Of a stretch of DNA of 39,219 nucleotides, positions 1 through 39,219 are shown piece by piece. Both the position numbers and the translations under genes were made by a program. Location: contig JAQTVL010000002.1 in assembly GCA_028706835.1 (NCBI GenBank), positions 1 to 39,219 on the forward strand, read 5' to 3'. This DNA comes from Phycisphaerae bacterium (GTDB lineage: Bacteria; Planctomycetota; Phycisphaerae; JAJVII01). The notes beneath the pieces were generated by a model, which was not told where the DNA came from, ran no database searches, and was given only the letters and a program-made list of their open reading frames with translations. Every line of letters begins with the position of its first letter. The first letter of the stretch is position 1.

Positions 1-1114
1 GCTCGATCGGGCTGGTGATCTTCTGCCAGTGCGGGCACGTGATACAGGCCGCATGGCCGAGCGTCTCGTGTACGTTCTGGCATTTCCGTGGCCCCGCTGC
101 CTGCACGGCGTGGTCGAATTTCTCGTCGGTCTCGGCCGGCCTGTAATGCGGGTGCAACCCCGAAATCTGGTGCGCCTCGGCCCGTCCATCCTGGCACAAC
201 CCGACTACGGAGAGCCAGGCGTACCATTCCGGCTCCGGTAGCGTGGCGGCGTCGTCTTTGCAGTGCTTCATCCACGTACAGCCCGCGTAGATCGGCGGCA
301 GAACGGGCTTAGGCTTGTCGTCTTGACCTGGTGCCCCAGGTGCCGCGGCGGGGTCTTTCGCCTTTCCCGCCGGCCCGCGGGCTTTCCCCGTTAACGTCCC
401 CGCGGGGTCGAACGTCACGCCCAGGTGCTTGGCCCACTCGTCAAGCGTCCAGACGGCGGTCTCATCCTGACACACGAGCAGCCGGGCCTGCACCGGCGCG
501 AACTGATCGGGCGATTTGACGTTCCAGGTCCCTGGCAACCGTACCAGCCGGTGCAACGTCGCCGTCTCCGGCCCGTCGTGCATGGCGTTGAGGCCCGCGC
601 GCACGATCGCCTTGACGAATGCCCCCTGGGCTTCATTGTCGGGCGGCAGAATCACGGGCTGCGCTAGGCGAAAGAATCCCCAGGCACCGGGGTTCCCCGG
701 CCGGCCCGTGCCCCCGCTGGCCACGATCATCTGCGCGGGCGGCCAGCCGGCCTGCTCAAACCGCTGCGCCGCGGCTTCGGGCGGCATGGTGTCCAGATCA
801 AACCACAAATACCGCACGATCGCAATGTCGGCATCCCCCGCCGACCGCGTGCCCATCCGCTGCCGGAGGACATTGCAACGCACATAGATATTGTCGTAGC
901 TCGGCCCGCCGTTGAAGCGTTCGAGTTGCTCGAAGGTGCGTTCATTCAGTTGGCCACGCGCAAAGCACAGGTTTGCGCCCCAGGCGGGGACTCGACCAGT
1001 CTCCGGCTTTTGATAACTCTGGATCTGAATCAAATCCTGCGGCTGGAACAGGGTTTCCAGGAACTCCCGGGCCATGACCCGGTCCAGAATCAGCGGGGCG
1101 GTAGGCAAACTCAC
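1..1114 (-). CDS. AEP (primase-polymerase)-like replication protein; 3' end lies outside the window
   Basis: Absent from the ORF track because it has no stop inside the window. The reverse frame is open from GTG 1114 (GTGA overlap with the upstream stop) to base 1: VSLPTAPLILDRVMAREF...YLWFDLD...VASGGTG...RLVRLPGTWNVK...CTWMKHC..EPEWYAWLSVV...CITCPHWQ. The hhhDhD and RLPGT.N.K motifs fit archaeo-eukaryotic primase motifs I and III. The C-terminal part is Cys/His-rich. Confidence 0.6.
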   Translation of the reverse strand, partial: MSLPTAPLILDRVMAREFLETLFQPQDLIQIQSYQKPETGRVPAWGANLCFARGQLNERTFEQLERFNGGPSYDNIYVRCNVLRQRMGTRSAGDADIAIVRYLWFDLDTMPPEAAAQRFEQAGWPPAQMIVASGGTGRPGNPGAWGFFRLAQPVILPPDNEAQGAFVKAIVRAGLNAMHDGPETATLHRLVRLPGTWNVKSPDQFAPVQARLLVCQDETAVWTLDEWAKHLGVTFDPAGTLTGKARGPAGKAKDPAAAPGAPGQDDKPKPVLPPIYAGCTWMKHCKDDAATLPEPEWYAWLSVVGLCQDGRAEAHQISGLHPHYRPAETDEKFDHAVQAAGPRKCQNVHETLGHAACITCPHWQKITSPIE

Positions 1115-1725
1115 GCCGAGGCCTCCGCCGACCCCGATTCAACCGCAGAGGCCGCAGAGGACGCAGAGGACTCAGAACTCGGGTCGTCCACAGGAGTCCT
1201 ATGCCGCTCTGCGCCCTCCGCGTTCTCTGCGGTCTTTCGTTCCTCCCTGACTTTGTCCAGCCACGGGCCTGCCATCCAGATATGACTGCTGAGGATTTCA
1301 CGCACCGCGGGCACCGACGGCCGCGCCCACTTTTGCCGCGGGAGCAGCACGGCCACGCACTCGGCGGTCAGCTTCGCTTTCGGCCAGCGGGCCTGGATCG
1401 CCCGGACGGCCGCCCCCAGCTCGGCCCACATGCCGCCTTCGAGCGTCGCGGACGGGCTATAACTGACCTTGCGGGGCTGCCCGTCCCAGCACAGTTTCAG
1501 GGCCCGCAGTCGCCGCCCCAGGTACTCGGCCGAGACGTTGTGCGGCCGCACGACGTCCGACACGACGACGGCCAGCACGGTCAGCGGCCGTTCGTGCAGG
1601 GCATACGCCGGCAGTTCCAGCTCGTGTTGTCGCAGCCACCGGTCGATGGCGTTCCGCAGCCAGCGCCCGTAGTTGCGCCGCTTGTCCGCTTTCCCGCGTA
1701 CGAATTGTTCGCGCTCGGCTTCCAC
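1111..1725 (-). CDS. Hypothetical phage protein (204 aa)
   Basis: Track ORF. GTG start preceded by AAGGATGG; stop overlaps the next start (GTGA). Balanced composition with an acidic Ser/Ala tail, whereas overlapping alternative frames are Arg/Pro-rich. Confidence 0.55.
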   Translation of the reverse strand: MEAEREQFVRGKADKRRNYGRWLRNAIDRWLRQHELELPAYALHERPLTVLAVVVSDVVRPHNVSAEYLGRRLRALKLCWDGQPRKVSYSPSATLEGGMWAELGAAVRAIQARWPKAKLTAECVAVLLPRQKWARPSVPAVREILSSHIWMAGPWLDKVREERKTAENAEGAERHRTPVDDPSSESSASSAASAVESGSAEASA

Positions 1726-1752
1726 TCACGCACCATCCTTGGCCCGCACATC

Positions 1753-1794
1753 CGGGGACAGGCTCGGCGGTTACTCGCGCCGGGCCTGTCCCCG
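1753..1794 (-). other. Stem-loop (11-bp perfect stem CGGGGACAGGC/GCCTGTCCCCG, 20-nt loop) between small ORFs and the 204-aa gene
   Basis: Inverted repeat read directly. It starts 5 nt after the TAA at 1799-1801. No U-tract follows, so it is not a canonical terminator. Confidence 0.3.
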
Positions 1795-1851
1795 TTCGTT
1801 ATCGCCCCAGCCAAATCAACCCTTCGACACCGATCGTGATGAGCTGGTCGA

Positions 1852-1968
1852 TCAGCGTGTGGTCCCAGTCCGGGCCCGCGGTCCACCAGGACTCGAAGGC
1901 CTCCCACAGCAGCCGAGCAAGCTCAGCGCCGCCAGACCGCCGCCGATCCACAGGAGCCGTCGTTTCAT
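1852..1968 (-). CDS. Possible small lipoprotein-like ORF (38 aa, MKRRLLWIGGGLAALSLLGCCG...). An alternative overlapping frame 1799..1951 (Trp-rich, ...LLWEAFESWWTAGPDWDHTLIDQL...) cannot be excluded
   Basis: The ATG at 1968 forms an ATGA overlap with the stop of the 90-aa ORF. Signal-peptide-like N-terminus with an L-L-G-C lipobox. The other frame ends right before the 1753-1794 hairpin. Too short to decide. Confidence 0.25.
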   Translation of the reverse strand: MKRRLLWIGGGLAALSLLGCCGRPSSPGGPRARTGTTR

Positions 1969-2237
1969 GCCGCACCGTCCTTTCCATGAACCTGCCCCCG
2001 GCAATTCGCCCCGCACAAGCGCGAGCACGCACAGTCCTCATTATCCAGGTGCTCACCGCCGCACTCGGGGCACTCGACGCTCGCCGCCGGCGGCACCGGG
2101 GCCAACGGCACGGCCGCCACAATCGCCGCCGCCTGGACCTGGGCCAGGTCGTCACGGTCCGTCAGGGTCTGAATCATCCGGCCCTCACTTTCCAACGTCT
2201 CGGCCAGCCCGAACATGTCGTTACCGTGCTGCATCAT
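1965..2237 (-). CDS. Small Cys-rich hypothetical protein (90 aa)
   Basis: Track ORF MMQHGNDMFGLAETLESEG...CPECGGEHLDNEDCACSRLCGANC. The CxxC-containing cluster suggests metal binding. Co-directional and coupled with its neighbours. Confidence 0.45.
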   Translation of the reverse strand: MMQHGNDMFGLAETLESEGRMIQTLTDRDDLAQVQAAAIVAAVPLAPVPPAASVECPECGGEHLDNEDCACSRLCGANCRGQVHGKDGAA

Positions 2238-2303
2238 CGTGTCACCGCTCTTCCTGCGGCTCTTCCCAGAAGTGGGCCTGCTCGCTCTCGGGCACGTGGA
2301 TGA

Positions 2304-4055
2304 TCATTTCCCCACCCGCACTTTCCGCCCGCGGCGGGCCTTGCCCTTTGTGCCTTTGTGCCTGCGTGCCTTAGTGCCTGTTTTCGTGGGCCGCTTGCCG
2401 CGGGCTTTCCTGACCGCCTTGGCGATCTCGGTCCCCGTCTTGTCTTTGCTCTTTGCGCTTTCAGATTTGAGATCCTTCGCCGGGGGCTCCGGCTCGGTAT
2501 CCAGCTTGAGCCCCAGCGCCTTGACCATCGCCTGCGCCGCGGCATGGCCGTCCGCTAGATTCCCGGCTTGTGGCCCGGCGACTTCTACGCTGTCCCGCCA
2601 GAGCCGATTCAAGTTCTCGCCGAGCCCCGCCAGCGCCTGGGCGGCCGTCATTTTGTTCAGGGCGGCCCACCGCTTCGCATCGGGCAGCCAGTCCTCCGAA
2701 TCGAACGCGACCGCGAATTGCAGTGCCCGCGGCTTGATCTTCCGCAGCAGTTCCGCTCGGGCCAGCTTGGCGAGCGCGACCCGCGCCGCGGCGACGTACG
2801 CCACCTGCTTCTTTCGCGTGGCGACCTGGGCCGCGGATTCCTGGGGCACGGCGCGGCCGTACCTCGCGCCCCGCGGCACCGCGCCCTGACGTACGATCCA
2901 AATGACCTTACCGGCCGCGGCCGGATCGGCGACGATCGCCGGCTCGGCCCCCGGCGTGTCCTTCCGGCACGGACTGAACGCGGAACAGCCCAGCACGGTC
3001 TTTTTGCCGCAGACCTTGGCCACTTGTTTCCGGGCCTCGGCGCCGAGCGTGTAATGCTTCTCGCTGACGATCGCCGCCGCCGGCAGCTTTTCCGCCGCCC
3101 GCGCAACGGCGGCTTTCGCGTGCGCCGCCAGCTTGCGCGCGTAGCATTCCGGGACCCGGCACTGGCCGCCGGGGCGGGCGGGCGTCTGGAGCATCAGTGG
3201 ATCGCCCGATTCGTCGAGCCGGTGCGGACAGGTGCTGCACGCCCCCGCCTTGGGCTCCAGCGCGGCGTCGTCGAGCTTCCACGGCGCCTGCGCGAGCCGC
3301 CGCAGATACGTGCGGTTGATCTCGCTGCGGAGCTGTTTGGCCGTGCGAATCCACTTCGTGGCCAGGAGCCGCCGCTGAGCGTTTTCGGGCACGAGCGCCA
3401 GTTCTTCCAGCATGCTCGCCGGCCAGCGCTCTTCGCCCGGCATCTTTTCCCACGCCGCGATCGTCGCGGGCGCGAGTCGGGTGAGCTTGCTCCGCCGCGA
3501 CACCCACGCCGGCGACTTGCCGAGCGCCTCGGCGAGCTCGCGGACGGTCCGCCCCAGCGCCAGTTGCTGCGCCACGGCCGCGCCCTCCTCGATCGGCGTC
3601 AGGTCCTGGCGGTGGAAGTTCTCGACCAGGGCCGCCAGCTCGGCCTGTTGCTCGGTGAGTTCGCGCACAATCGCCGGAATGGTTTTCCAGCCGAGCTTGA
3701 CGGCCGCACGCCACCGCCGTTCCCCGGCCACCAGCTGATAAAACAGCAGGCAGCTCGGGTGGTTTTGCGGGCTCTTGCGGACGACGATCGGCTCGATCAG
3801 ACCCGCACGGCCCAGCCCCGCGCACAACTCGGCAAAGGCGGGGCTGCGCTCGTCGCACTTGCGGTTCAACGGGTTCCGGTCGATCACGTCCACCGGCAAG
3901 AGGCGCAGGTCCTCGACAACGGAGGGGGCGGCGCCGGGCGGCGTGGTTCCAACGGAGGGGGTTGGAGTGGGTCGGCCGGCCCGGCGCCTTACGCGGGGCT
4001 GCGTCTCGGGTTCCGCGGCGGGCGCCGCGGTTTCGGTCAGTTGGTCGATCGCCAT
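2304..4055 (-). CDS. ParB/Srx-fold N-terminal domain protein with HTH, long C-terminal extension and Lys/Arg-rich tail (583 aa from the ATG at 4055)
   Basis: LPVDVIDRNPLNRK...LIEPIVVR...YQLVAGERRWRAAVKLGWKTIPAIV matches the ParB N-terminal arginine-patch motif, followed by an HTH-like GRTVRELAEALGKSPAWVSRRSKL. The ATG at 4055 has a GAGGAA RBS. The track's upstream extension (to 4136) only translates the palindrome at 4097-4111. Confidence 0.85.
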   Translation of the reverse strand: MAIDQLTETAAPAAEPETQPRVRRRAGRPTPTPSVGTTPPGAAPSVVEDLRLLPVDVIDRNPLNRKCDERSPAFAELCAGLGRAGLIEPIVVRKSPQNHPSCLLFYQLVAGERRWRAAVKLGWKTIPAIVRELTEQQAELAALVENFHRQDLTPIEEGAAVAQQLALGRTVRELAEALGKSPAWVSRRSKLTRLAPATIAAWEKMPGEERWPASMLEELALVPENAQRRLLATKWIRTAKQLRSEINRTYLRRLAQAPWKLDDAALEPKAGACSTCPHRLDESGDPLMLQTPARPGGQCRVPECYARKLAAHAKAAVARAAEKLPAAAIVSEKHYTLGAEARKQVAKVCGKKTVLGCSAFSPCRKDTPGAEPAIVADPAAAGKVIWIVRQGAVPRGARYGRAVPQESAAQVATRKKQVAYVAAARVALAKLARAELLRKIKPRALQFAVAFDSEDWLPDAKRWAALNKMTAAQALAGLGENLNRLWRDSVEVAGPQAGNLADGHAAAQAMVKALGLKLDTEPEPPAKDLKSESAKSKDKTGTEIAKAVRKARGKRPTKTGTKARRHKGTKGKARRGRKVRVGK

Positions 4056-4096
4056 GGGTTCCTCGCAGTGACGTGGCCGCGGCGGCGGCTGCGCCG

Positions 4097-4111
4097 TTTC
4101 ACTCTGAAACA
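4097..4111. promoter_or_regulatory. parS-like palindrome copy 1: GTTTCA-CTC-TGAAAC
   Basis: Read directly. About 40 nt upstream of the ParB-like ATG. Same arms as canonical parS (GTTTCA-CG-TGAAAC) but with a 3-nt centre. Confidence 0.45.
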
Positions 4112-4526
4112 GCGCAGCGCCCGCCGAATTCTGCAATTTGTACTTGCCCCCGGCGCGGTCGAATGGCTAGCTTCGGAGAGGGGGGTAGCGTGGTTTAGGC
4201 ACGAGGCCGCCGTCCGCCCTCTTATCAGACCTATGGATATGCGGGTCCGAAAAGAGATATTATGTGGTGTTCGGGCGGTCCGGAAAGAACGCCCCCGGCG
4301 CTCGGTACGGTCGCCCGTCCGGCCCCCGCGGGGCCGACGCGGCCGTGAACCCGATAATCTCGCACGCTCCTGCACGTCCGTTGCTCCGGTCCGTTACAGC
4401 GCGAGAGGCGTCCAGCGCGGGACTCGGTCAAGAGGCTTGCGCGGCTGGGACGCCCCGGGGAAGTCCCCGGCGCCGGGGGCTAATTCAGTTCAAGCACGTT
4501 TGACGTTGACCGAGCCATGGGCGCGT

Positions 4527-4554
4527 ACACTAGCCCCATCGGCCGACTTGTCAA
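4527..4554 (-). promoter_or_regulatory. Sigma-70-like promoter candidate (TTGACA-16 nt-TAGTGT) pointing toward the ParB-like gene
   Basis: Hexamers read on the minus strand just downstream of the membrane-protein stop. The promoter consensus of this host is unknown. Confidence 0.2.
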
Positions 4555-4583
4555 TCCCCCTGGACGATATTTTTCGATTTTTC

Positions 4584-4853
4584 TTATGGTAGCTTCCGAC
4601 CCAGCCAGGCGAAGAATACCACGGGCACCAGCGGGGTCGCACCAAAGTACACCGGCCAGCGGTACCCCAGCCACGTCGCGTACGCAATCCACACCCAGGA
4701 AGCGACGATGAAGGTCCAGCGCGCCGCAGCCGTCCATCTATGCTGGTCGGAAACGATCAGGCTCACGACTACCCACGCCGAGGCCGCCCCGAGGAAGCAG
4801 GCTAGCCAAGGCAGGAACTCACCCCAAAATGAATCGTCTTCCAAGCCGCCCAT
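4584..4853 (-). CDS. Small integral membrane protein (about 89 aa, 3 predicted TM segments); holin-like or exclusion-like
   Basis: Track ORF 4584..4889. The internal ATG at 4853 gives MGGLEDDSFWGEFLPWLACFLGAASAWVVVSLIV...WTFIVASWVWIAYATWLGY..PLVPVVFFAWLG, with three hydrophobic stretches. Confidence 0.55.
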   Translation of the reverse strand: MGGLEDDSFWGEFLPWLACFLGAASAWVVVSLIVSDQHRWTAAARWTFIVASWVWIAYATWLGYRWPVYFGATPLVPVVFFAWLGRKLP

Positions 4854-4899
4854 GTACGCAGTGTAGCAAGTGCCCCCCCACCGCCGCAAGCAAATTCGC

Positions 4900-4977
4900 C
4901 TACGTGTACTGGCACCCGCCCGTTAGCAGCATTCCCAGGCCGTAGAGCCAGCTCACCCACAGTTGCAGATTGACCAT
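4900..4977 (-). CDS. Micro-ORF encoding a hydrophobic 25-aa peptide (MVNLQLWVSWLYGLGMLLTGGCQYT)
   Basis: Below the track size cut-off. The ATG at 4977 is preceded by AGGAGCACGACC (good SD spacing) immediately after the stop of the 1114-aa gene. Confidence 0.35.
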   Translation of the reverse strand: MVNLQLWVSWLYGLGMLLTGGCQYT

Positions 4978-4991
4978 GGTCGTGCTCCTGG

Positions 4992-7900
4992 TCACGCCGG
5001 GACCTTTTGGAGCTGTCGCCGCAGGCGCCCCCGCAGGCTGCGCAGCTCTTTCGCCCGGGCCGAATCCGTCAAGCCCATCGCTTCCAGGTTTGTCAGGGCC
5101 TCCTCGGTGCGTCCCAGGCTGCCCTGGATGCGGGCCCGCGCCGGGTTCACCCGCTGGGTGGACAGGCCGCCGAGCAGCGCCAACGCCGCCCCGCCGCCGG
5201 TCCGATTGCCGCCTCCGACCGCGGCCTGCGTCAGCGTCTCGGCCGTCTGACTGAACCGGCTGGACGGCAGGAACCGGGCCAGGTCCGCGATGAACCGCGT
5301 TTCCTTCTGGAGCGCCGGCGGCAGCTCGCCGATCAAGCGCGTCGTCGCCTTGTCCGGGGCCAGCTTGCTGCGCCCCGTCCGCAGGTCCGTGTCCGTCAGC
5401 ATTTCGAGCAGGAAGCGCGGGAACGGCGCCGCCTGCGCTGCGATCTTCTGGAGCGAGCGCACCGGCCCCTTGCCTTCGGTCCCGAACGAAAACGGCTCTT
5501 CCAGCGCCAAGCCCGGCGAGATGAACCGCGCCTGCCCCTGCGCGTCGCTCGGAAGCTGGAACGGTTGCCGTTCCTGCAGCCAGGTCGGCAGCAGCTCGCG
5601 GACACCCTGACTCCGCGAGCCGATCGCCCCGGTCGCATAGCCGTAGCCACGCAGCAGGTTCGGGTTCTCGACCACTTCTTTAACGATCAGCGGCAGCGCC
5701 TTGCGAACGTACGTGTAGAAATACGTGATCCGCCGCAACGTGTTGGACTCGAACCGCGACAGGTCGCCGTAGTCGAACAGGTATTTCTTGACCAACCCCC
5801 CCGCCTCACGATCGCTGAGCCCCCGCGCCTTGGCTTCCAGGAACATCGCCAGCCGCCGATTGTTCTCGGCCGCGTTACCTACGGCGATCCCGGCCTTGGC
5901 CCACGGCCGTAGGAAGGGCTTGGCCACGGCGCTTGCAGCCCGTGACAACACCCCGGGCGTCTCGCCGGGTTTCGCGCCGGGTCCCCAGCCCAGCAGTTCC
6001 CGCGTCTCCGGCGCCATGCCGTGCCCCACCGTCGCGTACTCGACGCCCTTTTTGTACAGGGCCATTTCCGCATCGGTCGCCCGGCGCGCGCCCGCCGCGA
6101 TCGTCTCGCCGGCCTCGGCCGCCAGCCGATTGGTCACGGCCATTTGCAGCTTGCCGGCCTTGAACAGGTACGTCGGATCGCGGAACCCGCCCAGGTACAT
6201 GCGAAAGACGTCGTCGATCGCGTTGCGGGCGTGGAACGCCGGGAACATCTGCGTGACCGCCAGCCGGTAGACGGCATTGGTCTTATTCAGGAATTTCCAG
6301 ACCTTGCCCATGGACTCCGGATCGTTCACCAGACGATCGACCTTGGTGATCTCGCGGGCGATCTCCGCCGGCACATACTTCCCGGCGAACGCCGTCCCTT
6401 CGAGCGCCTTCGCGATCGCCTCTTTGCCGACCGCCTGCGCCGGCAGCTCGACGCCGCCCACGCGGTTCAGCTTGAGCTGGGCAAGCAGGTCGGCAATTTT
6501 CACTGCGTCCGGCCCGGCTTTTTCCGCCGGCAACGCGAACAGCGTCAGCGCCCCGGTCGCCACGCCCGCCCCGAATTGCGTCCGCGAGCCGGACAGCAAC
6601 CGCCGCGTCATGCTTTCGGCCGGGTTCTCGACGAATAGATCGCCCGGCAGGCCGCGCAACCGTCCCAGGTCGTTAATGACCGGGACCGCCAGGCCTTTGA
6701 GTTCGGGCACCCGCTCCAGCGCATAGCGGCCGGAGGTCGGGAAATCCCGAATCACCGTGCGCAGCGGATCGTCCGCGGCCAGCTTCGGCAGCCACTTGAC
6801 CGCCTCGGGATTGAGCACCCGCTGGGTGTAGCCTAAGAGGTTGTCGCTCAGCGCCTGGAGCTTCTGTCCGCTCCGCACGTCGGCGTCAAAGCCCACGCCC
6901 AGCGCCGCCCGCATCTGCTCGACCTGGAACGCCAGCGGCTTGGGCAGCAGCGGCTGCACCTGGGCATAGGTGTCTTTGAGGCTGGTCAACGTCTCGATCC
7001 GGCTGGCCGTCTTGGCCTCGGCCGCGGCGCGCAAACCAGTCAGCTTCGTCACGCGTGCCACGTCGCCGGCCTGGAGCGCGTCGGCGATCGCCGCGTCCCG
7101 CTTGGCCAGGGAAGCCGCGTGCTTCGTCGTGAGTGCATCAATCTGGCCCGCGACCTTCTGCGCCGCTTCGTCGCCTTTCTCCAGCGCCAGGTAGGTCAGC
7201 GTCTTGGCGGCCTGGAGCGGCTCCGCGCGTAAAGGGATGGCCGTTTCGCGGAGCAGTTTGTCTCGTAAATTAGACAAACCCGCCGCCTTGCCGGTATCCC
7301 CGGCCGCCTCAGCGGCGGCGATCTTCGGTCCAAACCGCGTCCGAATCGCCTCCCGACCCGGCTCGGTCGACTCCGCCAGCCGTTTCAGGGCCCCCACCGA
7401 CTCGCCGGGCTGTTCGGCCGCGAACCGCTCGATATTGCCGATCGCCGCCCGGCCGGCCTGGCCGATCTCCCAATCCCGCAGTTCCTTCGCCCCGCGGGCC
7501 TGGGCGGGTATCTCGTTGAACAGGCTGGTCGGGTCCCGGCCAAGCTCCGTGCGCACGGTCGAAAGCGTCTCCGGATTCCAAGCTGCATCCGCCAATGGGG
7601 CACTGGCGGGCCGCAAACGGCTCGCCACGGGCTCCGCGAACCGACCGACCCCCCTCCGGGCGGCATCGAGGCCCCTGAAGGCCGCTCCGCTGGCTCTGCC
7701 GCCCGTGAGCGATACCGAAATCTGTGGCCCGATGTCGAACGGCAGGCCCACGGTCAGCCCCCGCCGGTAGCCCTTCGCGGCCTGCTCCGCCAGCGAACGC
7801 GGGAACACGGGCGCATCGGCCAGGGTGTACCCCTTGCGGCCCAGCTCGCCGGCCAGCTCCGCCGCCCGGGCCAGGGCCGGGGCGGTCTTTTCGAGCTTTG

Positions 7901-8336
7901 CGGCGGTCTCGGCGACGCGGGCGGCATCGGCCAGAGCACTGACGCCCCGGGCGGCTTTGCCGGCCGCCGTTGCCCCGCCGAAGCTGAGCAGGTTAAACGG
8001 CGACGCCAGGACCTCGACGGCCGTACCCGGGATGTCGCCGCTCTCAAAAGTCCCCTTCTCACCGGCCCCCAGACCGAGCAATTCACGCCCCGACGGCGCC
8101 GGCCCGAAGATCGTCTCCTGCCCAGTCCCCTCGACGCCGAACGCCCGCCCGAGCGCCGCCCGCGTCGCCGCGTCGACATACCCCATCCCAGCGAGCACGC
8201 TGGAGGCCGCGTCGAACGGCACCGACAGCGCCTGTTTCCAGAGCGGCTGCGCGGTCTCGCTCGCAGTCGGCGGTGCGATGGGCGCGCTTGCCCGCCGGCG
8301 ACGGTCCGCGGCTAGACTGGCGCTGATGATGTCCAT
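4992..8336 (-). CDS. Large virion protein, 1114 aa (internal/ejection protein or tape-measure-like)
   Basis: Longest ORF and last gene of the structural operon. Ala-rich helical N-terminal third, no recognisable enzymatic motif. ATG at 8336, 4 nt after the upstream stop. Confidence 0.7.
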   Translation of the reverse strand: MDIISASLAADRRRRASAPIAPPTASETAQPLWKQALSVPFDAASSVLAGMGYVDAATRAALGRAFGVEGTGQETIFGPAPSGRELLGLGAGEKGTFESGDIPGTAVEVLASPFNLLSFGGATAAGKAARGVSALADAARVAETAAKLEKTAPALARAAELAGELGRKGYTLADAPVFPRSLAEQAAKGYRRGLTVGLPFDIGPQISVSLTGGRASGAAFRGLDAARRGVGRFAEPVASRLRPASAPLADAAWNPETLSTVRTELGRDPTSLFNEIPAQARGAKELRDWEIGQAGRAAIGNIERFAAEQPGESVGALKRLAESTEPGREAIRTRFGPKIAAAEAAGDTGKAAGLSNLRDKLLRETAIPLRAEPLQAAKTLTYLALEKGDEAAQKVAGQIDALTTKHAASLAKRDAAIADALQAGDVARVTKLTGLRAAAEAKTASRIETLTSLKDTYAQVQPLLPKPLAFQVEQMRAALGVGFDADVRSGQKLQALSDNLLGYTQRVLNPEAVKWLPKLAADDPLRTVIRDFPTSGRYALERVPELKGLAVPVINDLGRLRGLPGDLFVENPAESMTRRLLSGSRTQFGAGVATGALTLFALPAEKAGPDAVKIADLLAQLKLNRVGGVELPAQAVGKEAIAKALEGTAFAGKYVPAEIAREITKVDRLVNDPESMGKVWKFLNKTNAVYRLAVTQMFPAFHARNAIDDVFRMYLGGFRDPTYLFKAGKLQMAVTNRLAAEAGETIAAGARRATDAEMALYKKGVEYATVGHGMAPETRELLGWGPGAKPGETPGVLSRAASAVAKPFLRPWAKAGIAVGNAAENNRRLAMFLEAKARGLSDREAGGLVKKYLFDYGDLSRFESNTLRRITYFYTYVRKALPLIVKEVVENPNLLRGYGYATGAIGSRSQGVRELLPTWLQERQPFQLPSDAQGQARFISPGLALEEPFSFGTEGKGPVRSLQKIAAQAAPFPRFLLEMLTDTDLRTGRSKLAPDKATTRLIGELPPALQKETRFIADLARFLPSSRFSQTAETLTQAAVGGGNRTGGGAALALLGGLSTQRVNPARARIQGSLGRTEEALTNLEAMGLTDSARAKELRSLRGRLRRQLQKVPA

Positions 8337-8342
8337 GGGGCT

Positions 8343-9464
8343 CTACCAGGTAGTGCTGTCCGCGTTCAGGTCGCCACGCCGATTAAATATCGCTGGGTTG
8401 GGGATGAACCCGCCGAATTGGGGCATGTAGATCATAGATTGTGGCGCCGACAACGCCGGGGCCGGCGCGGGGGCTTCGTACAGCGCCCGGCCGGCTACCG
8501 AGCCCCGCGGCGGATAGCCTACCGCCGTCAACAAGTCACTCGTAGGTGCAAACGTATGGCCCAGGTCCAGGCCGAATTGTCCCCACGTGCGCGATGCGGG
8601 CGGCTTAGCGGCCGGCGCCATGACCACTTTGTTGTCCAGGCCAAGACTGGCCTGTGGGTACACGGCCGTACGTTGCGCCCGGTCTGCCAACTGGCTCCGC
8701 ATCAGCTCCGCGTGCCGCGTCATGCTCTTCCGCAAATCGGGGCTCTGCACCCCGGGCAACGCCGCGTCGTAGAACCGGACATAAGCCGCGTAGAGCTTGG
8801 CTTTTTCCTCCGGATCGGCACTCGCCTGAAACGCTGCAATCAGCGGAGTCACCTGTTCGAGCACCGCCGTATCATCGCCCTCCAGTTGCGCGAGCTGGTT
8901 CTTTTCGCTGCCCTCGGCCAGCTTCACGCGCCGCTCCTCAAACCCCATTTCACGCTCGCGAAAAGCATCCTGCACCGCCTGCCGATCGGCCTCGGTCTGT
9001 GCCCGGGCCTGCTCGCGCATCGTCTCGGCCCCGAACCGCCCGAACATCTCCCCCAGCCGGGCCGTCCGATTCTTGCTATTCTGTTCGGCCTCCGCTTGGA
9101 GCGCCCGCTCCTGCCGGGCACTGGAGCCGGCCTCGGCCGACCTCTGCCGTGCCGCCGCGGCGGCTTCCTGTTCGGCGGCACGCGCCGTTGCGGCCGCGCG
9201 GTCCTTGCTCCTCTCGGCACCCGACCAGCCCTGCTCAAAGCCTGCCTGCGTCTCGCGGCTGGCCCGGTCGGCATTCCGCTGGCTGATCTCCGCCGCACTG
9301 CGCGCCCCGGCCGCCTGGCCTTCGCCGATCGCCCGGCCAGCCCCGACCATGTTCGCGTTCGCTTCCTCCAGCGCCCGCGCCCGCGCCTGCATAGCCTGCT
9401 GGGCCAACGCCGCCAGATAACCCATCGGCATCGACACGCCGTTGAGCGGGTTCACAAACGCCAT
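8343..9464 (-). CDS. Virion-associated protein, 373 aa, coiled-coil/charged-repeat rich
   Basis: Track ORF. ATG preceded by GAGGTG. Long Ala/Glu/Arg/Gln helical region typical of internal or ejection proteins. Confidence 0.65.
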   Translation of the reverse strand: MAFVNPLNGVSMPMGYLAALAQQAMQARARALEEANANMVGAGRAIGEGQAAGARSAAEISQRNADRASRETQAGFEQGWSGAERSKDRAAATARAAEQEAAAAARQRSAEAGSSARQERALQAEAEQNSKNRTARLGEMFGRFGAETMREQARAQTEADRQAVQDAFREREMGFEERRVKLAEGSEKNQLAQLEGDDTAVLEQVTPLIAAFQASADPEEKAKLYAAYVRFYDAALPGVQSPDLRKSMTRHAELMRSQLADRAQRTAVYPQASLGLDNKVVMAPAAKPPASRTWGQFGLDLGHTFAPTSDLLTAVGYPPRGSVAGRALYEAPAPAPALSAPQSMIYMPQFGGFIPNPAIFNRRGDLNADSTTW

Positions 9465-9500
9465 ACGTCACCTCATCCGGCAAGGGCTCTCGGGCCGTGT

Positions 9501-10793
9501 TCACGCCGGCTGCCAATCGGCGAACTTGTTCAGTCCAAACCCGGTCAAATTTCCGAGCGTGCTGTTCAGCAACCCGGCGCCCGTGTCATTCGTCGAGCCG
9601 ACCGCATCCCAAGCCGAATTCGCCTGCGTCTGCCCGGCCTGGACCTGGGCGATTGTCCCGAGCAGCGCCGAGTACGCCGCGGCCTTCTCGGCCTCGGTCC
9701 CCGACCGGATCGCGTTGTTGAACCGATTGATCTCGTCCAGGAGCTGGCCCGGCAGCATCAGGTTTTCGGGCTGCTCGTTGCTCGCGCGGTTCAGGTTCGC
9801 GTTCGTCACGCCGCCCTCATACTGCGTCTGAATTCCGGCCTGCGTGCCGAACAGGGCATTGGCGAGCGTGCCGCGCGTCTCTTCGATCCACTGGTCGATC
9901 GCGTCGCCCTTGCCGTACTGGTCCTCAGCGACCGTCGTGTACGCCGTATCCAGATTGCCTTTCGTGCCGTACAGGCTGCCGAGCAACTGGGCCATGGTGG
10001 TCGCCGCCTGGTCGCCGCGGCCGGCCGACTGCACCGCGTTCTGCACCATCAGGTCCCGCCGGTTCGCGTCGATCGCCTGACCGCCACTGCTCGCGGCGAT
10101 GGCCTTCAAGGCCGCGACCGCCCCGGGTGCCAGCCCCCGGGCCGCCGCGCTGTCCTCGATCGAACTCGTCGCCAACGCTTCCTGGGCGTGTTGGTTGTCG
10201 GCATAGGTGGACGCCATGCGTTCGATGTCGGTCGGACTGTAGATGTTGGGGTTGTCCCGCACCCCGGTGAAATACTTCTGGGTCTCGTCGGCCACGCCCT
10301 GCACCTTGCCGGTGATCTCGTCGCGCCGCCCCTCCGTCGCCCCGGCCCGGCCCCGCGCCGCCGCGCTCTGGGCCTTCTGCGCGTCGATGCGTTCCAGGCT
10401 ATCCGTCCGAAACGTCCCCACATCCTCGGCCAGGCCCTTGAGCGGGCTGTTGGTCGCATTCTCGATGTTGCGGTCGAGGTACGTATTCTGCCGGCCGCGG
10501 GCGCCCTGGTTCTCGGCGAGCTGGGCCAGGTATGTCGCCCCGGTCGGGCTGTACCGGCCCAGCTCGTTCAGCGCATTGCGAAATGCGTCGCGCGTGCTGG
10601 GCTCCAGGCTGTCGATCGCGGAGATCCCGGTCTGGCCCTGCCCGACCAGCTCCTGATCGGCCTGCACGGTCCCGGGGTTATACCCACGATTCGTGCCCAG
10701 GTTCGCCAGCCGCCCCGATTCACTCTGCGCCGCCAGACTGGCCCCGCCCGTGGCCAGTTCCAGGAGCCGGTAGATCGTCATCAACGGGTCCAT
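9501..10793 (-). CDS. Virion-associated protein, 430 aa
   Basis: Track ORF. ATG preceded by TAGGAGCGGACGC (SD AGGAG). Gln/Asn/Gly/Ala-rich, non-Arg-biased composition. Confidence 0.65.
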   Translation of the reverse strand: MDPLMTIYRLLELATGGASLAAQSESGRLANLGTNRGYNPGTVQADQELVGQGQTGISAIDSLEPSTRDAFRNALNELGRYSPTGATYLAQLAENQGARGRQNTYLDRNIENATNSPLKGLAEDVGTFRTDSLERIDAQKAQSAAARGRAGATEGRRDEITGKVQGVADETQKYFTGVRDNPNIYSPTDIERMASTYADNQHAQEALATSSIEDSAAARGLAPGAVAALKAIAASSGGQAIDANRRDLMVQNAVQSAGRGDQAATTMAQLLGSLYGTKGNLDTAYTTVAEDQYGKGDAIDQWIEETRGTLANALFGTQAGIQTQYEGGVTNANLNRASNEQPENLMLPGQLLDEINRFNNAIRSGTEAEKAAAYSALLGTIAQVQAGQTQANSAWDAVGSTNDTGAGLLNSTLGNLTGFGLNKFADWQPA

Positions 10794-10803
10794 GCGTCCG
10801 CTC

Positions 10804-11496
10804 CTACGTCCGAATCCACCATTGCACCGCGGTCGCCGCCAGCTCCCACGGATTGCCGGCGAGTTGGGCGCGGCTGGGGAGCACGAAATACCCGGCCCGC
10901 GTCGCCACGCCGCACAGGCTGCCCAGGTATTTCGACAGCTCCGGATAGCTGTGTATTTGCACTTCGCCGCCGTCGCACAGCAGCCACCCGGGCGGCGGCG
11001 GCCAGCCCTGGGCGTTGATCGTCCGGCGAATGTCCCCGGTGGCCCACGGGAACCGTGTCCCGGGCAAGTCGCCCTTGACGAGCGCGATCAGCCCATCCAC
11101 GCGGGTCTGGTAATCCTTCAGCCGCGTGCCGAGCTGGTCGAGGGCTTTCTGCTGGGTCGCGGTCTGCTTGTCGATCGCCTTCTGATTATCGTCGAGACTC
11201 TTTTGCGTCTCGTCGCGTTCGGTCTGCAGCGTCGTGCGCAGGTCGTTGCTCGCCTCCGTCAACGTGTTCAGGGCCTGCTGTAGAAAGTCCTGCGCCTGGG
11301 CCAGGTCGGCGATGCGCTGGTCGTCGGCCTGCTGCATGGCCGTCAGCCGGTCGGCGAGTTGCTGGTCCCGGCTCTCGGCCGCCGCGCTCTCCGCCCGTTG
11401 CAGCCCCAGCGCAAAAGCATTCTGGCTGGCCGTCGTCGCGCGTTGCAGGGCGACGGCCAGGGGCAGCGGCGGACTCGCGGGTACGTAGTTGCCCAT
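10804..11496 (-). CDS. Tail fibre protein with coiled-coil N-terminus and phage tail-collar-type C-terminal domain (230 aa)
   Basis: PPGWLLCDGGEVQIHSYPELSKYLGSLCG...GYFVLPS matches the tail-collar signature (P.GW..CDG......YP.L...G....F.LP). The ATG at 11496 overlaps the upstream stop (TGATG). The track extension to 11592 overlaps the previous gene. Confidence 0.7.
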   Translation of the reverse strand: MGNYVPASPPLPLAVALQRATTASQNAFALGLQRAESAAAESRDQQLADRLTAMQQADDQRIADLAQAQDFLQQALNTLTEASNDLRTTLQTERDETQKSLDDNQKAIDKQTATQQKALDQLGTRLKDYQTRVDGLIALVKGDLPGTRFPWATGDIRRTINAQGWPPPPGWLLCDGGEVQIHSYPELSKYLGSLCGVATRAGYFVLPSRAQLAGNPWELAATAVQWWIRT

Positions 11497-13436
11497 CACA
11501 TTTGTCCGATCGCCGAGGCCTCGATTTCGACGCCCGTAATCCGCGGCCGGTGCGCGTGCGTCCCGCTCAGCTTGAACCGCAGCGTATTGCACACCCGCCC
11601 CAGGATGAACTTGAGCAGCCCCAGCCCGGCGGTGTCCGTCTTGGCCGCGCTCGTCACGGTCGCCGACTGGTCCACGCTCACGCCGAGCGTCAGCGCGAGG
11701 GTCGCACTCGCGTCTTTATCAAACTCGACATTGGCGTCGTACACCCACTTCTTGTAGGGCGTGCCGAAATCCGTGGGGCCGCTGTCGTAGAACCATGCCA
11801 CGGCGGTCGTGCCCAGGTCGCGTTGCTCGGGGTCGCCGTCGCGCCGCAGGGCCGCCAGGTCCCCGCTCAGGCTGCCCCCATGTGCTGCCAGCCAGGCCAG
11901 CAGCCGTGCCGGCTCGACCAGGCTGCCGGCGAGCCAGCGGGCGGTGGTCAGCCCGACCGCGCCCAAGTCCCACTTGTGCCACTGCCGCGTGGGAAGGTGG
12001 TACACCAGCGTCTGGGCGGTCGTGTAGGTCGTGTCCAGGTAGCCGAACAGCACGAGCGCGTCGCGTTCCGGGTCGTAGGCCAGCGTCCGCCACTCGGGAT
12101 CGCGGTAGAGTTGGTACAGCTCGGCCACGTCGTCGCTGATCCGCTCCAGGCTGTCGGCCCGCAGCGCGTACACGCCGTCGTGCCCCGCGAAATAGACCGT
12201 GCCGCGCGCCTCGGCGACGGCGGCCGGGCTCGCCAGCCCCAGCGTCTGGTCGATGCCGCCGAGCACCGGATCGACGCGATAGCTTTCGGGTCCGCTGCCG
12301 GTCACGACGTGCAGCGAGCCGCGTTTCAAAATGAAAAGGCCGCCGGCCAGCGGCCACAGGCGCAGGGCCTCGTCGTCGGCGTCCTCGCCCACGCTCCAAC
12401 TGTTCGTCAGGCGGAAGCTGTGGTATTTCTGGAACTCCGAGCCATACAGCGTGTTCGGACCTTCGAGCACCCACAGCCGCCCCTGCCAGATACAGGCATC
12501 GTTGCCGGCGCTGGGCTGGTAGCTGGCCAGCGGGTCGAGCAGGTTCGACGCCGACTTGTCGGGGACGGTCAACTCGTCGTAAAAGTGGGTCGTGGCGCCG
12601 GGGACGAACGCGATCCGCCCGACCTTGTAATACTGGCTGTCCACCGTGTCCTGCTTGCGGTACCAGTCCACCTGCGTCACGCCGCCGGCGGCGTCGGCCG
12701 AGGTCGGCGCCACGCTCACGTGAACGCGCGAGTCCGCGGCGATCGTCACGCTGGCCGGCGTGTCCAGATTGGCCGGGCTCTGGCTGCCCGTGTCCGTGTT
12801 CACGAAGACGGCGGTATAGAGATACGTCCCGGGCGGCACCCCGCCGGGCAGCGCCGCCGCGCCCACGTAGACGTTGTCGCCGTTGCCCGGGCGCGCGATG
12901 AAGAACTGGTGAACGACATTGGCCGCCGCGCCCGTCAGGTGATACAGCACCCGGGGCACCATGTTGTACGCCGGCCGCACGAGCCACCAGTGCCCGAGGT
13001 GCACCAGCCCGCAGCGGTAGCCCAGGTGGCCGCTGCCCAGCGTTTCGCCGAACAGCACGATTTCCGAATCGTCGTAGCGGCCGGACATGAATTGTTCGAG
13101 CGGCATCAGAAACACGCACACGTACGGCGCCCCGCCGGCATCCACCTCGGCCAGCACGAGCAGGTGCGGATACCGCCAGCCCCAGGCCGAGACCACGCCG
13201 CCGTGCCGATCGTCGAGGCAGGGCACGGCCCGCAGCACGTGCCGCACGCTGATGGTCCCGCCCTGGGGCATCACCAGCTCCAGCCCCGGCCGCCGGCGGA
13301 GGTCGCCCGCGGCGGTGGTCACGTTCAGGCTGTCGTAGCAGCTCCCGGCCGGCACGCGCGTGGCGGGTCCGCGTTTCAGACCGCCAAACGGCCCGCGGTA
13401 CGGCACAAGATTTCCAGGGCTACGCGGCACACGCAT
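11496..13436 (-). CDS. Large tail structural protein, 646 aa (tail tubular/baseplate-like)
   Basis: Track ORF. The N-terminal GGLKRGPATRVPAGSCYDSLNV...GDLRRRPG pattern resembles the N-termini of podovirus tail tubular-type proteins (from memory, unverified). Confidence 0.65.
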   Translation of the reverse strand: MRVPRSPGNLVPYRGPFGGLKRGPATRVPAGSCYDSLNVTTAAGDLRRRPGLELVMPQGGTISVRHVLRAVPCLDDRHGGVVSAWGWRYPHLLVLAEVDAGGAPYVCVFLMPLEQFMSGRYDDSEIVLFGETLGSGHLGYRCGLVHLGHWWLVRPAYNMVPRVLYHLTGAAANVVHQFFIARPGNGDNVYVGAAALPGGVPPGTYLYTAVFVNTDTGSQSPANLDTPASVTIAADSRVHVSVAPTSADAAGGVTQVDWYRKQDTVDSQYYKVGRIAFVPGATTHFYDELTVPDKSASNLLDPLASYQPSAGNDACIWQGRLWVLEGPNTLYGSEFQKYHSFRLTNSWSVGEDADDEALRLWPLAGGLFILKRGSLHVVTGSGPESYRVDPVLGGIDQTLGLASPAAVAEARGTVYFAGHDGVYALRADSLERISDDVAELYQLYRDPEWRTLAYDPERDALVLFGYLDTTYTTAQTLVYHLPTRQWHKWDLGAVGLTTARWLAGSLVEPARLLAWLAAHGGSLSGDLAALRRDGDPEQRDLGTTAVAWFYDSGPTDFGTPYKKWVYDANVEFDKDASATLALTLGVSVDQSATVTSAAKTDTAGLGLLKFILGRVCNTLRFKLSGTHAHRPRITGVEIEASAIGQM

Positions 13437-13478
13437 CCTTCGTCGTAGCGTCCGGGCTCTGTACCGGACGACTTGGGT

Positions 13479-13721
13479 TCAGACCACGGCGATCGCGGTC
13501 GCGGTCTGCACGCGCAGGACGCCGCCCGACACCTCGCTGATCCACAGCGCGCCGCTGACCGTGCCGACGTACGGCGCGGCGCCGAGCAAGGTCGCCTGCA
13601 GCGCCGCCGCGGCCACGATTTTGGCATTCTGCGCAATCACCAGCGCCGCTTCGGCCGCGACCTGATTGGCCGCGGCGGTCACGTACGCTTCCAACAGGGC
13701 TTGTTGCGTCGGGGCCGGCAT
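13479..13721 (-). CDS. Small structural-module protein (80 aa, Ala-rich)
   Basis: The ATG at 13721 is preceded by GAGGATTTTGCTT. The track start at 13727 is a TTG two codons upstream. Confidence 0.5.
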   Translation of the reverse strand: MPAPTQQALLEAYVTAAANQVAAEAALVIAQNAKIVAAAALQATLLGAAPYVGTVSGALWISEVSGGVLRVQTATAIAVV

Positions 13722-13793
13722 AAGCAAAATCCTCGAGTTTCACGGATCCGTTCTTAAACTCACATTCGGCTCTGTGCCTCGGTGCCTCGGTGG

Positions 13794-14477
13794 TTATCTG
13801 CGCTGGTCGCTGGCACGGGCGACCGCCGTTTCACCGATCAGGTTCACGATCAGGACGTGCAGCGTGCTCGCCGCCCGGTCGGCGTAGCGGCTCGCGGCCG
13901 CGCTGCCCGTCGGGAGCAGGCGGGCCGTCGCCCCGTCCACGATCACGTCGGACCATTCCAGCGGCAACGCCGCGAACGGTTTCGTCGTGCCGGGCGTTAC
14001 GGCCGCGGCCGGCAAGGCCCCGACGTAGCGCAGGGTGATCGTCGCCGCCTCCGGCGCGCCGGCCGGCGACAGGAACCGCAGCACCAGGCCCTCGTGGACC
14101 ACGGCCCAGGTGCCGGTCAGGTTCGGGTCGCACAGGTCCATCAGCTCGCGCCCCTCGACGAACGTCAAATCCAGGGGCACGGTGCCGGCCACGGTGTATT
14201 TCGCTTCCAGGAGCTTGCGGATGCGCGGCTCGGTGCTCAGCGTGCCGTCCGGCAGGGCGAGGCTCGTCGCGCCGAGCGCGACGGTGCGGGTCGCGGTAAT
14301 CACGAGCGCTCGGCGGTTGGCCCGGGCGATCGCCTCGACCACGACGCGCGCGGCGGCGTTCAAGGCCGCGCAGACGCGCTCGGCACCCAAGCCCGCCACC
14401 TTGGCGTTTTCCAGGTTGAGCTGGTCGTTCACCGCCGCAATCAACTGGTCATTCGTGAGGGCGTCGTAATAGGCCAT
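13794..14477 (-). CDS. Head-tail joining/adaptor-like protein (227 aa), paralogue of the upstream gene
   Basis: MAYYDALTNDQLIAAV... The ATG at 14477 overlaps the upstream stop (TGATG). Shares ...LP....PG......LPLEW..I...A.A.L with the 14477..15142 product. Confidence 0.6.
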   Translation of the reverse strand: MAYYDALTNDQLIAAVNDQLNLENAKVAGLGAERVCAALNAAARVVVEAIARANRRALVITATRTVALGATSLALPDGTLSTEPRIRKLLEAKYTVAGTVPLDLTFVEGRELMDLCDPNLTGTWAVVHEGLVLRFLSPAGAPEAATITLRYVGALPAAAVTPGTTKPFAALPLEWSDVIVDGATARLLPTGSAAASRYADRAASTLHVLIVNLIGETAVARASDQRR

Positions 14478-15142
14478 CACCCATTCTCCGCCGTGTTTTC
14501 CTGTCCGCGAATCCCGAGCAGCAGCTCGTCGCGGTCCTCGGCGTAGTCCTGGTACAGGCTCTGCCAATCCGGCGCCCGCATCACGCGCAATGCCAGGGCC
14601 GCCGCGTTCTTGGCAATCAGCGGATGCCACTCCAGCGGCAACTTGTCGGCAGTCCCCACCCCAGCCGCCTTGCCAGGGGTGTCGCTACCGGCGGTCATGT
14701 TCGGCAGGCCGTGGTGGTAGTACACGGTCAGGCTGGCCGCCGCCGGCGGATTGAGCACGCCGACCTGCTCACCGTAGGTGCAGACCCGCGGCCGGACGGC
14801 GGCGGCAGCGCCGATTTTCAGCGTCTGATCGTCGAACCGGACCACGTCCAGGCCGCCGGCGTCGGCCCCATCGGTGCGTCGCGCGGCGATGATCTTCTTG
14901 ACCCGGGTGTAGCCCAGCGCATTCGTCGGCGTGGCGACGTACAGCGGCCCGCTCACGGCGAACAGCGTGAGCGTGCCCTCGGTCAGAAACAGCCCCTGTT
15001 GCACGGTGCGCGCCAGGTTCCACATTTTCTGCAGGCTGGCGTTGAGCAGCGTCCAAATTGTGGCCTGGACAAACGGCTCCGCGGTCGGCGCCTTGTCGAA
15101 GATCAGCTCGCGAAACAACGTCTCCAGCTCAGTCAGCGTCAT
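14477..15142 (-). CDS. Head-tail joining/adaptor-like protein (221 aa)
   Basis: Track ORF. ATGA overlap with the upstream stop. Similar in size and C-terminal motif to the next gene. Confidence 0.6.
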   Translation of the reverse strand: MTLTELETLFRELIFDKAPTAEPFVQATIWTLLNASLQKMWNLARTVQQGLFLTEGTLTLFAVSGPLYVATPTNALGYTRVKKIIAARRTDGADAGGLDVVRFDDQTLKIGAAAAVRPRVCTYGEQVGVLNPPAAASLTVYYHHGLPNMTAGSDTPGKAAGVGTADKLPLEWHPLIAKNAAALALRVMRAPDWQSLYQDYAEDRDELLLGIRGQENTAENG

Positions 15143-17016
15143 GGCATCACCAGCGCTCCCCCGCCGCCGCCGCTCGTATCCGGCCGGAACACCTCGTAGC
15201 GGCCCGCGAAGCTCCAGCTCACGCCGGCCGCCGGCGTCGGCAGGCCCGTGAGGTCGTAGGTCGTATAGACCTTGCGGCTGCCCGCGTTGTTGAACGTGCG
15301 CGCCCCGGGTCCGATGGCCGCGGTACGCAAGACGACCGGCTCGCCCGGATACGACAATTCCGAAACGCTGGAGTAGAGGGTATTCGATTCGTTCATCACG
15401 TACGGCGTGTCGTCGTACGGCACGCGCACGACGCCGACCTTGCTCGAAAGCGCCGCGAGCAAGCTGGGGCTGGGGCCGTACACCAGGTCGAAGATCGCCG
15501 CGTTACCGAACGTCAGCGTGAGCTGCACGTTCATCCCGCTGGTGTCGAACGAGTGCATCCAGCGCAAGGCCGTAGCGCCGCCGGTGCGGGCGGTGCCGCC
15601 GACCAGGTGCGTCAGCCGGTCGCCCAGGTACACCGTGCCATACGGAATCGTCACGCCCGCGTCGGTCATGTCGCCGATCGACACGCCATCCCGGATCAAG
15701 GTCGAGTGCGCGGTGTTGACCAGCGGATTGTCCGAGCCGGTTACATAGTGCGGCGCTTCCAGCGCGGTCCACGTCTTGCGGGTGTGGCATTTCCAGGTCA
15801 CGGCATCATCGACCACGGTCTGCCCGACCGTCGTCGGCCAGGTCGGCTCCACGAGCCCCGTCTTGAAATCGCCGCTGCGCGCCGTGCATTCGTATTTGTA
15901 CAACAGGGCGTTGGCCGGGTTGGTCGGCACGACGAAGGCACCCACCGCCGTAACGGTGTCGGCGGCCCACGGGGACCGGGCCTCATCGTGCTTGACGATC
16001 GGGCTGGCCGTGTTCGGGTCCACGTGCCGCCAGGCAGTGTCGTGCGGATACCAGGTGGGGATGTGGACGTTCTTCGTCTGGCCCGGACCCGCATTCTGGC
16101 CGTAGTAAACCACAAACGAGCCCGTTTCCAAACGGGCGTCTCCGGTCACGGTGATCTGGCTCGTCGTCGGGCGGGTCACGATCTCGTAGCGGTGCCCGCT
16201 GGTATCGAACTCGATATAGCCGCCGGCGACGCCCGAGGATTGGAACGTCGCGGCCACCGTCGTGATCGTCGAGTTCGGCGCGGCATAAGTGATTGTGCCG
16301 CCCGTCACGGTGCCGGTGATCCGCTCGGTAATCAGGGCCACATGTCCGTTGCCAACCCATTTTCCATCGACCCCATCGACCGCCCGCGGGTCGGCGCGCA
16401 CGGTGCTGCTCCACGACGTGGCGCTGACCAGGTACAGGTACTTGGTGCCGGTGCCCGTGATCTCCAGGAACACGTAGCGGTCCGTCTCCGCCGCACCGCA
16501 GTGAAAGTACCGTTCGAGCAGGCGCGTACTGCCGCCGCCGGCGCCGCCGCCCGGAAACGGATCGCCGAACGCCACCGCGTTGGCGATGTTCGTATCCGGA
16601 CCGATCTTGACGGTGATGCTCGGCCAGTTCGAGCTGAGTTGCGTATAAAGCAGACTGAAGTAATCGTGTCCGGCGGGCAGCAGGAACCGGGCCACGGCAT
16701 TGGCCCCGGCCCGCACGGCATGACCGGTCGAATTCCCCTGGCTATTGGTATTCCAGGCCCATGTGCCGCTGACCTCGACCAAGCGCCCATCCTGCTTCGT
16801 GCTGATCCGGCGGGAATGGGGGTAGCCCGTCTGGATGGTCTGCACGCCGAGCGAGTTCAAGGAAGAGATCGAGCCCTCGTTGGCGTTGTCCCACCAGGAT
16901 TCGGCCAACGCGTATTCGGTCCACAAGCCGGTCGCCGACTGGCTCGCCGGCACCAGGCCGACATAGCCCTTCAGTTGCGCCGGATGTCGATACACGGCCG
17001 GTTGCAGGGCAGGCAT
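15139..17016 (-). CDS. Large structural protein, 625 aa (tail/receptor-binding candidate)
   Basis: Track ORF. ATG at 17016 preceded by GAGGTGAAAC. Thr/Gly/Val-rich beta-type composition. Confidence 0.65.
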   Translation of the reverse strand: MPALQPAVYRHPAQLKGYVGLVPASQSATGLWTEYALAESWWDNANEGSISSLNSLGVQTIQTGYPHSRRISTKQDGRLVEVSGTWAWNTNSQGNSTGHAVRAGANAVARFLLPAGHDYFSLLYTQLSSNWPSITVKIGPDTNIANAVAFGDPFPGGGAGGGSTRLLERYFHCGAAETDRYVFLEITGTGTKYLYLVSATSWSSTVRADPRAVDGVDGKWVGNGHVALITERITGTVTGGTITYAAPNSTITTVAATFQSSGVAGGYIEFDTSGHRYEIVTRPTTSQITVTGDARLETGSFVVYYGQNAGPGQTKNVHIPTWYPHDTAWRHVDPNTASPIVKHDEARSPWAADTVTAVGAFVVPTNPANALLYKYECTARSGDFKTGLVEPTWPTTVGQTVVDDAVTWKCHTRKTWTALEAPHYVTGSDNPLVNTAHSTLIRDGVSIGDMTDAGVTIPYGTVYLGDRLTHLVGGTARTGGATALRWMHSFDTSGMNVQLTLTFGNAAIFDLVYGPSPSLLAALSSKVGVVRVPYDDTPYVMNESNTLYSSVSELSYPGEPVVLRTAAIGPGARTFNNAGSRKVYTTYDLTGLPTPAAGVSWSFAGRYEVFRPDTSGGGGGALVMP

Positions 17017-17042
17017 GTTTCACCTCGCGCTCAAGCGCCGCG

Positions 17043-17414
17043 TCAATCCGCCGACGCCGCCACGGTCACGTTCTTGCCGGCCCCGGACAGCACGGCCGTC
17101 ACCAGCCCGGGGTTGTGGAGCACCGCGGTCGTAATGCGCCGCGTGTTGCTCACCACGGGGCTGCCCGGCAGGGCCTCGGTGTCGTAGTCCTGGCTGGCGG
17201 TCGGCACGCGGTTGAACGTCACTTGCAGTTCATCCACCACCAGCCCCGCATCCTGCAGGCGCTGGCTGTTCAGGCACTGGCACAGGAAGCGCCGCCGGGG
17301 GCTGGTCCAGGTACACGTGACCGTCCCGCCGGCCGGAATCGTCACCCCGGCCGGGGCGAGCGTCGGCTGTTCCAGCGCTCCCTCCGCCAGGGCTTCGCGT
17401 ACTTCGATAATCAT
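17043..17414 (-). CDS. Small capsid-proximal protein (123 aa; decoration/connector candidate)
   Basis: The ATG at 17414 is preceded by CCTGAGGTTGGCG. The track start is a TTG two codons upstream. Directly follows the capsid gene. Confidence 0.55.
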   Translation of the reverse strand: MIIEVREALAEGALEQPTLAPAGVTIPAGGTVTCTWTSPRRRFLCQCLNSQRLQDAGLVVDELQVTFNRVPTASQDYDTEALPGSPVVSNTRRITTAVLHNPGLVTAVLSGAGKNVTVAASAD

Positions 17415-17423
17415 CGCCAACCT

Positions 17424-17497
17424 CAGGGGTCAGGGTTCAGGGTTCAGGGCTCAGGGTTCAGGGGGCCACGCTGGCTGAACCCTGAACCCTGAACCCT
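17424..17497 (-). repeat. Heptamer array A: six plus-strand CAGGGTT-type units (17424-17465) facing three inverted units (17475-17497), giving a long hairpin
   Basis: Read directly. The minus-strand RNA would be GAGGGUUCAGGGUUCAGGGUUCAG-loop-CUGAACCCUGAGCCCUGAACCCUGAACCC. Lies between the capsid stop (17508) and the next ATG (17414). No U-tract. Confidence 0.7.
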
Positions 17498-17507
17498 CGT
17501 TTTCTTC

Positions 17508-18839
17508 CTACGCCGACGGGTTGATCGTGTTCTTGCTCTGGGCGCCCGGATTCATCGCCAGGAGCTGACACGACGTGTACCAGTACGACTCGTACGCATT
17601 GGCGTGCTCGCCGTTGGGGCCGAGCGCCCCGCTGCGCACGATCGTCTGATCGTCGCCGTTCATGGGCCCGAGCTCGCGCTCGACGCCCAGGCAGAGCGCC
17701 TCGCTGTCGAGCATGTAGCCCGTCCAGGGGGCGATCGCCAGGTCGATGATCAGCGGCACTTCCTGGCCGTTGGGGGCCAGCCAGTGCAGGGCCGGGTAGC
17801 CGAACACGCTCTTCTTGACCGCGCTCGGCCACTGCTGATAGCCGTAGTGGATGCGGCCGAAGTTCGTGTAGTAATTCGCGTCGCACAGGATCACGTTCGG
17901 CTCGGCGTTGCAGCGTTGCTTGGCCGCGAGCCAGATCGCGAAGAGGTTGTCCACCGTCCAGGTGGACTTGGCCTGGGCCAGGTACGAGCCGCCGGCCGTC
18001 TTGGCGTTGGTGCCCGTGCGGGTGATGCCGGCGTAGGCGCCGGTGCCGACGAGCAGGTCGAGGCCCTTGATCGCGTTGCCGTACTCGGACGCGAGCGGCG
18101 TGCCGAGCGGGTCGTGAATGCCGCCGCCGACGCCGCACCCGCGGAACACGCGCGTCGACGTCGTGACGGTCGGCGTCGTGCCGACGGTGAATTGCGTGGC
18201 GCTGACGATCGTGGCGATGGTCGCGGCGACCGGGCTGGTGCCCGTCGCGGTCGCGAGCACGATCGGCTGGCCCTCTTCGAGGTGCCGCGTGCTGTCCACG
18301 GTGATCGTCGAGCCCGAGCTGCCGGCGGTCACGATGGCCAGGATGCCCGTGCCGTCGCCGTACAGGTCGCGGTTGATCTGGTTGCGCACGTCGAGCGGCA
18401 GGCCCTGCATCTCGCCGTCGATGACTTCCAGCGCCGCGGCCTTGGCGCCCTTGGACGTGTCGAGCAAGGCCCCATCAATTTTGAAGCCGCCCCAGTAGTA
18501 CGTGGGGCGGATTTGGGCGCGGATGCGGGTCTGGCTGCCGGGCAGCGGCAACCAGCCGGTGGTCTGCCCGCTGGTCGCATTGCGGGCCCCGACGCCGAAG
18601 TTGCGCCCGACGTGGATGTTCCACTCCAAACACAGCCCGTATGAGCCGTTGGCCCCGGGGACCATGGCGGTCTTCAGGCCGCCGGTGCGCTTGGCGGCGA
18701 CGCTGCCGGGCCCGGGCGCCTTTTTCTGCAGGATGTCCAGGAACGGCGTGTCGGTGTACACCGCGTCACGCACGCCGTTCAGATAGACGTTACGCAGCGT
18801 TTCGTTCCAACTGGCGAGTGTGGCGGGTGAAGCACCCAT
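17508..18839 (-). CDS. Major capsid protein candidate (443 aa)
   Basis: Position after portal and scaffold. The ATG at 18839 has the strongest RBS in the window (GAGGAGTCGAAC). Followed by a large hairpin. The track extension to 18953 runs through a terminator. Confidence 0.65.
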   Translation of the reverse strand: MGASPATLASWNETLRNVYLNGVRDAVYTDTPFLDILQKKAPGPGSVAAKRTGGLKTAMVPGANGSYGLCLEWNIHVGRNFGVGARNATSGQTTGWLPLPGSQTRIRAQIRPTYYWGGFKIDGALLDTSKGAKAAALEVIDGEMQGLPLDVRNQINRDLYGDGTGILAIVTAGSSGSTITVDSTRHLEEGQPIVLATATGTSPVAATIATIVSATQFTVGTTPTVTTSTRVFRGCGVGGGIHDPLGTPLASEYGNAIKGLDLLVGTGAYAGITRTGTNAKTAGGSYLAQAKSTWTVDNLFAIWLAAKQRCNAEPNVILCDANYYTNFGRIHYGYQQWPSAVKKSVFGYPALHWLAPNGQEVPLIIDLAIAPWTGYMLDSEALCLGVERELGPMNGDDQTIVRSGALGPNGEHANAYESYWYTSCQLLAMNPGAQSKNTINPSA

Positions 18840-18869
18840 GTTCGACTCCTCAGGTCTTTTCTGGCCCGT

Positions 18870-18914
18870 AAAAAAAGGGGCGGTGGGTCGCCTACTCAGC
18901 GAACCACCGCCCCT
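18870..18914 (-). terminator. Canonical intrinsic terminator (11-bp GC stem, extendable to about 15 bp, plus U-run) between scaffold and capsid genes
   Basis: Minus strand: AGGGGCGGTGG-loop-CCACCGCCCCT followed by TTTTTT. It ends about 30 nt upstream of the capsid ATG. Confidence 0.6.
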
Positions 18915-19059
18915 ATCCGAGCGGGTGGGATAGCACCGGCCTGCGTCGTTCATGTGGCCTCAGACCGCCACAGGCTGGCTCGGTTTTTTACGGGTTACAG
19001 AAGGTTGTTGCTCCTAAACGGGCACGGGTTTCGCCAAGATCCTCTTGGCGGGTCCAGAC

Positions 19060-19932
19060 TTATTCGTCCGCGATGCCCAGCAAGGCCGCGGCCTTCTGCT
19101 TGGCGGCCCCGCTCCTCAGCTCGGCGGCGGTGCTGGGCACGATGGTCTCGGCCGGCGGCCGGCCGCCGCCGCGTTCGCCGGTCGCCTTGCGGTCGGCGGT
19201 TTTGCGCTTCACGAACTCCGCCACCGTCTGGTTGGCGGCTTCGGCCGCCAGCTCGGTGCGCTCGTCGATGAACGCTTTGAGCGCGGCCTTCTTGGACCCG
19301 CCGTGCTCGGCGATGTACTCGGCGACATAGCCCAGGGCCTGGGCGCTCAGCGAGCGCAGCCGCTTGGGATCGTCGGCCAGCTTCGCGAACGCAGGCGCAT
19401 CGGCCAGCGTCTCTTTGACTTCCGCTTGCCACGCGGCTTTGTTCTTCGCCTCAAGCGCGGCGCGGTCCTCGTTGGCCTTCGCGCCCTCCAGGCGTTCGAG
19501 CTTGGCTTCGGCCGCCTTGAGCCTGGTCAGCACCGGATCGTCGTCTACGTCCTCTGCGGCCGGCGCTGATTTCTTCTTGCCGTCCGCACCGTCTGCGGCG
19601 GCGGCGGCTCGCCGCGCGACTTCGGCTTCCCATAGCGCCGTAGCCTCCAGCCGCTCGACCGGGTTCATCTTGTCCAGCTTCACGGCCAAGCGCTCCCCCT
19701 GCGCTCGCATGGCATCGGTGCAGCCGTACTGGTCGTAGGCCGCCGCGCGCTGCGCCTTGGTCATACCGGCCAGGGCGATCTCCACGGTGGCGGCAGCGGC
19801 CTCCGTGGTTGCCGCCGTTCCACTCGCCGCGGCAGCGCTGTCCGTTTTCGCCGCGGCCGGGGGGGCGACTCCGCCGTCGCTCCCCGGCTCGCTGGCGAGA
19901 AACACGTTCGTTGTCTTTCCGTTGGGCCACAT
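19060..19932 (-). CDS. Scaffolding protein candidate (290 aa)
   Basis: Lies between portal and capsid. Ala/Glu/Lys-rich helical sequence. ATG preceded by GAGAGGA. Confidence 0.6.
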   Translation of the reverse strand: MWPNGKTTNVFLASEPGSDGGVAPPAAAKTDSAAAASGTAATTEAAAATVEIALAGMTKAQRAAAYDQYGCTDAMRAQGERLAVKLDKMNPVERLEATALWEAEVARRAAAAADGADGKKKSAPAAEDVDDDPVLTRLKAAEAKLERLEGAKANEDRAALEAKNKAAWQAEVKETLADAPAFAKLADDPKRLRSLSAQALGYVAEYIAEHGGSKKAALKAFIDERTELAAEAANQTVAEFVKRKTADRKATGERGGGRPPAETIVPSTAAELRSGAAKQKAAALLGIADE

Positions 19933-19948
19933 AGTTGCATCCTCTCGT

Positions 19949-22153
19949 TTACGCCGCGGCCGGTGCCAGCGGCATCGGCCCCCGCGGCTGACCTACATTC
20001 CCCGGCGGCGGTCCCGCCGGCGCTGGCATGCCATTACCCCCGCCGGCCAGGAAGTTCCGCAAGATCTCACCCCGCGGACCATTCAGCAGCGCGCCCATGC
20101 GCCCCGTCTGCGGGCCGGCCTGGTTTTCGAGCTGCGCCAGTTGCTTGTCCGCGGCCTGCTTGCGCTCCCATTCCAGCTTGGCCTCGCCGCCGAGCTGCCC
20201 GACGATCAGCGGCTGCACCGCCTGGATGCGGATCGTGTCTTTGTAGTAGCGCTCGAAATTGGCCTGCACTTCCGGGCTCAGGTGCTTGAAGTCCTCGCCG
20301 TTCATGAAGTGCAGCAGCTCCGCGGTGCGCACGACGTGGTTGTGATACCACGCCGGCGGCACGTAGCGGCCCGTCACCAGGATCTCATGCACCCGCCGCT
20401 GGGCCTCGCGGTCCTGCTGATCGCGGTCCAGCCGCCCGCTGCTGTCGCCCAGCTCCAGGACGGTCAGCACGAGCTGCCGATCGGCCGGGTCCTTCGGGTC
20501 GAAGAAATTGAACTGGATGAGCGTAATGATCAGATCCGTCTGGGCCGCGCGACTGCGGGCCGCCCCGGCGGTCTTCAGCGTGACGTTGAACGCTTCCGGG
20601 CCGCTGGCGGGCGTCCCGCCGGCGACGAGCTGCTTGCCGCTCAGCGCCCGCCGCTCCCACGCGTTGTCCGCCCCCCGCACGGCGATCATCCGCTCTTCGC
20701 TGACGAACTGCCGGATGCGGCACAGGATCAGCCGGAACACGTCCTGCGTCCAGCGGGCCAGGTTCTTGCGGGTCGGGTCCATGCGCGTATCGTCGGCCGA
20801 TTGCAGGAGTTGCACGAACCGGCCCGAGCGCCCGTTGGACGGGGCCTTGCCCAGCGACACGTCCTGCACGCCGATGCAGTTCTGGATCGCCCGCACCCAG
20901 CGGTCGAACATCGCATTCCAGCTCGGCGGCAGGTCCGGCCGGTCGAGGGCCTCGGGCTTCTTGTTCTTGTAGGTGAAGTACCCGCCCTTGCCGGCCACGT
21001 CGCTGGCCAGGATGCCGTTGTCTTCCGGTCCCCACATCGACGGGTTGACGTTCAGGTCCACGGCTTCCATGCCGCGGCTGACCAGGAAGTTGATCATGGC
21101 CTGCGGGTCGAACATGTCCCAGGCCGGCGTCTTGGGCCACGGGCTGTTGCGCACGCGCAGGCAGTCGCACGGGACGTACGGCACGCGCCCGTCGTCGTAG
21201 GGGTTGGCCAGCTCCGCGTTCCGCTTGCGGTTGACCACCTGGTCATTGACCAGCACGACGTGCAAGCCGGCGGGGTGCGCGGCCGAGCGCGGCGCCCACA
21301 GCTCGAACACGAGCACCGTCTCGCCGCGCCGCTGGTCGTAGACCGTGCTGCCCTGGGCGGTGAACTCGTTCCGGTACCACAGCTCGCGGGCGTCGGCGTA
21401 GGCCGGTTTCAGGTCGTCGGCTTTGAGGCCGTAGCGCGCGATGACGTAGCCGAAGCTGCGCTCGTGGCCTTCGAGCACGTACTCGGCCTTGCGGAACGGC
21501 AGGCCGACCGGCCCCCAGGTCAGGTTCCGCAGCGGCACGTTCTCGACGCACAGCTCCCCCATGCTCACGGTGCGGCCGGCCCCGCCCTGCTCCAACGGGT
21601 CGCCGTCGAGTTGCAGCGTCTCCAACTCGGCCGCGCTCAGCTCGAATTCGCTGCCGGCCAGCGGGTCCCAGGTGACTTTGCCGAAGCCCAGGCCGCCGAA
21701 CGCGATGAGCTGGCCCATGTCGTCCTTGAGCCGGCCGAGGTCCAGATAGTCCCGGTAGTAACGCAGCCAGGTGGTCTGCGCCCGGCAGGCGTCCAGGTCG
21801 GGCTCGCTGGTGCCGGTGGGTGTGGCTTCGGGCTCGACTGGGTCCAAGGTGGTCCGGGCCACGTACTGGTCGAGCAGCGGCGCGAAGTAGTTGACCATCA
21901 TCCGCACGCGATCGTCGGGGTTGGGGATCGGCTCGATGCGAAAGCTGGTGGTTCCGCCGGTGCTGGCGTGCCACAGGTACTGGTCGCCGCGGTACCAGGC
22001 CTCGGTCAGCTCGGCCAGAAGCTCCATCTGCACCTGCTGGGCCGGGCGGGATTGCCAGACATCCTTGACGAAGGCGGCGATCTCATCGTCCTTCGTCCAG
22101 TCCACCGTGTGGAAGGGCACGCCGCCGGGCAAGGTGTGCGTCGCCAGGCTCAC
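19949..22153 (-). CDS. Portal protein candidate (734 aa)
   Basis: Size and position downstream of the large terminase. GTG start in a GTGA overlap with the upstream stop. Normal amino-acid composition versus the Arg-rich antisense ORF. Confidence 0.7.
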   Translation of the reverse strand: MSLATHTLPGGVPFHTVDWTKDDEIAAFVKDVWQSRPAQQVQMELLAELTEAWYRGDQYLWHASTGGTTSFRIEPIPNPDDRVRMMVNYFAPLLDQYVARTTLDPVEPEATPTGTSEPDLDACRAQTTWLRYYRDYLDLGRLKDDMGQLIAFGGLGFGKVTWDPLAGSEFELSAAELETLQLDGDPLEQGGAGRTVSMGELCVENVPLRNLTWGPVGLPFRKAEYVLEGHERSFGYVIARYGLKADDLKPAYADARELWYRNEFTAQGSTVYDQRRGETVLVFELWAPRSAAHPAGLHVVLVNDQVVNRKRNAELANPYDDGRVPYVPCDCLRVRNSPWPKTPAWDMFDPQAMINFLVSRGMEAVDLNVNPSMWGPEDNGILASDVAGKGGYFTYKNKKPEALDRPDLPPSWNAMFDRWVRAIQNCIGVQDVSLGKAPSNGRSGRFVQLLQSADDTRMDPTRKNLARWTQDVFRLILCRIRQFVSEERMIAVRGADNAWERRALSGKQLVAGGTPASGPEAFNVTLKTAGAARSRAAQTDLIITLIQFNFFDPKDPADRQLVLTVLELGDSSGRLDRDQQDREAQRRVHEILVTGRYVPPAWYHNHVVRTAELLHFMNGEDFKHLSPEVQANFERYYKDTIRIQAVQPLIVGQLGGEAKLEWERKQAADKQLAQLENQAGPQTGRMGALLNGPRGEILRNFLAGGGNGMPAPAGPPPGNVGQPRGPMPLAPAAA

Positions 22154-22665
22154 TTCGCCCCTCCCCGGCCCAGGAGCGACATCACGGCGCCCTGCGGCCC
22201 GTTGCGGGTCATGTTGGCGATTTTCTCTTCCTGCCGGTCGCGCAGGGCCTTGCGCTCCGCAAGCGCCGCGACCCGCCGCTCTTCGGCCGTTTCGAGCTTA
22301 TCCAGCCGCAGGGCCAAGGCGGCTAGATCGGTCTCTAACTGCTTCAAGTCTTGAACCCACTTCTCCAGGCCGCTGTCGCGGCCAATGTTGTGGGCCAAGC
22401 CGAGGTGCAACTGGAGCTGGTCGCGCAGGTTCTGGAGTTGGTTGGCGTGTCCAGCGAGAAGGCCTTGCGGCCCGCGCAAGGCCATATCAGCCTGGGCCAC
22501 GCGCGTTTCCAGGGTTACCACCCGACGCCAGAGCCTAACGCGCTTCAGGTTTTGGGCGGCGTCCAGTTCACGCAGGTCGCGCGTCACCCGACGCGATAAA
22601 TGCCAGGCCTGCCCAATCAGCAGCAGCACGCTCACCCAGAGCAGAATCAGGCTGGCCGCGGTCAT
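22150..22665 (-). CDS. Membrane-anchored coiled-coil protein (171 aa) between terminase and portal
   Basis: The ATG at 22665 has an AGGAGG RBS: MTAASLILLWVSVLLLIGQAW (TM) then heptad-like LRELDAAQNL...LETDLAALALRLDKLE. The track extension to 22911 is non-coding. Confidence 0.6.
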   Translation of the reverse strand: MTAASLILLWVSVLLLIGQAWHLSRRVTRDLRELDAAQNLKRVRLWRRVVTLETRVAQADMALRGPQGLLAGHANQLQNLRDQLQLHLGLAHNIGRDSGLEKWVQDLKQLETDLAALALRLDKLETAEERRVAALAERKALRDRQEEKIANMTRNGPQGAVMSLLGRGGAK

Positions 22666-22677
22666 GCCCGCCCCTCC

Positions 22678-22694
22678 TGTTTCACTCTGAAACA
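22678..22694. promoter_or_regulatory. parS-like palindrome copy 2: TGTTTCA-CTC-TGAAACA
   Basis: Perfect 7-bp arms that abut the AGGAGG RBS of the 22665 gene. Confidence 0.45.
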
Positions 22695-22799
22695 CCGCCG
22701 CGCCAGATTGCGGTCTCGCTGTTCGGCACTGCTCAATCTGCGTTTTCGTGGCCAGGGGGCCGCGGCAACCGCGACCAGCAAGCCGAGCACCTCTTGCAT

Positions 22800-22827
22800 G
22801 GCTGACGGCTGACGGCTGAGAGCTGAT
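22800..22827 (+). repeat. Second heptamer array: GGCTGAC GGCTGAC GGCTGAG AGCTGAT
   Basis: Read directly, 10 nt beyond the terminase stop. TGA lies on the plus (antisense) strand here. Confidence 0.6.
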
Positions 22828-22837
22828 CGCTCTTTTC

Positions 22838-24577
22838 TCACCATCGCCCACGCCCTCCGCCGCCCACGCTGGCCAGTTCGCGGTTGCGTTCCAGCGCCCG
22901 GCCGACCGCATCGACGCCGGCGTAGCCGATCTTCAGCCCGGTGCGCCGGGTGAATGCTTTATCCCGCTGGTCGCGCGTCAGCGGCGGGGCTGGGTAGCGC
23001 GCCGGGGCGCTGGCCACGATCAGGCGGTTCAGGAAATCGACCCCGTACTGCACCTCCTGGCCGCGGCTCTCGGCCGCCTCGCAGGTGTAGGGCTGCAGGC
23101 AAATGCCTGCCTTGCGGAAGCTGTTGATGCAGTCCGGTCGGCTGCGATCGCCCACGCCGCCGGTGAAGCTCCAGGCCTCGCACAGCCGGTGTACGTCGGC
23201 CGCGTTGTCGTCGATGCTGCGGCCCTGGGCCGCGAAGTCCGGGTCGTACCACTCGGCGAACACGTGCCCGTGGCCGGTGAAGTTCCAGAAGGTGGCGATG
23301 TAGCGGATCACGTCCACGCCGTGGTTGTTCTCGTCGCGCGGCCGCCCGCGCGGGCCGTAGGTCAGGTGCGTCAGCTCGTGCCAGAAGTGCGGGCAGGCGC
23401 CGATGTCCACCGTGAACTGCGTCGGGCGGTCGCGATGGTGGGCCACGCACAGGGTTACGAACGGGTCCACGCCGCCCCAGTCGAAGCCGCGGTAGAGCTG
23501 GTAGCCGTCGGCGAGCAATTCCCCGACCGGCCGGTGCAGGCCGTGCCGCTCTTTCCGCAACGCCGGGAACACGCGGCCCTCGGCCACGGAAAACGCTTCG
23601 TCGGGCGTGCTGGGAAAATCCTGCATGAACTTGATCAGGCTGCCGGAGTCGGCAATCTTCTGCCGCCGCCAACGCAATTGCGCGTTGCTCAGTTGTGGCA
23701 CGCGCTCCAGCAACTCGGCTTCCGCCGCAATTTCCTTCGGCTCGGTCAGCGCCGGCAGGGGGGCCTCGTCGCCCAGCACGGCCCGCGGCTCGTCGTACCA
23801 GGGCGCGAACACGAACGCGAAACTGCCCTCCCCTTTCATCGCCAGCCGCGCCCGCCGCTCGAACTCGCCGGAGGTGTCGGCCCCGTTGGCGGTCGATTCG
23901 ATCACGATCACCGTGAACGGCGAATCGGCCACCGAGTTACTGACCGAGAGCATCTGCTGCTGCACGCTCTCCTGGTCGCCGGCGACCTTGGCCAGCTCGG
24001 ACAGGTGCAGGAACTGGATATTGGCCGACGAGCTGATGTACTGCCCGCCAAAGGTCCGCACCTGGAGCCACGAATCGTGCTGGTCCTGAAAGTCGAGCGT
24101 GCTCGCCGCCGGCCACTTGGGCTGGCTGGTATGCTCCGGGTCGTACACGAACATGCGGGCGGTGATCTCGAAGATGTCGCGCGTGCTGCTTTCGGTATGG
24201 GCCACCACCTGGGCATAGCGGTGCGGATAATGCTTGACCAGGTAGTAGCCCAGGGCCTCCACGATGGTCGAGCAGCCGGGCTTGCGGTACTTGAGGATCA
24301 GCACGCGGACCGGCAGCCCCAGCTTGGCCTGTTCCAGCATGGCCAGGTACACGTCGGTCTGCAGCGAGTTCGGCACCAGCGTAATCAAGTGCGCGTCTTT
24401 GTCCTTGATCACGCACGGCCCGGTGATCGGCCCGACGACGCCGGCCGCCCGCATGCGGGCCTGCGCCGCGGCGCCCGGCGGCGTGTGCAGCCACAACCAG
24501 AAGCCCCGCAGAATCGGGACCATGGGGGTCGCCGTTTCGCTTGGGGCGGCGGTCAGGATGGCGGGGGCAACGCTCAC
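22838..24577 (-). CDS. terL: Terminase large subunit (579 aa)
   Basis: Walker-A-like VLILKYRKPGCSTIVEA, Walker-B-like FTVIVIESTANG, and nuclease-domain motifs FDWGGVDPFV and HGVDVIRYI. GTG start at 24577. Confidence 0.85.
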   Translation of the reverse strand: MSVAPAILTAAPSETATPMVPILRGFWLWLHTPPGAAAQARMRAAGVVGPITGPCVIKDKDAHLITLVPNSLQTDVYLAMLEQAKLGLPVRVLILKYRKPGCSTIVEALGYYLVKHYPHRYAQVVAHTESSTRDIFEITARMFVYDPEHTSQPKWPAASTLDFQDQHDSWLQVRTFGGQYISSSANIQFLHLSELAKVAGDQESVQQQMLSVSNSVADSPFTVIVIESTANGADTSGEFERRARLAMKGEGSFAFVFAPWYDEPRAVLGDEAPLPALTEPKEIAAEAELLERVPQLSNAQLRWRRQKIADSGSLIKFMQDFPSTPDEAFSVAEGRVFPALRKERHGLHRPVGELLADGYQLYRGFDWGGVDPFVTLCVAHHRDRPTQFTVDIGACPHFWHELTHLTYGPRGRPRDENNHGVDVIRYIATFWNFTGHGHVFAEWYDPDFAAQGRSIDDNAADVHRLCEAWSFTGGVGDRSRPDCINSFRKAGICLQPYTCEAAESRGQEVQYGVDFLNRLIVASAPARYPAPPLTRDQRDKAFTRRTGLKIGYAGVDAVGRALERNRELASVGGGGRGRW

Positions 24578-24585
24578 GCAGGACT

Positions 24586-24613
24586 CAGGGTTCAGGGTTC
24601 AGGGTTCAGTTCA
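24586..24613 (-). repeat. Heptamer array B: minus strand TGAACTG AACCCTG AACCCTG AACCCTG
   Basis: Read directly. Lies between the micro-ORF stop (TGA at 24611-24613, the first unit) and the terL GTG (24577). Confidence 0.7.
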
Positions 24614-24709
24614 CAGTACCGCGTCGCAGCCGGCGAACAGGCCCGCCGCGCTCAACGCCAGGCTCAGCAGCTTGGCCCAGTGTTCGATCGTCCAGTTCGA
24701 CATGGTCAT
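24611..24709 (-). CDS. Micro-ORF, 32 aa (MTMSNWTIEHWAKLLSLALSAAGLFAGCDAVL), one hydrophobic segment
   Basis: Below the track cut-off. The ATG at 24709 is preceded by GAAGGAGC. Bracketed on both sides by heptamer arrays. Confidence 0.4.
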   Translation of the reverse strand: MTMSNWTIEHWAKLLSLALSAAGLFAGCDAVL

Positions 24710-24716
24710 GCTCCTT

Positions 24717-24746
24717 CGGGTTCAGGGTTCAGGCTTCAGGGTTCAA
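24717..24746 (-). repeat. Heptamer array C: minus strand TGAACCC TGAAGCC TGAACCC TGAACCCG
   Basis: Read directly. The stop codon of the 84-aa ORF (24743-24745) is the first TGA of the array, and the array ends at the micro-ORF RBS. Confidence 0.7.
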
Positions 24747-24997
24747 TTCAACAGCAACTGCCGGGCTTCCTCGGCGGCATGTTGCAACATCGTTTGCACT
24801 GGCGAGCAAGTCGTATACACGGAGGCAGCGACGCCGATGTGGGGTTGACCATTCACCTTGAAGATCCAACCCAGCAGGCTTTTCTCCGCGAGTGACGCTT
24901 CACGCCATATCGACGTCCAAGCCTTCATTTTCTGTGGGGGATTGCCGCAGACGAATGACATAGATGCAAAAAATGGAGTCTGGTCTCGGATCAGCAT
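24743..24997 (-). CDS. Hypothetical protein (84 aa) in a locally AT-richer segment
   Basis: Track ORF. The ATG overlaps the upstream stop (TGATG). Many A/T-ending codons, unlike neighbouring genes. Confidence 0.45.
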   Translation of the reverse strand: MLIRDQTPFFASMSFVCGNPPQKMKAWTSIWREASLAEKSLLGWIFKVNGQPHIGVAASVYTTCSPVQTMLQHAAEEARQLLLN

Positions 24998-25377
24998 CAG
25001 TCGCCGTTCTCTTCCTCATTGGTACCCGGCCCATACAGCCGGTCCAGCCGCTTGTGGATGGCCTGAAAACCGGCCTTCGTGTCCGCCGCCAGCTCTTTGA
25101 CGGCCTCCTGCACGTGCGGCATCTCGATGTCGCGTTGCGTTTCGAGCTTGGTCAGCCGCATGTCGAGCTGCGCGTGCGCCGGACAGATCACGTTGACCGG
25201 CAGCGGCGGCCCGGGCTGCGTCGCGGCGGCGGTCTGTGCCGCGACGCTCGCCGGACCGCGGAACAGGTTGAGCGCCACGGGAGCCAGCTTCGTCAGCACG
25301 CCGCCCAGGATCGCGGCGCCCGTCATGGCGCCGCCCCAGAGTTCCAGGTTCGCCGCTTCACCGAGCAGGGACAGCAT
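24997..25377 (-). CDS. Hypothetical membrane-associated protein (126 aa)
   Basis: Track ORF. ATG preceded by GGAAGGATGCCCGG. Hydrophobic N-terminus (GGAMTGAAILGGVLTKLAPVALNLF) then a helical charged C-terminus. Confidence 0.55.
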   Translation of the reverse strand: MLSLLGEAANLELWGGAMTGAAILGGVLTKLAPVALNLFRGPASVAAQTAAATQPGPPLPVNVICPAHAQLDMRLTKLETQRDIEMPHVQEAVKELAADTKAGFQAIHKRLDRLYGPGTNEEENGD

Positions 25378-26140
25378 CCGGGCATCCTTCCGTGGGGGCT
25401 GGGGCCGCGGCCCGCGCCCGTTTCTCGTCCAGTTTCGCCGACATGGCCTCGAACTGGGCCTGGGCGGCGCGAATCCGTTCCTGCGTCCCGGCGTCGATTT
25501 CCTCGGGTGCGGCGCCCAGCGCCGCCAGGCCCTTGAGCCCGGTCTCCATCGCCAGGACCACCAGCCCCGTCGCCGAAGCCGCGGCGCGCACGTTGGTGTC
25601 GGTGCTCCGCCCGCTGGTCGCCAGGGCCATCAGCTCGTCCGCGATCTGGCCCATCACGCCGCCGCCGAACACCCCGACGAACGCCAGCACGCAGCGGTAC
25701 AGGTGCGCGAGCAGCGGCGCCGGTGCCCCGCGGTGGCGGGCCATCTCGGGCGCGAGCTGGAGCACGCGCAGCATCGGCTTGAGAATGCTCTCGACCGCCC
25801 GAATCCGCACCCGCGGGGCGGGGATGGCGTCCTCACGCGGCGGCACCTTGTTTTTCGCCCGCCAGTAGGCGTCGCCTTCGAGCACAATCGCCCTGAGGTG
25901 CTCGCCGAGCTGGCGGAAGCGTTCCGGCTCCAAGGCCCCGAAGAAATCGAGCAAGTGCGCCCCGGCGGCGGCGACGTTATGCGCCGACAGCTCGCCGGCC
26001 GTGAGCTTCGCGAGCACGCGCTCCAGGTCCTGGGCGGTCTCGACCCGCGGCCGGGGCGGCGGCGGCCAGACGCCGGCATAGCCGTTAGACCGGGCTTTCT
26101 GCTCGGCGAGGGCGGTCGGGTTGTCGTTCGCTGCGCTCAT
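25358..26140 (-). CDS. Hypothetical protein (260 aa); small-terminase role possible by position only
   Basis: Track ORF with balanced composition, upstream of terL. No recognisable motif. Confidence 0.5.
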   Translation of the reverse strand: MSAANDNPTALAEQKARSNGYAGVWPPPPRPRVETAQDLERVLAKLTAGELSAHNVAAAGAHLLDFFGALEPERFRQLGEHLRAIVLEGDAYWRAKNKVPPREDAIPAPRVRIRAVESILKPMLRVLQLAPEMARHRGAPAPLLAHLYRCVLAFVGVFGGGVMGQIADELMALATSGRSTDTNVRAAASATGLVVLAMETGLKGLAALGAAPEEIDAGTQERIRAAQAQFEAMSAKLDEKRARAAAPAPTEGCPDAVPAR

Positions 26141-26153
26141 AGGGGCCTAGGAT

Positions 26154-26408
26154 TCATTGACTCTCATCTTCGCCCTGGATACGCACTTCGGTTGCCACGT
26201 GTTCGGCCGTGGCATCGTGCGCAATCAGCAGGCCCAGACCACCGCACATCACGGTGTTGCCTTTCCAGCGCCGAATGTACCTGCTCTGATCGTCGGTCAA
26301 GGCCTGGTACGCCGAAAAGACCACGTGATCGAAGCGCGCAAACAGCGCCGCGATCAGTTCGTCGGTCGCAAGCAAGTCGACGTCGGGTTTTTGTGCTCCA
26401 GCGCTCAT
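26154..26408 (-). CDS. Hypothetical protein (84 aa)
   Basis: Track ORF. ATG preceded by GAGGACGCCCAG. Confidence 0.5.
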   Translation of the reverse strand: MSAGAQKPDVDLLATDELIAALFARFDHVVFSAYQALTDDQSRYIRRWKGNTVMCGGLGLLIAHDATAEHVATEVRIQGEDESQ

Positions 26409-26451
26409 CTGGGCGTCCTCGGCGCTCTTGGCGTCTTGGCGGTGGACTTTC

Positions 26452-26808
26452 CTACGGCGACCCGCTCAAAACGCGTTCAGTCTTGTGCAGGTCGGTCTCG
26501 ACTTCGTGCCAGGTGCCCGGCGTGCCGGTCTCGTCGAACGGGACGTTGCTGGTCGTCTCGCGCGTCAGCGTCCAGCCGCTGGAGTTGCCCGGCGGCAAGA
26601 GGTCGTGGACCGGGTCGTACTGCACGGCCAGGTTGACCGTCTGGCCGTCCACGGCGACCGACGTCACGAGCGCGGCGACGTGCGCCCCGGGGCTCGGGCT
26701 CGCGGCGGGTCGCACAAAATGGACCGGGCACCCGATGTACAGGTTGACCGGCGCCGCGTCGTCGCGTTCGCCGCCGCCCCCGAGCAAAAGCAGGCTGCCA
26801 GGAATCAT
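26452..26808 (-). CDS. Hypothetical protein (118 aa)
   Basis: Track ORF. ATG preceded by GAGGATGGAACC. Confidence 0.55.
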   Translation of the reverse strand: MIPGSLLLLGGGGERDDAAPVNLYIGCPVHFVRPAASPSPGAHVAALVTSVAVDGQTVNLAVQYDPVHDLLPPGNSSGWTLTRETTSNVPFDETGTPGTWHEVETDLHKTERVLSGSP

Positions 26809-26841
26809 GGTTCCATCCTCACAGGCTCGCGGGTCGCACGG

Positions 26842-28218
26842 TTAGCGCTTGGGCGTGACGACGCGCGCCCCGGTATAGGGCGTACCGTCGATCGTCGCCG
26901 CCCAGTCGATGAACAGCGTCACGCCGGCGGGGATCTGCTCGCCGCTGTCGGTGATCTCCAGCGCCCATAAGCCGCTGCCAGCGCCCGTCTCGGCCAGCGC
27001 TTCGGTCGTCAGCAGCGCGACGCCGGCGGAGGTGGTCACGGTGATCGTGGGTGCGACCACGCCGGTCTTTTTCCAGGCCGCCGTGAGCGCGTTGTGGAAC
27101 ACGACGGCGTAATGGTCGTACGCCGAGGTGTGCAAGGCGACCACGTCGATCAGGTAGTTCAGCATGTCGGCGTGGAACGACGCCGGGGCGATCCCGGCCG
27201 TAGCGGGGTTGGCGGCCAAGGTCGTGCCCAAGGCGGCCAGGGCGGAAGCGGCATCGGCGGCGGCGGCCGTGGCCTGGGTGGCGGCCGTACCGGCATCGGT
27301 AACGATCGTATCGACCTTGCCGTCTGTGACCGCGAGCGCGGCGGCCGTCGCCGCGAGGTCCACTTTGCCGTCGGTAACGGCGAGCGCCGCGGCCGTCGCC
27401 GCGAGGTCCACTTTGCCGTCGGTGACGGCGAGCGCGGCGGCCGTCGCCGCGAGGTCCACTTTGCCGTCGGTGACGGCGAGCGCCGCGGCCGTCGCGGCGA
27501 GGTCGACCTTGCCGTCCGTGACGGCGAGCGCCGCGGCGGTGGCCGCGAGGTCGACTTTCCCTTCGACAGTGGTCAGGGCCGCGGCGGTGGCGGCGGCAGC
27601 CAAGAGCGCAGCATCCGCCGTAGCCAACTGGGTGGCCGCCCCTTCCACGCTGAACGACGCCAGCGCCGCGCTGTGCGGATTGCCGCCGATGGTCAGGATC
27701 AGACCGATCAGGGCATACTGTCCGCCGGAGACATAGAAGGCGTCGCGGGGGGCGCCCTTGGGCGTGAGGTCGATGTAGCCTGCCGCGACTTCCGCATCCG
27801 GCATGCCGCTGGTGGCCTTGACGTTCGGATCGCACAACGCCACGGACCCGCCCGTCGTGTACGGGGTGAACCCGGACGAGTCGATGGCCACCGTGATCGT
27901 GTCGCCGGTCACGTTGGTGATTTCGCCCCACAGCCCGTTGATTTCGACCATGCCTTGGACGTTGGCGAAGAGGATGAAATCGCCGATGGCGAAAGCACTG
28001 GGCGCGCCGACCTGCACGACGGCGGCCCCCGCCTTGCTGATCGCCAGGATGCTCTCGGTGGCGGCGGGGTACAGGCGGACCACCGCCAGCTTGTCCTGCC
28101 AACTGGCCGGCAGATCCTCACTGCCGGCCGCCCCGCGCGCCGCCAGGCCAAACGGCAACCGCGTGCTGGGGGGAAAACTGCCTAAAAACGGTCCGGCGTA
28201 CAGTGCGGTTTCGCCCAT
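26842..28218 (-). CDS. Repeat-containing fibre/decoration-like structural protein (458 aa)
   Basis: The ATG has an AAGGAG RBS. The N-terminal FANVQGMVEINGLWGEITNVTGDTITVAIDSSGFTPYTTGGS resembles the small beta-barrel (E1 FCCH-like) module common in phage fibre/decoration proteins (from memory). Central (GKVDLAATAAALAVTD)x5. Confidence 0.65.
   Translation of the reverse strand: MGETALYAGPFLGSFPPSTRLPFGLAARGAAGSEDLPASWQDKLAVVRLYPAATESILAISKAGAAVVQVGAPSAFAIGDFILFANVQGMVEINGLWGEITNVTGDTITVAIDSSGFTPYTTGGSVALCDPNVKATSGMPDAEVAAGYIDLTPKGAPRDAFYVSGGQYALIGLILTIGGNPHSAALASFSVEGAATQLATADAALLAAAATAAALTTVEGKVDLAATAAALAVTDGKVDLAATAAALAVTDGKVDLAATAAALAVTDGKVDLAATAAALAVTDGKVDLAATAAALAVTDGKVDTIVTDAGTAATQATAAAADAASALAALGTTLAANPATAGIAPASFHADMLNYLIDVVALHTSAYDHYAVVFHNALTAAWKKTGVVAPTITVTTSAGVALLTTEALAETGAGSGLWALEITDSGEQIPAGVTLFIDWAATIDGTPYTGARVVTPKR
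27310..27597 (-). repeat. 48-bp tandem repeat, 5 near-identical units plus 1 degenerate unit, in frame (16-aa repeat)
   Basis: Units start at 27310, 27358, 27406, 27454 and 27502 (GTCCACTTTGCCGTCGGTGACGGCGAGCGCCGCGGCCGTCGCCGCGAG type). The degenerate unit is 27550-27597. Confidence 0.85.
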
Positions 28219-28267
28219 GGCTACGCTCCTTCTGAAAGCTCAAAGCTCGAATTTTGGATCGTGCGAT

Positions 28268-28340
28268 TAGCCGGGGCGGGACTCGAACCCGCAACCTCGT
28301 GGTTATGAGCCACGCGAGCTGCCAATTGCTCTACCCAGCA
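28268..28340 (-). tRNA. tRNA with CAU anticodon (Met); initiator-like identity elements; CCA not encoded
   Basis: Manual cloverleaf: UGCUGGG UA GAGC AAUUGGCA GCUC G CGUGG CUCAUAA CCACG AGGUU GCGGG UUCGAGU CCCGC CCCGGCU A. All four arms pair except 1:72 (U/U). G18 G19 and the T-loop UUCGAGU are present. Confidence 0.8.
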
Positions 28341-28364
28341 TCCGTTCATCGTTCGTCCAAACTG

Positions 28365-28399
28365 GGTCCCGGCGGGGCTGGCTCTCCAGGGCCGGGACC
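28365..28399 (-). other. 9-bp stem hairpin (GGTCCCGGC/GCCGGGACC) between the DHH gene stop and the tRNA
   Basis: Inverted repeat read directly. Possible terminator or processing structure. No U-tract. Confidence 0.3.
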
Positions 28400-28415
28400 A
28401 CGCACACGGCAAAGT

Positions 28416-29591
28416 TCACCGCCATTTGCTTTTTTTCGCGCCGCCGCGCGCGGCCTCTTTGGGGGTCGCGCCTTCGGCCGGGGCGGCGGTCCGTGCCGCC
28501 CCGGCGTCCGGCGCCGTCGTCACTGGGAGCTCGACGGCGACATCCGGGGCGGCCGGAGCCGCCCCGGCGTCGCACTCTTTTGGCGCATCGCCAAGTGAAT
28601 TTTGAACCGGGACCGCATCCGGCGCGACAGTCAGCGCCGGCGCGGCCCCGGGGGCGGTCAGTTCTTCGGGTTTCTTATCCAGGGGACAGATGATTTCATT
28701 CAGGAATAGCAGGCCATGCGTCAACCCGTACCGGAAGCTGGCCGCCGTCGCATGGCCCCCGCCACCGTGCCGCTTCGCGAGCGCCCCCACGTCGAATTCG
28801 TTGCGCCGGCTGCGTAGCTCAAAGGTCACTTCGTCCGCGTGAATCACCGCGACCACGGCGAATTCCGCCCCCGGATTCTGGTCGAGCATCCGGTGCGCCA
28901 GATCGGAGGCCTGAAAATGGCTCGCGCAGGCCACGATCACGTCATACGCCTCGGGGTCGGCGTCCGGCGTTCCGCACAGGCCATCCGACGCCGGTGTTTC
29001 AGTCTGAAACACGCCGGCCCAGGCCTGGAGCGCCAGGAGTCCGATCTGCCGCTGGTACGCCCGCCAGATCGCCCGGCCTTCGCTGCGCAGGCTCTCCAGG
29101 CTGCCCAGCAGGTGCTCGGCGGTGTCGAGCGCGAAGTCGTAGCTGGCCAGGGCCGCGTTGATCTCATGGCTGTCGGGCAGCTCGAATTTCCACAGGTCGC
29201 GGTCCTCGACGTAGGCCAGCAGCTCGGGCAGCGGCTCGGCCGGCCGCAGAAAAGACCACGCCAGCACGCAGGCCGCGTGCGTGGGGTCGTAGACCACCTG
29301 CACGTTCTCCGGCCGCGGCCCGGCGTAGTCGAGCGCGCAGCTCGCGTGGTGGTCGATGACCAGCACGGCCGCGGCCTCGGCGCCGAGCCGGGTCACTTCG
29401 GCGAACGACTGCCCCAGGTCGAGCACCACAACGGCCTGCCCTTTGGAAATCGGCGGCAAGGGCACGCCGGCCCGCCAGGGGGTGTAGTCGGCGTCCCGGC
29501 GATAGCCGCGGTAGGCCGCGTACGCGGCCCACTGCCCGTCGGGGTCGTCGTGATAAAACACCTGCGTGACTTTGGCGTCGGCGACGTTCAT
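28416..29591 (-). CDS. DHH/DHHA1-family phosphoesterase (391 aa) with an Ala/Pro-rich C-terminal tail
   Basis: Motifs in order: VFYHDDPDG (DxD), VVLDLG, VLVIDHH (DHH), YVEDRDLWKF, and the DHHA1 signature KRHGGGGHATAASF. ATG at 29591 in an ATGA overlap with the upstream gene. Confidence 0.8.
   Translation of the reverse strand: MNVADAKVTQVFYHDDPDGQWAAYAAYRGYRRDADYTPWRAGVPLPPISKGQAVVVLDLGQSFAEVTRLGAEAAAVLVIDHHASCALDYAGPRPENVQVVYDPTHAACVLAWSFLRPAEPLPELLAYVEDRDLWKFELPDSHEINAALASYDFALDTAEHLLGSLESLRSEGRAIWRAYQRQIGLLALQAWAGVFQTETPASDGLCGTPDADPEAYDVIVACASHFQASDLAHRMLDQNPGAEFAVVAVIHADEVTFELRSRRNEFDVGALAKRHGGGGHATAASFRYGLTHGLLFLNEIICPLDKKPEELTAPGAAPALTVAPDAVPVQNSLGDAPKECDAGAAPAAPDVAVELPVTTAPDAGAARTAAPAEGATPKEAARGGAKKSKWR
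28994..29012. promoter_or_regulatory. parS-like palindrome copy 3: GTGTTTCA-GTC-TGAAACAC (8-bp arms), inside the DHH gene
   Basis: Read directly. Falls in the linker between the DHH and DHHA1 halves (translated AGVFQTETP). Confidence 0.4.
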
Positions 29592-30340
29592 GGTTCCCTC
29601 GCGGTCGTTGGGTTCAGGGTGCGGGGTTCCGGGTTCAGGTTTTCGTCATCGCCCGGGTCCTCTGCGCCGCCCCAGCGCTGGCGGTAGCGTTCGGCGTGTT
29701 CGCAGGTGCCTAAAATTCCTTCCCGCCGCAGTTCGTCGTCGCGCTCCTGCTCGATGTCCCGCGGGTCGTAGGCCCCTGCGTCCTCCGCGGCCTCGGTGGT
29801 TTGCCTTTTTCGTTCGGGCGGCGACTTCGCCCGCAGGCCCAACGGACGCCAGACCAGGGCGTACGTCAGTCCGCCGCCGAACATGAGCACCAGCGCCGCG
29901 AGCACGCCGATGGTCACGAGCGTGGTGAGGCTGTCCGAGTCGCCGAAAATCTGTCCCAGCCCCTGGGCCTTGGCCGTGCTGTGGTCGCGGGCCGTGGGCT
30001 CCTGCGCCGCGCTCAGGGCCAGGTGGAATTCGGCGGCATAGCGGCTGGCGATGTTGACCAGCCCCGCCTGAAAGTCCGGGTCGGCGAGCAACGTCTGCAG
30101 GGTCGCCGCGATGTTGCCCTGCCCCGACTGCGCCGTGTTCGTTTCCTGGGGCTGTGGCACCGCCGCCCCGGCGGTGTTTTCCGGCCGCGGGGTAATGGCG
30201 GCCGTGCCGGACCGGAGCCCGGCACAGCCCACCAACGCGGAACCCAACGTCACCAGGAAGCAGAATAGGGCCACAGATCGCACGGATTTACACCGATCGG
30301 AGTTCGTTCTTTCGGTTCTGATCCGTGTCATCCGTGTCAT
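29588..30340 (-). CDS. Lipoprotein with a C-terminal TM segment (up to 250 aa; true start uncertain)
   Basis: LVTLGSALVGCAG lipobox after a basic n-region. A later hydrophobic stretch VTIGVLAALVLMFGGGLTYALVW. Candidate starts at ATG 30340, ATG 30331 or a downstream GTG. Confidence 0.6.
   Translation of the reverse strand: MTRMTRIRTERTNSDRCKSVRSVALFCFLVTLGSALVGCAGLRSGTAAITPRPENTAGAAVPQPQETNTAQSGQGNIAATLQTLLADPDFQAGLVNIASRYAAEFHLALSAAQEPTARDHSTAKAQGLGQIFGDSDSLTTLVTIGVLAALVLMFGGGLTYALVWRPLGLRAKSPPERKRQTTEAAEDAGAYDPRDIEQERDDELRREGILGTCEHAERYRQRWGGAEDPGDDENLNPEPRTLNPTTAREP
29610..29644 (-). repeat. Heptamer array D (degenerate): plus strand GGGTTCA GGGTGCG GGGTTCC GGGTTCA GGTTTTC
   Basis: Read directly, 19-50 nt upstream of the DHH ATG. 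Here it is embedded in the last codons of the lipoprotein ORF (..ENLNPEPRTLNP..). Confidence 0.45.
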
Positions 30341-30355
30341 CCGTGGCTAGTCGTC

Positions 30356-30814
30356 TTAATTTTCACCCGGGGCGCCGTTCGCGGTCTGGGGTTTCTGGTC
30401 ATGGGGTGCAAGCGGGGGCGGCGCTCCGGGTGTCGGAGGGGAGGAAGAAGCGTCGTGGGCCGCCAGGGCCTTCTCGACCGCGGCGGCGATTAGCTCTTCG
30501 AGTCCGGCGGGCGGCAGATTGTCCGCCGGGTCGATCGTCAGGTCGGCGTCCCAGTTCACCCCCAGCGACAGCACGAACGGCCCGAAGATCATCGGCCCAC
30601 CGTGCAGGTGTAGCCGGCCCTTGAGGCCCAGGGCCTCGGCCCGCTTGGCGAACAGGAGCTGGTCGGCGTAGGGCACCTGCACGCTGTTCGGGTCGTCGGG
30701 ATGGGCCGAGACCGTCGTGACCTCCCCCCAGCTTTTGCAACCGGGTAGAAACCCCAGGAGCAACGCACAAAGCAAGCCACAAGTCCCGATCGCGCGCCAC
30801 AGGTGGGGTCGCAT
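30356..30814 (-). CDS. Lipoprotein (152 aa from the ATG at 30814)
   Basis: MRPHLWRAIGTCGLLCALLLGFLPGC has a signal peptide and lipobox. The ATG is preceded by GGAGGTACGACCC. The track extension to 30853 is unnecessary. Confidence 0.6.
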   Translation of the reverse strand: MRPHLWRAIGTCGLLCALLLGFLPGCKSWGEVTTVSAHPDDPNSVQVPYADQLLFAKRAEALGLKGRLHLHGGPMIFGPFVLSLGVNWDADLTIDPADNLPPAGLEELIAAAVEKALAAHDASSSPPTPGAPPPLAPHDQKPQTANGAPGEN

Positions 30815-30970
30815 GGGTCGTACCTCCGCAAGCCGTTGGGTTTCTGGTCTCACGGGGGCGACGGTATGCCGTCACGGGCGGGGCGTGTCTAGCCCAAAAA
30901 TGGGCGTCCAGCTCAAAACCCCCCTAATTCGTCCCTACCGACGTATCCTAAGTGCAGCGGGACAGGCGGT

Positions 30971-31615
30971 TTAGAAAATATCGCGCCCCAATGCAAAGAA
31001 TTTGCGAATCTGGCCCGCCAGGTGCTTGCACCGCCCCCAAACGCTCCCGGGCAGCGGGTGCCAGGCCGACGGCTGTTCGCGTCGGCATGTGGGGGGTGCC
31101 AGGCCGACGGCCGTTCGCGTCGGCATGCCTTCCACGACCCCCCAAGTCCCGAACGTTTTGGCAAACTGGGCCACGCGCGGCCCGTGGTACACGAGCATGG
31201 ACCCCGACGGCGCCCCCTCGGTATAGCCCGCGAAGGCGATGCGTCCGCGAATATACACCCGCGGCCAGCCGGCCAGGGCGGCGAACCATGCGGTATCGGT
31301 CCGCGCCGCGAGCAACGCCAGGGCTTCCCGGGGACTGGCTCCGGCGTACTCGGCGGTGCCTGTTCCCGTCTTGACCCACGCCACCAGCGCCGCGACCCCC
31401 GGGCCGGTCTGGCCCTTGTCCGGCACGAACAGTTGCCGCGCGGGCCCGGCGGCGAGGGCGGCACTCGACCCCGTAGTCCCCCAGAGACCGGGAGCGGAGT
31501 CGAAGAACGCGGACAGCGCGGCGGCGAGCGATCGCGGTAAGCGCGCCACCCCGTCCCCCAACGGAGCCGCACACGGTCGCATATCCAGGGGCAGCAGTGG
31601 GTCGGGATCGGGCAT
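30971..31615 (-). CDS. Phage Dam (N6-adenine methyltransferase)-family-like protein with an unrecognisable catalytic motif (214 aa)
   Basis: ALLAARTDTAWF and RVYIRGRIAFAGY....GSMLVY resemble the conserved LLPARTDT.WF and GR..F.....GS..v. blocks of the phage Dam family (from memory). VPDKG stands where (D/N)PPY is expected. The 3' end contains a 38-bp tandem duplication. Confidence 0.45.
   Translation of the reverse strand: MPDPDPLLPLDMRPCAAPLGDGVARLPRSLAAALSAFFDSAPGLWGTTGSSAALAAGPARQLFVPDKGQTGPGVAALVAWVKTGTGTAEYAGASPREALALLAARTDTAWFAALAGWPRVYIRGRIAFAGYTEGAPSGSMLVYHGPRVAQFAKTFGTWGVVEGMPTRTAVGLAPPTCRREQPSAWHPLPGSVWGRCKHLAGQIRKFFALGRDIF
31056..31127. repeat. 38-bp tandem duplication; each copy contains a hairpin GCCGACG-N8-CGTCGGC
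   Basis: GGGTGCCAGGCCGACGGCTGTTCGCGTCGGCATG occurs twice (one mismatch). The period is not a multiple of 3, so the two copies are read in different frames of the overlapping ORF. Confidence 0.75.
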
Positions 31616-31628
31616 CGGGGACCGCTTT

Positions 31629-31656
31629 CAGGGTTCAGGGTTCAGTTTTCAGTCGA
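31629..31656 (-). repeat. Heptamer array E: minus strand ..CTGAAAA CTGAACC CTGAACC CTGAAAG
   Basis: Read directly, between the stop of the 53-aa ORF (31659) and the ATG of the Dam-like gene (31615). Confidence 0.65.
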
Positions 31657-31658
31657 TT

Positions 31659-31820
31659 CTAGGCGTACCACTTCTCGATCAGCTCGAACGCCGCACTGAT
31701 CTCCGCATCGTTCACGTATTCAAGGAGGGCGTCATCCGCTTCTTTGTGGGCGCGCTCGCAATCGACGGCGGCAACTTCCTGCAGGTCCTGGAGTTTCTTC
31801 AGCAGTTCGTCTCGGCTCAT
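31659..31820 (-). CDS. Small helical protein (53 aa), first gene of the long minus-strand operon
   Basis: The ATG at 31820 is preceded by AGGAGCTACCCC: MSRDELLKKLQDLQEVAAVDCERAHKEADDALLEYVNDAEISAAFELIEKWYA. The track extension to 31874 is not needed. Confidence 0.55.
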   Translation of the reverse strand: MSRDELLKKLQDLQEVAAVDCERAHKEADDALLEYVNDAEISAAFELIEKWYA

Positions 31821-31845
31821 GGGGTAGCTCCTGACAACTGACACC

Positions 31846-31874
31846 TCTTTACTCGGCAACGGGGCCGAAGGCAA
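31846..31874 (-). promoter_or_regulatory. Promoter candidate for the minus-strand operon: TTGCCT-17 nt-TAAAGA
   Basis: Hexamers read on the minus strand, about 25 nt upstream of the 31820 ATG. Same -35 hexamer as the divergent plus-strand candidate. Confidence 0.3.
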
Positions 31875-31987
31875 GGGGGGCGGGGCGGTAGCCCGGTCTG
31901 CCTATGACGCGACGGCCGACCGGGCTCCCGGGACGTGTCCCCCCCGGGGTCGGGGCGCGCCCGGCGGCGGGGCCGGCGGGCGGGTGC

Positions 31988-32009
31988 CACTGGCAGCGCG
32001 CTGCCAGTG
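31988..32009. promoter_or_regulatory. Perfect 22-bp palindrome CACTGGCAGCG/CGCTGCCAGTG in the divergent region
   Basis: Read directly. Operator or bidirectional hairpin candidate. Confidence 0.45.
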
Positions 32010-32114
32010 CGCCGCGCTTGCGGTGCGGTTTGGGCGCGGCTCAGGCACAGTTCAGACGCAGTTCGGGTGTGCCACGGCTCTTGCGCAGTGGACGCGCAGC
32101 GCGCGGAAGCGGGC

Positions 32115-32131
32115 TGTTTCATTCCGAAACA
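32115..32131. promoter_or_regulatory. parS-like palindrome copy 4 (one inner mismatch): TGTTTCA-TTC-CGAAACA
   Basis: Read directly, in the divergent intergenic region. Confidence 0.35.
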
Positions 32132-32169
32132 CGCGCGGGGCGGGCGGAAAGCCGCAAACTACCGATACA

Positions 32170-32193
32170 GTCGCAAAATCATTATTTTGCGAC
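32170..32193. promoter_or_regulatory. Perfect 10-bp-arm inverted repeat GTCGCAAAAT-CATT-ATTTTGCGAC
   Basis: Read directly. It ends 9 nt before the -35 of the plus-strand promoter candidate. AT-rich, operator-like. Confidence 0.45.
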
Positions 32194-32202
32194 CGATTTC
32201 GC

Positions 32203-32231
32203 TTGCCTTTTGGGCGAAGCGCGTCCATAAT
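32203..32231 (+). promoter_or_regulatory. Promoter candidate for the plus-strand block: TTGCCT-17 nt-CATAAT
   Basis: Hexamers read directly in an AT-richer stretch, about 125 nt upstream of the first plus-strand ATG. Confidence 0.35.
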
Positions 32232-32355
32232 AGACGTATGCAACCGCATCTGCACACTTTCGGCCGCTCGGGTGAAGCTCGGCAAGTGCCGAGCGCGGCC
32301 GCGTTTTCCGCCGCGCGTTCCGGACAGGAAGCGCGGCTAGAGCGGAGATAATCCC

Positions 32356-32550
32356 ATGTTCAAGGTAACGCTTCGGAAAGAGTACAGCACCTGGTACTGG
32401 TACACGCAAAATCCCAGCGGCGGGGGCTTCGGCAGTAACTTGCGCGGTTCACAAAAAAGCGCGCTCTACCAAGCGCTCCGCGGATTGCCGCCAGGAACAC
32501 AGTACCACCTGTGGATTAACGACCGGGATCACGGCACGTTCACGATTTAG
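32356..32550 (+). CDS. Hypothetical protein (64 aa)
   Basis: Track ORF. ATG preceded by GGAGATAATCCC. Aromatic-rich, non-Arg-biased. Confidence 0.55.
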   Translation: MFKVTLRKEYSTWYWYTQNPSGGGFGSNLRGSQKSALYQALRGLPPGTQYHLWINDRDHGTFTI

Positions 32551-32563
32551 ACAGGAGCCCATC

Positions 32564-33232
32564 ATGCAATCCTTCGCGGAGCAATATCGACCGGCGACGC
32601 TGGCCGACTACCTGGGGAATCCGAAGGCCGTCGCCGCGGCGCGGTTCTGGTTAGAACGCGGTTTGGGCGGGCTCGCGTTCTGGATTTCGGGCGCTTCGGG
32701 CGTGGGCAAAACCACGCTGGCAAAGATTCTCGCCGCGCAGGTCGCGGCGCCGCTGGCCATTGAAGAATACGACAGCGCGGACCAGCTCGACGCCGGCGAG
32801 CTGCGACGCATCGGCCGCGACATGTACTTTTACGGCCCGCACCCGGGCGGGCGGGTCTACATCGTCAACGAGGCGCACGGCCTGTCCAAGGCCAGCGTGC
32901 GCGGCCTGCTCGGCTTGCTCGAGCGTTTGCCCGCGCACGTCACGTTCATCTTTACGACGACCCGCCAGGGCGAAGCGCAGCTCTTCGACGGCATCGACGG
33001 CCGCCCGCTGGTCGATCGCTGCAAGCAAATCCCGCTCAGTAGCCAGGGGCTGGCCCCGATCTTCGCGGCCCGGCTGGTCGACGTCGGGCAGCGCGAAGGC
33101 TTTACGGTCCCGCTGGCGAAAGCCCGGGAAGTGATTTCCGACGGCAACAACAGCCTGCGCGCGGGCCTGGACTGGCTGGGCACGCCGCAGAGCATGGCCT
33201 ACCTAACCGCCGCGACCGAAGCCGCGGCCTAA
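32564..33232 (+). CDS. Clamp-loader-like AAA+ ATPase (RFC small subunit/DnaX-like core, 222 aa)
   Basis: FAEQYRPATLADYLGN (the YRP box of clamp loaders), Walker A GASGVGKTT, Walker B VYIVNEAH, sensor-1 FIFTTT, and an SRC-like LVDRCKQI. AGGAG RBS. Too short to include the C-terminal collar domain. Confidence 0.7.
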   Translation: MQSFAEQYRPATLADYLGNPKAVAAARFWLERGLGGLAFWISGASGVGKTTLAKILAAQVAAPLAIEEYDSADQLDAGELRRIGRDMYFYGPHPGGRVYIVNEAHGLSKASVRGLLGLLERLPAHVTFIFTTTRQGEAQLFDGIDGRPLVDRCKQIPLSSQGLAPIFAARLVDVGQREGFTVPLAKAREVISDGNNSLRAGLDWLGTPQSMAYLTAATEAAA

Positions 33233-33250
33233 CCAGAAAGGGACAGCCCG

Positions 33251-33466
33251 ATGTTCGCCTTGCAAGTTTCACGACAGCCGGTCGGCAGTGCCGCCGTGTT
33301 CTACGAATTCGTGCGCCGCGGCGACGGGACACTGGAGACTTTTCAGACGCATCACGAGGCCATCATGCACCGCCTGATTCTGCCCCGGCCGGACAGCGAC
33401 CTGATTCCCGATGTCCGGGCGGTGGATCTCCGCGACCCCGACTACGCGGCGTTGCGGATCGGCTGA
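33251..33466 (+). CDS. Hypothetical protein (71 aa)
   Basis: Track ORF, co-directional, with a weak AAGGGA RBS. Confidence 0.45.
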   Translation: MFALQVSRQPVGSAAVFYEFVRRGDGTLETFQTHHEAIMHRLILPRPDSDLIPDVRAVDLRDPDYAALRIG

Positions 33467-33612
33467 CCCGACCCGCGCCCGACCGCCGGCGAGCTGCCCG
33501 GCGGGAGGGCCTGGGCCGTGCCCGTAGCACGCCCAAACCAGAGCAGAATCGCCCCGCGGACGGAACAGGGAGCGCAGATCGTTCCCCACCCGGCCGCATT
33601 GGAGGTCGCGCC

Positions 33613-34314
33613 ATGGACTTTCACCTCGACGTGAGCAAGTTCCTGACCGAGCAGGAGGTCGCCGCTGTGCTGCGCGACGGCGACCGGCGGGCCAAACGCT
33701 CGCCGCTCACCGCCCAGCAGCTCATCATCTTTCGCCTGGCCACGGGCGCCGGCCTGCGTGCCAGCACGATCGCCGGCCTGCGCCTGATCGACCTGCACCT
33801 GGACAGCGACCCACCGCTGATCCGCATCCCCAACGGCATCGCCAAACGCCGCCGCAATGGCCCCGGCAAACGCCGCAAGCCCACGCTGGTGCCGCTGGCC
33901 TGGTCGGAGTCCACCCTGCTGGCTCTGCGGGCCTGGAAGGCCCAGCGGCTCGCCGGCGGGGCCACGCCGGCCGACCTGGTGGTCTGCTCCAGCTCCGGCC
34001 GCCCGCTCGACCGCCGCCACGTCCGCGACAAGTTCCGCGCCCTGCTGCGCGGAACACGAGACGCGGACGGCGCGCCGGTCTTTCCCGCGGAGCGCCTCCA
34101 GGGGCTGACGACGCACACCGGCCGCCACACGTTCGCTTCGCTCGCGCTGAAGGCCGGACACACACTAGCGGAAGTCAGTCAGGCCCTCGGTCACAGCTCG
34201 ACGGCGGTGACGGCGGTGTATCTCCACGCGGACCCCGAAGGCTTCGCGCGCCGCGGCGAGCTGCTCGGCGCCGCGCTCCAAACCGAACCAAAACCGACCC
34301 CGAGCGGAGCCTGA
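33613..34314 (+). CDS. int: Tyrosine recombinase/integrase, short form (233 aa, catalytic domain only)
   Basis: Catalytic signature in order: TGAGLRASTIAGLR (Arg I), HTGRHTFAS (H-x-x-R), LGHSSTAVTAVYLH (His/Tyr nucleophile). ATG preceded by GGAGGTCGCGCC. Confidence 0.85.
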   Translation: MDFHLDVSKFLTEQEVAAVLRDGDRRAKRSPLTAQQLIIFRLATGAGLRASTIAGLRLIDLHLDSDPPLIRIPNGIAKRRRNGPGKRRKPTLVPLAWSESTLLALRAWKAQRLAGGATPADLVVCSSSGRPLDRRHVRDKFRALLRGTRDADGAPVFPAERLQGLTTHTGRHTFASLALKAGHTLAEVSQALGHSSTAVTAVYLHADPEGFARRGELLGAALQTEPKPTPSGA

Positions 34315-34393
34315 ACCGCCCCGCCAACGACCGCGCCCCTAACCCGCCCCCAAAACTCGCGCCTCACCCTCCCCCGCGTGCGTTGAGGCGCTT

Positions 34394-34700
34394 CCGTTCC
34401 ATCGTGTTCCGAGCCCCGGCAGAACTGTGAACACCGTAATATACGTCCAACACTGCACTTACGCACCGTGTTCCACTTGTTCACTCTGTTCCGACCAAAC
34501 AGCCTACGTATAGAGAGCGCTGGGGGACCGTTCATCGTGAATAGGCACCTAGAGAAAACCCTACAGGCGCGCGAGATTTGACTGAACACAGGAACACAGT
34601 CTGATAATCATACACAAGTCCTTATCACTGGGTATGTTAGAGTGTTCCAAACCTGTTCCACTTTCAATTTATGTTCCAAGTTGAGGATGGAACAGCCTAC
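34394..34700. repeat. Iteron field: at least 8 perfect TGTTCC/GGAACA plus 3 TGTTCA/TGAACA copies in both orientations, in an AT-richer non-coding region (34315-34990). attP arm-site or centromere/origin candidate
   Basis: Direct copies at 34405, 34469, 34487, 34643, 34654 and 34672; inverted copies at 34591 and 34689; variants at 34428, 34478 and 34583. Also AACAGCCTAC x2 (34498, 34691), GGTATGTTAG x2 (34631, 34853) and TATAGAG(A)GCGC x2 (34509, 34916). Confidence 0.6.
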
Positions 34701-34991
34701 AAATATTAAATGTAGGTTTACGGGAGCGGGGGTTTTTAACCGCTTGAAGTATGTGATTGTGCTAATCCGTAATCGCGCACGGGTTTTGCGACTCGCGCCG
34801 TACGGTAACGCCTCCACCAGTAGTAGAACGCAGCATGAGGCCCACAAATAGTGGTATGTTAGGTGTGGGCCGCACTTCCCATTGTGAGGTTTCAGGAGCC
34901 TCGCACTCACTTCCTATATAGAGCGCGGGCCGGCGCCCAGAACGCTCTTGGCAACCGGCCCGCGGCCCTTTCAGCAGGTGGGATTATCTCC

Positions 34992-35795
34992 CTATGTGCG
35001 CATGCCTTCCTTTCTGCCCTGACGGGCGTTGGTGTGAGCTGGACCGCTCCCAGCGAGCAGGTCCACGTGCGGCTTGAAACCGCATTCTGGATGCCAGGAA
35101 CGCTCCCCCGCCGCCATGTCGATAGCGTACCACACGCCGTTTTGTCCCAGCGCAAAGTCGATCGACCAATATCCCCGGCGAAACTCAGGCAAGGAGGCCA
35201 CCGCCTGGGCGTGCGCCGTCAACGTCACTAGCTCATCGGCCGGCTCTTGGTTTAAGAACGCCAGCGCCTGAATCCAATCGGGCGGCAGTTCGCCCCGCTC
35301 GGCCAGGGGCAACAATGCTCCTGCGGGCCAATACGGATGATGGCACACCACTTGACCGTCGCGGATGAAATAACGCCGTTCACGTGCGATCGGCAATCCT
35401 CGCCAGGCCGAAAAGCCGCTTACCAGCGGCACAAACTGACGTACCGCAAAGACCTCACCAGGACGCGGGCCCAGTCCGTTGCAGGCGAGCCAATCTACGA
35501 TCGCTACCACGTGCGCCGACATCTCCGGCCGGTTCAACTTCGCCAAATAGCACGTACGCGACCAGTCATGCTTTGCACTGCCGAGCCCCGCCCTCACAAA
35601 CACTGGTGCCCCGAAGCTCTCAGCGATCGCAAGCAACTCTGTTATGAAATCATCCCAGCCAGCGGGGCGTTTTCCGTTCAGCAAGGCCCACAAATCCCCC
35701 TGCGCGCGCAAGGTGCGAGTCCGGGGAGTCGGGACCACGGGCAGAATGGCCGGATACCAGTAGCTGATGCAACTGGGCTCCACGAGCTGCGTCAT
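34992..35795 (-). CDS. ATP-grasp-like (R2K-type) protein candidate (267 aa)
   Basis: Track ORF. ATGA overlap with the upstream stop. PVFVRAGLGSAKHDW, EVFAVRQFVPL, ERRYFIRDGQVV and WSIDFALGQNGVWYAIDMAAGERSW resemble the Lys, hinge and Mg-binding blocks of small phage ATP-grasp proteins. Assigned from memory only. Confidence 0.45.
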   Translation of the reverse strand: MTQLVEPSCISYWYPAILPVVPTPRTRTLRAQGDLWALLNGKRPAGWDDFITELLAIAESFGAPVFVRAGLGSAKHDWSRTCYLAKLNRPEMSAHVVAIVDWLACNGLGPRPGEVFAVRQFVPLVSGFSAWRGLPIARERRYFIRDGQVVCHHPYWPAGALLPLAERGELPPDWIQALAFLNQEPADELVTLTAHAQAVASLPEFRRGYWSIDFALGQNGVWYAIDMAAGERSWHPECGFKPHVDLLAGSGPAHTNARQGRKEGMRT

Positions 35796-37000
35796 GGCTC
35801 CACCGAGGCCGGACCGACGTACACCGGCGTCGCGGTCCCGCTCCAGCCGTACGGCACGCTCGCCTCGTAGTACCCATTTGCATCCGTGATCGGATCACCA
35901 GGCAGCCCGCTCAACCACACGCCCGCCAGCGGCAGTCCCTCCGCAGTCCGCACGGTCCCGCTGATCTTCCGCGGCGGCTGCACGATCGTGATGAAGGCAT
36001 TGATATCCCGCAACGCCGGATAAGTCCCGTCGCCGTCTGCGTCGCCGTTGGCGGCCGGACAGCCCGGATATTTTCGCTGCCAGCCGGGCAGGTCGGACAG
36101 ATACTGCACAAATGGGTTGAGATCCCCAAAGTCCGCGACGCCGTCGCAGTTGCAGTCCCCCGTCACATACGGACGCAGCGGCCCGGGTCTCCAGTTCGGG
36201 CCGCCAAAGTTCGCGAGGTCGTCGACGTCCGCCCGCGGATAAAACCAGCAATCCCCCGCGGCGATCCGCGTCATGTACCGCCGATCCCGGAGCGCTCCGA
36301 GCACGTAGCCCGGCAGGTAGCCATAGCCCTGGGCCGTCGCCCAGACCCGCCGCTGGGCTTCCACGCCGGCGTTGCACCAGTAGGGCCACTCGTCGCACAG
36401 GATCACCGTGGCGCCGCCCAGCCGGGCGTTGTACGCGATCGCCAGGCTCAGCAGATACTCCGGCCCGCCCGGCAAAATGTACAGCGTGCGGGCGCCCACG
36501 CTCTGCCACGGGGCCGTGGCGGCGCAGAGAATTTCCCAGTCCGCATCCGGGTACCAGTGTTCGGGATCGCGATAGGGCTCCGTGTCGATGACCAGCGCAT
36601 CGGCGCTGCCTGCACCGCTCAGCGTCGCGGCGACCTCGCTTGCGTGCCAGGCCTCCAAGTACAGCAGTGCTCGCCCCGCCGGCGTACCGTTCGGCTGCGA
36701 TACCCAGCGGCCCGCGGCGACCTGCCAGCCATAGCCGTGCAGCGGGGCGATCGCAGCCGGCAGGCTCGGCTCCCCGCCGGGTCCCGCAATCACCAAGGCC
36801 CCGGTGACGACACTGGCCGGCCCGGTGTGGGGATACTGGCCGCTGGCGGAGGGGTGTACAAACAGCCAGCGTTGTGGCGTGGGCCTCGCCGGCCGGGCTT
36901 CGGCCCGTTCCGTGGGGGGCGACACCGGCTGCGGATAGCGGCTGGCCGGCGTCGCGCACCCGGCCAGGAGCAGGGCTACAAGGTACGGTCTGGATCGCAT
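35792..37000 (-). CDS. Secreted lipoprotein with dockerin-like Ca-binding repeats and a CarboxypepD_reg-like C-terminal domain (402 aa)
   Basis: MRSRPYLVALLLAGC (lipobox). GDCNCDGVADFGDLNPFVQY and ANGDADGDGTYPALRDINAFI are dockerin/EF-hand-like repeats. ISGTVRTAEGLPLAGVWL is a carboxypeptidase-regulatory-like beta-sandwich start. GGAG RBS. Confidence 0.7.
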   Translation of the reverse strand: MRSRPYLVALLLAGCATPASRYPQPVSPPTERAEARPARPTPQRWLFVHPSASGQYPHTGPASVVTGALVIAGPGGEPSLPAAIAPLHGYGWQVAAGRWVSQPNGTPAGRALLYLEAWHASEVAATLSGAGSADALVIDTEPYRDPEHWYPDADWEILCAATAPWQSVGARTLYILPGGPEYLLSLAIAYNARLGGATVILCDEWPYWCNAGVEAQRRVWATAQGYGYLPGYVLGALRDRRYMTRIAAGDCWFYPRADVDDLANFGGPNWRPGPLRPYVTGDCNCDGVADFGDLNPFVQYLSDLPGWQRKYPGCPAANGDADGDGTYPALRDINAFITIVQPPRKISGTVRTAEGLPLAGVWLSGLPGDPITDANGYYEASVPYGWSGTATPVYVGPASVEP

Positions 37001-37473
37001 GGCATCGTCTCCACAAACCCCGCCGCATACTCACTGGCCCGCCGAACGTGCCCGGCGGGGTCGAGGCAGGTCGCCTCGGCGAAAACGTCGTTGGGCACGT
37101 CGAAAAAGCGTTGCGCGCCCGGCCAACGCAGCGGCTGCACGAAATGCCACGGCCGCTGGACCACGTAGCAGATTGGCCCCCGCAGGTTCAAGCGCAGCAG
37201 CCAGTTGAATTCGGGCTGCCGATCGAGCACGTGGCCCAGCCCGTGCAGGTGGAACGCAAGCACGATGTCCACCAGCCCGAGCAAGCAGCCCCACGCCTGG
37301 TCGTCCGGGAGCGGCTGGTGAAACCAGGCGAAGCGGTGGTCCCACTCCCGGGACCGGCCGGCGTGAATCAGGCACGGTCCGGTCCGCCGCGCAAACCAGC
37401 TCCGCTGCTCGACCGGATACCAGCCCCGCACCAGCCCGTCCGCATAGGGGCGCCGGACCGTCAGGGCTTGCAC
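36976..37473 (-). CDS. ASCH (PUA-like) domain protein (165 aa)
   Basis: The N-terminus QALTVRRPYADGLVRGWYPVEQRSWFARRTGPCLIHAG matches the ASCH pattern (alsirqPwa..i..G.K..E.R.w....G.l.IHa). GTG start at 37473. Confidence 0.6.
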   Translation of the reverse strand: MQALTVRRPYADGLVRGWYPVEQRSWFARRTGPCLIHAGRSREWDHRFAWFHQPLPDDQAWGCLLGLVDIVLAFHLHGLGHVLDRQPEFNWLLRLNLRGPICYVVQRPWHFVQPLRWPGAQRFFDVPNDVFAEATCLDPAGHVRRASEYAAGFVETMPCDPDRTL

Positions 37474-37703
37474 GGCGCACCTGCCATTTCATTTTGAAAC
37501 GCCGGCCGCACACGGGCCAGCTTGCAGCGCAGCTCCCACGCTGTGATGCGCGCCCCCAGGGCCTTGCGCCGCCGGCCGTAGGCTTCCGCTTTCTCCAAAT
37601 CCAGGCGCGAGGCCGCCACGGCCGCACACACCGGGAACAGTTCTTCCTGCTGCGCGAGCAGCGCCCGCGCCTCGGTGAGCAGCTCTTCGCATTCAGCGTC
37701 CAT
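37461..37703 (-). CDS. Small helical protein (80 aa)
   Basis: The ATG at 37703 is preceded by GGAGGAACCCCCCG: MDAECEELLTEARALLAQQEELF... It overlaps the stop of the NTPase gene. Confidence 0.45.
   Translation of the reverse strand: MDAECEELLTEARALLAQQEELFPVCAAVAASRLDLEKAEAYGRRRKALGARITAWELRCKLARVRPAFQNEMAGAPCKP
37486..37500. promoter_or_regulatory. parS-like palindrome copy 5 (degenerate): ATTTCA-TTT-TGAAAC
   Basis: Read directly, 12 nt upstream of the ASCH start, inside the last codons of the preceding small ORF. Confidence 0.3.
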
Positions 37704-39219
37704 CGGGGGGTTCCTCCGGCGCGAGATACGGCAGCACGCCGCCGCCGCCATGCGTCTGCTCGTCATCCTGCACCTGCCGTTCGGTGCCGATCAGTTCGTG
37801 CACCACGGCCCGCGGCACGCCCAGCATCGAAGCCGGAATACTGTCCACGTTAAAGCTCATGCGCACGCGCGTCCGCAGGCCTTTCTGACTGGGCGTGTGA
37901 TACAGCCAGCCGTTGTCGTTCCAGATGCGGATGACGCGCTTGGGGTCGATATGCGCCCGGCCCAGTACCTCGTTGATCGTCGCGTCCGCGAAAAAGATGG
38001 GCGTTTTCTGGCCCACGTCGTAGCGCCCCCGCCAGCCTTGACCGGGCGGTTTGTCATTTTTGGCCCCCACCGTCAGGTCGAAATAGGCGTCCCGGTGCGT
38101 GGCCGCGTCCTGCAGCAGGAGCTGCATCGCGATGCGGGCCGTGTCGCTGGCGGTAATCCCCTGCTGCACCGCCGGGCCGAGCACCTCCCACAAGTCGAGC
38201 ACGTCCCACGGCAAACCCAGCGCCGGGTGGGCGAGGTCCGCCGTGATCTGCAGGATGGCCAGGTTACGGGCCATGCGCCCCGCCAGGTGCTCGCCGGCCC
38301 CGCCGGCCTGCCGAAACGCCTCGGCAAACCCGGCCTGCGACGCTACGAGGGCGGCCTGCCACTGCGGCAATTGCTCCCAGTGCGCCAGGAGCCAGGCCAC
38401 GAACCGCGGCACCGCGTGCCCGTAGTTTTGCTCGACGGCCGCGGCCACGTGCTGCACGAGTTGCCCGGTCGCGGCGCTGGTCTCGCCCCAGGGCTTGCCC
38501 CACATATTGATCACGCGCAGCTTGGACCCCTCGGCGTCGTCGGCGAACTCGGTCATCGGCTGCTCGCCGGTGGACAGCAGCGTCGAGTCCCAGTAGCCCG
38601 GACGCTCCATCCCGGGCGACCCGTCGGCTTTCTTGCGGGCCCGCTCTTTGCCCTTGGTGTACTCGTAAATCACGTTCTGCAGCATGGCCTGGTCGCGGAC
38701 TTCCTTGGTGTCGTCCACGAACAGCGGCACGTTCCGCAGGGTGGCCGCGCGGGCAATGAGCGCATTGATCGTCGCCGACCAGCTCTCCAGGGCCTTGTCC
38801 CGGGCCGTGTCGTCGGGGTTCCCGGCCGTCGAGGCCGCGACCTTGAGCGCGATCGTCTTGCCGGTCGACGTCCGCGCCGCCCACTCGATGATCAGCGACG
38901 GCACGTGCAACGGCTGCATCAGGACCGCGGCCAAAGCGGCATAGATCCCGACGCACACCAGCGGGAACCGTTCCAGCCCCGCCAGCGCCGCCAGCCAGCC
39001 CTCGTACGTCCCGCCCACGCCATACGCCGCCGCCAGGCTCTCATCCCCGGGCGACGCCGGGCGAAAGAGCAATTCGTCCGCCCGCCAGCTCTGCGGGTCG
39101 CTGCCGCCGGCCTCACGCAGGCCCTGCCGGTCGATCACCTGTTTGCCGATCAGAAATCGCGGCCCGGGCTGCCAGCCCATCGCGCGGGTGAATTCCGCCC
39201 GCGGCAGGACGCCCGCATT
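37693..39219 (-). CDS. P-loop NTPase of the phage/plasmid primase-helicase type (DUF927/P4-alpha-like); frame still open at the window edge
   Basis: Walker A EWAARTSTGKTIALKVAAS, Walker B NVPLFVDDTKE, and the preceding GTYEGWLAALAGLERFPLVCVGIYAALAAVL block typical of this family (from memory). The frame stays open upstream of the ATG at 39180 (..NAGVLPRAEFTRA-MGWQ..). Confidence 0.7.
   Translation of the reverse strand, partial: NAGVLPRAEFTRAMGWQPGPRFLIGKQVIDRQGLREAGGSDPQSWRADELLFRPASPGDESLAAAYGVGGTYEGWLAALAGLERFPLVCVGIYAALAAVLMQPLHVPSLIIEWAARTSTGKTIALKVAASTAGNPDDTARDKALESWSATINALIARAATLRNVPLFVDDTKEVRDQAMLQNVIYEYTKGKERARKKADGSPGMERPGYWDSTLLSTGEQPMTEFADDAEGSKLRVINMWGKPWGETSAATGQLVQHVAAAVEQNYGHAVPRFVAWLLAHWEQLPQWQAALVASQAGFAEAFRQAGGAGEHLAGRMARNLAILQITADLAHPALGLPWDVLDLWEVLGPAVQQGITASDTARIAMQLLLQDAATHRDAYFDLTVGAKNDKPPGQGWRGRYDVGQKTPIFFADATINEVLGRAHIDPKRVIRIWNDNGWLYHTPSQKGLRTRVRMSFNVDSIPASMLGVPRAVVHELIGTERQVQDDEQTHGGGGVLPYLAPEEPPDGR

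Follow-up and report, generated by a model that had tools for sequence, protein, structure and literature searches.

The window analysed here, the whole 39,219 bp stretch of phage DNA (67.8% GC), carries six dispersed copies of an AT-rich palindrome of 15–17 bp, GTTTCA-N3-TGAAAC or in its extended form [T]GTTTCA-N3-TGAAAC[A], together with a gene for an orphan ParB-like protein. Judged from sequence patterns and by analogy with KorB, VirB and BisD, it is probable, at roughly 60%, that the six palindromes are loading sites for this protein, acting as a clamp of the KorB/VirB/BisD kind rather than on a ParA-dependent centromere.

To our knowledge, the ParB-CTP clamps with functions beyond segregation (KorB, VirB and BisD) are recent and still few, and each of them is found on a plasmid or an ICE. 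Prophages encode around 1% of ParB homologues, and next to nothing is known of what these proteins do (PMC12704722). The phage family described here is a compact test case, with one orphan ParB, six conserved sites and natural motif-negative relatives. Together with a likely host parS that is 1 bp different, it makes ParB site-spacing specificity, insulation between host and mobile element, and clamp control of a viral genome addressable, and it adds to very sparse knowledge of Planctomycetota phages.

Number, position and conservation of the palindromes

The minus strand is the coding strand for nearly all genes of the window. Genes with recognisable products include a P22/SU10-type portal (19949-22153), a terminase (22838-24577), a tRNA-Met (28268-28340), a DHH/DHHA1 protein (28416-29591), a clamp-loader-like AAA protein (32564-33232), a short XerC-like integrase (33613-34314) and a ParB-like protein of 583 aa (2304..4055, minus strand). 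A DUF927 primase-helicase gene is split, with its N-terminal part at 1138..2 and the DUF927 domain at the window end (37693-39219); the ORF at 2-1138 aligns with the N-terminus of the 1093-aa DUF927 protein of L131, one of the related contigs described below. Since parts of this gene stand at both ends, the window was taken to be a complete, circularly closed genome cut inside the DUF927 gene. The two reading frames do not join seamlessly at the junction, where 1–2 bases may be missing or duplicated.

An exact search for GTTTCANNNTGAAAC returned three copies, at 4096-4110, 22679-22693 and 28996-29010, against none in 100 dinucleotide-preserving shuffles. Allowing up to one mismatch added 12323-12337, 32116-32130 and 37486-37500, giving six observed copies where 0.02 were expected from dinucleotide-preserving shuffles; the N3 site in full is TGTTTCACTCTGAAACA. 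A preliminary description had listed five dispersed copies and considered them too many for chance. The enrichment is real and stronger than was claimed, a sixth copy at 12323-12337 having been missed, and the first copy, which had been given as 4097-4111, lies one base away from that position. GTTTCA-N3-TGAAAC was the only recurring AT-rich palindrome in the window, in which the same arms with any other spacer from N0 to N8 gave zero copies.

Control DNA was searched for the N3 motif with up to one mismatch. There was one match in 1.32 Mb around bacterial parB genes (in a genome of 36% GC), none in 0.91 Mb of bacterial parB-locus DNA with a GC content of at least 60%, none in 0.54 Mb of chromosomal loci (for the most part Planctomycetota and further phyla of high GC), and three in 1.1 Mb of viral ParB loci. 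Perfect matches in the control chromosomal loci numbered 73 for N2 versus zero for N3. The shuffles and the 2.9 Mb of control DNA rule out chance or a composition artefact as the source of the six sites.

Site 1 (4096..4110, GTTTCACTCTGAAAC, perfect) precedes the ParB ATG at 4055 by 40 nt. Site 2 (22679..22693, also GTTTCACTCTGAAAC, perfect, with TGTTTCA/TGAAACA arms) falls between the terminase stop and the ribosome-binding site of the small gene before the portal, where it adjoins the AGGAGG-N6-ATG of this gene, which starts at 22665. Site 3 (28996..29010, GTTTCAGTCTGAAAC, perfect, with 8-bp arms GTGTTTCA) is inside the DHH-family gene 28416-29591, between the matches to the DHH and DHHA1 domains. 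Site 4 (32116..32130, GTTTCATTCCGAAAC, one mismatch) belongs to a divergent non-coding region of 535 bp at 31821-32355; a promoter-like site facing rightward, at 32203-32231, follows 73 bp downstream of it. Site 5 (37486..37500, ATTTCATTTTGAAAC, one mismatch) lies 12 nt upstream of the GTG start at 37473 of the gene 36976-37473, and site 6 (12323..12337, GTTTCAAAATGAAAA, one mismatch) is inside a 646-aa structural gene. These placements agree with those described earlier for sites 1 to 5 (about 40 nt before the ParB-like gene, at the ribosome-binding site of the gene between terminase and portal, in the linker of the DHH gene, in the divergent region, and 12 nt before a start codon). The name ASCH that had been attached to the gene behind site 5 is unconfirmed, as this gene had no ASCH match in Pfam or NCBIfam.

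Three of the six sites are intragenic, and promoter and terminator scans found no sigma-70-like promoter or intrinsic terminator overlapping any of them. Around the circle, successive sites are 8.2, 10.4, 6.3, 3.1, 5.4 and 5.8 kb apart, a spacing more even than random (P ~0.015, from a post hoc test on the SD of the gaps).

Site 1 alone is embedded in a longer palindrome at 4083-4123 with 14-nt arms, GCTGCGCTGTTTCA GAG TGAAACGGCGCAGC on the minus strand. The transcribed strand of this palindrome is fully paired with one G.U (-28 kcal/mol), and the other strand has a C/A mismatch. The palindrome belongs to a non-coding stretch upstream of parB (4056..4590, minus strand), which contains a promoter-like TTGACA-N17-TAGTGT at 4552-4524 and has its arrangement and several sequence blocks in common with L131 17330-17838. 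Possible readings of this stretch are a long leader, an ncRNA and a region of DNA that acts in cis; searches against Rfam gave no match at the sites or in the parB leader.

The GenBank phage collection held no near relatives, and single-protein scans of IMG/VR and GTDB genomes with ParB or portal yielded no useful close ones. The relatives used here are syntenic metagenomic contigs reached via portal homologues of 42-53% identity. It was found that two of these lineages, L126/L131 and L129, carry the motif; their portals are ~49% identical to that of the window and their GC content is 68%. Three motif places are shared by the window and these relatives, namely the terminase/next-gene junction, the divergent region and a structural gene of 625-646 aa. 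Copies between the terminase stop and the start of the next gene occur at L126 5888 (GTTTCATTTTGAAAG) and L129 8379 (TTTTCAAGGTGAAAC), syntenic with site 2, and the divergent region beside the integrase block has a perfect GTTTCAGAGTGAAAC at L129 1394, syntenic with site 4. In the structural gene the motif lies ~1,050-1,100 nt from the gene start and in the same codons at 12323 in the window, 15372 in L126 and 18551 in L129, and it is because of this conservation that the copy at 12323 was counted as real. Further sites were present in L131, of the L126 lineage, at 11893, 16932 and 20558, the last of which is perfect.

With up to two mismatches, the motif was absent from L125 and L128, which are more distant from the window (62-63% GC), and from the prophage relatives L133 and L134 (68% GC), for which 21.5 and 15.4 kb were covered. 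The two prophages have the structural module, including a homologue of 1169 aa, yet are without the motif. As to the comparison of N3 with N2 spacing that had been proposed as a check, relatives have N3 and never N2, and the 0.54 Mb of chromosomal loci contained no N3 copy with up to one mismatch.

Codon choice at the intragenic copies points in the same direction. At the position in the structural gene, motif-positive phages read CTT TTC ATT/GTT TTG/CCG AAA and L125 and L128 read CTC ... CTG AAG/AAA, so that the motif-negative relatives have GC-rich codons there. The codons of site 6 (CTT TTC ATT TTG AAA) are rare, CTT accounting for 2% of Leu in the window. Site 3 is spelled GTG TTT CAG ACT GAA ACA, in which TTT, ACT, GAA and ACA are rare codons; ACT and ACA account for 2.9% and 2.4% of Thr in the window. 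The use of rare codons within the intragenic copies shows that the DNA sequence itself has been selected against codon bias. Together, the patterns of enrichment, conservation and codon use indicate that the six sites are real, functional and lineage-specific.

Among 14 copies from the window and its relatives, the arms are conserved, the spacing is always N3 and the three central bases vary (62% A/T). The substitutions observed (G1>T/A, A6>G, T10>C, C15>G/A/T, A12>T) are never compensated and leave the palindrome broken. Conserved arms, a variable centre, a fixed N3 and uncompensated changes fit a dimeric sequence-specific DNA-binding protein, and this fits the pattern better than a structural RNA. 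A hairpin of RNA or single-stranded DNA, with a 6-8 bp stem and a 3-nt loop, could act as a translational operator or processing signal near a ribosome-binding site, as an N4-type hairpin promoter or as a priming signal for the DUF927 primase. Such a role would suit sites 2 and 5, which lie directly 5' of start regions, the terminase/next-gene junction site, which is kept in three lineages, and site 1 with its 14-bp stem on the transcribed strand; the early promoters of phage N4 likewise have a stem-plus-triloop geometry. However, the core hairpins are very weak for a genome of 68% GC (-0.5 to -7 kcal/mol), it is the arm sequence that is conserved over the 14 sites while pair-breaking changes go uncompensated, and site 4 is in a divergent region that does not look transcribed. 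No phage RNA polymerase was found in the window, and L133 and L134 share the structural module but not the motif. A hairpin function is therefore quite improbable, and a protein bound to the duplex is the reading followed below.

The orphan ParB-like protein and its predicted link to the sites

The product of 2304..4055 combines a ParB_N domain with a helix-turn-helix (HTH). It scored 80.6 bits against Pfam ParB_N (cut-off 26.3), with a weak HTH_ParB match, and 104.7 bits against TIGR00180 (cut-off 58.45). The CTP motifs were tested as GERRxRA (box II) and ENxxRxDL (box III); both are intact in the phage protein, where they read GERRWRA and ENFHRQDL. They align with their counterparts in solved structures of Noc, Spo0J and ParB and are invariant in 14 long homologues. 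An AF2 model, with pLDDT ~90 for residues 50-280, matched Noc, ParB and KorB in Foldseek with target TM values of 0.64-0.73. In sequence the protein is closest to chromosomal ParB and Noc, and P1 ParB and VirB gave no match to it at E<=0.001. Profile scores, motifs and structure model thus identify it as a genuine ParB-family protein, as the preliminary description had proposed, and as a predicted CTPase. Its middle region is Zn-ribbon-like and partly similar to PRTRC-type ParB, with four Cys (273, 276, 299 and 304) that are invariant among the long homologues, and its C-terminal tail is very basic. Besides ParB and the integrase, no sequence-specific DNA-binding domain was recognised in the scanned ORFs.

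The ParA-activating N-terminal motif of ParB is LG[KR]GL (PMC12704722). The N-terminus of the phage protein, MAIDQLTETAAP...RVRRRAGRP, has no such motif, and the scanned ORFs contained no ParA or CbiA-type gene, the sole P-loop protein being clamp-loader-like. The phage therefore shows neither of the two hallmarks of a ParABS system, a cognate ParA gene and LG[KR]GL. As an integrase is also present, the use of the sites for episome partition, which had been suggested earlier, is unlikely.

Among the compared regions of the relatives, parB was the only gene to track the motif, a co-occurrence that is based on two to three lineages with L125, L128 and L129 left out. The ParB of L131 occupies the same genomic position, after a 1117-aa tail-end protein and a non-coding gap of ~500 nt and before the primase. 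It is 37% identical to the window protein overall, and the helix stretch GKSPAWVSRR is fully identical, forming one of the two longest identical runs between the two proteins and equalling the CTP motif VAGERRWRAA in length. In L133 and L134 the homologous tail-end gene is the last of the prophage, and neither ParB nor the motif is found there (in 21.5 and 15.4 kb). Directly upstream of parB, L131 has no intact site, and a degenerate remnant is present at the position of site 1.

The recognition helix of the window protein is GKSPAWVSRRSKLTRL. Its SPAWVSRRSKL differs from the canonical parS-binding SRxHxANxxRLL, and the Arg of the GKSR motif is lost, so the identity of the phage arms with those of parS is not explained simply by homology. 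The prediction that ParBs with a similar helix would be accompanied by the motif failed for two unrelated prophages, P0003 (IGRSPAWVARRARL) and P0004, whose 19 kb and 6.8 kb were without it. Such a motif was likewise absent around the distant long homologues P0005, P0006 and P0008 (loci L002-L004). In metagenomes, genomes and viral contigs, profile-guided scans found the GKSPAWV helix on short contigs only. Two apparent matches from these scans, L241 and L243, proved to be one contig with a large inverted duplication and are not real sites.

An exact scan of IMG/VR for TGTTTCANNNTGAAACA returned mostly single chance matches. Two contigs with several copies were rejected as relevant carriers. 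L008 is unrelated; on this 48%-GC viral contig, positions 363-470 hold five tandem TGTTTCAAAATGAAACA copies at ~22-bp spacing, an iteron-like array within an ORF that is followed by AT-rich DNA and looks like a lambda-type iteron origin using the same 17-mer. L039 has four dispersed copies but is likewise unrelated, being a phage that encodes a family-A DNA polymerase and, within 13 kb, no ParB. On a further viral contig, L249, an orphan phage ParB also has palindromes of its own close by; its helix is LGKSKTWVSRRAKIARM, and two palindromes TGTTGTCA-N4-TGACAACA lie directly upstream of parB (9917-9964).

The palindromes could instead be operators of a different dimeric DNA-binding protein, either a small phage regulator or a host transcription factor, with the ParB gene unrelated or merely regulated. 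Around half of the phage ORFs have no family match and many are small, which makes a hidden regulator possible, and despite the integrase no CI/Cro-like repressor was recognised in the phage ORFs, so that a regulator appears to be missing. The non-canonical type of the ParB recognition helix and the occurrence of similar-helix ParBs without the motif also favour a different binder. Yet no promoter-like element overlaps any site, and the location of three of the six sites inside genes, one of them conserved in three lineages, is unusual for classical operators. Moreover, the half-site is that of the ParB family, combined with the P1/VirB spacing (PMC6410309), and only parB tracks the motif in the regions compared. 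We regard a different binder as unlikely. The lack of promoter overlap and the intragenic position of half of the sites make the palindromes look like ParB loading sites rather than classical operators. Of the two roles put forward in the preliminary description, the first is thus retained, with the shared helix core of the L131 ParB in its favour, and that of classical operators is not.

A host assignment was obtained from one relative. In L133 (16676-21506; L162, L166) the prophage abuts a threonine synthase 77-80% identical to those of Phycisphaerales MAGs, which suggests that the phage family probably infects Planctomycetota (Phycisphaerae). The parB loci of Phycisphaerae MAGs carry GTTTCACGTGAAAC, with a 2-nt centre. 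The arms of the phage sites are the same, in keeping with the earlier statement that they are those of canonical parS, and the likely host parS would therefore differ by 1 bp of the centre only. Recruitment or titration of the host chromosomal ParB, by which the phage would hijack the host ParABS or disturb host segregation, would account for the identical arms, and a prophage relative does sit in a Phycisphaerae-like contig. However, all copies in the phage and its relatives are N3 and none is N2, and the 1-bp insertion rotates the half-sites relative to each other. VirB binding is strongly lowered by a changed half-site spacing, the tested change being a 2-bp insertion (PMC6410309). The phage also has its own ParB, and the host of the window is deduced from that single relative. 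A role for host ParB is accordingly highly improbable, and the phage ParB is retained as the probable binder.

Comparison with known ParB systems and proposed mode of action

The canonical chromosomal parS is TGTTNCACGTGAAACA, with GTTTCAC as its half-site. The phage resembles canonical ParB-parS systems in the identical arms of 6-7 bp, in the ParB_N and HTH core of the protein and in the frequent location of sites within genes. It differs in having a centre of 3 nt at every copy instead of 2, so that none of its copies is a 16-bp palindrome with a 2-nt centre, and in lacking a ParA gene and a ParA-binding motif. Further differences are the recognition helix, a protein that is twice as long, and sites that are evenly dispersed rather than clustered near the origin.

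The 3-nt centre had been called odd at first, a view that comparison with P1, VirB, BisD and KorB does not sustain. In P1, whose ParB is of type Ia, boxes A2-A3 of parS read ATTTCA-AGG-TGAAAT, ATTTCAAGGTGAAAT, and this sequence was matched at 100% in K02380.1, within the incB region annotated as centromere-like. At icsP, VirB has the site ATTTCAGtATGAAAT (ATTTCA-GtA-TGAAAT), in which the spacing is critical (PMC6410309). P1 A2-A3, the VirB site of Shigella pINV and the phage sites thus have the geometry [A/G]TTTCA - 3 nt - TGAAA[T/C] in common, and VirB is, as predicted for the phage protein, an orphan ParB-type CTPase, which regulates transcription from sites possibly far from promoters. Unlike those of P1 and VirB, the phage sites have G/C as outer arm bases, which they share with chromosomal parS; the phage showed no second motif of the boxB kind, and its sites are spread across the whole genome. 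VirB further differs in its H-NS context, none being known for the phage. What is special to the phage sites is the combination of chromosomal-parS arms with a 3-nt centre; the 3-nt centre itself is ordinary for non-canonical ParBs.

The KorB operator OB is odd-centred. The same holds for the BisD site bisS, GAGCTATCCCCnGGGGATAGCTC, of which there are two copies 2 kb apart, inside inrR and ssb (PMC12409273). KorB-OB of RK2 and BisD-bisS of ICEclc are systems in which ParB-family CTP clamps without a partition-only role load at dispersed, odd-centred palindromes, some of them intragenic, as is proposed for the phage. By sliding, KorB and BisD affect promoters that are far from their sites (PMC11790492, PMC12409273). 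The sites of KorB are scattered over RK2, and its structures were matched by the model obtained for the phage protein (TMt 0.70). In contrast, the site sequences differ, no KorA-like or BisC-like partner was identified in the phage, the place of a plasmid or ICE is taken by a tailed phage that carries an integrase, and the phage protein has the Zn-ribbon-like middle region that is partly PRTRC-type ParB-like.

N15 is a temperate phage whose ParB-family protein, as is proposed here, reads several separate palindromes on the phage genome. Its IR sites are reportedly dispersed and said to affect phage gene expression, in work by Ravin & Lane of 1999 and Grigoriev & Lobocka of 2001. The ParBs with dispersed sites that we know of belong to plasmids and to phages P1 and N15, and we know of none for a phage of the present type. 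The N15 SopB sites are IR1-4 (PMC7205306), with the sequence GTGCGACC-N2-GGTCGCAC. As a prophage, N15 is a linear plasmid that encodes a cognate SopA ATPase and for which a role in partition is proven, in contrast to the phage described here, where an integrase is present and ParA is absent.

In its architecture the phage resembles a sliding-clamp regulator, since its ParB is an orphan, the six sites are dispersed and their centre is odd. From the example of KorB, VirB and BisD, we infer that a ParB dimer would read the two TTTCA half-sites via its helix-turn-helix, that site binding together with CTP would close the N-terminal gate, and that the closed clamp would then slide off onto adjacent DNA. 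With six sites 3-10 kb apart on a circular 39-kb genome, the whole phage chromosome would be within sliding range. The most likely outcome would be a genome-wide modulation of phage transcription or DNA organisation, a ParA-driven partition being less likely. A centre that exceeds that of the probable host parS by 1 bp would separate the ParB systems of host and phage. We tentatively suggest, as a possible but doubtful overall picture, that this integrase-bearing tailed phage, whose host is probably one of the Planctomycetota (Phycisphaerae), covers its entire chromosome by means of an orphan ParB-CTP clamp and six loading sites at regular spacing. The clamp would be a KorB/BisD-like layer of control or organisation, with the arms of the host parS shifted by 1 bp against cross-talk, and it might also take the place of a classical repressor, which is missing.

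Other features of the phage genome

Between the integrase and a convergent ATP-grasp gene lies a non-coding region of ~680 nt with lower GC (~60%) at 34315-34991, which is a candidate attP region. The gene 26842-28218 contains at least six tandem repeats of 48 nt (16 codons) at 27263-27643; it has an E1_FCCH-like match, and its product is probably a fibre or decoration protein.

Tandem heptamer repeats were observed in short intergenic spots directly upstream of gene starts in the window, L129 and L131. In the window they are located at 17422-17494, 22798-22818, 24577-24609, 24714-24746, 29606-29638 and 31613-31648, in L129 at 1418-1452, 1763-1783, 3518-3545, 5536-5563 and 16432-16459, and in L131 at 19379-19406. 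On the sense strand the units of the window are (CTGAACC)3-6 and (CAGCCGT)3, and those of L129 are (GCTGAGT)n and (GATTTGA)n. After the capsid gene, at 17422-17494, two inverted heptamer arrays form a long hairpin. The heptamer unit GGTTCAG is similar to the palindrome arm GTTTCAG.

Follow-up and report, generated by a model that had tools for sequence, protein, structure and literature searches.

TGAACCC heptamer arrays upstream of start codons in a temperate phage: probable members of a described class of heptanucleotide repeats, with a possible role as open, G-poor leaders

Tandem repeats with a period of seven nucleotides have been noticed in bacteria for decades, in cyanobacteria and, in 2015, as the TAACTGA and GGGNATC repeats, and are still without a function. 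The cyanobacterial STRR heptamers are tandem and intergenic, occur in many copies and as several different units per genome, and have no explained function; to our knowledge, no rule placing them in sense orientation next to start codons has been established. Three tandemly repeated heptanucleotides have been noted in Calothrix PCC 7601. The TAACTGA direct repeats of marine Beggiatoaceae, Cyanobacteria and Bacteroidetes form runs of 2-6 or more tandem copies that are mostly intergenic, in forward orientation and a few nucleotides upstream of starts (MacGregor, 2015; PMC4679880). Read forward, they provide stop codons in all three frames, and some overlap the stop of the upstream gene; each unit contains one G, a Shine-Dalgarno (SD) sequence is usually absent, indels come in 7-nt steps, the downstream genes share no common function, and the role of the repeat is unexplained (PMC4679880). 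That text nowhere uses the word "phage". G-rich heptameric simple sequence repeats of the GGGNATC and GGGGA(C/T)T types, found in Xanthomonas and Nostoc, are also mostly intergenic (Rehm et al., 2015; PMC4692102). In the 0-50 bp upstream of an ORF, their G-rich strand is the non-coding one; inverted copies often occur in pairs, relatives differ in repeat length, and G-quadruplexes form in vitro (PMC4692102). Xanthomonas repeats of this type lie nearer to the end of the upstream ORF than to the next start (PMC4692102). According to earlier work cited there, heptamer repeats are over-represented in prokaryotes generally. A preliminary description of the locus studied here held that no element of this kind had been described; that view has to be given up, given the published heptanucleotide repeats with the same anatomy (TAACTGA; PMC4679880) and with the same strand polarity (GGGNATC; PMC4692102).

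The arrays reported here lie in a 39,219-nucleotide stretch of DNA (the window; contig JAQTVL010000002.1 of the Phycisphaerae bacterium assembly GCA_028706835.1), in a phage that is a temperate SU10-like podovirus. Five sites spanning 14 kb of this phage each hold 2-5 head-to-tail TGAACCC-type units. As first reported, all five share one unit and one orientation on the coding (minus) strand, and they are non-random: a two-unit pattern with no more than one mismatch had 13 matches in the window versus 0.01 expected from shuffles. Although all five arrays are real, the ranges originally given for them were too wide by a few bases, and a sixth array had been overlooked.

Array A (17426-17460, minus strand) reads TGAACCC, TGAGCCC, TGAACCC, TGAACCC, TGACCCC, followed by TGAGG, with the SD sequence GAGG, and by the ATG at 17414 of a gene for a product of ~123 aa with no assigned function (17043-17414, minus). 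Array B (24588-24608, minus), i.e., (TGAACCC)3, has a truncated unit, TGAAC (24609-24613), before it and TGAGTCC (24581-24587) after it, and spans the distance from the stop of a micro-ORF to the GTG at 24577 of the large terminase gene (terL; 22838-24577, minus). This micro-ORF (24611-24709, minus; GC3 0.91) encodes a hydrophobic peptide of 32 aa, MTMSNWTIEHWAKLLSLALSAAGLFAGCDAVL, is missing in relatives and has arrays C and B on either side. Array C (24718-24745, minus) consists of TGAACCC, TGAAGCC, TGAACCC and TGAACCC, and is followed by GAAGGAG and the ATG at 24709. Upstream of it is an ORF of 84 aa (24743-24997, minus) with a GC content of 0.54, as compared with a phage average of 0.68, which has no homolog in relatives and belongs to a lineage-specific insertion carrying arrays B and C. 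The degenerate array D (29610-29637, minus; TGAACCC, GGAACCC, CGCACCC, TGAACCC) is situated within the 3' end of the ORF 29588-30340 and upstream of the ATG at 29591 of a DHH phosphoesterase gene (28416-29591, minus). Array E (31624-31651, minus; TGAAAAC, TGAACCC, TGAACCC, TGAAAGC, of which the two perfect ones occupy 31631-31644) is located between a 71-aa ORF of low GC content (0.58) and the ATG at 31615 of a DNA methyltransferase-like gene (30971-31615, minus). The sixth array (22800-22820, minus) has the units CTCAGCC, GTCAGCC and GTCAGCC, contains no stop triplet, lies in the spacer after terL and abuts the ATG at 22799 of a doubtful 45-aa ORF.

The proximity to start codons noted in the preliminary description was borne out, with all five TGAACCC arrays in sense orientation and 8-18 nt from the start. 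An SD sequence is present between array and start in three of the five, i.e., arrays A, C (8 nt; GAAGGAG) and D (18 nt; GAGGGA), but not in arrays B (10 nt) and E (15 nt). Three TGAACCC units, with a TGA every 7 nt, do place UGA in all three frames, as had been pointed out; this does not hold for array D, whose two intact TGAs are 21 nt apart and thus share one frame, which is not that of the upstream ORF, and the ORF reads through the array. Similarly, the upstream gene's stop was said to be the first TGA of arrays B and C. In array C, this is so, the stop being that of the 84-aa ORF, whereas the stop upstream of array B is the TGA of the truncated unit immediately 5' of the array.

Array A has an inverted partner at 17476-17496, 12 nt past the stop of the major capsid gene (17508-18953, minus), consisting of three perfect units on the plus strand, i.e., (GGGTTCA)3 on the coding strand. 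The partner forms the 5' arm, and the first three units of array A the 3' arm, of a predicted hairpin with a stem of ~26 bp, a folding energy of -54.5 kcal/mol and a z-score of -5.4, in agreement with the long hairpin without a U-tract that had been proposed for the position right after the capsid gene. The stem is GC-rich, but no U-tract follows it; the downstream sequence is UGAACCCUGACCCC, and terminator prediction reported no site there. The hairpin therefore falls outside the definition of an intrinsic (Rho-independent) terminator. An Rfam search of the window identified tRNA only and no other RNA family. In relatives, the same post-capsid position is occupied by hairpins unrelated in sequence (-55 kcal/mol and z -6.6 in L189; -49.6 kcal/mol and z -3.8 in L193). 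Given the predicted fold and these unrelated hairpins, a role as stabilizer, processing site or attenuator is reasonable, and we consider that the array-A pair probably fills a conserved stem-loop position at which it would serve in 3'-end protection or attenuation.

Beyond the window, unrelated viral contigs contained (TGAACCC)3 in 63 stretches, and cellular genomes contained it in more than 120, the latter being mostly metagenome-assembled genomes (MAGs) of Planctomycetota, Acidobacteriota and Verrucomicrobiota/Lentisphaerae. The bacterial carriers are soil and water bacteria, and in their MAGs the repeat precedes genes with housekeeping-like N-termini, as judged by reading the flanks by eye. 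The proteins of the window were compared with those of the 63 array-bearing viral loci, and no shared protein was found; the single match was a mis-called ORF over a tRNA-Met gene. When the ORFs of 52 array-rich loci were clustered, the sole groups in common were prohead protease and capsid, proteins of tail type, and translations of the repeats. TGAACCC arrays are not phage-specific, and would be an element of the host rather than of the phage level. Two roles suggested earlier find no support here. A site for a phage late regulator is hard to reconcile with the arrays in front of bacterial housekeeping-like genes and with carrier phages that have no proteins in common with the window phage. 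A terminase recognition element (pac or cos) requires a single site or a few lineage-specific sites near the terminase genes; the arrays, however, are spread over 14 kb, are absent from terL relatives and also stand before bacterial genes of housekeeping-like appearance.

Particular units are strongly favored. TGACCAC was found in 66 viral stretches, similar to TGAACCC, whereas controls of the same composition without TGA on the G-poor strand were found in only 3 and 2, i.e., TGA-keeping units are ~20 times commoner; a TAG version of the unit was intermediate (10 stretches). (TAACTGA)3 itself was present in 107 viral-contig stretches, and TGACCAC arrays grade into TGATAAC (= TAACTGA) units inside single arrays. 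Overall, the array-bearing loci contained 128 different units, period 7 dominated (139 arrays versus 1-35 for each other period) and an array size of three units was commonest (109 of 257). Some phages have an array before nearly every gene, the locus L339 containing 17 in 9.1 kb.

Counted by strand and by position relative to starts in array-bearing stretches of other genomes, the repeat was clearly biased. An ORF start was found within 30 nt downstream of 69 of 172 arrays in the sense direction, as compared with 11 of 172 in the antisense direction (p = 2e-11), and similar results were obtained for TGACCAC arrays (31 of 57 versus 8 of 57). Many of these arrays directly abut the ATG or leave a spacing of 0-8 nt, often occupying the whole spacer together with the SD position. 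The bias was absent in viral contigs for TAACTGA (13 sense versus 18 antisense) and TGAGTGC (5 versus 5). Inverted pairs were invariably arranged with the G-arm first and the C-arm second (26:0, and 10:0 for TGACCAC), the strand of the flanking genes having been read sequence by sequence, as GC3-based assignment is unreliable in high-GC loci. Among independent start-adjacent heptamer arrays, C exceeded G in 39 and G exceeded C in 9 (p = 1.5e-5). The property common to the units is a G-poor sense strand, and neither a stop codon nor a G-quadruplex.

The stop codons would be the key feature if the arrays served as an all-frame insulator or reinitiation pad, uncoupling cistrons or parking terminating ribosomes beside the next start. 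This is suggested by the UGA in all three frames of a three-unit array, by the upstream stops in array C and in the truncated unit before array B, by the abundance of TGA-keeping units, the rarity of TGA-less ones and the middle place of the TAG version, as well as by some TGA to TAA or TAG swaps in TGACCAC arrays. Three tests for selection on the stop codon were, however, negative. In independent heptamer arrays next to starts, for example, stop triplets were no commoner on the sense than on the antisense strand (33 versus 38; 8 versus 15 in a fully independent subset), and internal degenerate units had mostly lost the stop (34 non-stop versus 4 stop; 25 versus 11). The stop-less (GTCAGCC)3 array of the window phage, the read-through of array D by its upstream ORF, and the arrays found between divergently oriented genes, into which no ORF runs from upstream, also count against an insulator. 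All-frame stopping as a selected property, as implied by the preliminary description, is accordingly not upheld, and we regard this explanation as improbable. The ~20-fold excess of TGA-keeping units over others of the same composition in viral contigs nevertheless keeps the idea alive.

A second possibility is that the arrays act as DNA, either through a G-quadruplex of (GGGTTCA)n on the template strand with an i-motif opposite, or through an omega-like heptad-binding protein that polymerizes on the repeats to control transcription. The omega repressor of inc18 plasmids is a ribbon-helix-helix (RHH) protein with contiguous 7-bp heptad operators, and gene-upstream arrays of direct and inverted heptads resemble these operators; the strict polarity of inverted pairs would also fit a dimeric binder. 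Four or more GGGTTCA units constitute a canonical quadruplex motif, and the related GGGNATC heptamers, which have the same polarity, form quadruplexes in vitro. Yet the feature needed for an intramolecular quadruplex, i.e., at least four G3 runs on one strand, was present in only two of the five arrays, A (6 runs) and D (4), with 3, 3 and 2 runs in B, C and E, and three-unit arrays are the commonest elsewhere. Furthermore, TGACCAC and TGATAAC arrays lack G-runs but have the same position bias and polarity; on these grounds, a quadruplex is rejected as the common mechanism. As regards a protein, omega-type heptads would come with a cognate RHH protein encoded nearby; the window has heptads, but its 30 proteins yielded neither an RHH family nor any other DNA-binding one, and no common binder was found among the unrelated array-rich phages. 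Nor was a promoter recognized: there was no sigma-70-like site near any array, and an ECF-type -35 reading of TGAACC had no matching -10 by eye. The arrays, moreover, occupy stop-to-start spacers inside operons. Action at the DNA level appears very unlikely.

The history of the arrays was followed in related phages. A megablast search with positions 17000-25000 against GenBank phages found no near-identical record, and the capsid protein was at best 26-32% identical to those of Arthrobacter, Microbacterium and Cellulosimicrobium phages. A terL search of IMG/VR yielded no relatives, and these were obtained via the protein database and its contigs. Three syntenic relatives (L189, L190 and L193) are without arrays, and in a fourth (L191) the arrays consist of TGAGTGC and TGAGATT units and lie at other junctions; among near-identical contigs, copy number differed (4 units in L001, 3 in L002). 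With arrays missing or made of other units in syntenic relatives, we conclude that the arrays are labile, and the array-free state of the same junctions in close relatives means that any benefit they confer is dispensable.

Several arrays coincide with DNA that distinguishes the window phage from its relatives. Where these have a gene of ~100 aa abutting terL, the window phage has the 84-aa ORF, array C, the micro-ORF and array B inserted; the spacer after terL is ~130 nt longer, the extra DNA starting with (GTCAGCC)3; array E comes after the low-GC 71-aa ORF; and the DHH junction, at which the window phage has 2.2 kb extra, carries an array in L191. These observations would fit arrays that are recombination junctions or moron boundaries, that is, sites or leftovers of illegitimate or short-homology exchange of small cassettes via identical 21-35-bp arrays that unrelated phages share at gene boundaries. 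Such exchange needs no strand bias relative to genes, however, and the bias is strong. In addition, arrays stand in front of core genes, DHH among them, and of chromosomal genes with housekeeping-like N-termini, and no single cassette was found between arrays in two different phages. We consider recombination a quite improbable explanation of the arrays.

Another explanation is that the arrays are a tolerated, functionless by-product of polymerase slippage, perhaps spread by recombination, from which selection removes only harmful ones, i.e., those that would put a G-rich strand into the mRNA close to a start and those that lie inside genes; filtering of harmful arrays alone would then produce the observed strand and position pattern. 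In keeping with this, three of the four syntenic relatives lack arrays and the fourth has different units, copy number differs among near-identical contigs, 128 different units exist across loci, and in viral contigs neither TAACTGA nor TGAGTGC arrays are biased towards starts. The general over-representation of period 7 was noted earlier and attributed to slippage, according to work cited in PMC4692102, and an inverted orientation predicted to close the start region is a plausible filter. Slippage does not readily account, on the other hand, for particular units that, in unrelated phages and phyla, are enriched ~20-fold relative to controls of the same composition, for arrays that take over the whole spacer and SD position at 0-8 nt from the ATG, or for phages such as L339 with an array before nearly every gene; native arrays were, moreover, predicted to be more open even than shuffles of the same composition. 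We consider a functionless origin rather unlikely.

Tentatively, and at slightly less than even confidence, we favor a function at the RNA level, in which the arrays, as G-poor leaders or spacers free of structure, would prevent the ribosome-binding region from folding up. In minimum free energy folds, arrays B, C and E were unpaired. Opening the region from -15 to +12 around the start was predicted to cost 6.8 kcal/mol for native arrays, as compared with 11.8 for inverted and 8.1 for shuffled ones, the native value being lower than the inverted one in 88 of 110 cases (p = 5e-15) and than the shuffled one in 86 of 110 (p = 7e-11); this comparison is partly circular, in that the region overlaps the array and any G-rich insert will necessarily pair with its C-rich neighborhood. 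An effect on translation is suggested by position, strand and predicted folding. We know of no convincing complementarity of the arrays to the 3' end of 16S rRNA or to tRNA T-arms.

Under this open-leader reading, arrays probably arise and change in length by replication slippage at gene junctions and would be gained and lost quickly, in the window phage often alongside lineage-specific inserted DNA. They would persist almost only where the mRNA carries the G-poor strand, (UGAACCC)n, immediately before a start codon. In that place, the array would form an unstructured, G-poor leader or intercistronic spacer, and the initiation region would stay open, permitting SD-assisted initiation at arrays A, C and D and SD-less initiation at arrays B and E, presumably through the host machinery and not a phage factor. 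The all-frame UGA would be a property of the TGAACCC unit, which might also halt upstream ribosomes, and not a general selected feature.

An unstructured leader alone leaves unexplained both the ~20-fold excess of particular units over others of the same composition and the dominance of period 7. More speculatively, and in our opinion rather doubtfully, TGA-HHH-C heptamers (TGAACCC, TGACCAC, TGATAAC) could be a cross-phylum signal for SD-less initiation or reinitiation that is read by a conserved host factor and copied by phages to plug new genes into host translation, thereby spreading the repeats between bacterial lineages. Candidate readers would be ribosomal protein S1, a cold-shock-type OB-fold protein whose domains each bind a heptamer, or a ring protein recognizing triplets spaced 7 nt apart.

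Beyond the locus itself, the analysis showed that heptamer repeats are common in phages, that TGAACCC and TGACCAC obey strict sense-strand and polarity rules, and that related phages swap units or lose arrays altogether. Phages, whose genomes are short and may have an array in front of almost all genes, offer a compact test bed for these elements. They could also plausibly have carried the repeats horizontally, a spread that earlier authors found puzzling. Should SD-independent initiation prove to be driven by the arrays, these would need to be considered when gene starts are predicted and expression is designed in Planctomycetota, Acidobacteriota, Verrucomicrobiota and their phages.

Among RNA sites recognized by proteins, those of the HutP and TRAP type consist of triplets at fixed spacing, HutP binding UAG-N4 three times with a period of 7. 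The arrays resemble them in having a purine-containing triplet every 7 nt in a 5' leader with a variable spacer (TGA-ACCC, TGA-CCAC, TGA-TAAC, TGA-GTGC); TGA is not, however, preferentially conserved within arrays, and the likeness concerns a possible way of working and not membership. The array-A hairpin, like post-capsid phage stem-loops and intrinsic terminators, is long, GC-rich, directly after the capsid stop and at a position kept in relatives, but differs in lacking a U-tract and in having arms built of heptamer repeats. The cyanobacterial STRR heptamers have other units in another host clade and are alike by description.

With the GGGNATC repeats, the arrays have in common a period of 7, a GGG run in each unit, a mostly intergenic location, a G-rich strand that is non-coding upstream of an ORF, the occurrence of inverted pairs and a length that differs among relatives. 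They differ in the unit (GGGTTCA), most arrays are too short for an intramolecular quadruplex, and the sister unit TGACCAC behaves like TGAACCC although it lacks G-runs. The TAACTGA repeats are likewise tandem 7-nt units in sense orientation, close to starts, with all-frame stops, overlap with the upstream stop and one G per unit, and here too a specific unit is far commoner than similar heptamers, although TGACCAC is as common as TGAACCC. The two differ in unit, the link to the window phage being indirect, via TGACCAC arrays that grade into TGATAAC; and in carriers, TGAACCC occurring in phages and chiefly in MAGs of Planctomycetota, Acidobacteriota and Verrucomicrobiota. An SD sequence is usually absent in TAACTGA repeats; of the five arrays in the window phage, three have one downstream and two have none. 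Taken together, the period of 7, the tandem arrangement, the sense orientation and the location 0-30 nt from starts, an anatomy published for TAACTGA with a strand polarity published for GGGNATC, make it very probable that the TGAACCC arrays belong to this described class of heptanucleotide repeats.

The window, which comprises the entire 39.2-kb contig (67.8% G+C), is a temperate podovirus. Almost all of its genes between about 1.1 and 32 kb lie on the minus strand, with a GAGG-type Shine-Dalgarno (SD) sequence upstream of most window genes. Annotated products include a P22/SU10-type portal, a major capsid protein, an SU10 adaptor, TerL, a DHH phosphoesterase, a methyltransferase-like protein, a tyrosine integrase, an AAA ATPase and a DUF927 protein. 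A tRNA-Met gene (anticodon CAT; 28268-28340, minus strand; 61.7 bits in Rfam, with ARAGORN in agreement) was located between the DHH gene and a gene for a 458-aa protein. The 63-aa "ORF" at 28221-28412 overlaps this tRNA gene and is spurious, which explains the sole tblastn match to another array-bearing contig (L038). The 458-aa gene itself (26842-28218, minus strand) contains a 48-bp tandem repeat at 27317-27565 (5.2 copies, 91% matches, TRF score 400); its product, which gave a weak E1_FCCH-like match and a beta-helical trimerisation match, is probably a repetitive fibre or surface protein. For ORF 22150-22911 (minus strand), the mechanical start at 22911 is almost certainly wrong, as it would overlap terL by 74 nt; starting at the ATG at 22665, which a strong AGGAGG precedes, gives a 171-aa product that matches the small gene found in relatives between terL and portal. 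Past the integrase gene, a 1.5-kb region of only 59% G+C with no supported ORF (34315-35791) carries clustered short repeats with GTTC/GAAC, e.g., TGTGAACACCG, GTGTTCCACTTGTTCACTCTGTTCC and TGAACACAGGAACACAG, and may be an attP region with integrase arm sites.

Direct reading confirmed the minus-strand (TGAACCC)n arrays reported in the preliminary description, the window having 13 matches to the two-unit pattern (one mismatch allowed) against 0.01 expected. Array A (17426-17460) consists of five units, two of which have one change each, and is accompanied by three perfect units in inverted orientation at 17476-17496. Array B (24588-24608) has three perfect units, array C (24718-24745) four units with one changed, array D (29610-29637) four units of which the middle two are degenerate, and array E (31631-31644) two perfect units with degenerate flanks. 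As had been claimed, all five lie close upstream of starts, ending 8-18 nt before the start codon (ATG 17414 for the gene after array A). An SD sequence directly 3' of the array is present at A, C and D, but not at B (terL) or E (methyltransferase). The original list missed a sixth heptamer array, of a different unit, (GTCAGCC)3 at 22800-22820, which adjoins an ATG just past terL. Array D is part of a coding region, the 3' end of ORF 29588-30340, and is translated through by that ORF. The very start of this ORF (30314-30340, minus strand) comprises 2.8 copies of a 9-nt unit, ATGACACGG, encoding MTRMTRI... with two in-frame ATGs.

Beyond the window, (TGAACCC)3 was found in IMG/VR contigs of 41-72% G+C, in 63 stretches that have no protein in common with the window, and in at least 120 stretches of cellular genomes. 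Among the matches listed, approximately 60% of 80 titles were Planctomycetota, Acidobacteriota, Verrucomicrobiota/Lentisphaerae or Gemmatimonadota MAGs. The cellular genes behind the arrays have N-termini that, read by eye, we take to resemble YchF, DnaX, HemA and ABC ATPases. With duplicates removed and ORFs of at least 80 aa considered, 69/172 arrays had an ORF start at most 30 nt downstream when read in the sense direction, compared with 11/172 in the opposite direction (p = 2e-11); many arrays elsewhere directly adjoin the ATG, leaving no space for an SD sequence. Inverted pairs were ordered (GGGTTCA)n...(TGAACCC)n in 26 cases and the reverse in none, so that on either strand the G-rich arm comes first, on the 5' side, and the start is flanked by the C-rich arm. 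The array A pair fits this rule on the coding strand. Some viral contigs (L339, L379, L368, L058, L362) have heptamer arrays in almost all of their intergenic spacers and would be the best material for functional tests; densities in array-rich contigs reach 17 in 9.1 kb, 15 in 13.9 kb and 14 in 13.5 kb. Two array-rich viral contigs share a conserved GACGCGCAAGCGG motif in the loop between the G- and C-arms, and the similar GCGCAAGCGC / CGCTTGCGCG adjoin arrays in Planctomycetota and Pirellulales MAGs (loci L015, L018, L024, L042 and L058; also L067 and L083). This motif could be a promoter or protein site particular to that host group.

Between the capsid stop and the next start, array A and its inverted copy form, as proposed, a long predicted stem (approximately 26 bp, -54.5 kcal/mol, z = -5.4). 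No U-tract is present, and the hairpin is therefore not an intrinsic terminator by definition; the suggested stabilising or processing role survives as an inferred protection of the 3' end of the capsid message, or attenuation. Two syntenic relatives that have no heptamers, L189 and L193, have unrelated hairpins at the same site (-55 and -49.6 kcal/mol; z = -6.6 and -3.8), indicating that a post-capsid stem-loop is a conserved position that happens to be heptamer-built in the window phage.

The relatives carry terL homologs of 46-57% identity on syntenic contigs, in the order DHH - two genes - terL - small gene - portal - scaffold - capsid - adaptors. Heptamer arrays were absent from three of the four loci (L189, L190, L193), while the fourth, L191, has TGAGTGC and TGAGATT arrays at junctions other than those of the window, on the sense strand and running from at or after a stop to just before a start. 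Where a gene of about 100 aa adjoins or overlaps terL in relatives, the window has an extra ~420 bp comprising an 84-aa ORF (54% G+C), array C, a 32-aa hydrophobic micro-ORF and array B. The post-terL spacer is also ~130 nt longer in the window, with (GTCAGCC)3 opening the extra DNA, and a 71-aa ORF (58% G+C) precedes array E. Taken together, these data show that the arrays are labile and accompany lineage-specific DNA in the window phage. L191 lacks the entire stretch that runs from the tRNA to the 84-aa gene. The closest relative, L189, encodes at 1309-1626, upstream of its DHH-terL block, a protein matching the hairpin domain of Acb2/Tad1, an anti-CBASS/anti-Thoeris sponge family; no window counterpart was seen.

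What the arrays have in common was examined in independent heptamer arrays, those with a start on one side only being used for stop triplets. Stops numbered 33 on the sense and 38 on the antisense strand (8 vs 15 in the fully independent subset), internal degenerate units had mostly lost the stop, and the (GTCAGCC)3 array has none. An all-frame stop insulator, as first envisaged, is thus not supported as a general selected feature; given the abundance of TGA-containing units, such stops may still contribute. Neither is a G-quadruplex the common property, as the G-runs number no more than 3, 3 and 2 in arrays B, C and E, and TGACCAC arrays, with zero G-runs, show the same bias and polarity. The proposal of a phage regulator reading the arrays is likewise not supported, no phage-encoded factor common to the array-rich phages having been found; no promoter-like site was found at the window arrays. 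The sense strand was mostly G-poor (C > G in 39 independent arrays, G > C in 9; p = 1.5e-5). Folding predictions leave arrays B, C and E unpaired. Opening the region from -15 to +12 at the start was predicted to cost 6.8 kcal/mol for native, 11.8 for inverted and 8.1 for shuffled arrays, an outcome partly built into the test design, the native array being cheaper than the inverted in 88/110 cases and than the shuffled in 86/110. An RNA-level G-poor leader is the best supported of the mechanisms. We tentatively propose, at somewhat under even chances, that a G-poor, structure-free leader in the mRNA would favour initiation at the gene that follows, that UGA in all three frames would be incidental to the unit, and that the hairpin at array A would be a secondary use of the repeats. 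The main rival explanation, a tolerated slippage product filtered by orientation, we consider less likely.

Counted as stretches of viral contigs with three tandem copies, the TGAACCC unit (63) greatly exceeded CCCAAGT (3) and TCACGAC (2), both of identical composition, whereas TGACCAC, of the same composition with TGA kept, reached 66; TAGACCC, with TAG replacing TGA, gave 10, TGAGTGC 22 and the published TAACTGA 107. TGACCAC arrays had a start-proximal sense bias like that of TGAACCC (31/57 vs 8/57) and the same polarity of inverted pairs (10:0); no such start-proximal bias was found for TAACTGA or TGAGTGC arrays in viral contigs. Among perfect, non-seed arrays in the fetched loci, period 7 was dominant (139 arrays, compared with 12, 35, 15, 6, 1 and 1 for periods 5, 6, 8, 9, 10 and 11), and a later tally of all loci fetched by then gave 128 different units. 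Single arrays run from TGACCAC into TGATAAC, a register-shifted TAACTGA; L327, L330, L335 and L200 mix TGACCAC, TGATCAC, TGATTAC and TGATAAC in one run, and one contig has both TGAGTGC and TAACTGA arrays. On this basis, the published TAACTGA repeat appears to be the low-GC extreme of a TGA-NNAC series.

The arrays are real and very probably belong to the heptamer-repeat class. Contrary to the initial view that no element of this kind had been described, TAACTGA direct repeats of matching anatomy, differing in unit from TGAACCC, were published by MacGregor (2015; PMC4679880), who proposed, without experimental test, a translational role via S1, Csp or CsrA-like proteins; the word "phage" is absent from that paper. 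GGGNATC heptamers (Rehm et al., 2015; PMC4692102) resemble the TGAACCC arrays in strand polarity and commonly occur as inverted pairs, and the same paper cites earlier work on over-representation of heptamer SSRs and on Calothrix heptanucleotides. Tandem TGAACCC in a microbial context was not found in the literature searched. Phages may make the long-standing question of the function of the class testable. The TGAACCC arrays therefore extend an already known repeat class, and what is new here is the unit, the host phyla and the phage context, together with the rule on polarity and the signs that units are swapped.

Follow-up and report, generated by a model that had tools for sequence, protein, structure and literature searches.

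A phage-carried tRNA(CAU) gene of the bacterial initiator type on a contig of a Phycisphaerae MAG

The phage contig and its tRNA gene

The window analysed here, a stretch of 39,219 bp, is a whole contig (C290) of a MAG that has 715 contigs and is 87% complete. Judging from its PHROG and Pfam matches, the contig is that of a phage, and the features on which the following analysis draws are:

2304-4136: ParB-like protein (PHROG/Pfam match)
17508-18953: major head protein (PHROG/Pfam match)
19949-22153: P22-like portal (PHROG/Pfam match)
22838-24577: large terminase (PHROG/Pfam match, weak)
26842-28218, minus strand: 458-aa gene, downstream of the tRNA and co-directional with it (Pfam E1_FCCH, 33 bits only)
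28268-28340, minus strand: tRNA(CAU), 73 nt, assigned to the initiator (tRNA-fMet) type (ARAGORN, Rfam RF00005)
28365-28399, minus strand: hairpin within the 75 nt that separate the 5' end of the tRNA from the stop codon of the DHH gene
28416-29591, minus strand: DHH/DHHA1 phosphoesterase, upstream of the tRNA and co-directional with it (PHROG 4771, E 7e-53)
33613-34314: tyrosine integrase (PHROG/Pfam match)
37693-39180: primase/helicase (PHROG/Pfam match)

The window contains one real tRNA. ARAGORN, run over the whole window, called a single tRNA(cat) at 28268-28340 on the minus strand, with the anticodon cat at position 34, where the earlier note had folded a tRNA(CAU) by hand, and the Rfam model RF00005 matched identical coordinates with 61.7 bits against a gathering score of 29. 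The acceptor stem consists of U1xU72, G2:C71, C3:G70, U4.G69, G5:C68, G6:C67 and G7:C66, followed by the discriminator A73; 1:72 was the sole non-standard pair flagged by Infernal in the RF00005 match. The D stem (GAGC/GCUC) provides A11:U24 and G12:C23, the anticodon stem is formed by C27:G43, G28:C42, U29:A41, G30:C40 and G31:C39, and the anticodon loop, CUCAUAA, has the standard 7 nt and is the same as that of Escherichia coli metZ. CCA is not encoded, ATC coming after A73. Direct reading thus agrees with everything that the manual fold had reported: the unpaired U1/U72 (also borne out by Infernal), G2:C71, C3:G70, A73, A11:U24 in the D stem, only two of three G:C pairs in the anticodon stem, and the missing CCA.

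The tRNA is part of a run of co-directional genes, 75 nt past the DHH stop codon, and the ATG of the 458-aa gene follows 49 nt beyond the tRNA 3' end, with an AAGGAG ribosome-binding site 7 nt before it. The flanking genes had been described as a DHH phosphoesterase and a structural gene; the former assignment stood, and the latter is at most putative, as the 458-aa gene had no match in PHROG. Its 33-bit Pfam match is to the ubiquitin-E1 FCCH domain and covers residues 74-126. The hairpin that had been noted upstream of the tRNA does exist, with a 9-bp G+C-rich stem (GGUCCCGGC/GCCGGGACC) present in both the MFE and centroid folds, but is statistically unremarkable, the region folding no better than shuffles (z = -0.89). 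A role as a terminator was not supported, since the consensus scan made no terminator call, the z-score is unremarkable and no U tract comes after it; at most a weak terminator is conceivable, or else a signal for processing. Promoter prediction near the tRNA found none, which makes co-transcription followed by processing the likeliest route of expression.

Although an integrase is encoded on the contig, it lies 5.3 kb away and phage genes stand on both sides of the tRNA, which argues that the tRNA is not at the attachment site. An attP or att remnant was rejected on the same grounds, and because the tRNA is complete. The association with the DHH gene does not appear to be conserved either, since relatives of the latter (~30% identity) in 39 viral contigs, all of them distant, had no CAT tRNA next to the gene in any case. 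A look-up of contigs that encode the DHH protein itself gave one short contig. Close relatives of the 458-aa protein and of the large terminase were absent from the viral and genome contig collections, and among 400 host-class genomes the terminase had only distant matches, in 4; a close relative of the phage was therefore not found in the collections searched. Within the MAG, the only other match to the window tRNA was a tRNA on a second phage contig.

Assignment to the initiator type

Three types of tRNA with a CAT anticodon had to be told apart, namely initiator, elongator Met and Ile2, and as labels we used three experimentally defined E. coli K-12 genes, taken by coordinate: metZ for the initiator, metT for the elongator Met and ileY for Ile2. 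A blastn search of the window tRNA against E. coli genomes gave no match at that database size. Sorted against the K-12 labels, the MAG's own CAT tRNAs were an initiator (on C25), an elongator Met (C207) and an Ile2 (C417). Each type was then collected from 45 evenly drawn genomes of the MAG's class and aligned with its E. coli label, and covariance models for initiator (R1), Met (R2) and Ile2 (R3) were built on one shared cloverleaf. The scores, in bits, were:

Window tRNA: R1 78.9, R2 70.7, R3 65.1
C25, initiator (control): R1 102.6, R2 72.3, R3 64.7
C207, elongator Met (control): R1 68.7, R2 99.6, R3 79.6
C417, Ile2 (control): R1 57.2, R2 75.6, R3 95.7

Each of the three tRNAs of the MAG was assigned correctly by 20-30 bits. 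The window tRNA also scored best with the initiator model, with Met second and Ile2 lowest, in line with the identity proposed in the earlier note, but its margin of R1 over R2 was only 8 bits. Such modest margins arise because the covariance models are heavily entropy-weighted: unweighted column profiles made from the same alignments gave the window tRNA 69.7 bits as an initiator, 21.1 as Met and 5.1 as Ile2. Moreover, seven columns distinguish initiators from either type of elongator in the host class (A11, G12, C23, U24, G31, C39 and C67), and the window tRNA has the initiator state at every one of them. A11:U24 and G12:C23 were absent from all 27 Met and 28 Ile2 tRNAs of the class sample, and C11:G24 occurred in all 55 of these elongators (E. 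coli included), which agrees with the earlier statement that elongators normally have Y11:R24. Both pairs have been described as complete fMet discriminators among 1070 CAT tRNAs (Silva et al. 2006; PMC1635315), whereas C3:G70 is typical of both Met and fMet, and C4:G69/C5:G68 of Ile(CAT) (PMC1635315).

Two elements depart from the initiator pattern. U29:A41 interrupts the three consecutive G:C pairs of the anticodon stem, though G30:C40 and G31:C39 are kept, and also breaks the R29/Y41 consensus of cellular initiators; the three pairs are a hallmark that is nevertheless absent from 15% of accepted fMet genes (PMC1635315). The second departure is in the acceptor stem, where a U4.G69 wobble stands in place of G4:C69; the window tRNA otherwise keeps the formylation elements. 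The absence of a strong 1:72 pair is the primary formylation determinant, as well as an anti-determinant for EF-Tu and for peptidyl-tRNA hydrolase, and G4:C69 is a minor formylation determinant in E. coli. Taken together, the published discriminators, the three covariance models and the comparison with the host class support the assignment of the window tRNA, as judged from its sequence, to a phage-encoded tRNA(CAU) of the bacterial initiator type.

Comparison with cellular and phage-borne initiators

When the window tRNA was searched against 400 genomes of the MAG's class, full-length matches of 84-85% identity were obtained in many families. These have the form UGCGGGG...CCCCGCU-A, that is, U1xU72 and A73, with three G:C pairs and without CCA. 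In complete genomes, the MAG's own initiator likewise matched this UxU-type locus best, which identifies the locus as the cell's initiator. Among 28 full-length chromosomal initiators from the 45-genome sample, 1:72 was CxU in 17, UxU in 8 and CxC in 3; A73 and the pairs G29:C41, G30:C40 and G31:C39 were present in 28/28, and CCA was encoded in 4/28. With 8 of 28 initiators being UxU and so few encoding CCA, both the U/U mismatch and the missing CCA of the window tRNA are, by this comparison, normal for the host class. The comparison with host initiators that the earlier note had suggested thus showed U1xU72 to be an ordinary state of the class rather than a phage peculiarity. More generally, chromosomal initiators of this class carry a pyrimidine-pyrimidine 1:72 (CxU, UxU or CxC) instead of the textbook C1xA72, so that U/U at this position should not be taken for an aberration.

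Identity of the window tRNA is 85% with the UxU-type initiator of the class but only 74% with that of its own MAG; given the closer match to other families, either the binning or the true host is uncertain. It differs from the UxU-type initiator at 11 positions, 9 of them in stems, none of which breaks a pair, and four pairs are changed on both strands. The changed pairs (UxU-type host initiator first, window tRNA second) are:

4:69: G:C, U.G
27:43: U.G, C:G
28:42: C:G, G:C
29:41: G:C, U:A
51:63: A:U, G:C

Three of the five belong to the upper anticodon stem (27:43, 28:42 and 29:41), all compensated; on the 5' strand of that stem, E. coli metZ and all 20 distinct chromosomal initiators sampled from 28 genomes of the class have U27, C28 and G29. 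That pairing was kept through nine stem differences suggests that the fold has remained under selection and speaks against a pseudogene in decay. The alignments thus place the acceptor and D arms with the host-class initiator, and the real departure in the upper anticodon stem.

E. coli metZ/W/V/Y and the chromosomal initiators of the class share with the window tRNA the anticodon CAU, the loop CUCAUAA, A11:U24, G12:C23, G2:C71, C3:G70, A73, an unpaired 1:72, G30:C40 and G31:C39, with 72% overall identity to metZ. The window tRNA is unlike these cellular initiators in having U29:A41 for G29:C41, U4.G69 for G4:C69, and C27:G43 and G28:C42 for U27.G43(A43) and C28:G42, and in being carried by a phage. 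Initiators of the au/GC/GC form, which is natural in alpha-proteobacteria and occurs in chloroplasts and some mycoplasmas, likewise lack G29:C41 and keep G30:C40 and G31:C39, and are functional (PMC5389676, PMC1635315); however, the described variants retain a purine at 29 and a pyrimidine at 41 (A:U), whereas the window tRNA has U:A. Of the three pairs, E. coli requires only the middle one, G30:C40, and a cg/GC/cg stem still sustains growth, with fitness costs (Shetty et al.; PMC5389676).

Initiator tRNAs carried by phages have precedents. Stenotrophomonas phage vB_Sm_QDWS359 has an annotated tRNA-fMet(CAU) that is 83% identical to the window tRNA over 70 nt, although its 1:72 is C1xA72 and none of the three G:C pairs is missing there, and the gene content of the two phages is unrelated, only the tRNA matching. 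Sinorhizobium phiLM21-like prophages carry at most one tRNA each, usually Met(CAU) or fMet(CAU) (PMC12429752). As in the window, the annotated phage and prophage tRNA-fMet(CAU) genes are found in phages of 40-60 kb with very few tRNA genes and ordinary phage genes around. Phage and prophage tRNA-fMet genes are thus already annotated and published, and the window tRNA adds one more, with an isotype call secure enough for annotation.

A broader view was obtained from pattern scans of viral and genome collections, in which the invariance of the D and anticodon arms was imposed by the pattern and the acceptor stem was left unconstrained. Among the matches listed from IMG/VR, 72 distinct phage-borne initiator-like tRNAs had A:U (32), G:C (27) or U:A (13) at 29:41, so that 45/72 phage copies are without G29:C41, as against the invariant cellular initiators of the host class; A73 was present in 65/72, and G2:C71 together with C3:G70 in 59/72. 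We also aligned 82 distinct phage-borne copies, again among the matches listed, to the initiator model: 1:72 was unpaired in 68/82, each of the other six acceptor pairs was paired in at least 81/82, with many double (compensatory) changes, and 4:69 was G:C in 68/82, while 27:43, 28:42 and 29:41 varied widely. Two further phage contigs of the same MAG, C251 and C365, also carry initiator-like tRNAs without G29:C41. On the former, whose tRNA has A29:U41, there are genes for an integrase, ParB, a portal and a capsid-protease; the latter is a phage fragment that codes for a major head protein (PHROG 9953).

Only 5 of the 401 host-class genomes (the MAG included) had the U29:A41 form, each of them belonging to a different family. 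One of the 401, G282, is unpublished, and nothing specific is concluded from it. Where the neighbours of three other such loci were scanned, one had prophage-type genes (excisionase-like and RusA-like) and one an endolysin-like peptidase, and the sporadic distribution fits carriage on mobile elements. Among the matches listed from species-representative genomes, U29:A41 was found mainly in Saccharibacteria and other Patescibacteria, and from these sequences it appears to be the native initiator form in many members of these groups. The Candidatus Saccharibacteria/Patescibacteria copies (L326-L405) have a 1:72 mismatch and, in 74/75 among the matches listed, A73. Their U29:A41 falls outside the published R29/Y41 consensus for cellular initiators (PMC1635315).

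Probable function and alternative readings

We consider it probable, at roughly three chances in four, that in the window tRNA a temperate phage carries a functional tRNA of the initiator type (tRNA-fMet). The tRNA would be expressed from a long leftward operon, probably co-transcribed with the DHH gene and the next gene, and excised by host RNase P and 3' processing enzymes, with CCA supplied by the CCA-adding enzyme of the host. Known identity rules suggest that the CAU anticodon and A73 would make it a substrate of host MetRS, and that U1xU72, G2:C71, C3:G70 and A11:U24 would make it a substrate of the host formyltransferase and a poor ligand of EF-Tu; the MAG does encode fmt (250 bits against a cut-off of 201.5). 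From work on E. coli mutants, G30:C40 and G31:C39 should permit binding in the P site. Charging, formylation and P-site use are thus all likely for a tRNA of this sequence, and the net effect would be to enlarge the supply of initiator tRNA while phage genes are expressed, in part independently of the host genes. Such an extra supply is the simplest function; replacement of a host tRNA that is targeted during infection is possible.

One further suggestion, that the tRNA could bias initiation towards phage mRNAs starting with GTG or TTG, found no support. The SD-guided starts of the phage were 15 ATG, 8 GTG and 0 TTG, compared with 59%, 28% and 13% on contigs of the MAG, and a link to non-AUG starts was rejected as these are not enriched in the phage. 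A CAU initiator reads ATG, GTG and TTG starts in any case.

How the upper anticodon stem came to be rewritten can be explained in two ways under the reading as a functional initiator, either by neutral drift under relaxed constraint or by evasion of host factors for which the anticodon stem-loop of the cellular initiator is a recognition element. The second, a sub-case of the preferred explanation, holds that the stem is adaptive and allows the tRNA to escape host toxins or defence nucleases such as VapC-type PIN nucleases and GNAT acetyltransferases, and we regard it as possible but unlikely. It would account for the change of all three pairs at positions whose 5' strand is invariant in chromosomal initiators, for the wide variation of the same pairs over the phage-borne copies listed, and for the rarity of U29:A41 in the class, where some loci have prophage-type neighbours; at least 15 ORFs of the MAG also exceed the Pfam cut-off as PIN-domain (VapC-like) proteins, and defence evasion has been proposed in print for anticodon loops (PMC10264068). 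Yet the anticodon loop, the VapC cleavage site, is identical to that of the host, no toxin specificity is known for this host, and relaxed constraint on a supplementary copy explains the pattern equally well. Moreover, the phage samples derive from numerous hosts, and in some of these A:U or U:A is the native pair at 29:41. In its general form, the idea is that phage initiator tRNAs are systematically rewritten at 27:43, 28:42 and 29:41, with formylation and P-site elements kept, and that this is adaptive, either by evading toxins and nucleases or by passing the IF3 checkpoint differently; we advance it as a speculation with the odds against it. If the divergence were adaptive, the concept of tRNA-based defence evasion would extend from anticodon loops to the anticodon stem of the initiator.

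Less probable still is that the gene is a non-functional passenger, either a captured host gene in decay or the remnant of an attachment site. The window tRNA is 15% diverged from any cellular initiator found, neither a CCA nor a promoter was seen, and we found no orthologue in a related phage that would show conservation. However, the tRNA is full length with all four stems intact, 9/9 stem differences preserve pairing, the invariant tertiary and loop nucleotides are kept (with the 61.7 bits in Rfam), and CCA is also lacking in 24/28 chromosomal initiator genes of the class. It is flanked by phage genes and separated from the integrase by 5.3 kb, which places it away from attP.

An elongator tRNA-Met that supplements the decoding of internal AUG codons is more doubtful again. 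The anticodon CAU, the 70.7 bits that the tRNA still reaches with the Met covariance model and the absence of G29:C41 would be compatible with it, and the single tRNA found most often in some temperate phages is tRNA-Met(CAU) (PMC12429752). Elongator Met tRNAs of the host class, however, have a standard 1:72 pair (G:C, G.U or A:U) with C11:G24, where the window tRNA has U1xU72 and A11:U24 instead of a Watson-Crick 1:72 and Y11:R24, and a 1:72 mismatch is an anti-determinant for EF-Tu (PMC4611024). A11:U24 and G12:C23 are foreign to the elongators sampled, the profile scores stand at 21 against 70 bits in favour of an initiator, and the window tRNA does not resemble the elongator Met of the class in its anticodon stem and loop (AGGGA UUCAUAA GCCCU in the latter). 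A tRNA-Ile2 that reads AUA after conversion of C34 to lysidine is very improbable: although the anticodon is CAT, Ile2-type tRNAs are frequent in phages and ARAGORN is unable to separate the types, both the covariance (65.1 bits) and the profile score (5.1 bits) were the lowest of the three, and C3:G70, U4.G69 and G5:C68 are present in place of C4:G69/C5:G68, together with A11:U24 (not Y11:R24) and the 1:72 mismatch.

Several of the initiator-like tRNAs found alongside the window tRNA, which we read as a probably functional phage-borne initiator, have unusual features of their own. Among the matches listed, 13/72 phage-borne copies (within L117-L196) have a weak Watson-Crick pair, U1:A72, rather than a mismatch, and several of these have T or C as the discriminator. 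The copy on C365 (6910-6983, minus strand; L032) has A1xA72, U29:A41 and the loop UUCAUAU, and scored 89.4 bits with R1. C33, in a CCCAUAA loop, replaces the near-universal U33 in three initiator-like tRNAs from phage, prophage-like or unclassified DNA:

C251:12529-12601, minus strand: C33 tRNA
L089 (G373:C8): C33 tRNA
L446:1491-1567, Janthinobacterium phage Donnerlittchen: C33 tRNA

C251 also carries a second tRNA-like gene, 190 nt upstream of its initiator-like tRNA (C251:12794-12868, minus strand; L031:9796-9869), with C1xA72, A73, A11:U24 and three G:C pairs, but with A8 for U8 and a 9-nt anticodon loop (CCACAUCCC). It scored 60.9 bits with the initiator, 40.1 with the Met and 39.7 with the Ile2 model, and may be an unusual decoder or a degenerate copy. 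A weak tRNA-like match on the same contig (L031:14291-14355, minus strand) reached ~25 bits with each of the three CAT models.
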